DNA of 32,000 nt from an uncultured archaeon (GCA_964551375.1 CAZKBG010000001.1:777329-809328); one strand, 5' to 3'. Shown: positions 1-32,000, counted from the stretch's first letter. The notes: generated from the sequence alone by a model not told the origin. Program-made: numbers and translations.

Positions 1-959
1 GCTCAAATGCCACAGTGACGAATTCTTTTTTTGTCGGCAGAGTAAAAGCATCAAACAGTTATGACAATAATATCTATGGATACGCAGGGTATGACCAAAC
101 GCAGGCAAACAAAGATATTAATTGTTATTTTACAAATCCAACTTTATCAAGCAATGTGTATAAAGAGGACAAAACTTCAACACCAACTTATGTAACTAAC
201 GCAGGCGCAAGTTACTTCAAAGGAAAAACAAGTTTAATTCGAATAAAACCTCCATTCTCAAACAGCACAGCTCCTGACTGGAATTTTAATTATACTGCAC
301 ACGCAGGAGTATGGTTTGGATGGAATGCAGAATACCCTCACTTCATTACAGACCCTAATCCATCACGAGTACCGATTGGTGAGTATCAATCAAAGGCAGT
401 TAGTCTGGGCGGAAAAAAGAAATGCATTGCTTTGACAACTGATATGACAATAATTTCCGACAGCAATATTAAGATTCAGATTCAAGTTGCTGACAATAAT
501 GTAACTTGGTGGACCACTCCAAACTGGGTTGGCCCTGATGGAACAAGCAATACTTATTATTCAAACGGAAATTACGCAGTTCCTGATGTTAATGCAGACG
601 GGAACTGGGTAAGATGGAAAGCAATACTTTATTCAACAAGCGATTATTTGACTCCGTCGCTAAAGACAGTTGATATTAACTGCATACCGACTGGAGAAAT
701 GGTGCTTGTGGCGAATGCTAGTAATGTTGTTTGGGAAGGATTTACGTATAATGCGTTAGTTGGGGGAATTCATGGTTCGCTTGAGTGGTTGTATAAGGTT
801 GGGAATAATAGTTGGCTTAGTGCGGATAATAATGTTTTTTCTGTTTTGAATAGTGGGAATCCGCTTTATATTAAAGCAAAACTTACCGGGACAATAGATT
901 CGAACGGGCCGATAATTGATAATAATGTAGTTGTGTCTTATAGACTAAATGTTAACTAA
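1..959 (+). CDS. 3' part of a giant GLUG-like repeat surface protein; the 5' end lies upstream of the window
   Basis: The frame is open from base 3 (..SNATVTNSFFVGR..), so the GTG at 15 in the ORF track is probably internal. The segment aligns by eye with the C-terminal ~310 aa of the two full-length paralogs downstream. Shared blocks: NNSFFVGR, YFKGK, DWNFNYT.HAGVW.GW, YPHF, IQIQVADNN, GPDGT, NW.RWKA, NCIP.GEMVL.AN, PLYIKA, SYR..N-stop. Confidence 0.75.
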   Translation, partial: SNATVTNSFFVGRVKASNSYDNNIYGYAGYDQTQANKDINCYFTNPTLSSNVYKEDKTSTPTYVTNAGASYFKGKTSLIRIKPPFSNSTAPDWNFNYTAHAGVWFGWNAEYPHFITDPNPSRVPIGEYQSKAVSLGGKKKCIALTTDMTIISDSNIKIQIQVADNNVTWWTTPNWVGPDGTSNTYYSNGNYAVPDVNADGNWVRWKAILYSTSDYLTPSLKTVDINCIPTGEMVLVANASNVVWEGFTYNALVGGIHGSLEWLYKVGNNSWLSADNNVFSVLNSGNPLYIKAKLTGTIDSNGPIIDNNVVVSYRLNVN

Positions 960-1054
960 AGTTAACTGATAAATTGGGCAATTTGCCTTGTTTTAATCCT
1001 GAAAAAAGCTTTTATTTAACTTAAACCTAATTCTAGCACAAAGCAGGGAACTTA

Positions 1055-4000
1055 ATGATGGCAAATTTTAACAAATTACTTTTAGGGATCTTATTAATTT
1101 TAATAATAAGTCAGGTTTTTGCATTTAGCGGCGGAACTGGAACAAGCGGAGACCCTTACAGAGTAAATGCCTGCGCAGATATTGACTGGATGGATACTAA
1201 TGCATCTACAAAATCAGCATACTATGTTCTTGATTCAAATGTGGACTGCGGAGTATCGCCTTATAATACAGGAAGCGGGTTTACTCAAGTAACAGGATTT
1301 GCAGGATCGCTTGACGGACAAGGATACTGGGTAAAAAACTTAATGATTTACCTTCCAACAACAAATAATGTTTCACCATTTGCTGCAGGAAGCGCGTTCA
1401 CAATAAAAAATATTGGATTTGATGTAAATATCACAGGACAGGATTATGTATCCGGATTCATGACTGATTATTTGAATAGGGACTTAAATAACATAAAAGT
1501 AAGCGGAACAATAATAGGGAGAAATTATGTGGGCGGAATTACATCAAGAAGCAATGCGGGAATAAAAATCACAAACAGCTCTGTTGACTTGACTTTGATA
1601 AGCGGAAATGAATATGTAGGGGGACTTGCCGCATACTATGGAGGGGATTTCAATTACTGCACAATAAAAATAAACCGAATAGAAGGGCAGTTTTCTGTGG
1701 GCGGAGCAAGCGGATGGATGTTTAATGGAAGCAATGGAGTGTCCTATATTCAAAATACAACTGCTGACATAAACCTACTAAAAGTAACACACACTTCAGC
1801 TAATGGCTATTACACTTTAGTCGGAGGATTAGTCGGAAGATTTTCTTCAAGCGGATTTATAAGAAGCGCAAATGTGCGAGTAAATTTAATTGATGTCAAT
1901 AATGCGACTGCAGACCCTGGAAAAATAGGGGGGCTTGTCGGAGGACATGACCGCGCAGGCGGATATCTTTATGATGTAAATTTTACAGGAACAATAAATT
2001 ATCGAAACACATCTGGGGCAGCGTACCTTGGGGGAATTGTGGGGCACGAGGAATCAGGGCCAATTACTTATTCCCGCGCGGATATTAACATTGACACAAA
2101 TCTTAGCTCAGCAAGCGGAACATATGTAGGCGGAATTATTGGAAGCTCAAGTTATGATTTGAATAATATTTATGTTAATTCATCATACATTTATGCAGCG
2201 GGCACAAATGGAAATTATGTCGGAGGAGTGGGCGGCTCTTCAAGCGCAGTTTATAACGCGGTGGCTGATATTGGAGAAGTAAGAGGATTAAGCCAAGTCG
2301 GCGGGCTGCTTGGAGGCTCAGGAATTGCAGCAGGAGTAATATCTTCAAGATTAAATGCAAAAACAATTGTCGGAACAACCACCGAAATAGGCGGATTTAT
2401 CGGATACGCAAAAGGGGACGTAAATTACTGCGATTCGAACGTTCAAATCTTAATTGGCTCTCAATATGTTGGAGGGCTTCTTGGAAATTCATTCAATCAA
2501 AGCGATGCAAGCTCAAAAGTTTATATGACTAATAGTTATGTTCGGGACATGAATGTAACAAATCCAACAAGCGTGGGCGGGCTTGTGGGGCGATTTTCAG
2601 GAAGAAGAGTGGAACGTTCTTTTGCGGAAGTAAAAAGACTATATGTTGATAATTCAGTCGGAAACGACGCGCTCATCGGAGGGCTGATTGGACAAACTGG
2701 ATACTCTGACTGGACAATAAGAGACTCAAATTCACGAGCGCAGATAGATTACACTTACAGCGGAGCATCAAACAATAGTTATATTGGAGGAATTGCAGGA
2801 AATACTGGAACTCCTATAAGCGGATGCAGGGCAGATGTAAATATTGATGCTGATTTAGGCACAAAAGCTCCAAATTATGTGGGCGGGATTACTGGAAAAT
2901 CAACCGGCACAATAACAAACTCTCACGCAAGCGGAGCTTACATAAAAGCAAAAAATAGCGGAGGCACTGGGGTAGGAGTGGGCGGAATTAGCGGAAGCTC
3001 ATACACAGTATATAATTCAACTTCAAATTTTATTGATATAAACGGAAACCTTAATGTTAGCGGAATCAGCGGAAACCTTGCTATTGGGGATGTGAACGGC
3101 TCAACTGCAACAATAAGCGGAATACTTTACGGAAAATACAATATCGGCGGAGCAGTAGGAAACGGAGCAAATAATTCAGTAGCAGTATTTAATTCAGGCG
3201 CAACAATAAACAAAATATATGCTGATAATTCAACAGCAAATGATATGTCTGTAGGTGGAGTGGTGGGGGTTATTACAAATGCAAGAACAGTAACTGGTTG
3301 CTGGGCAAGGATTGGAACAATTTATGCAAAAAATACGAGCGCATCAAACACTGGCGGAGTGGGAGGAGTTGCGGGATATGTTTATCAAAACTCAAACAAT
3401 GCCCCGATGAGAGATTCAAACGCAATAGTTTCACTAATACAATATGAAAGCACAAGCACAGGAGATGCATTTGTTGGAGGACTGGCTGGGAGACAAATGG
3501 GGCTTGTATCAAATTCTTGGGCGGATGTAAATATTGACGCGTCAATTGGAACATACACTGGCGGATATGTGGGCGGGCTTGTCGGGTACGCATATGGGGT
3601 AGTATCAAATTCGTGGGCAAGAGGAAATTATATTAAAGCAACAAAAACAAATTCGCAATATGTTGGCGGACTTGTGGGAAGATCTACTGGGATAACAAAT
3701 TCCTATTCAATATTTTCTGATATAAACGGGCTGACAAAAGTGGGCGGGCTTGGGGGATACTCAAGCGGAGCGGTGCTTGACTCAAATTCAGTTTTAAATA
3801 GCGTTAATGGGACAAGCAATGTTGGCGGATTAATTGGACTCGGAGATTCTGATGTTAACAGGTCAAAAACAATAATTGGCACAATAACTGGGACAATGCT
3901 TGTGGGGGGAGTAATAGGCGAATTATCCAACAGCTCCACATTTATGTATGATTTAAGCGCGGATGTAAATTTAATAAAAGTAACACACACAGCAGGCGGA

Positions 4001-5632
4001 CAAATTAATGCAGGGGGAATAATCGGGCTTGCAACAAACACAAAAGGAATGAGACAAGCTGCTGCGAGAATTAAATTAATGGATATAAATAATTCAAGCG
4101 GAAGCGATGCAGGCGGAATTGGAGGAATTGCGGGATATTTGTATCACAATGCAAATACAGCACAACTCTTAGACGCAAATTCAACAGTTCAAATAAATTA
4201 CACAAACTCAAGCACAGGCGCAGGATATATCGGGGGAGTAGTTGGGTTGCATAATGGATATATTTCAAACTCTTGGGCTGACTCAAATATTAATGCAGAA
4301 CTTGGAACAAGAAGCGGAACTTATGTCGGCGGACTTGCGGGAAATGCTGCAAGTTATATTTCAAATTCATATTCGACAGGCGGGAATATCCTCGCATCAA
4401 AGACAGGTGGGGGATATGTTGGTGGACTTGCTGGAAGAATTGGCGGAGCAGCAACAAATGTCTACGCACTCTACAATGACGTCAACGGAGTTGACTATAC
4501 TGGAGGACTTATAGGAAGCGGGCAAGGCGCAGTAAATACATACACAATAAATCGAACAGTGTATGGTGCAGATAGAGTAGGGGGATTAATCGGCTATTCC
4601 AGAGGGGATATAAACACTTCCTACTCAGGAGATGCAAATGTAATTGGAAGCACAAATGTAGGGGGAATAACAGGATACTATGATCCGCCCGGAACAACAT
4701 ATCACATAAATAATTCATTTACAACAACAAGAGTAACAGGAAGTTCAGTAACAGGCGCAGTAACAGGATATGTAGTAACATACAGCTGGCCTTCGCCTCC
4801 AGTAGTAAACACATACTACACTTTCGGCTCGGCAGCGGCTGGAAGAGGGACACTTGAAAGCGATGGACCATCATATTTTAAAGGAAAAGGAAAAACACTT
4901 CTTGGAATAACCCAAGGAACTTCCCCAAAACACCCTTATGCAAATCCTGATGCAAATTGGAATTTTAATTACACAGGGCACCCTGGGCTTTGGTACGGCT
5001 GGCAGTTAAGCTACCCGCATTTTACAACAGACCCTATTGTTACTTATGTTCCTAATGGAGAATATCAATCAAGAGCAATTGATTTAAGCTCAATGAAAAA
5101 ATGCATCGCGCTAACTACAAACATGATAAAACCTACTGACAGCAATATCAAAATCCAAATACAAGTTGCTGATAATAATACTTCATGGTGGGCATCTCCA
5201 AACTGGATGGGGCCTGACGGGACAGACAATACTTATTATTCAAACGGAAGTTATTCAATTCCTGACATTAATGCTGATGGAAATTGGATAAGATGGAGAG
5301 CAGTATTCACTTCCTCAAGCGACAGCTTAACTCCAACTCTAATAAGCATTGACTTTAACTGCATACCAATAGGGGAAATGGTGTTAATTGCGAATGGAAA
5401 TAATCTTAACTGGAGAGGGATAGCTTACAATGCGATAACCGGCGGAATAAACGGCTCGCTTGAGTGGCTTTACAAAATAGGAAGCGGAAATTGGGATTCA
5501 ATTGATAATAATTCCTTCCCTGCGCTAACCACTGGAACTCCTCTTTATATTAAAGCAATAATGACTGGAACAATAGATTCCAATGGACCAATAATGGATA
5601 ATAATATTGTTTTATCCTACCGCCCTAATTAA
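1055..5632 (+). CDS. giant secreted/surface protein with GLUG-like repeats (predicted beta-helix adhesin-like), 1525 aa
   Basis: Uninterrupted 4.6-kb ORF. Signal-peptide-like N-terminus (MMANFNKLLLGILLILIISQVFA then FSGG). The cap region (GDPYRV..C..ID, GF.QVTGFAGSLDGQGYWVKNL) resembles the N-terminal cap of GLUG-motif proteins. Dozens of ~20-25-aa units follow, centred on (Y)VGG(L/I)(V/A/I)G and often followed by N-S-(Y/W)-A. It ends in the shared ~250-aa C-terminal module. Many N-x-S/T sequons. No C-terminal TM or known sorting signal. Confidence 0.8.
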   Translation: MMANFNKLLLGILLILIISQVFAFSGGTGTSGDPYRVNACADIDWMDTNASTKSAYYVLDSNVDCGVSPYNTGSGFTQVTGFAGSLDGQGYWVKNLMIYLPTTNNVSPFAAGSAFTIKNIGFDVNITGQDYVSGFMTDYLNRDLNNIKVSGTIIGRNYVGGITSRSNAGIKITNSSVDLTLISGNEYVGGLAAYYGGDFNYCTIKINRIEGQFSVGGASGWMFNGSNGVSYIQNTTADINLLKVTHTSANGYYTLVGGLVGRFSSSGFIRSANVRVNLIDVNNATADPGKIGGLVGGHDRAGGYLYDVNFTGTINYRNTSGAAYLGGIVGHEESGPITYSRADINIDTNLSSASGTYVGGIIGSSSYDLNNIYVNSSYIYAAGTNGNYVGGVGGSSSAVYNAVADIGEVRGLSQVGGLLGGSGIAAGVISSRLNAKTIVGTTTEIGGFIGYAKGDVNYCDSNVQILIGSQYVGGLLGNSFNQSDASSKVYMTNSYVRDMNVTNPTSVGGLVGRFSGRRVERSFAEVKRLYVDNSVGNDALIGGLIGQTGYSDWTIRDSNSRAQIDYTYSGASNNSYIGGIAGNTGTPISGCRADVNIDADLGTKAPNYVGGITGKSTGTITNSHASGAYIKAKNSGGTGVGVGGISGSSYTVYNSTSNFIDINGNLNVSGISGNLAIGDVNGSTATISGILYGKYNIGGAVGNGANNSVAVFNSGATINKIYADNSTANDMSVGGVVGVITNARTVTGCWARIGTIYAKNTSASNTGGVGGVAGYVYQNSNNAPMRDSNAIVSLIQYESTSTGDAFVGGLAGRQMGLVSNSWADVNIDASIGTYTGGYVGGLVGYAYGVVSNSWARGNYIKATKTNSQYVGGLVGRSTGITNSYSIFSDINGLTKVGGLGGYSSGAVLDSNSVLNSVNGTSNVGGLIGLGDSDVNRSKTIIGTITGTMLVGGVIGELSNSSTFMYDLSADVNLIKVTHTAGGQINAGGIIGLATNTKGMRQAAARIKLMDINNSSGSDAGGIGGIAGYLYHNANTAQLLDANSTVQINYTNSSTGAGYIGGVVGLHNGYISNSWADSNINAELGTRSGTYVGGLAGNAASYISNSYSTGGNILASKTGGGYVGGLAGRIGGAATNVYALYNDVNGVDYTGGLIGSGQGAVNTYTINRTVYGADRVGGLIGYSRGDINTSYSGDANVIGSTNVGGITGYYDPPGTTYHINNSFTTTRVTGSSVTGAVTGYVVTYSWPSPPVVNTYYTFGSAAAGRGTLESDGPSYFKGKGKTLLGITQGTSPKHPYANPDANWNFNYTGHPGLWYGWQLSYPHFTTDPIVTYVPNGEYQSRAIDLSSMKKCIALTTNMIKPTDSNIKIQIQVADNNTSWWASPNWMGPDGTDNTYYSNGSYSIPDINADGNWIRWRAVFTSSSDSLTPTLISIDFNCIPIGEMVLIANGNNLNWRGIAYNAITGGINGSLEWLYKIGSGNWDSIDNNSFPALTTGTPLYIKAIMTGTIDSNGPIMDNNIVLSYRPN
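2078..4277 (+). repeat. three ~230-250-aa super-repeat periods inside the 1055-5632 gene
   Basis: The anchor motif (R/W)AD(I/V/S)NI(D/N) + L/I-G-T + YVGG recurs at about nt 2078, 2831, 3521 and 4277, giving periods of 753, 690 and 756 nt. Each period holds about ten GLUG-like units in similar order. Confidence 0.6.
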
Positions 5633-5750
5633 AATGATCTTTTTTAACGCCTCAATTTTAATTAATGGTCAATGGCAAGGATTAAATATCTAAAATAACT
5701 AACTCTTCTGACTTGTTGGTCGAATTTTGAAAGTGAACTTTGTGAAAATT

Positions 5751-8700
5751 ATGAAAAAAATAATTCTTGCGCTGATTATTTTATGTATTTCAGCAACTGT
5801 ATTTTCAATAAACATCTCCGACTGCACAGGGCTTCAATCAATGAGCGGCGCAAACAGTTACACTTTGACTGGGAATATTGACTGCACTGCGACAAATACT
5901 TGGAACAGCGGAGCGGGATTTGCGCCAATAACTTCCTTCACTGGAACGCTTAACGGCGCAGGATACACGATAAGGGGATTGTATATTAATAGAACTGGAT
6001 CAAACAGTCAGGCGCTAATCGGGACAAGCACAAATGCCACATTAACAAATATTGTTTTTGAAGACGCTAATATTGCAATGTACAATTACGGAGGAGTGCT
6101 TCTTGCAAATGGGAGCGCAACAATATCAAATATTACTGTAAGAAATTCAATTATACGCTCGGTGGGAAATGTTGGGTATGTTGGAGGAATTGCGGGAAAT
6201 TATACCGGCGGGCAGTTTACAAACAGCTCAATTTATGGCTCAGTGGTAAGCGGACCAGGGTATGTCGGAGGATTGATTGGAAAATTCGGAATGGCTTCAA
6301 ATAACGCTTCAATAGACATAAATGACTGTTATGCGGATTTAAATTCAGTTACTTCAAGCGGGGATTATGTTGGCGGAATAGTGGGACAGCTCACAAATAC
6401 TGGGACAGGAACTTTGAGTTCAATCAACCGCTCAACAGCAGTAGTAAGAACTTTGTTTGGATACTCCTATGTCGGAGGAATTGTGGGCTCTCACGTTGGG
6501 GCTGGCGGAACAATTTCTGATGTTAATATAACTTTAAGCAGCTGGAGTCTTCGAGGCTCAAGCTTTGCGCGAATAGGTGGAATAGCAGGAAACTTGGCTG
6601 GAACTTTGACAAGATCATTTGCAATAATAAATCTTGATATCAATAACACCTCCGCATCAGGAGATTATGTCGGAGGGCTTGTCGGTTACGGATTAGGCTC
6701 CACAATTTCAGATTCATACGCTGATGTAAATATTGACACTACAATAAGCAATGCAGAAAGAGTAAATGCATATGTTGGAGGAATTGTGGGTTATGGGAGC
6801 AATATTTATCGTTCATACGCGCGAGGATACAAATTATACTCCGGACAATACACTGGAATGTATGTCGGAGGGCTTGCCGGAAGACTTGACGGAAATATTT
6901 CAGACTCAAACGCAACATTTACCTCAATAATCGGAGGAGGCGGATATTATGGAGACGGATATGTCGGCGGACTTGTGGGATACTTTCACGGAAATTATAT
7001 AATACGAAGCAAAGCAACAGCAAATTTAGTTAAAGTGACAAGAGCAAATTCAGTTGCCAATTATGCAGGCGGATTAATAGGGGGAATATCAACAGCAGGA
7101 AATAAAGACATTAACAACTGCACAGTGGATGTAAATAATGTTGAAGGATTTAGAACAAGCAATGGAAGTGATTCAGGAATTAGCGGATTAATAGGATTTG
7201 TAGCAAATGTTGCCGGAATTCACGTATCAATAAATCAAACTTCTGTTCGGTCAAAATTACTTTACGCAACAGGAGATGGAATCGGCGGATTTATTGGGTA
7301 CATGGTTAACTCTTCGGGCTCGCTAACAATAACAGATTCAAACGCAACAATTGAAAGAATACACTTATACGGCGGAGCAGGATACGGGTATGTCGGCGGG
7401 CTAATAGGAAGAGCATCAGTTGGAAGAGCAAACATAACAAACTCATTTGCAATATCCCAAATAGATATTAATCTTCCATCAAGCTCAAATGGCCTTGGAT
7501 ATGTCGGCGGACTTGCAGGCGCGATTGGGACAGGAAATGTTTCGGATTCATGGGCTGACACAAATGTAAATGGAAACTTTAACACCTATTCTCCAAGGTA
7601 TGTCGGCGGGTTAATTGGAAGCGCTGATGTTAATTTAATCAGAACATATGCAAGAGGAACTTATCTTGACGCAAACAAAAGCGGAGGATATTATGTTGGG
7701 GGACTTGCAGGAGCATGCTCATGGAATGTAACTGATTCAAACGCAACTTTTGAAAGAATAGACGGCAGCGGCTCATATTACGGAGACGCATATATTGCAG
7801 GGCTCGTTGGAAGTTTTACAGGAAATTATATTTTAAGAAGCAAAGCAATAGTAACTTCAATAACCGCGCCAACCTATCCAACTAACTTTGTTGGAGGCTT
7901 AGTCGGAGGAATTGGAGTAGCAGGAAATAAGGATATTAATTATTGCAGCGCGGATGTAAATATAATTTCAGCAACAAAAACAAGCAACGGCTCAACAACA
8001 GGAGTAGGTGGGTTAATAGGATTTGTGGCAAATGTTGCAATCAATTTATCAATAAATAATTCATCCGCTCGAACAGGGACTATTTATGGAATAGGAGACG
8101 GGCTTGGGGGATTACTTGGATATATGGTCAGCTCATCAGGCTCATTAAAAATAATTGATTCAAACGCAATTACTGACAGAATATATTTTTACGGGGGCGG
8201 AGGGAGTGGATACTTTGGCGGTCTTGCAGGAAGAGCCTATGCTGGCAGAGTAGATATAAATAATTCATTTGCAATTTCTCAAATAGATGTTAACGCAACA
8301 GCAGGTCTTGATTATGTCGGAGGGTTAGCAGGAGAGGCATCTTTATCAGGACTAATATACAACTCATGGGCTGACACAAACATTAACGGCTCGTTTGGAA
8401 CATATTCTCCGGGAAATGTTGGAGGGCTTTTTGGCTCGGCAGATGTAAATATAATTCAATCATATGCGCGAGGAAATTATATAAAAATAACCAAAGCAAA
8501 CGGCTCAAATGTGGGCGGATTTGCCGGAAAATTATCAGGAGATGTTTTGGATTCAAATGTTGTGTTTGTTGATATTAATGGAAGCAGTTCCTCATATGGT
8601 TATGGATATGTGGGCGGGTTTGTCGGATATTATACAGGCGGGTATATTTTAAGAAGCAAAGTTAATGCAGTACATGTCACTGGATACAGGGCAGACTCGC

Positions 8701-10358
8701 TAACGGATAAAGTAGGAGGGTTTATTGGATATGTTAGGTCAACAAAAGCCACTGACATAAACGACTGCTTTGTCACAGTAACTGCAGTGCGCGGATACAA
8801 AAATAACAACGGCAGCAGCTCAAATGTGGGCGGATTAATCGGAGACTCATACGGTTCATATCCTTTAACAATAAATCATTCATTTGTAAATGCAGATTTA
8901 ATCAGCGCAACCTCATCAGAAGTAGGCGGCTTAGTCGGGAATTCAAACAGATCTCCGTTAGTTATAATGGACTCAAACGCAGTGGTCAGACAAATAGTTG
9001 TTACTGGGACTCCGGGAAGAATTGGGGGGCTTGTTGGAAGCGCATCAACAAACTCTTTAATTACAAATACTTACGCTTCATCAAATTTAATTTTAAGCAA
9101 TTCCTCAGTATCGCCAGCTTATTACGGAGGGCTAATCGGACACATTGGAGGAGGGCTTGTGACAAAATCATACGCTGACACTAATATTGATGCAACAATT
9201 GGGGCTTATTCAGGCTCCCAAATAGGCGGATTAATCGGATACTCTGCCGCGCAGATACTAAACACTTATGCGCACTCAGGGTACATAATGGCAACAAAAT
9301 CCTACGGCTCAAGAATTGGGGGGCTTGTAGGACACCTTGACTCAACAGTGACAAACTCTTATGCAATAGTCGACACTGATGTAAACGGAGTGGATAACAT
9401 TGGAGGGGTGGCAGGATATGTTGGAAACACATACTCAGTTAATAATTCATTCTTTGTTGGAAGAGCAAAAGCAACAAGCACTCCTGATAACAATATTGTT
9501 GGAAATGCCTCCGCATCTAATGTAGTTAATTGTTATTTTTACAAAACAGGAGCTGCTTCAGTGTGCAGCCAAAGCGGAACAACAGTAACCTGTGGAATAG
9601 ACAATCCTTCTATGACTGATTATTTTAAAGGCAAAACAAGCACAATCAGATTAAGAGCTCCTTTCTCCGGCGGGGCAGTGGATTGGAATTTTAATTACAC
9701 AGGACACGCAGGAGTATGGTACGGGTGGTACAGAGATTATCCTCACTTTATACTTGACCCAACTACGCCGCATGTGCCTGTCGGAGAATACAAATCAGTT
9801 CCGTTAGAATTAGCAACTGCAAAAAAATGCCAGTATATTGATTTTAATTTTGTGCAGGTGGGAAACTCTGATGTGAATATACAGATACAAATCGGAGATT
9901 TAAACGCTGCAATGTGGGATGATTCAAACTGGTTCGGACCGGACGGCACAAGTTCAACAGCATATACTTTAACAAGCGACAAAAATATTCCATCCTCAAA
10001 AGGAAACGGCAAATGGATAAGATGGAAAGCAATGCTTTACGCTTCAACAGAAGGCGAAACCCCTGCGTTAAAAAGCGTTGACTTTAATTGTATACCAATA
10101 GGCGAAATGGTTTTAGTAGCAAATGCAGACCTTGCTACCTGGTATAGAATTGATTATAATGAAATATTTTCAGGAACACACGGCACAGTTGACTGGCTGT
10201 ATAATGTTGGATTTGGATGGGGAACAATAACACTCAATTCATTCCCTCCCGCAATTATGGGAAGCCCGCTTTATTTGAAAGCAAAAATAGCGGGAAGGGC
10301 GGATTCAAATGTTCCGGCAATTGACAACAATATTATGGTCGCATATAGGGTAAATTAG
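5751..10358 (+). CDS. giant secreted/surface protein with GLUG-like repeats, paralog of 1055-5632 (about 1535 aa from the ATG at 5751)
   Basis: The ORF track starts at TTG 5727. ATG 5751 gives a cleaner signal-peptide-like N-terminus (MKKIILALIILCISATVFS). Cap region: C.GLQSM...Y.LTGNIDC....W....GF.PI.SFTGTLNGAGYTIRGLYI. A long GLUG-like YVGGL.G repeat array follows, then the shared C-terminal module (YFKGK...IQIQIGD...GPDGT...NCIPIGEMVLVAN...AYRVN-stop). Confidence 0.8.
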   Translation: MKKIILALIILCISATVFSINISDCTGLQSMSGANSYTLTGNIDCTATNTWNSGAGFAPITSFTGTLNGAGYTIRGLYINRTGSNSQALIGTSTNATLTNIVFEDANIAMYNYGGVLLANGSATISNITVRNSIIRSVGNVGYVGGIAGNYTGGQFTNSSIYGSVVSGPGYVGGLIGKFGMASNNASIDINDCYADLNSVTSSGDYVGGIVGQLTNTGTGTLSSINRSTAVVRTLFGYSYVGGIVGSHVGAGGTISDVNITLSSWSLRGSSFARIGGIAGNLAGTLTRSFAIINLDINNTSASGDYVGGLVGYGLGSTISDSYADVNIDTTISNAERVNAYVGGIVGYGSNIYRSYARGYKLYSGQYTGMYVGGLAGRLDGNISDSNATFTSIIGGGGYYGDGYVGGLVGYFHGNYIIRSKATANLVKVTRANSVANYAGGLIGGISTAGNKDINNCTVDVNNVEGFRTSNGSDSGISGLIGFVANVAGIHVSINQTSVRSKLLYATGDGIGGFIGYMVNSSGSLTITDSNATIERIHLYGGAGYGYVGGLIGRASVGRANITNSFAISQIDINLPSSSNGLGYVGGLAGAIGTGNVSDSWADTNVNGNFNTYSPRYVGGLIGSADVNLIRTYARGTYLDANKSGGYYVGGLAGACSWNVTDSNATFERIDGSGSYYGDAYIAGLVGSFTGNYILRSKAIVTSITAPTYPTNFVGGLVGGIGVAGNKDINYCSADVNIISATKTSNGSTTGVGGLIGFVANVAINLSINNSSARTGTIYGIGDGLGGLLGYMVSSSGSLKIIDSNAITDRIYFYGGGGSGYFGGLAGRAYAGRVDINNSFAISQIDVNATAGLDYVGGLAGEASLSGLIYNSWADTNINGSFGTYSPGNVGGLFGSADVNIIQSYARGNYIKITKANGSNVGGFAGKLSGDVLDSNVVFVDINGSSSSYGYGYVGGFVGYYTGGYILRSKVNAVHVTGYRADSLTDKVGGFIGYVRSTKATDINDCFVTVTAVRGYKNNNGSSSNVGGLIGDSYGSYPLTINHSFVNADLISATSSEVGGLVGNSNRSPLVIMDSNAVVRQIVVTGTPGRIGGLVGSASTNSLITNTYASSNLILSNSSVSPAYYGGLIGHIGGGLVTKSYADTNIDATIGAYSGSQIGGLIGYSAAQILNTYAHSGYIMATKSYGSRIGGLVGHLDSTVTNSYAIVDTDVNGVDNIGGVAGYVGNTYSVNNSFFVGRAKATSTPDNNIVGNASASNVVNCYFYKTGAASVCSQSGTTVTCGIDNPSMTDYFKGKTSTIRLRAPFSGGAVDWNFNYTGHAGVWYGWYRDYPHFILDPTTPHVPVGEYKSVPLELATAKKCQYIDFNFVQVGNSDVNIQIQIGDLNAAMWDDSNWFGPDGTSSTAYTLTSDKNIPSSKGNGKWIRWKAMLYASTEGETPALKSVDFNCIPIGEMVLVANADLATWYRIDYNEIFSGTHGTVDWLYNVGFGWGTITLNSFPPAIMGSPLYLKAKIAGRADSNVPAIDNNIMVAYRVN
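6711..9164 (+). repeat. three ~270-aa super-repeat periods inside the 5751-10358 gene
   Basis: The anchor D/N/K-S-(Y/W)-A-D-(V/T)-N-(I/V)-(D/N) starts at nt 6711, 7545, 8361 and 9165, in frame, giving periods of 278, 272 and 268 aa. Long collinear blocks recur in each period: RSYARG.Y, VGGLAG, DSNATF..I.G.G.YYGD.Y..GLVG.F.GNYI.RSKA, AGNKDIN.C..DVN, SNGS..G..GLIGFVANVA, GSL.I.DSNA. Confidence 0.65.
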
Positions 10359-10416
10359 CGGATTAGAAAGGATTAAAAAGAATCAAAACATTATCTTTGA
10401 AAAGGTTTGATACAAA

Positions 10417-11100
10417 ATGCATGCAAAAAAAAGGGGACAGGGAACAATTGAATACCTTGTTATAATAGCGGTTGTAATTGTGCTTGCATTAGTAACATCA
10501 TATTTTATGATGGGCTCGCTTGGCTCGGCTTCAGCAGCAGAAAAGGCTTCGTTAAAAACAGCATGGCAGACAAAAGAAGTGGGAATTGCCGATTTTGCAG
10601 TTGATTCAGACGGAGCGGGAAAAATTGCCATAATGAATAACTCTGGCGAATTTGTGAGAATAAAGAAAGTTTATGTTGACGGAGTGCTTGTTTATGACGG
10701 AACGCTTTCACTTGGAAATTTTGATAGATATGTAGTGGGTTCTTTTGCTGAAAATGTGACTTCTTGCAGCGCGGACAGAAGATACAGTATAAGAATAATT
10801 TACGAGGCTGAAAGCGGGCTTGAAGATGAAGTGAGCGGAGACTTGTACGCAGAATGCATGGCAAGATTGAATGAAGGCGCGCTAAGATTCTTGCAGTTAA
10901 CCGACGCGAATTTGAGTCTTGGGGACACAATCAACGTTTCAGCAGCAACAGGATACTTTACTTTAATTGACGCCAACTTTGTGAACTCAAGAAGCATAAC
11001 TTATGGAAATGAAGGCTTTGGAGAGTACGGCGGCGTTGATTTAAACACAACAAGAAACACCGATAACAACTATATAGAACTTGACGTACAAGCTGAATAA
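10417..11100 (+). CDS. archaeal type IV pilin-like protein (class III signal peptide), 227 aa
   Basis: The N-terminus MHAKKRG-QGTIEYLVIIAVVIVLALV has a short basic leader, Gly at -1, Gln at +1, Glu at +5 and a hydrophobic helix. That is the class III / prepilin-peptidase substrate pattern. The C-terminal ~190 aa are not recognisable. Confidence 0.7.
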   Translation: MHAKKRGQGTIEYLVIIAVVIVLALVTSYFMMGSLGSASAAEKASLKTAWQTKEVGIADFAVDSDGAGKIAIMNNSGEFVRIKKVYVDGVLVYDGTLSLGNFDRYVVGSFAENVTSCSADRRYSIRIIYEAESGLEDEVSGDLYAECMARLNEGALRFLQLTDANLSLGDTINVSAATGYFTLIDANFVNSRSITYGNEGFGEYGGVDLNTTRNTDNNYIELDVQAE

Positions 11101-11174
11101 AGCCAAAATGAGTGGTTTTAATTAAGTTTAATGCAGTGGGGTTTGCACACAATAGGGTGAATTTTAAACCTTAC

Positions 11175-11182
11175 TATTTATT
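11175..11182 (+). promoter_or_regulatory. TATA-box-like element upstream of porG (near-leaderless arrangement)
   Basis: TATTTATT is centred about 29 nt upstream of ATG 11208. Archaeal TATA boxes sit about 26-27 nt upstream of the TSS, so the transcript would start at or just before the ATG. Confidence 0.35.
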
Positions 11183-11207
11183 GATTTATGCTTGGTGATA
11201 ATCTATA

Positions 11208-11753
11208 ATGAAACAAGTATTAGTTCTTGGAAGAGGCGGGCAGGGGGCTGTAACAAGCACTCAAATCCTTGCGGTAGCCGCATACTCTGACGGCAAATCA
11301 TGCTTAGCATTTCCAAACTTTGGAGTAGAAAGAATGGGAGCTCCCGTTAGAAGCTACTGCAGAGTTGACGACAAGAAAATAGAACTAAGAGAGCACGTTC
11401 AGGAAGCTGATTATGCAATAATACTTGACCCAACGCTATCAAGGCACTTCAATGAAAAAGTTACAAAATTAATTATAGTTAATTCAAACAAAACTCCTGA
11501 AGAAATGTGCATTGTGACAGAAGCAAAAGTAATATGCGTAGATGTAACCGGAGTAGCAATGAAAATAATCGGAAAACCATTTGTAAACGTAGCCGCTCTT
11601 GGAGCGCTTGCAGCATTAACTGATGAAATTACATTAAAATCGCTTGAAGACGCGATAAAAAAACAAATGGGCTCAAAAGGACCCGCAGTTGAAAAAAATA
11701 TTTTAGCGGTAAGAGAAGTGTATGAGTTAGCAAAAAAAACACAGAAAAGATAA
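11208..11753 (+). CDS. porG: pyruvate/2-oxoacid:ferredoxin oxidoreductase, gamma subunit
   Basis: LGRGGQGAVTSTQILAVAAYSDGKSCLAFPNFGVERMGAPV matches the conserved gamma-subunit N-terminus. It is first in a gamma-delta-alpha-beta gene order. Confidence 0.85.
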   Translation: MKQVLVLGRGGQGAVTSTQILAVAAYSDGKSCLAFPNFGVERMGAPVRSYCRVDDKKIELREHVQEADYAIILDPTLSRHFNEKVTKLIIVNSNKTPEEMCIVTEAKVICVDVTGVAMKIIGKPFVNVAALGALAALTDEITLKSLEDAIKKQMGSKGPAVEKNILAVREVYELAKKTQKR

Positions 11754-11787
11754 AAATGACGATTGAAATTAAAATAATGTGATTATA

Positions 11788-12162
11788 ATGGCTGGAAAAC
11801 AAAAAATCAAAAAAAGCGCTGATTCGGGCAAAAAAGCAGCAGCTCCGAAAAAAGGAAGTGCTGCAAAAACATGCGAATTTTACTTTGAAGAAAAACTTGA
11901 GCTGACAAAAGGCGGAGTAATAACAAAACCAGGCTCGACAAGAAACTACAAGACAGGCGAATGGAGAACATTCAAACCCACAATTGATTTACTTAAATGC
12001 ATAAAATGCGGAAAGTGCTGGATGGTTTGCCCTGATTCCGCAATAAAACAGAGAAAAGAAGACGGAAAATTCGAAATCAACCATGACTACTGCAAAGGAT
12101 GCCTATTATGCGTAAAAGAATGCCCAGTAAAATGCATCCCTTACGAACTTGAGGACAAATAA
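11788..12162 (+). CDS. porD: pyruvate/2-oxoacid:ferredoxin oxidoreductase, delta subunit (2x[4Fe-4S] ferredoxin-like)
   Basis: Two CxxCxxCxxxCP motifs (CIKCGKCWMVCP, CKGCLLCVKECP) and the KTGEWRTFKP motif. The ORF track starts at GTG 11779; ATG 11788 is the alternative used here. Confidence 0.85.
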   Translation: MAGKQKIKKSADSGKKAAAPKKGSAAKTCEFYFEEKLELTKGGVITKPGSTRNYKTGEWRTFKPTIDLLKCIKCGKCWMVCPDSAIKQRKEDGKFEINHDYCKGCLLCVKECPVKCIPYELEDK

Positions 12163-12217
12163 TTATTAGATTTTTTTTATAAGATGTGGGAAAGTTAATT
12201 TAAGTTAAGTTTAAGGA

Positions 12218-13387
12218 ATGGATTTAAAGAGTGTGAAAAAAATGAGTGAAACAAAAGTAATTTCAGGCTCAATTGCGGTTGCAGAAGCAGTAAAGCAGTG
12301 CAAACCAAAAGTGCTTCCAATGTATCCAATAACTCCAAGCACACTAATACCAGAAAAGCTATCTGAAATGGTTGCAAACGGAGAGCTTGACTCAAGAATA
12401 ATTTACGTTGAAAGCGAACACTCAGCAATAAGTGCGCTTTACGGAGTATACGGAACAGGAATACGCGGATTCACAGCGACAGCATCACAGGGAATGGCAT
12501 TAATGCATGAAATACTTCCAATAATGTCAGGCGCAAGATTTCCAGCAGTAATGGCAGTCGCAAACAGAGCTTTGTCAGGACCATTAAATATTTGGAATGA
12601 CCACTCAGACACAATGAGTGAAAGAGACCAAGGGTGGATACAATTCTACTGCGAAAATAATCAGGAAGCATACGACACAATTTTGATGGCTTATAAAATT
12701 GCAGAAGCGGAACAAGTGCAAATTCCAGTAATGGTTTGCATTGACGGATTTTACTTAACTCACTCATACGAGCCGGTTGTAATTGAAGACCAGAAAAAAG
12801 TCGACGCATTTGTGCCTGAATACAAACCAGAACACTATCTTGACACTAAAAATCCAAAAACATTCGGACCAATAGCTTATCCAAATGTTTACATGGAATA
12901 CAGAGAACATCAGGAAAAAGCAATGCAGGAAGCGCTAAAAATAATTCCAAAAGTTCACGAAGAATTCAAAAAAGCATTCGGCAGAAGCTACGGAGACGGA
13001 CTTGCAGAAGGAATTGAATTAAGAGACGCAGAATATGCGCTACTTTGCACAGGCTCAGTTTTAGGGACTGCAAAAGAAACAATGAAAGAACTAAGAGCAA
13101 AGGGAAAAAAAGTAGGATTAATAAAATTAAAATCAGTAAGACCGCTTCCTGTTGAAGAACTAAAAAAATTAGCTTCAAAATTAAAGGGACTAGGGGTAAT
13201 AGACAGACACGCTTCGCTTGGATTTGGAGGCGCGCTCACTAACGACATCAAAGCAGCACTTTCAGGAGAAAAAGTTAAAGTTACTGGATTTGTGGCAGGA
13301 CTTGGAGGAAGAGATATTAACAGAGCAAGACTGCACAAAGCTTATGAAACAGTAATGAAAGGAGAAGAAGGATACTGGCTCAAGTGA
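12218..13387 (+). CDS. porA: pyruvate/2-oxoacid:ferredoxin oxidoreductase, alpha subunit
   Basis: 389 aa. MYPITPST, ESEHSAISA and GFTATASQGMALMHE are typical of POR/VOR alpha subunits. The operon context supports the call. Confidence 0.9.
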   Translation: MDLKSVKKMSETKVISGSIAVAEAVKQCKPKVLPMYPITPSTLIPEKLSEMVANGELDSRIIYVESEHSAISALYGVYGTGIRGFTATASQGMALMHEILPIMSGARFPAVMAVANRALSGPLNIWNDHSDTMSERDQGWIQFYCENNQEAYDTILMAYKIAEAEQVQIPVMVCIDGFYLTHSYEPVVIEDQKKVDAFVPEYKPEHYLDTKNPKTFGPIAYPNVYMEYREHQEKAMQEALKIIPKVHEEFKKAFGRSYGDGLAEGIELRDAEYALLCTGSVLGTAKETMKELRAKGKKVGLIKLKSVRPLPVEELKKLASKLKGLGVIDRHASLGFGGALTNDIKAALSGEKVKVTGFVAGLGGRDINRARLHKAYETVMKGEEGYWLK

Positions 13388-13430
13388 AAGAGTGGGTAAG
13401 TATCAAAAAGAATTTATATTAATATATTAG

Positions 13431-14348
13431 GTGAAAAAAATGGCTGTACTTGGAATAGATGAAAGAGAATTTTTCGCATCAGGCCACCGCTCGTGCGCAG
13501 GCTGCGGAGAAGCGCTTGCCGTAAGACATATCCTAAAAGCATGCGGAGAAAAAACAATAATAGTACAGGCAACAGGATGCATGGAAGTAGTATCAAGTGC
13601 ATACCCTGAAACAGCATGGGAAATGCCATGGATTCACTGCGCATTTGAAAATGCAAGCGCGGTAGCAAGCGGAGTTAGAGCGGCGCTTGACGCAAAAGGC
13701 GACAAAGAAACTAATGTTTTAACAATGGGCGGAGACGGCTCATCATTTGACATAGGATTTGGCTCATTAAGCGGAGCATTTGAAAGAGGAACAAAATTCT
13801 TGTACGTGTGCACTGATAACGAAGCATACATGAACACAGGAATTCAAAGAAGCGGAGCAACTTTTCCATACGCTAATACAACAACAAGCCCTGACGGAAA
13901 ACTAATCCATGGGAAAGTACAGCCAAAAAAACCATTGCCATTCATAATTGCAGCGCACGGCGCAAGATACGTTGCAACAGCAAGCGTAATGAATTTATTT
14001 GACTTAAAGAAGAAAGTTCAAAAAGCGCTTACAATAGACGGGCCGAGTTTTATTACAGTATTTTCGCCATGCACTCCAGGATGGAAAATTGAAACAAGCG
14101 CGACAATAGAAGTATCAAAAAAAGCTTTTGAAACAAATGTTTATCCCTTATACGAGATAGAAGACGGAGTGCTAAAGATTAATCAGAAGCCGGACGAGAA
14201 AAAGCCTGTTGAAGAATACTTAAAACTTCAAGGAAGATTTAAGCACGTTACTCCAGAAATAGCCGCAAAAATACAAAAATATGTTGATGACAGATGGCAG
14301 TTCTTGGAAAGCGTTGACGGCAAAAAAATCTTTGACCCAATACTTTGA
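13431..14348 (+). CDS. porB: pyruvate/2-oxoacid:ferredoxin oxidoreductase, beta subunit (TPP-binding)
   Basis: SGHRSCAGCGE cluster motif and the TPP motif GGDGSSFDIGFGSLSGA...CTDNEAYMNTG. 305 aa. Confidence 0.9.
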   Translation: MKKMAVLGIDEREFFASGHRSCAGCGEALAVRHILKACGEKTIIVQATGCMEVVSSAYPETAWEMPWIHCAFENASAVASGVRAALDAKGDKETNVLTMGGDGSSFDIGFGSLSGAFERGTKFLYVCTDNEAYMNTGIQRSGATFPYANTTTSPDGKLIHGKVQPKKPLPFIIAAHGARYVATASVMNLFDLKKKVQKALTIDGPSFITVFSPCTPGWKIETSATIEVSKKAFETNVYPLYEIEDGVLKINQKPDEKKPVEEYLKLQGRFKHVTPEIAAKIQKYVDDRWQFLESVDGKKIFDPIL

Positions 14349-14357
14349 AGCTCAAGC

Positions 14358-14398
14358 TTTTTTTGAAGCTTCTTTTATTTTTTTTATTTTATTCTTTT
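14358..14398 (+). terminator. oligo-T terminator region downstream of porB
   Basis: A T7 run starts 10 nt after the porB stop, followed by tcttttatttttttttattttattctttttt. Oligo-T tracts are the known archaeal termination signal. The region is T-rich on the + strand only. Confidence 0.45.
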
Positions 14399-15316
14399 TT
14401 ACTTAAGCAGATTTTGGACTCTTTCAACAGGAAGCCCGGATTTTTTTGCAAGCTTTAATATTTTTTCTTTGTGCTCTTTTAGCCCCTTCCAGTCAAGAAT
14501 AATTTCACTTGCCCTGCTCTTTTTAATCATCTGGTCAAATAAAGCATAATTGAGATTCTCAAGCTGATGCTTTGGGCAAATGTGCCCAAAAGCGTATCTC
14601 TCTCTTAAAGTGAGTTTAGTAAAATCAGGCGCATAATGCCCTCCCCCAATTCCTATAACAATTTTATCCCCAACCCTGTCAAGCGTTGATTCAATAACAG
14701 TTTCTGCAATTACTTTTGCGCCGAGCTCGTTCTTCCAATCAGCAGGAGTGGAGCCAAGTTCAATGAAAACACATTTTTTGTTAGTAAAAGGGCCGTGATG
14801 AGTTGCTTCATAAGAAACAACAAAACCCTGCTTGTTTAATCCGCTTGAAATATTCTTATCCGCAAGGCTTCTTAGATAATTTGCCCCAATCCACGCAAGA
14901 GAACCTGAAAGCTCCCTTGATTTTCCGCCGTACTTTGCATCCCCAAAATTTCCAATCATGTGAACTGTAAGACTCTTAGTTCCAGCCTCGCTCGCATGCT
15001 TTGAAAGGAAAATAATTTTCTCTTCCTTTATCTTCATCGGCTTTACAAAAATAATCTCCTCATGAAACTCATAAACAACCGCCCAACTCGGGATTCCAAT
15101 TTCCTTAATCTTTTTAAAAATAAGACTCCCCGCAGCATCCTTTGAGGAATAAACAAGCGCAATCTTTTCCTGCTCTCTTTTCGCAGGAGGAACAGAATTA
15201 GGCGCAGCATCTATTTGTGCATTAACCGCCGGCTCAACAGCAGCTATTGATTTTTCAGCTGGCTCAGGCACTTCTTGAATAACTGTGTTAGTCAACGCAT
15301 TAGTTTCTGTTTCCAT
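14399..15316 (-). CDS. dtdA: D-aminoacyl-tRNA deacylase, archaeal type (DtdA/DTD2), with an N-terminal ~50-aa extension
   Basis: SYEATHHGP, GIGGGHYAP, AFGHICPK and DWKG match the conserved blocks of archaeal DtdA as I recall them for the Pyrococcus enzyme. The first ~50 aa (METETNALTN...PPAKREQEK) are an Ala/Pro/Glu-rich extra segment. Confidence 0.85.
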   Translation of the reverse strand: METETNALTNTVIQEVPEPAEKSIAAVEPAVNAQIDAAPNSVPPAKREQEKIALVYSSKDAAGSLIFKKIKEIGIPSWAVVYEFHEEIIFVKPMKIKEEKIIFLSKHASEAGTKSLTVHMIGNFGDAKYGGKSRELSGSLAWIGANYLRSLADKNISSGLNKQGFVVSYEATHHGPFTNKKCVFIELGSTPADWKNELGAKVIAETVIESTLDRVGDKIVIGIGGGHYAPDFTKLTLRERYAFGHICPKHQLENLNYALFDQMIKKSRASEIILDWKGLKEHKEKILKLAKKSGLPVERVQNLLK

Positions 15317-15382
15317 AATGAAAGATTATTCAAAAAGGTTTAAGTAAGCATTATTTTAGCATAAAAACGAAATTTTGGGAAA

Positions 15383-15390
15383 TTTTATAA
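15383..15390 (+). promoter_or_regulatory. TATA-box-like element for the small ORF at 15435
   Basis: TTTTATAA is preceded by the purine-rich gggaaa. The predicted TSS is near 15413. GAGGTG (15424-15429) sits 5 nt upstream of ATG 15435 as a Shine-Dalgarno-like site. Confidence 0.4.
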
Positions 15391-15434
15391 ACTTTCATGA
15401 AGAATAGTATTATAGCATTACAGAGGTGTAAAAA

Positions 15435-15587
15435 ATGGTTGTAGAGTACGGAGAATTCAAGGGAAACAAGTTAATTATCTTAAAAAGAACAGAACAGGAC
15501 ACTTTCCCGTTTCAATTCGGAAAAGGCAAAGCGAAGTTAATTGTTGAAAACTTTGAAGCAATAAAGAAATTTGCCGAAGAAGAGTAA
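15435..15587 (+). CDS. small protein (50 aa), possibly PC4/YdbC-like ssDNA-binding fold; below the ORF-track length cut-off
   Basis: My translation: MVVEYGEFKGNKLIILKRTEQDTFPFQFGKGKAKLIVENFEAIKKFAEEE-stop. It has its own TATA-like box and a GAGGTG SD. EFKGNKLIILKR and GKGKAKLIVENFEAIKKF resemble, from memory, the PC4 pattern sefkGkklvdIRe ... kGisLtleqwkaL...I. Confidence 0.4.
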   Translation: MVVEYGEFKGNKLIILKRTEQDTFPFQFGKGKAKLIVENFEAIKKFAEEE

Positions 15588-15649
15588 ATAATTGCTTTTG
15601 TTTAAATGCTTATTCCGTTAATCGTTTATGCTCTTTTCTGCTGATTAAT

Positions 15650-15663
15650 TTGCCTGCAGGCAA
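15650..15663. repeat. perfect 14-bp palindrome TTGCCTGCAGGCAA upstream of the acd promoter
   Basis: Read directly from the sequence. It lies 16 nt upstream of the TATA-like TTTAATA of acd and is GC-rich relative to the AT-rich spacer. Confidence 0.5.
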
Positions 15664-15678
15664 TATATCTGATTAAGC

Positions 15679-15685
15679 TTTAATA
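15679..15685 (+). promoter_or_regulatory. TATA-box-like element upstream of acd (leaderless arrangement)
   Basis: TTTAATA is centred about 25-27 nt upstream of ATG 15707. Confidence 0.35.
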
Positions 15686-15706
15686 CCCGAAGGGCTTAAT
15701 TTTGTA

Positions 15707-17752
15707 ATGCCAAAAAAACACAAGCATGATTTATCCAAACTGCTGAATCCAAAAAGCGTTGCGGTAATCGGAGCGTCAAATATTCCTGGAAAAGTGGGAT
15801 ATGCGCTTGTAAAAAATCTGATTGAAGCGGATTATTCAGGAGAAATTATTCCAATTAACCTGCATGAGAAAAAAGTCCAAGGAATCAATGCTTATGAATC
15901 AATTTCAAAAATAGCAAAAGCAGTTGACTGCGCGCTTATTGCGGTTCCCGCACAGTTTGTCCCGCAAATACTAAAAGAATGCGCGGATAAGGGAATCAAA
16001 AGCGCGGTAGTAATAACCGCTGGATTTTCAGAAACTGGGGAAGAAGGAAAAAAAATAGAAGAAGAAATGGCTAAAATAATTAAAGAACACCGCATGCTTG
16101 TAGTTGGACCAAATACGCTTGGAGTAATTAATACTGAAAACGGGTTTAACGGCTCATTTGCATCAACATTCCCCCAGCAGGGACACTTGGCAGTAGTTTC
16201 GCAATCAGGGGCTTTATGCACCGCAATGCTTGACTGGGCAAGGCAGGAAAAAATAGGATTCAGCAAATTTATTTCAACAGGGAACAAAACATTCCTAAAC
16301 GAAGCGGACTATTTTGAATACCTTGAAAACGATCCAAGAACAAAAGCAGTGTTTGTTTATATGGAATCGGTAAAAGACTCAAACACATTCTTAAAACATG
16401 CTGCAAAACTCGCAAAGAAAAAGCCAGTAGTTGTTATAAAATCAGGAAGATCAAAAGCAGGGCAAAAAGCAGCGTCATCCCACACAGGCGCAATGAGCGT
16501 GGATGATAATATTTTCTCAATCGCATGCAAAAAAGCAAATATTATTAGGCTTACCACAATTGAAAGCTTTTTTGACATGGCAAAGCTTTTGTCAAAATTA
16601 AAAAAAGTAAGCGGGTTTAAGCTTGCAGTTGTAACAAATGCTGGCGGGCCAGGAGTAATAGTTGCCGACGCTGCAGAAGCAAATAATTTCATGCTTCCTG
16701 CTTTTACAGAAAAAACAATCAATATTGTAAAAGAAATAAATCCGCATCCTTCAAATCCGCTTGACTTAATAGGGGATGCAAAGCCGATTGATTACAAAAC
16801 CGCCATAAAAACGCTTCAAGCGGACTCAAATGTGGATATAGTTTATGTGCTTCTAACTCCACAGAGCATGACAAATCCTGAAAGAGTTGCTGACATTATA
16901 GTTTCGCTCAACAAATCAAAGCAGATAATCTGCTCATTCATCGGCGGAACCAGCGTGGCCCATCCGCGAAGATACCTAAAAGAACACGGGGTTGTTGATT
17001 TTGAAACCCCTGAAAGGGGAATCAAAGCGCTTGCAAGATTATTTGAATACACCAAAAGAAAAGCTGTAAAGAAAAATTTTGAACAAAAAACCCATCCTAA
17101 AAAAGAAATTGGAAAGTCAATATTTGTAAAAAAACAAATGGATATGGAAGAATCATACAAGCTTCTTCATGAGTTTGGAATTAACACTCCTAAAACAGTA
17201 TTTTTTACGCACGCAAACGAACTTGAGCACCATAAAATCAATTTTCCGGTTGCTCTAAAAACAGCGACAGGATTTGCGCACAAAACAGACCATGGTTTAA
17301 TTAAAGTAGGAATACGCACAAAAGACGAGCTTGAAATTGAAGTTCATTTTATGCGTGAAAAGTCAAAACAGCTCGGAATTGAATCAAGATTTGCTATGCA
17401 GGAAATGGTAAGCGGACAGGAAGTGCTTGTTTCAGCAATAACTACTGAATTTGGAAAAGCAGTTACTTACGGACTTGGAGGGATATTTGTTGAAGTCACA
17501 AAAGACTTTTCACAAAAGCTTGCCCCCATAAACGATTCGGACATTGAAGAGATGCTTGAAGAGGTTAAAGGGACAAAAGTTCTTCACGGCGCAAGAACAA
17601 AAAAGAAATACGATATCGAGTCATTGAAAAAACTCATAAAAGCGCTTGCGCTGCTCGCCCAGACTTATCCTCAAATTAAGGAAATAGAACTAAATCCAGT
17701 TATTGTAACTGAAAACGGCTGTGTGGCTGTTGATGCTGTTGCGCTGATTTGA
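15707..17752 (+). CDS. acd: acetyl-CoA synthetase (ADP-forming), fused alpha-beta form (acetate--CoA ligase, NDP-forming)
   Basis: 681 aa. N-terminal CoA-binding domain (KSVAVIGASNIPGKVGY), a succinyl-CoA-synthetase-like domain with the catalytic His segment ASSHTGAM, and a C-terminal ATP-grasp-like part. Confidence 0.85.
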   Translation: MPKKHKHDLSKLLNPKSVAVIGASNIPGKVGYALVKNLIEADYSGEIIPINLHEKKVQGINAYESISKIAKAVDCALIAVPAQFVPQILKECADKGIKSAVVITAGFSETGEEGKKIEEEMAKIIKEHRMLVVGPNTLGVINTENGFNGSFASTFPQQGHLAVVSQSGALCTAMLDWARQEKIGFSKFISTGNKTFLNEADYFEYLENDPRTKAVFVYMESVKDSNTFLKHAAKLAKKKPVVVIKSGRSKAGQKAASSHTGAMSVDDNIFSIACKKANIIRLTTIESFFDMAKLLSKLKKVSGFKLAVVTNAGGPGVIVADAAEANNFMLPAFTEKTINIVKEINPHPSNPLDLIGDAKPIDYKTAIKTLQADSNVDIVYVLLTPQSMTNPERVADIIVSLNKSKQIICSFIGGTSVAHPRRYLKEHGVVDFETPERGIKALARLFEYTKRKAVKKNFEQKTHPKKEIGKSIFVKKQMDMEESYKLLHEFGINTPKTVFFTHANELEHHKINFPVALKTATGFAHKTDHGLIKVGIRTKDELEIEVHFMREKSKQLGIESRFAMQEMVSGQEVLVSAITTEFGKAVTYGLGGIFVEVTKDFSQKLAPINDSDIEEMLEEVKGTKVLHGARTKKKYDIESLKKLIKALALLAQTYPQIKEIELNPVIVTENGCVAVDAVALI

Positions 17753-17759
17753 TTTTGAT

Positions 17760-19238
17760 TTAGCTTTTTATCTGCCCGCCGCAGCAAGCCCGATTGTCGC
17801 TGTCAAAAAGACGAAGCTGTTCCCCCATTTTTGTCGGATAAGTGCCGTTAACACAGGCAAGACAAAGGGAATCTTTTGGTATTCCAATTCCTTTAACAAG
17901 TCCATCTTCGGTTTGATAAATCAAAGAATCAGCGCCGATTTCTTTTCTTACTTTTTCGATTATATCTTTGCTGCTCAAATTATCTTTTGCCGCAACAAGC
18001 TCCTTTCTTGTGCTCATATCAATTCCATAAAAGCATGGCCATTTAATCGGAGGGCAGGAAACTCGCACATGGATTTCTTTTGGCTTTCCGTTTGTTCTGA
18101 TAAAATCAATCATGCCCTTCATAGTCGTTCCGCGGACAATGCTGTCATCAACCAAAAATACTCTTTTTCCTTCAACGACCTGCCTGATTACTGTAAATTT
18201 ATCCTTAACCTTCTGCGCTCTGTCTTTTGATTCAATAAAAGTCCTTCCAACATACCTGTTTCTAATTAATCCCTCAACACAAGGAAGCTTCAGCACTTCT
18301 GCAAATCCTTCTCCAGCTGGACGGCTGGAATCAGGAACCGGAACCACAATGCAATCGGAAGAAATTTTCTGGGTCTCAAGTTTAGCAAGCTCCTTTCCAA
18401 GAGAATGCCGCGCTTTGTATACTAAAGTTGAATCAAGGACTGAAGCGGGGTTGGCAAAATAAACCCATTCAAAAAAGCAATGCGCTTTCTTTTTTTGATT
18501 TGAAAAACGCTCTATTCTAATGTTTCCTTTTTCTTTTATTATCATCTCGCCTGGCGCAAGATCTTTAATATCAGTAAATCCAATTGACTCAAGCGCAACG
18601 CTTTCGCTCGCAAAAGCAAGTTCATCGCCTCTTATTGAATAACATAAAGGGTGAAAGCCAAGCGGGTCTCGGGCGGCAATCAGCGTGCCGTTTGCGTCAA
18701 TGAAAGCAATATTATATGCCCCGTCAAGATTATCAGAAACTCGTTTAAAGATTTCAAGATAAGAATTTGACTCCTTAATTGCTTTTGAGAACAAGTGCAT
18801 AATTACTTCAGTATCCGTGTCGCGCACAAGATGATAATTATCTCTTTCAAGCCCCGCTTTGAGATCCGCATAGTTTGAGATATTTCCATTAAAGCAAAAT
18901 GAAAACCATTTATTTTTGTTGCCGTGAGTTCTTTCAAAAGGCTGGGCATAGCTCACATCATCAGGGCCGCTTGTGGCATACCTCACGTGCCCGATTCCGT
19001 CGCCTGAAGAATGCTCTTTTAACACCTGCGCAAACTTTTCCTTATTCTCTGAATGAAACGCTGTATTTACAGTTCCAAGCCTTCGATAAGTGTTAAGTCT
19101 CTGCAGCTCATTCTCATGAAAAGTAGTTATTCCTGCTGAAAGCTGGCCCCTGTGCTGAAGCTGGATAAGCATTTTGTATAAAAAAACGCCGGCATTATCC
19201 TTAACGCTAATTCCACAAATGCCGCATTTGTGATTCAT
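17760..19238 (-). CDS. purF: amidophosphoribosyltransferase (glutamine PRPP amidotransferase)
   Basis: Short propeptide MNHK, then CGICGI (Ntn class II amidotransferase Cys). GHVRYATSG, the PRTase loop VFLVDDSIVRGTTM, and C-terminal Cys residues (CPPIKWPCFYGIDM) consistent with the [4Fe-4S] type. Confidence 0.9.
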   Translation of the reverse strand: MNHKCGICGISVKDNAGVFLYKMLIQLQHRGQLSAGITTFHENELQRLNTYRRLGTVNTAFHSENKEKFAQVLKEHSSGDGIGHVRYATSGPDDVSYAQPFERTHGNKNKWFSFCFNGNISNYADLKAGLERDNYHLVRDTDTEVIMHLFSKAIKESNSYLEIFKRVSDNLDGAYNIAFIDANGTLIAARDPLGFHPLCYSIRGDELAFASESVALESIGFTDIKDLAPGEMIIKEKGNIRIERFSNQKKKAHCFFEWVYFANPASVLDSTLVYKARHSLGKELAKLETQKISSDCIVVPVPDSSRPAGEGFAEVLKLPCVEGLIRNRYVGRTFIESKDRAQKVKDKFTVIRQVVEGKRVFLVDDSIVRGTTMKGMIDFIRTNGKPKEIHVRVSCPPIKWPCFYGIDMSTRKELVAAKDNLSSKDIIEKVRKEIGADSLIYQTEDGLVKGIGIPKDSLCLACVNGTYPTKMGEQLRLFDSDNRACCGGQIKS

Positions 19239-19290
19239 CTATTATTATTCGTAAAGAAAGCAAATATAATATAATCGCCAGAGTCAGTTC

Positions 19291-19297
19291 TTTATAT
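19291..19297 (+). promoter_or_regulatory. TATA-box-like element upstream of dus
   Basis: TTTATAT is centred 27 nt upstream of ATG 19321, which would then be a leaderless start. The ORF-track start ATG 19309 would lie inside the promoter. Confidence 0.35.
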
Positions 19298-19308
19298 CTC
19301 TGCTATAA

Positions 19309-20274
19309 ATGCGTGTTAATATGAACAAAATTGGAAATCTAAAGCTGAAAGGAGAAGTATTTCTCGCGCCAATGGCGGATTATACAAATGTGGCATTTCG
19401 AGTGCTTGCCAAAGAATACGGCGCAGCGCTTGTTTATACTGAACTAATTTCCGCAAAAGCGCTGACTATGAAAAGCAAAAAAACAGAAAAAATGCTTCTT
19501 GTCGGGGAATCTGAAAAACCGGTGTTTTTGCAGCTTTTTGGGGCAAATCCTGTTGATTTTGAAAAAGCAATTGGCATGGTTGAGAAAAAATACCCTCTTA
19601 ATTTCGCGGGCTATGACTTAAATTGCGGATGTTCAGTTCCAAAAGCTCTCAAAGGCAAATATGGGTGCTCGCTGATGAACGACTCTCAAATTATAGGACA
19701 AGTTATTTCTTCAATGAAAAAAAGCACTGATAAACCAGTGACCATAAAAATGAGGCTGGGTCTTAAAGAAGAAACTTTTCTTGAAGTTGCGGAAGAAGCG
19801 GTTAATAACGGCGCTGAAGCAATAACACTTCACCCAAGGCTGGGGGAGCAAGGATATTCTGGAGATGCAAACTGGGAAAAAATTGCTCATTTAAAAAAAG
19901 CAGTTGATGTTCCAATAATCGGAAACGGTGATATAAAAAAACCTTCTGATGTTTTGGAGCTGAAAAAGAAAACCAACTGCGACTTTGAAATGGTGGGAAG
20001 GGCTGCAATTGGAAATGCTTTTTTCTTCAAGCAGGCAAACGAAGCAGTTAATGGAAAAGAAATATCCCAAAAAAAGCAAAGCGATGTTAAAAATGAAGGC
20101 TTGCGGTTTTTAGCCCTTGCAAAAGAATTTGGGCTCGGGGTAAATGACGTGCGTCCGTATTTTATCGGATTAAGCAAAGGACTAATCGGGGCTTCAGTTT
20201 TAAGAAACCGATTTGGGCTAAGCAAAACAATTGATGAAATTGAAGACTTTTTTTTAAAATATTTTGAAGATTAA
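19309..20274 (+). CDS. dus: tRNA-dihydrouridine synthase (Dus family flavoenzyme)
   Basis: VFLAPMADYTNVAFRVLAKEYGA, the conserved DLNCGC segment and the TIM-barrel-like pattern fit the Dus family. The start could be ATG 19321 (MNKIGNLKLKG) given the TATA position. Confidence 0.8.
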   Translation: MRVNMNKIGNLKLKGEVFLAPMADYTNVAFRVLAKEYGAALVYTELISAKALTMKSKKTEKMLLVGESEKPVFLQLFGANPVDFEKAIGMVEKKYPLNFAGYDLNCGCSVPKALKGKYGCSLMNDSQIIGQVISSMKKSTDKPVTIKMRLGLKEETFLEVAEEAVNNGAEAITLHPRLGEQGYSGDANWEKIAHLKKAVDVPIIGNGDIKKPSDVLELKKKTNCDFEMVGRAAIGNAFFFKQANEAVNGKEISQKKQSDVKNEGLRFLALAKEFGLGVNDVRPYFIGLSKGLIGASVLRNRFGLSKTIDEIEDFFLKYFED

Positions 20275-20350
20275 CTGGCAGTTTGAATGTTTAGTTTGAT
20301 TCTAAAAAATCGGCTTGCCAAGCCGGAGTTGGCAGTTAATCTGATTTAAA

Positions 20351-20560
20351 TTACATTTCAGGCGCATAAACAGTTCGTTCTGTCTTATGGGCTTTTTTAA
20401 CATAGCCTAATGATGATTCCTTCATCAATTTTTCGCATTTAGTCGAGCAGAATTTAACCGAAGCGTCAGCTGCCTCAAAGATTACTCCGCACCTTGCACA
20501 TAATTTCTTCATTTTCCCACCATCCACCGCCCCGCTACGGGCAATAATCTTTCTTATCAT
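20351..20560 (-). CDS. small zinc-ribbon protein (CxxC...FCSxKC, TRASH/FCS-like)
   Basis: CARCG-x13-CSTKC gives four Cys ligands. The internal start MKKLCARCG (nt 20512, 53 aa) is preceded by GGTGG about 5 nt upstream. A TATA-like TATTTTAAAG on the minus strand at 20565-20575 would place the TSS between the two candidate starts. Confidence 0.45.
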   Translation of the reverse strand: MIRKIIARSGAVDGGKMKKLCARCGVIFEAADASVKFCSTKCEKLMKESSLGYVKKAHKTERTVYAPEM

Positions 20561-20666
20561 AAGGGCTTTAAAATATGATTATTAGGCGCTTTTAGTCATG
20601 TATCGCATATTGTTGGACACAAGTTTTTCGGGTAAGCTTAAAAATAATAAATGCCTAAATAAAAGC

Positions 20667-21257
20667 ATGGTTGAATTAAGCGAATCAGCAAGAAAAATGG
20701 CAAAAGAAGCTGAAGAATGGGCTGAAAAACAGAAACTATTGCACATGTCCGAAATCAGCATTATTCTTGAATCATATGATTCGATATTTTCTGATTTTGA
20801 CCCACGAACTTATGCTCAAAGATCCCTTTCAGTGGATTTTTTAACTGAAATAAAGCGCGCAACAAGAGAAAACAAATCAGGAGTAATAGAGCTAAACCTG
20901 CTGATACCAGTTGAGAAAAAAAATGATGAAGTGGAGGCGAAAGTCCGAAAAAGGCTTCATGAATATTTTAGGAAACACTATGATATCACAAAAAGAGAAG
21001 TTGACGCAGTAAGAAGCAAAGGCGCAATAATGATAGGTGTTGGATTAAGTCTTTCAATGGTTGCCGCGGTTTTTGTCTACCCTACCGGATCAACTAATAT
21101 ATTAAATAATATAATTTTGGTGCTGATTGAACCTGCAGCATGGTTTACAATATGGGAAGGGGCGAACAAAGTTTTTGACACTTGGAGAGTGCTTGAGCCA
21201 GATCTTGAATTTTTTAGAAAAATGATAAAAAGCGAGATAACCTTTACAAGGTATTAG
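20667..21257 (+). CDS. hypothetical membrane protein: soluble N-terminal domain plus two C-terminal TM helices
   Basis: The ORF track starts at 20598. ATG 20667 (MVELSESARK...) follows an A/T-rich TATA-like tract (aaaaataataaa, about 20639-20650). Hydrophobic segments: GAIMIGVGLSLSMVAAVFVYP and ILNNIILVLIEPAAWFTIW. The stop is 1 nt before the next gene's ATG. No family recognised. Confidence 0.55.
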   Translation: MVELSESARKMAKEAEEWAEKQKLLHMSEISIILESYDSIFSDFDPRTYAQRSLSVDFLTEIKRATRENKSGVIELNLLIPVEKKNDEVEAKVRKRLHEYFRKHYDITKREVDAVRSKGAIMIGVGLSLSMVAAVFVYPTGSTNILNNIILVLIEPAAWFTIWEGANKVFDTWRVLEPDLEFFRKMIKSEITFTRY

Positions 21258-21258
21258 T

Positions 21259-23160
21259 ATGCAAAAAAAACTGCTGCTGCTCTTTCTGATTTTGCTCATT
21301 GCCTCAAGCGCGATGGCAAAGAGCTTCACATTCACAAATGTTGACATAAACTATGTTTTTTCCCCTGACTCAAGCGCGCAGGTGACAGAAAAGTTAACCT
21401 TTAATTTTGACGGCTCATTCAGCTTCGCATACAGGGATATTGAATTAAAAAACGGGCAAAGCGTAACTGATTTTTATGCGTATGAAGAAACCGGTGCACA
21501 ATTGATTCCGCTTATAGTTGAAGTTGAAGATACAATGGAAGGAGTGAGGGCAACATGGCACTACTCTGCTTCAAATGAGAAAAAAACATTTGTGCTCAAG
21601 TACAACTTAAAAGGCTCGGTTAATTCATATACTGATTCTTACGAATTTTACTGGAAACTTTGGGGCTCAAGCTGGGAAGCGCAGGTTGAATCATTCCGTG
21701 CTCAACTGACTTTCCCAAAATACCTTGCAGAAGGAACAAAAATCTGGATTCACCCAAAAATTGACGCAAGATACGAATGGAACGGGCCAGTTGTGGAAAT
21801 ATTCGCAAACAATATCCCCAGCGAAACATTTCTTGAAGCAAGAATACTATTCAATAAAGAAGTAATGAGCGGAGAATACGCCGTTCAAAAACAAATGAGC
21901 GGAATAACTGAAGTAAACAGAGACGAGGATTTATTTGCTGCAAGGGAAAAAGCAAATGAAGAACTCGCGGCATTAATGTGGATTGCTCCAGTTTTGTGCA
22001 TGCTGATACTCGCAGGGTCATTTATTTATTTTTATAAAAAACACGGAGTTGAACCAAATGTTAGAAAAATTCTTTACATGCGAGACATTCCGTCAGAGGA
22101 CAAACCTTATTTTGTTGATTATTTGGTGAATATGGGTGTGACTGAAAACGGACTCATAGCAACGCTTATTGATTTAGTAAGACGAAATCATATTCAAATT
22201 GAAAAAATTACTAAAGGGATGGTTTTCAAAAGCGATGATTTTGTGCTGACAAGAACAAAAGGAAATGATTCTCTTTCAAAACCTGAAGAAGAATTAATCG
22301 GGGAGTTATTTTACAACGGTGAGGAAACTCCGATTAAATTAAGCGAATTCACCGCGTACAGACGAACAATCACAACTTCACTCTTAACACAATGGGCTGA
22401 GTGGGTTGTGGAAGAACTTGGAATTAAAGGCGACAAAACCAAATACTTTAATTTTACTGGGCGAAACAACTTCATGATAATTTCAGTATTAATGATACTT
22501 GGAATTATTGCGATTGGATTTATTGCGGCGGGAGAAAATGCAATTCTCTTAATAATGGCGACTTTCATTATTGGAATGTTTTCAATAGTTATGGGAATAG
22601 GATTATTTGCAGTAAAAGGGCTTGCAAAAATTTACATAGTCGGTTTTATGCTTGTGTGGGGCGGAATGATGGGCTTTGGAGTTGGAATGGCCTTTCTTAC
22701 CGAACCAGGATTTGAAATATTAATGCCGCTTGTAATTGCGGAAATAATTTGCATATTATTTGTCACAAGCGCATTTTCAATGAAAGGAGTTCTTCCAAGC
22801 ATTCTGCCGGAGTGGGCGCAAAAACGCGAAGAATGGGAAGGCTTGCAAAGATTTCTTGACACTTTTGGGCAGATGAAAGAAAAAACAGTTCCTGAAGTGG
22901 TTCTTTGGGAAAAATATTTAGTATTTGCGGCAGTGTTTGGAAATACTGATAAAATTCTAAAACAATATTCTGAAAGCGTAAGCGCAGAACTTGCAAAACG
23001 CAGCACCACAATGACTGCATTCTCAAGCGCGGCAGTTTACTCAAGCTTTTCTTCAAGCATGAGCTCGGGATTTAATTCATCAGTTTCAGGCTCTGGCTCG
23101 GGCGGCTCAAGCGGGGGCGGCGGCGGAGGAGGAGGCGGCGGGGGCGGCGGAGCAGGCTAA
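21259..23160 (+). CDS. DUF2207-family membrane protein with poly-Gly C-terminal tail
   Basis: Signal peptide MQKKLLLLFLILLIASSAMA. The N-terminal ectodomain shows DUF2207-like blocks (VTEKLTFNFDGSFSFAYRDI, YEFYWKLWGSSWEAQVESFRAQLTFP). There are several TM helices, and the tail SGSGSGGSSGGGGGGGGGGGGGAG is typical of this family. Confidence 0.75.
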   Translation: MQKKLLLLFLILLIASSAMAKSFTFTNVDINYVFSPDSSAQVTEKLTFNFDGSFSFAYRDIELKNGQSVTDFYAYEETGAQLIPLIVEVEDTMEGVRATWHYSASNEKKTFVLKYNLKGSVNSYTDSYEFYWKLWGSSWEAQVESFRAQLTFPKYLAEGTKIWIHPKIDARYEWNGPVVEIFANNIPSETFLEARILFNKEVMSGEYAVQKQMSGITEVNRDEDLFAAREKANEELAALMWIAPVLCMLILAGSFIYFYKKHGVEPNVRKILYMRDIPSEDKPYFVDYLVNMGVTENGLIATLIDLVRRNHIQIEKITKGMVFKSDDFVLTRTKGNDSLSKPEEELIGELFYNGEETPIKLSEFTAYRRTITTSLLTQWAEWVVEELGIKGDKTKYFNFTGRNNFMIISVLMILGIIAIGFIAAGENAILLIMATFIIGMFSIVMGIGLFAVKGLAKIYIVGFMLVWGGMMGFGVGMAFLTEPGFEILMPLVIAEIICILFVTSAFSMKGVLPSILPEWAQKREEWEGLQRFLDTFGQMKEKTVPEVVLWEKYLVFAAVFGNTDKILKQYSESVSAELAKRSTTMTAFSSAAVYSSFSSSMSSGFNSSVSGSGSGGSSGGGGGGGGGGGGGAG

Positions 23161-23162
23161 AG

Positions 23163-23222
23163 TTTAGTTTAAAGATTAGTTTAAAGTTTAGTTTAAAGTT
23201 TAATCTAAAGATTAGTTTAACA
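23163..23222. repeat. five tandem copies of a 12-nt unit WTTAGTTTAAAG
   Basis: tttagtttaaag / attagtttaaag / tttagtttaaag / tttaatctaaag / attagtttaaca, read directly. They start 3 nt after the DUF2207 stop, in the convergent intergenic region. Confidence 0.7.
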
Positions 23223-23305
23223 AATAGTTTTAGTTTATTGGGTTAAGTTTTTTTATTTAGTTTTATTTTATAGCTTTTTATTTTTGGTTTAATTTTATCA
23301 AGCGT

Positions 23306-23926
23306 TTAATCTTCATCATTAATTCCAATCTGCTGATCAAGCTCTTCGGCTGTTCGCTTTAGCTGCGCAAAGATTCGTTCAACATCCTCTTCAATTTCTT
23401 CAATAGTCCTTTTCATGCTCCTGCTTCTTGAGGAATAAAATTTCCCGTTCTTTTCAATCAGCCCTGAGCGCTGCAAATTATTTAAGTGATTAATAGTCGC
23501 GCCCCTGCTCATCCCAACTCTTTCAGCTAATGCAGTGCTGCTTAACGCTTCTCCTTTTTCAGTGGCAAGAACTATTTCCTTAAACACCGCTGCAGCATTT
23601 TTCTCCTTATCAATCGGCTCAAAAAATCCAAGCGAAGAGCAAATCCATGCTAACTGATGCTCAAAATCTTCCCTAAAAGGTCTCTCAACTTTTCTAACAA
23701 CCACTTTGAATCTTGCTCTTCTTGTGGGAACATGCTTAACAGAGCCTTTCATGATTGGAAGAGAATGAAAATCTTCAATAAGACCGTTTGGGTTAATTTT
23801 AATCTCAATTTTTGAAACCTTTGGTTTTTTTAGCTTAGTTTTCTTATTTCTTAATTTTGCGAGCGGATTAGCTATTTCAGGCCTGTAAATATCAGGGTAA
23901 TTAGATTTTTGGCTGTTTTTTGCCAT
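23306..23926 (-). CDS. winged-helix DNA-binding transcriptional regulator (family not assigned), divergent from grpE
   Basis: 206 aa. HTH segment LSSTALAERVGMSRGATINHLNNLQRSGLIEKNGKFY. Basic N-terminus (KLRNKKTKLKKPK) and an acidic helical C-terminus (IEEIEEDVERIFAQLKRTAEELDQQ). Confidence 0.65.
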   Translation of the reverse strand: MAKNSQKSNYPDIYRPEIANPLAKLRNKKTKLKKPKVSKIEIKINPNGLIEDFHSLPIMKGSVKHVPTRRARFKVVVRKVERPFREDFEHQLAWICSSLGFFEPIDKEKNAAAVFKEIVLATEKGEALSSTALAERVGMSRGATINHLNNLQRSGLIEKNGKFYSSRSRSMKRTIEEIEEDVERIFAQLKRTAEELDQQIGINDED

Positions 23927-23974
23927 TAAACCACGCTTCTACAAGCTACATGAAAGGAAGTATTTAAAAAGACT

Positions 23975-24003
23975 TTGTTTAAATAAGATTGATATTGTTT
24001 AAA
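23975..24003. promoter_or_regulatory. direct repeat TTGTTTAAA x2 (20-bp spacing) in the divergent regulator/grpE promoter region
   Basis: TTGTTTAAA occurs at 23975-23983 and 23995-24003, with a third TTTAAA at 23963-23968. These could be TATA boxes, operator half-sites or both. Confidence 0.3.
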
Positions 24004-24016
24004 GAGTTTAGACAAA

Positions 24017-24715
24017 ATGGTGGTTTTAGTGTCTATAATCAACAATAATACCGATAATTCAAGCAATAATAGCTCAAAAGAGGCTCCAAAAGGGGCTAAA
24101 GAAGGGCAATTAGGAGGCCAAAACCCTGCCCAAACTGGTCCAAACCAGCACAACTGCGAGTGCAAATGTGCTCATGAGGGGCAAAAAGCAAATAGTGAAG
24201 CTGGGAAATGCCACTGCGAAGATGAAAAATGCAACTGCAAAAATGCAAAAGAAAGCGAAGCGCAAAAACCACAAGACGCAAAAGTAAAAGACTTGACAAT
24301 TACCCTTCAAAGACTTCAAGCAGAATTTGAAAACTACCAAAAAAGAAACATAAAGCAAAACGAAGAATTTCGAACACTTGCAAACGCAAGATTAATTGAA
24401 GAAATGCTTCCAGTGCTTGACTCGCTTGAACAGGGAATGAAACATGATAAAGCGCTAGTGATAGTTCACGAACAGCTTTACACAATTTTAAAGAAAAACG
24501 GCTTAGCAAAAATACATGCAGAAAGAGGAATGAAATTTAACCATGACAAAATGGAATGCTTAATGCAGGAAACTGACGCCAGCCTCAAAGAAGACGCGGT
24601 AGTGAATGTATTAATGGCAGGATATGAATTAAGCGGAAAAATATTAAGACTTGCAAAAGTAAGCGTGAACGCATTAAAAGCAAATAACGCCGGCGGAAGC
24701 GAAGCAAAGAAGTAA
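24017..24715 (+). CDS. grpE: nucleotide exchange factor GrpE with an atypical Cys/His-rich N-terminal extension
   Basis: GrpE core: LQRLQAEFENYQKRNIKQNEEF, LPVLDSLE and a C-terminal beta domain (GYELSGKILRLAKVSV). It lies directly upstream of dnaK. No in-frame ATG occurs between 24017 and the core. Confidence 0.85.
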   Translation: MVVLVSIINNNTDNSSNNSSKEAPKGAKEGQLGGQNPAQTGPNQHNCECKCAHEGQKANSEAGKCHCEDEKCNCKNAKESEAQKPQDAKVKDLTITLQRLQAEFENYQKRNIKQNEEFRTLANARLIEEMLPVLDSLEQGMKHDKALVIVHEQLYTILKKNGLAKIHAERGMKFNHDKMECLMQETDASLKEDAVVNVLMAGYELSGKILRLAKVSVNALKANNAGGSEAKK

Positions 24716-24817
24716 TTTGTTGGAGAGATTTTAGGATTAAGTAAAAATAGAAAGTCAAAGGAAAAAGAATTATATTTGGAGTAAATTTTTAGAAATAAAA
24801 ATTGGAGTGTGAGTAAA

Positions 24818-26683
24818 ATGGCAAAAATAATAGGAATAGATTTAGGAACATCAAACAGCGCAGCAAGCGTACTTGAAGGGGGAAAACCAAAAATAATTCC
24901 CTCAGCAGAAGGAAACACAGTTTATGGAAAAGCCTTCCCAAGTTACGTAGCTTTCTCAAAAGACGGAAAACTATTAGTCGGAGAACCAGCAAGAAGACAA
25001 GCAGTAACAAACCCAGACAGAACTATTACAAAAGCAAAAAGAAAAATGGGGACAGGCCACAAATACTTGCTTGACGAAAAAAGTTATACTCCTCAACAGA
25101 TATCCGCATTCATACTTCAAAAAATAAAAAGAGACGCAGAAGCGTTCTTAGGCGAAAAAGTAGAAAAAGCAGTAATCACAGTGCCAGCATATTTTGACGA
25201 CAATCAAAGACAGGCCACAAAAGACGCGGGACAAATCGCCGGGCTTGAAGTTGTAAGAATTATAAACGAACCGACAGCCGCAGCGCTTGCATACGGACTT
25301 GACAAAAAAGGAAAAGACTCAAAAATAATGGTGTTTGACCTTGGAGGCGGAACACTTGATGTAACAATAATGGAGCTGGGAAGCGGAGTGTTTGAAGTAA
25401 AATCAACTTCAGGAGACACAGAACTTGGCGGAACAGACATGGATGAAACAGTGCTTAAGTACATTGTTGACGAATTCAAAAAAACAAACGGCGTAGACTT
25501 AATGAAAGACTCAATGGCTGTGCAAAGAGTAAGAGAAGCCGCTGAAAAAGCAAAAATAGAGCTTTCAACAGTTCTTGAAACAGACATAAACCTTCCATAC
25601 ATTACAGCAACACCAGAAGGGCCAAAACACTTAGCAATGAGACTAAACAGAGCAAAACTTGAAGAACTAATCGCACCGCTTGTAAAAAGATGCGAAAAGC
25701 CAATCACACAATCACTTGCTGACGCAAAATTAACAGCAGCAGATATTGAAAAAGTAATTCTTGTAGGCGGACCGACAAGAATGCCAATAATACAAGAATT
25801 TGTAAAAAAAGTAACAGGAATCGAGCCAGAACGCGGAATAGATCCGATGGAATGTGTTGCAATGGGCGCAGCAGTTCAGGGAGGAGTATTAGCAGGAGAA
25901 GTAAAAGATGTACTTTTACTTGATGTAACTCCGCTAAGCCTTGGAATAGAAACACTGGGCGGAGTATTTACAAAAATAATTGACAGAAACACGACAATTC
26001 CCACAAAGAAATCACAAGTATTTTCAACAGCAAGCGACAATCAAACTGCAGTTGACATACACGTGCTGCAAGGAGAAAGACCTCTGGCAAGAGACAATAA
26101 ATCCTTAGGAAGATTCCAATTAGTCGGAATACTGCCAGCTCCAAGAGGAATGCCTCAAATCGAAGTAATCTTTGATATTGACGCAAACGGAATAGTTCAC
26201 GTAACCGCAAAGGACACAGGAACAGGAAAAGAACAGAGCATCAAAATTGTTTCCTCACAAAAGCTTGATGAAAAAGAAATTGAGAGAATGAAGAAAGAAG
26301 CTGAAAGCCACGCAGAAGAAGACAAGAAGGTAAAAGAAGAAATAGAAATCTTCAACTCAGCAGACGCTACAATCTACTCGACAGAAAAAATGCTTGAAGA
26401 GCTCAAAGACAAGCTTGGCGAAGACCACAAAAAGAAAATCACAGCAAAGCTTGACGACTTGAAAAGCGCGGTAAAGAAAGAGCCAAAATCAGTAAGCGAA
26501 GTAAAATCAAAATCAGACGAACTGAATAAAGCTCTAAGCGAAGTGGGCTCGGAAGTATACGGCAAAAATGCGCAAGGGCCGGGAGCAAATCCCGGCGCAG
26601 GCCCAAATGCTTCAGGCGCTGACCCTGAAGGCGACGAAAAAGTGGTTGACGCAGAATTTGAGGACAAAGGAAAGAAAAAGTAA
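24818..26683 (+). CDS. dnaK: molecular chaperone DnaK (Hsp70)
   Basis: [34 protein letters not shown] and a C-terminal lid. GGAG sits 11 nt upstream of ATG 24818. The ORF-track GTG 24809 would add three residues. Confidence 0.95.
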
Positions 26684-27027
26684 AACTAAGCCCGCGGACG
26701 GAGATTATAAAATATAATTTAGAAAAGAGTTTAACCTAAGGGAGAAAGCAAATGGATGAAAACAAAACTTTGACTGGGTTAGAAGACAAGGAAAAGAAAG
26801 CTGACATTAAGCCAAAAGAAAAATCAGATAAAGGGCTTGCGGCTAAATCCCCAAAAGAGATTTGGCTTGCAAGTTAAATTCTTTCCAAGTCAAATATGGG
26901 CGCTTAATTTAATGGTGGGTATAAAAAACCATTTGAGCGAAAAATAGTAAAGCAGGAAAATAAATATACTGCGCAAAATATTTGAAAAAAAGCTAAAAAA
27001 AGGCTGGCTGAAACTAAGTGATAAAGA

Positions 27028-28152
27028 ATGGCTGATTATTACGAAATATTGGGATTAAAGAAAGGCGCAAGTTCTGAAGAGATAAAAAAAGCCTACAAAG
27101 AGCTTGCAAAAAAATACCATCCTGATGTTTCAAAAGAGCACGAAGCTGAAAAAAAGTTCAAGGAAATAAATGAAGCCTATTCAGTACTATCTGACTCTGA
27201 CAAAAAAGCAAAATACGACACTTACGGCGAAGACGCATTTAAAGGATACTCAGGCGGAGCAGGATTTTCAAGCAGAAACTTTGATTTTGAAGATATTTTC
27301 AGCCAATTCTCAAACTTCGGCTTTTCTGATTTTGGAGACATATTCGGAGGCGGAGGCGGGAGCTCAGGAGCTGGAGCAAGAGGAAGAAAAGACAACGGCT
27401 CAAATGTAAAACTAAATTTGAATTTAAGCTTTGAAGAAGCAGCATTTGGGACAACAAAAGAAATTGAATATGAAAGAATTGAAAAATGCGAAAAATGCCA
27501 CGGAAGCGGAGCGGAAGGCTCGCTAAAGAAGTGCTCAACATGCCAGGGAAGAGGAGTAGAAGTAAGACAACAGAGAACTCCGTTTGGAATATTCCAATCA
27601 CAGTCAGTATGCCGAACCTGCCACGGCAGGGGAGAGATTCCTGAAAAAGAATGCAGAGAATGCGGAGGAGACGGACTAACAGCAAAACCTTCAAGAGTAA
27701 GCGTGAAAATCCCTGCAGGAATAAACACAAACAATCACTTAAGACTCTCTGGAAAAGGGCATGAAGGAAGACACGGCGCAGGAGATTTATACATTGTAAT
27801 ATTTGTAGAGCCGCATGAAATATTCAAACGCGACGAAGAAGACATTTATGCGGAAATTCCGGTGGCTTATTCAGAAGCAGCGCTTGGCGCAACTGTGGAT
27901 GTTCCAACACTCCACGGCAAAGCAGAACTAAAAATTCCAAGCGGAACACAGAGTGGAACAATATTTAGAATCAAAGGAAAAGGAATACAGAAATTAAACA
28001 AAGAAGCATTCGGAGACGAATACATCAAAGTAATAGTGACAACTCCAAGCAAACTTTCAAAAAAACAAAAAGAGCTTCTTGAACAATTAAAGAAAGAAGA
28101 TGACGCTTCAAAGAAAAGAAAAGGATTTATTGACAAAATCCTTGGAAAGTGA
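27028..28152 (+). CDS. dnaJ: molecular chaperone DnaJ (type I Hsp40)
   Basis: J domain (DYYEILG...YHPD), a G/F-rich linker, and four CxxCxGxG zinc-finger motifs ([32 protein letters not shown]). Confidence 0.95.
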
Positions 28153-28236
28153 AAAATACACTATATTTTCTTTTACGGCAAAACACCCCTGTTTCTTATA
28201 AAAACTCTTGCAAAGGGAATAAATTAGTGCAATAAA

Positions 28237-30372
28237 ATGAAAGAAGAAAAATACGCAGTTGAAAAGCTGGTTCTTGAGGCAAATGGATTTGAAAAATTTA
28301 ATCCAATGCAGGAGCAGTGCGTAAAAAAAGGATTCTCTAAAAGCCTTGTAGTGAGCGCGCCCACAGCAAGCGGAAAAACAATTGCAGCAGAACTTTTCAT
28401 GCTTCAAACAGTTTTAAATGAAAATAAAAAAGTTATTTACACCTGCCCCCTTCGCGCGCTTGCGGGAGAACATTACGCTGATTTTAAGAAAAAATACTCA
28501 AAACAAACTCCAACAACTCACATGAAGTTTGCGGTTTCCACAGGCGACCTTGACTCAAGCAGCTCGTATTTGAAAGGCTTTGATGTAATAATGACAACTT
28601 ATGAAAAACTTGCCTCATTGCTCCGCCACAAAGCAGAGTGGCTGAGCGAAGTCGGCGGAATAATAATTGATGAAATGCACGAGCTTGACTCAGACAGGGG
28701 ACCAGTTCTTGAAATTGCGCTAACTCAAATGCAAATAAACACGCCTTCAATAAAAGTGCTTGGATTAAGCGCAACAATTCCAAATGCCGCAGAGATGGCG
28801 AAATGGCTTAATGCCAATCTTGTTGAATCAGACTACCGCCCGACAAAACTTAGAGAAGGAATTTTATTTGAATCAAAAGTAGAGTTTAATGACAACACAA
28901 CCGAAAGCGGAAGCATGGAAGAAATAGTGGAAGCTAATCTTGCGAAAGAAAAACAAATGCTGGTTTTCATGAATGCAAGAAAACGAGCTGAATCAATGGC
29001 AAAGAAAATGGCTGAACTTACTACTAAAACAATTAATCCAAGCGAGAAAACAAAACTCCTAAAAATCGCTGATGAAGCGCTCAATGCGCTTGAAGTGCCT
29101 ACTGAACAATGCACTTCCCTTGCGGGGCTGATAAAACACGGTGCTGCTTTTCACCATGCTGGACTTGTTGGAAAACAACGCGAACTGGTGGAAGAAAACT
29201 TTAGAAACGGACTACTTAGAATATTATGCGCAACCCCTACCCTTGCGGCCGGAGTAAACACGCCTGCTGATATTGTAATAATTCCAAGCCTTTATAGATT
29301 TGAAAAATTTGGAATGGATTTAATTGCAGTAAGAGAGTACAAGCAAATGGCTGGAAGAAGCGGAAGACCAAAATTCTCAACTGAAGGGAAAAGCATTGCG
29401 CTCGCTACAAGCGAAGCGCAAAAAGATATGTTCATGGAAAAATATGTGAACGGAAAAGTAGAGGCGATAATATCAAGACTTGGAATAATACCAGTGCTTC
29501 GAACACACATACTTGCGCTCATTGCAACTGATTATATTCAGGATATTAAAACAATTGAATCATTTTTTGAAAGAACGCTTTACTCGCACCAGCTTCAAAA
29601 TATGGGCGAGTTAATCGACAATGTTCTTGAAATAATTAATGATCTTGAAGAATTTGGATTTGTAAAACGAGAAGGCGAAAAATTTCGCGCTACACTTATC
29701 GGCAAAAGGGTATCGGACTTATTTTTAGACCCTGAAAGCGCTCACGAATTAATTACCGCGCTAAAAGAAAAGAGAACTTTTACTCCTCTTTCATATATTT
29801 ACGCTTGGGTGAACTGCACAGAGTTCTCCCCATGGATGAATCCACCAGCAAAAGCAAAGCCATTAATTCTTGAAGAAATGAGCGGAAGGGCTGATGAGCT
29901 TCCATTCAGACAGGAAAAAACTTTATTTGAGCCTGAAGCAATAGAAAAATTCTTTTCAGCTATGATGCTTGAACAATGGATAAATGAAAAGCACGAAAGC
30001 GAGCTTTTTACAAACTACGGGCTTGCGCCTGGATTATTGTTTGGAAAAACACAGATAATTGAATGGCTTTCCTATGCAACAATTGAACTTTCAAAAGTAA
30101 TGGGACTTGAAAAACACTTAATTAATTCCCAAAAACTGGGAAGAAGAGCAAAGTACGGCGTTAAAGAAGAACTTTTGATGCTTGTTGAGCTGAAGGGAAT
30201 TGGAAGAGTTAGAGCAAGAAAATTATTTTCTGCTGGAATAAAGAAGCCAAGCGAAGCAAAGGCTAATATTGCCAAAGTTGAAGCAATTTTAGGCAAAAAA
30301 GTGGCTGATTCAATCAAAGCCCAGCTTAAATTTGAAGCCGAAGGCGCAAAAACCTCCCAAAATACGCTTTAA
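28237..30372 (+). CDS. hel308: Ski2-like DNA helicase Hel308/Hjm
   Basis: SF2 motifs APTASGKT (I), DEMH (II), SAT (III) and QMAGRSGR (VI). C-terminal helix-hairpin-helix segment LKGIGRVRARKLFSAGI. 711 aa, typical for archaeal Hel308. Confidence 0.85.
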   Translation: MKEEKYAVEKLVLEANGFEKFNPMQEQCVKKGFSKSLVVSAPTASGKTIAAELFMLQTVLNENKKVIYTCPLRALAGEHYADFKKKYSKQTPTTHMKFAVSTGDLDSSSSYLKGFDVIMTTYEKLASLLRHKAEWLSEVGGIIIDEMHELDSDRGPVLEIALTQMQINTPSIKVLGLSATIPNAAEMAKWLNANLVESDYRPTKLREGILFESKVEFNDNTTESGSMEEIVEANLAKEKQMLVFMNARKRAESMAKKMAELTTKTINPSEKTKLLKIADEALNALEVPTEQCTSLAGLIKHGAAFHHAGLVGKQRELVEENFRNGLLRILCATPTLAAGVNTPADIVIIPSLYRFEKFGMDLIAVREYKQMAGRSGRPKFSTEGKSIALATSEAQKDMFMEKYVNGKVEAIISRLGIIPVLRTHILALIATDYIQDIKTIESFFERTLYSHQLQNMGELIDNVLEIINDLEEFGFVKREGEKFRATLIGKRVSDLFLDPESAHELITALKEKRTFTPLSYIYAWVNCTEFSPWMNPPAKAKPLILEEMSGRADELPFRQEKTLFEPEAIEKFFSAMMLEQWINEKHESELFTNYGLAPGLLFGKTQIIEWLSYATIELSKVMGLEKHLINSQKLGRRAKYGVKEELLMLVELKGIGRVRARKLFSAGIKKPSEAKANIAKVEAILGKKVADSIKAQLKFEAEGAKTSQNTL

Positions 30373-30515
30373 TTTTTTCAACTAACTCAGCTCGCTTAAC
30401 TTAACTTGCAAAAAGCCAAAAACAGCCAAGGCAGGAAGCAAATTTTGGTTTAAAGTAAGCTTTATTAAGAACAATTCACTTATTTTTCCAACAAGCTAGG
30501 GCAATTTGTGGTTGG

Positions 30516-32000
30516 ATGGATTTATCTGCAATAACAGAACCTTTCAAGAATTTCTATTACAAACTTGAAGACAAATGGTACGACTTTCTTGACTATTTGA
30601 GCAACTATGTTCCAGTATACAAAGTAATTGACCCAATTGACAGCGTAGTGCCAAGCTTTGTAGTATTTTTGCTCGTTATATTATTTTTGATAGTGCTTGG
30701 AGCATACTTGATGCAGTTTGGCTCAAATTATGAAATTGAATTCCACACAGTTGATTCAAAAACAAGCGCTGATTTAAGCGATGTTACAATTTACGGCGAA
30801 ATAAACGCGGCTAATTTTGACGAAGTCACTGATGCTGAAGGAATGGCAATAGTCCGTCTTGACAGCGGAAGCAAGAACCTCTTTGACCAGATAGGTGAAA
30901 TGATTTTCGGGGCAGAACCAGTCGAGTTTTATGCAATTGTTTCAGCGGAAAAAGCAGGATACAACAGCATTGCAGATAAAGAAGTTGACATTTCCACAAA
31001 AAGAGCAACAATCTCAATGGTGAAAAAAGATAGCACAGGCCCAAATGACCCAATACATCTTGAAGACGATTATCCAAACAGCACAAGAGTGACTTTAGTT
31101 GATTCGCTTACTGATGATCCAATAGTTGATAATACCGGAAGCGCATATGTAAGATTTAACTGCGCGAACAAAGCAACAGGCGCAAAAACCGCAAAAGATA
31201 TTGATGACGGCGACCTTGACGGAGTATTTTTGCTTAATTCAGAAAAATGCCAGTTTGTGGTAACAAATGCTTACACTACTGGATACGAGTCTCCAACAAA
31301 CCTTCCAAGAACTCTTCCTACTGCAATAAGCGAGCACAAAATCTCGATGTCAAAAATAAGATCGGCTCCAGGCGGAACAATAAAAGTATATGCTTATGAA
31401 AAAAATTCAAGCCCTGAAAAACCAATCCCAAGAGTTCAGGTAACTTTACTTGACAAATACAATATCAATGCAGGAAGAAAATTGACTGACAACAGCGGAG
31501 TTGCGGTATTTACTGACATTGATTCTGGAACTTACACAATAATTGCGGCAAGCCCCGACAGCAACTATGCATCAATACGCGTTGATGAAAATGTTTCAAT
31601 CACAGCAGTTGCAGGCGCTACAAGAGAAAAGAAAGTATACCTTGAAAGAATTGACCCAACTTTAGTAAGATTTGTTAAAGTACAGCTAAAGGACTCAAAC
31701 ACTTTAAGCATAATAAGAGACGCAAAAGCATTTGTTCAGGAAATAAGAAGATCAGGAAGCACATACTCGCTTGCCCCTCTTGCAGGATGCTTAAATGAAT
31801 GCATAAGCGACTCAAACGGAATAATAAAAGTAACAGGATTAATGAACGACGACGCAAACAAAGTTTTAATGATTGTGAATAAACCAGGGTATGTGATAAA
31901 AATATTCAAACCAATTCTGGTAAAATCAATCGACCCTCCGACAGTAGAATATCTTGAAGAAATTAACTCAACAAATTCAGGACAGGCAAGAGTGACAGTG
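30516..32000 (+). CDS. membrane-anchored surface protein with repeated carboxypeptidase-regulatory-like beta-sandwich domains; 3' end beyond the window
   Basis: Absent from the ORF track, presumably because no stop is reached. My translation from ATG 30516 is open for 495 codons to base 32000. N-terminal TM: PSFVVFLLVILFLIVLGAYLM. At least four segments follow the pattern V.V.L.D....(T)D..G.a.F..l..G.Y.I.A, for example RVQVTLLDKYNINAGRKLTDNSGVAVFTDIDSGTYTIIAASPDSNY. Confidence 0.7.
   Translation, partial: MDLSAITEPFKNFYYKLEDKWYDFLDYLSNYVPVYKVIDPIDSVVPSFVVFLLVILFLIVLGAYLMQFGSNYEIEFHTVDSKTSADLSDVTIYGEINAANFDEVTDAEGMAIVRLDSGSKNLFDQIGEMIFGAEPVEFYAIVSAEKAGYNSIADKEVDISTKRATISMVKKDSTGPNDPIHLEDDYPNSTRVTLVDSLTDDPIVDNTGSAYVRFNCANKATGAKTAKDIDDGDLDGVFLLNSEKCQFVVTNAYTTGYESPTNLPRTLPTAISEHKISMSKIRSAPGGTIKVYAYEKNSSPEKPIPRVQVTLLDKYNINAGRKLTDNSGVAVFTDIDSGTYTIIAASPDSNYASIRVDENVSITAVAGATREKKVYLERIDPTLVRFVKVQLKDSNTLSIIRDAKAFVQEIRRSGSTYSLAPLAGCLNECISDSNGIIKVTGLMNDDANKVLMIVNKPGYVIKIFKPILVKSIDPPTVEYLEEINSTNSGQARVTV

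Follow-up and report, generated by a model that had tools for sequence, protein, structure and literature searches.

GLUG-repeat proteins of a small-genome DPANN archaeon and their possible display on a pilin-like partner

We propose that three GLUG-repeat proteins, encoded in tandem at one end of a 32,000-nucleotide stretch of archaeal DNA (the window), are adhesins without an anchor of their own, which would be held on the cell by docking of a shared C-terminal “A+B” module onto a pilin-like anchor encoded next to them; we put the probability of this reading at roughly one half. The sequences of the three proteins, P0 (from “gene 0”), P1, and P2, support their secretion and a beta-helix-type architecture made of GLUG repeats, and we infer both their display at the surface and their adhesive function. 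The host belongs to the small-genome (~1-Mb) DPANN archaea, group Iainarchaeota/Diapherotrites: relatives of its Hel308 are named Ca. Iainarchaeum/Diapherotrites and lie on contigs of ~1 Mb, and the contig carrying the array measures 946 kb. The initial annotation had seen here a small-genome archaeon making a large investment in one array, and both descriptions hold, the GLUG genes taking up 1.4% of the contig (13.0 kb).

The GLUG-repeat array

The array had first been described as tandem, same-strand, giant paralogs, one cut by the window edge and two of about 4.6 kb, and the open reading frames bear this out: positions 1–10358 are occupied by three consecutive plus-strand ORFs (Table 1). 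In full, gene 0 encodes the public protein P0002, 1274 aa long, with its own signal peptide and a C-terminus identical to that encoded at 3–959. P1 ends in “...VLSYRPN,” and for P2 a TTG or GTG start further upstream is possible, the public call P0003 beginning 18 nt upstream of the ATG. Neither of two protein searches returned a fourth family member, and scanning the window with Rfam and for tRNAs gave no hits.

Table 1. Features of the GLUG array and the adjoining pilin-like gene in the window.
Feature	Position (nt)	Strand	Remarks
Gene 0, 3' end	1–959	+	ORF 3–959; 318 codons; cut by window edge
Gene 0, last GLUG rungs and C-cap		+	in window
Gene 0, sub-domain A	~369–683	+	
Gene 0, sub-domain B	~684–956	+	
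Spacer gene 0/P1	960–1054	+	95 nt; A/T-rich; candidate TATA-like ttttatttaa ~40 nt before ATG, read from sequence
P1	1055–5632	+	1525 aa; GLUG gene
P1, N-terminal parts			Sec signal peptide aa 1–23; Cys-pair cap
P1, GLUG rungs (~33–37)	1697–4675	+	strict-motif units; looser VGGL units from ~aa 159
P1, C-cap/linker	4712–5047	+	
P1, sub-domain A	5048–5362	+	
P1, sub-domain B	5363–5629	+	
Spacer P1/P2	5633–5750	+	118 nt; T-run after P1 stop; A/T-rich, candidate TATA-like stretch, read from sequence
P2	5751–10358	+	1535 aa from ATG at 5751; GLUG gene
P2, N-terminal parts		+	Sec signal peptide; Cys-pair cap
P2, GLUG rungs (~31)	6180–9416	+	
P2, C-cap/linker	9444–9773	+	
P2, sub-domain A	9774–10091	+	
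P2, sub-domain B	10092–10355	+	
Pilin-like partner gene	10417–11100	+	227 aa; 58 nt past P2 stop; PF04021

The architecture ascribed to the paralogs, namely a signal peptide, a Cys-containing cap, more than 1000 aa of repeats, and a shared C-terminal module, is present in all three proteins. Each has 31–37 units of the form xGG[LIV]xG, spaced 27–37 aa apart over ~1000–1070 aa, and G, N, S, and T together make up ~43–44% of the composition. That these repeats are GLUG-like is confirmed by the Pfam search, where PF07581 (GLUG) exceeds its gathering score of 20.5 bits in all three (36.2 bits in P1, 63.2 bits over four stretches in P2, and 51.0 bits in P0002). Block-wise BLAST resolves the GLUG region into super-repeat blocks of ~8 rungs, 252–274 aa long; the N-terminal cap has a conserved Cys pair, and the helix is closed by a cap with the pattern W..F...W..W..YP.F. 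The N-x-S/T sequons are indeed dense (2.4–2.6 per 100 aa); against shuffled sequences of equal composition, P1 shows a modest excess (z = 2.1), as does P2 (z = 3.6), and gene 0 shows none (z = 0.1), so that the density is mostly compositional.

By profile comparison, the GLUG units are homologous to the solved beta-helix of the M26 IgA1 proteases. A family profile, A3, built on the cap and first rungs, matches the IgA1 protease structures 6XJB, 7JGJ, 6XJA, 7UVK, and 7UVL (E ~1e-11; 1.6e-11 for 6XJB and related chains) and also 3N6Z, and the matched residues fall within the solved NTD beta-helix (781–1070), which binds IgA1 Fab and gates (PMC7695701). The match came from the family profile only, single-sequence searches of the PDB giving none. 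In Pfam, PF05342 (the M26 N-terminal region) is found in the relative L079_760 (31.1 bits, cutoff 27.7 bits) and weakly in P0009, with no direct detection in P1 or P2. The beta-helix that was to be checked is thus supported by profile homology of the cap and first rungs.

The paralogs, as judged from their sequences, are old diverged copies without a trace of gene conversion. End to end, P1 and P2 are 32% identical, and the C-terminal 310-aa modules of gene 0, P1, and P2 are 47–54% identical to one another, with a DNA identity of 66–74% at the C-terminal end. Recombination between paralogs had been put forward as a source of surface variation; this is unsupported, because the longest exact stretch of DNA that the paralogs share is 17–23 nt.

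Hydrophobicity windows pick out the N-terminal signal peptide of each protein and nothing beyond it, which bears out the claimed absence of a C-terminal TM helix. Neither NCBIfam nor the hydrophobic windows revealed a PGF-CTERM-type or other sorting signal, and Pfam gave no match to an LPXTG wall anchor or to G5 domains.

The C-terminal module and the pilin-like neighbor

The 310-aa C-terminal module common to all three proteins contains two all-beta sub-domains, “A” and “B.” AlphaFold2, run with a 16-sequence alignment, predicts all-beta domains for residues 115–311 at a pLDDT of ~85–90, whereas residues 1–114 of the modelled module (the last rungs and the C-cap) stayed low-confidence; an earlier prediction with 4 sequences had reached a pLDDT of 36. 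Among the 18 proteins in which the profile match continues past sub-domain A, the module lies at most ~55 aa from the C-terminus in 17 (P0001–P0010, P0012, P0018, P0022, P0031, P0035, P0045, and P0085), the exception being P0083 with ~115 aa after it; P0029, P0037, and P0102 match sub-domain A and a short overhang only. Invariant residues are conserved across the module, which is found on non-GLUG passengers too, namely P0031 (three Laminin_G_3) and P0035 (Gly-rich). No known family in Pfam or NCBIfam corresponds to it, and its profile found no match in species-representative genomes.

The ORF at 10417–11100 had been overlooked in the initial annotation, and its family shows a consistent linkage to the C-terminal module. 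The product scores 31.2 bits against PF04021 (cutoff 23.7 bits) and starts with a class III (prepilin) signal, MHAKKRGQG/TIEYLVIIAVVIVLALV, after which come a Cys-containing core and, over the last ~65 aa, a variable tail; hydrophobic windows start at aa 6–20, and the segment spans ~aa 6–38.

In 7/7 pilin contexts, the pilin-like gene adjoins an A+B carrier, or the stub of such a gene, on the same strand and at gaps of 0–58 nt. The gap is 58 nt in the window, 15 nt in L070, and 5 nt in L072; P0185 is followed by P0031 after 0 nt, P0166 by P0035 after 7 nt (462/462 aa identical), and P0176 after 5 nt by a 1247-aa GLUG protein with A+B (hmm E 1e-98), while P0173 is followed by a GLUG stub (signal peptide and cap) and then by IS66. 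The last two contexts were picked solely for their long contigs, as a prediction test of the linkage. The family member in L073 has no adjoining pilin-like gene, and the same copy carries two premature stops. None of 120 pilin-profile hits contains A+B. That the shared module always adjoins one particular pilin-like gene in these pilin contexts suggests that a pilin partner keeps the proteins attached to the cell, and the neighboring gene is probably the answer to the puzzle of the missing anchor.

Fusion proteins join the same parts in a single chain. At the L079 locus, two fusions (588 aa and 760 aa) are composed of a class III signal, a pilin core, a GLUG helix, and a C-cap, without A+B; their alignment with the free pilin-like protein covers ~160 aa, from which it follows that GLUG replaces the pilin tail. 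P0254 is likewise a fusion of class III signal, pilin core, and GLUG, and the evidence from fusions comprises this protein and the one locus.

In the mechanism we propose, P0, P1, and P2 would be Sec-exported, rod-shaped surface proteins in which the Cys-pair cap comes first after cleavage of the signal peptide. The rods would be roughly 15–18 nm long, assuming the ~4.8 Å per rung of parallel beta-helices. The A+B module, likeliest through its strictly C-terminal sub-domain B, would dock each rod non-covalently onto the product of 10417–11100, the N-terminal hydrophobic helix of which would be embedded in the membrane or form part of a type IV pilus-like fibre, and the variable C-terminal tail of which would form the docking site. 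A single pilin-like anchor could in this way display three strongly diverged rods as alternatives, for attachment to a host cell or substrate. Within the 32-kb window, we found no gene for a type IV filament ATPase, a platform protein, or a prepilin peptidase.

More tentatively, and at somewhat less than even odds, A+B and its dedicated pilin-like neighbor may make up, in DPANN archaea of the Iainarchaeota type, a two-gene cassette for cargo display that has not been described before. The module would then be a portable docking device for unrelated passengers (GLUG helices, Laminin_G lectins, and Gly-rich rods), with one anchor and three interchangeable adhesins in the present case, and the pilin-GLUG fusions would be its one-polypeptide version.

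Alternative readings

The alternative that survives best, which we nevertheless consider rather unlikely, is that the GLUG adhesins are secreted or loosely associated with the envelope, that A+B is a lectin-like ligand-binding tip, and that the pilin-like gene is merely co-regulated and provides no anchor. Among solved structures, Foldseek ranks two-domain beta-sandwich proteins that bind carbohydrate or collagen as the best matches, namely CBM32 (4a42, prob 0.98, TMt 0.49), F-lectin, and the ColG collagen-binding tandem, with no propeller among them, and there is a weak F5/8-type-C match over one copy of sub-domain A in P0011. Sub-domain A is furthermore frequent inside large multidomain extracellular proteins and occurs at the far C-terminal end of pilin-like proteins from bacteria, a position that fits ligand binding at least as well as docking. 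However, no fold match to the module is significant (none at E<0.001), and a ligand-binding tip leaves unexplained both why the module of unrelated passengers tracks one pilin-like family in all seven contexts and why it is lost in the pilin-GLUG fusions.

A structural role, with the proteins serving as S-layer-like components of the envelope and not as adhesins, we regard as very improbable. In its favor, the proteins are large, secreted, and Gly/Asn/Ser/Thr-rich with many sequons, and DPANN envelopes are poorly known; yet the three paralogs are just 32–54% identical, family members range from 670 to 1994 aa in length, and neither a TM segment nor a sorting signal is present at the C-terminus. 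P2 shares 53% identity with its ortholog in the close relative L070, and the pilin-like protein shares 56%, whereas the seven flanking housekeeping proteins reach 73–89%; such fast evolution is typical of exposed proteins and fits the display that we propose. Relatives also hold inactivated copies, unexpected for an essential lattice protein: a copy in the close relative L073 has two in-frame premature stops, and one in another genome, L077, is truncated beside an IS66 element. Two other explanations for differences in these relatives were considered and rejected. Recoding of TGA in L073 fails in that TGA serves as an ordinary stop codon in these genomes and that a by-eye alignment with the paralogs sets the two stop positions against different residues, and the L070 ortholog has undergone no N-terminal domain swap, its extra region of ~240 aa preceding an ordinary cap.

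There is a slimmer chance still that the proteins are enzymes, either IgA1-like proteases or beta-helix enzymes acting on polysaccharides. Many parallel beta-helices are glycan-active enzymes, and the cap and GLUG region are homologous to the N-terminal domain of IgA1 protease; in that protease, however, the beta-helix is a domain for substrate binding and gating, not the catalytic one. The window proteins have no HExxH and few histidines (5–13 residues per protein), and the Pfam and NCBIfam searches recovered GLUG as the sole family, with no peptidase family.

Least credible is that the array consists of decaying, non-functional pseudogenes: decay in relatives, which the initial annotation had named as evidence against its reading, is found in part, in the L073 and L077 copies, but the syntenic ortholog in L070 is intact, as is the full product of gene 0, the two ~4.6-kb ORFs are uninterrupted and retain their signal peptides, and the invariant residues of the module are conserved.

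Related systems and significance

GLUG-motif proteins in archaea include the products of 15 genes in Methanimicrococcus blatticola, read as putative adhesins (PMC9723798), and halomucin-like large exoproteins (PMC3119063). The attachment role originally suggested for the array agrees, by analogy, with the former reading (PMC9723798), and it is a role we still infer. Repeats above the Pfam threshold, a large secreted architecture, several copies per genome, and a presumed function in adhesion are common to these proteins and to those of the window, which differ in the C-terminal two-beta-sandwich module, in the linkage to a pilin-like gene, in the lack of a membrane anchor, and in GLUG solenoids that are far longer (~31–37 rungs). 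With the M26 IgA1 metalloproteases (S. pneumoniae IgA1P, 6XJA/6XJB/7JGJ; 7UVK/7UVL, 3N6Z) the window proteins share a homologous cap and GLUG rungs; unlike them, they are without the Peptidase_M26 domain, HExxH, G5, and LPXTG, have a helix ~4 times longer, and come from an archaeal host.

Archaeal type IV filament loci have been noted to include PilY-like or large adhesin-like genes (bioRxiv 10.64898/2026.04.22.720090). The window resembles the PilY1/PilC adhesins carried on minor pilins of bacterial type IV pili in that a pilin-like gene neighbors the gene for a large non-pilin adhesin exported by Sec and that non-covalent presentation by the pilin is proposed. Unlike in PilY1, the predicted docking module is made of beta-sandwiches and not of a beta-propeller, and no homology to PilY1 was detected; unlike in PilY1/PilC, the cassette has two components and stands, within the window, outside a filament-machinery locus. 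In the modular pilins PilB and PilC of Streptococcus sanguinis (PMC8179133, PMC9934059), an adhesive module is likewise carried on a type IV pilin scaffold, as in the fusions of L079 and P0254. P0, P1, and P2, in contrast, are separate polypeptides with Sec signals, and their link to the pilin would be made in trans via A+B.

DPANN archaea are believed to live in attachment to other cells. To our knowledge, little has been described of the way in which they hold and present their surface proteins, and we know of no function assigned to the GLUG motif in any archaeon. Should nothing more than the base observation hold, the array adds one further example of a reduced genome with large adhesin-like paralogs, which is useful and unsurprising. 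The analysis also flags two undescribed domains, a widespread sub-domain and a lineage-restricted C-terminal domain, the widespread one being an extracellular beta-sandwich of ~100 aa with ~330 cluster representatives, some with bacterial type IV pilin-type N-termini. If the docking is true, the anchor, the docking module, and the exchangeable rod would together form a testable attachment apparatus, which would provide a sequence signature for such adhesins in metagenomes and would be an archaeal counterpart of bacterial pilus-tip adhesins.

Architecture and fold of the GLUG proteins

Open reading frames and translations bear out the initial annotation of three consecutive plus-strand paralogs (gene 0, P1 and P2), each with a Sec-type signal peptide, a cap in which a Cys pair is conserved, a repeat region and a common C-terminal region of ~310 residues. 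The repeat region spans ~1000–1070 residues and holds 31–37 xGG[LIV]xG units per protein, 27–37 residues apart. The complete product of gene 0 is available in public data (P0002, 1274 aa), with its own signal peptide and a C-terminus identical to that encoded in the window. In all three proteins the signal peptide is the sole hydrophobic segment, hence, as first noted, there is no C-terminal transmembrane helix. Gly, Asn, Ser and Thr make up ~43–44% of residues; N-x-S/T sequons are indeed present (37 in P1, 40 in P2), but their reported density is largely compositional, the excess over the composition-shuffled expectation being modest in P1 (z = 2.1) and P2 (z = 3.6) and absent in gene 0 (z = 0.1).

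Features of the window and of related contigs
Feature	Sequence	Position	Strand	Description
gene 0	window	3–959	+	cut by window edge; ORF listing and translation
P1	window	1055–5632	+	1525 aa; ORF listing and translation
Sub-domain A of P1	window	5048–5362
P2	window	5751–10358	+	1535 aa counted from ATG; ORF listing and translation
Sub-domain A of P2	window	9774–10091
Pilin-like gene	window	10417–11100		class III signal protein
PorA	window	12218–13387
ORF and DUF2207 gene	window	20598–23160		219-aa ORF without Pfam match, ending 1 nt ahead of DUF2207 membrane protein start
Hel308	window	28237–30372		711 aa, without intein
Terminal ORF	window	~30458–32000	+	at least 514 codons, runs past window end
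P0005	L070	178–4698		GLUG gene
GLUG family gene	L073 (GCA_964544205.1)	928–5466		~1512 codons
GLUG stub and following genes	L077 (JGI Ga0247842_10000133)	8648–10582		119-aa stub (signal peptide and cap), DUF2080 gene, IS66-family transposase

The Pfam GLUG model (PF07581, threshold 20.5 bits) matches P1, P2 and P0002 at 36.2, 63.2 and 51.0 bits, all above threshold, which by sequence places the window proteins in the GLUG repeat family. An NCBIfam search of the GLUG proteins and PDB searches with single sequences gave no match. A profile of the cap and first rungs built from six family members, however, matches the IgA1 proteases 6XJB, 7JGJ, 6XJA, 7UVK and 7UVL with E of about 1e-11, and also 3N6Z. 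The aligned chain residues, ~778–1018 of the S. pneumoniae protease, lie inside the experimentally determined β-helix of its N-terminal domain (781–1070), which controls active-site access as well as binding IgA1 Fab (PMC7695701). This points to a β-helix fold for the window GLUG proteins, by homology to a solved structure rather than from a model of their own, and both the GLUG and the β-helix signal expected by the initial annotation are thus recovered. The helix is made up of super-repeat blocks of ~252–274 aa (~8 rungs each), neighboring blocks being 33–61% identical; given this and the spread of family lengths (670–1994 aa), block duplication appears to underlie changes in length. That the three genes encode secreted, adhesin-like GLUG β-helix surface proteins is the narrower claim, and one we hold to be very probable.

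Divergence of the array and its host

Overall identity between P1 and P2 is 32%; between the C-terminal modules of the paralogs it is 47–54% for protein and 66–74% for DNA, and the longest exact DNA run shared by any two paralogs is 17–23 nt. Judged by these values the three genes were duplicated long ago and give no evidence of gene conversion, which leaves the earlier idea of paralog recombination as a source of variation unsupported. On a syntenic 25-kb metagenome contig (L070) there is a single giant GLUG gene, intact and with the window's neighbor genes after it, although the contig begins only 177 nt upstream of that gene, limiting the copy count there. The P2 ortholog on it is 53% identical, against 73–89% for the seven flanking housekeeping proteins; the surface genes of the array are fast-evolving.

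In this ortholog from a related organism (P0005), an additional N-terminal stretch of ~240 aa, rich in Cys and weakly matching PKD-like domains, precedes an ordinary cap, and there are 24–25 GLUG units versus 31 in P2. The family gene on L073 is a single reading frame without frameshift, interrupted by TGA codons at 1417 and 3058, both in frame; since TGA ordinarily serves as a stop codon in these genomes, the gene looks recently inactivated, or is possibly an assembly or population variant. Its locus differs from the window: ferritin flanks it at one end, dCMP deaminase, archease and RtcB flank it at the opposite end, and there is no pilin-like neighbor. L073 and L026 come from one MAG, and the L026 PorA shares 89% identity with that of the window. 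At L077, the stub followed by a DUF2080 gene and a transposase suggests a cargo gene disrupted by an insertion sequence.

The neighboring window genes are archaeal (class III signal protein, porGDAB, DtdA, ADP-forming acetyl-CoA synthetase, PurF, Dus, grpE-dnaK-dnaJ, Hel308), and the window proteins are located on an NCBI contig of 946,135 nt. The nearest named relatives of Hel308 are from Ca. Iainarchaeum sp. (66% identity), Ca. Diapherotrites (64%) and Ca. ainarchaeum (57%), several relatives being on contigs of ~0.98–1.03 Mb, which gives good support to a DPANN host whose genome is close to 1 Mb. The array, at 13.0 kb, takes up 1.4% of the contig, in keeping with the large outlay proposed for a small-genome archaeon.

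Many close Hel308 relatives (P0299, P0302, P0316 and others) are ~1200 aa long and contain intein/homing-endonuclease domains (PF14528, PF14890). PorA, compared with loci L001–L069, is closest to L026, then to Methanocellales (50–53%), with lower scores in DPANN (Nanoarchaeota and Micrarchaeota 46–47%, Ca. ainarchaeum 44%), perhaps a hint that the por operon was laterally transferred. From its N-terminal transmembrane segment and Ig-like/prealbumin-like domain (PF24025, 8.5e-8), the terminal ORF probably codes for a further envelope protein.

The C-terminal module and its pilin-like neighbor

A word-index search with the C-terminal module found one homolog among 5.8 billion proteins, and an exhaustive HMM search with a four-sequence profile gave 336 matches, ~ten of which cover the whole module, the remainder sharing only sub-domain A, the first of its two sub-domains. 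Sub-domain A (~100 aa, profile positions 115–221) has a strong consensus, …GPDGT..tyYt.sG…RyiQYKayL.T.d…TP.L.dvtInY (proteins P0011–P0150), and occurs in ~330 cluster representatives, often in tandem. In large secreted proteins it accompanies RCC1, Kelch, FG-GAP or Ig-like domains, and it is also C-terminal in proteins with bacterial type IV pilin N-termini. As no Pfam or NCBIfam model matches it, sub-domain A looks like an undescribed extracellular domain family. AlphaFold2 (16 sequences) models module residues 115–311 as all-β domains at pLDDT ~85–90; Foldseek finds no significant match to this model in the PDB, the nearest, non-significant folds being tandem β-sandwich binding modules (peptidylglycine alpha-hydroxylating monooxygenase (PHM), ColG collagen-binding domains, F-lectin and CBM32). 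Where the profile match runs well past sub-domain A, 17 of 18 proteins end within ~55 aa of the module and P0083 has ~115 aa more, a count outside which fall P0029, P0037 and P0102, matching sub-domain A and a short overhang only. The full module (A+B) is also found on non-GLUG passengers, P0031 (three Laminin_G_3 domains) and P0035 (Gly-rich).

The pilin-like protein encoded after P2 begins MHAKKRGQG|TIEYLVIIAVVIVLALV and matches the class III signal peptide model PF04021 at 31.2 bits (cutoff 23.7). In every readable pilin context, a homolog of its gene adjoins a module carrier (at L077, the stub) on the same strand with a gap of 0–58 nt; L079 and L077 were picked solely for their long contigs, as a prediction test of the linkage. 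From the cargo genes outward, a pilin-like gene is found in 4 of 5 informative contexts, the exception being the L073 copy with its in-frame stops.

Order and spacing of pilin-like and carrier genes
Context	Gene order	Gap (nt)
window	P2, pilin-like	58
L070	GLUG ortholog, pilin-like	15
L072	pilin-like, GLUG P0009	5
JGI 366,784-nt contig	P0185, Laminin_G carrier P0031	0
L075	P0166, P0035 (462/462 aa identical)	7
L079	P0176, 1247-aa GLUG with A+B (hmm E 1e-98)	5
L077	P0173, 119-aa signal-peptide-plus-cap stub, IS66	5

The flanking GLUG genes of L079 (588 and 760 aa) encode fusions of a class III signal, a pilin core, a GLUG helix and the C-cap that closes it, the core aligning with the free pilin-like protein over ~160 aa; P0254 is a similar fusion. 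A+B is absent from both L079 fusions and from all 120 pilin-profile matches. Free pilin-like proteins combine a conserved core with unrelated tails of ~65 aa, and by eye the tail types appear to track the cargo module type. A second paralog elsewhere on the 946-kb contig, P0161, has another tail: it is ~74% identical to the window protein over the first ~150 aa and unrelated over the last ~65. By the linkage rule, P0161 should adjoin a further carrier of A+B, which may lie upstream of gene 0.

Docking and its alternatives

The pilin linkage, the fusions and the fact that A+B and pilin core exclude each other are observations. Their most economical reading, to which we give a probability of about 0.5, is that Sec exports the GLUG rods and that the C-terminal module would dock onto the pilin-like protein, so retaining the anchorless rods, with the N-terminal helix of the pilin-like protein embedded either in the membrane or within a fiber resembling a type IV pilus. 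The contacts would probably be between sub-domain B and the variable pilin tail, the proposed docking site, whose place is taken by the GLUG helix in the fusions. We infer the physical interaction, the surface location and the adhesive function of the GLUG proteins.

The main rival, in which A+B serves as a lectin-like tip for ligand binding and the pilin-like gene is merely co-regulated, draws on the fold resemblances to binding modules and on the distal sub-domain A of bacterial pilin-like proteins, but it sits poorly with a family-specific pilin linkage across unrelated passengers and with the loss of A+B in the pilin–GLUG fusions, and we consider it rather unlikely. Structural envelope proteins, enzymes and pseudogenes are each unlikely readings of the array; Pfam, NCBIfam and a motif check found no protease domain, HExxH motif or family other than GLUG in its proteins.

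Other archaeal GLUG proteins have been noted as putative adhesins, among them 15 in M. blatticola, in a study that describes the motif as of unknown function (PMC9723798), and halomucin-like exoproteins (PMC3119063). The window proteins are distinct from M26 proteases, PilY1 homologs, modular pilins and sorting-signal-anchored proteins, because defining features of each were tested and are absent. By analogy, their function would be like that of PilY1/PilC-type pilus-presented adhesins, and the functional counterparts of their fused relatives would be the modular pilins of S. sanguinis (PMC8179133, PMC9934059). What is new beyond known GLUG proteins is the apparently undescribed C-terminal module together with a dedicated pilin-like partner.
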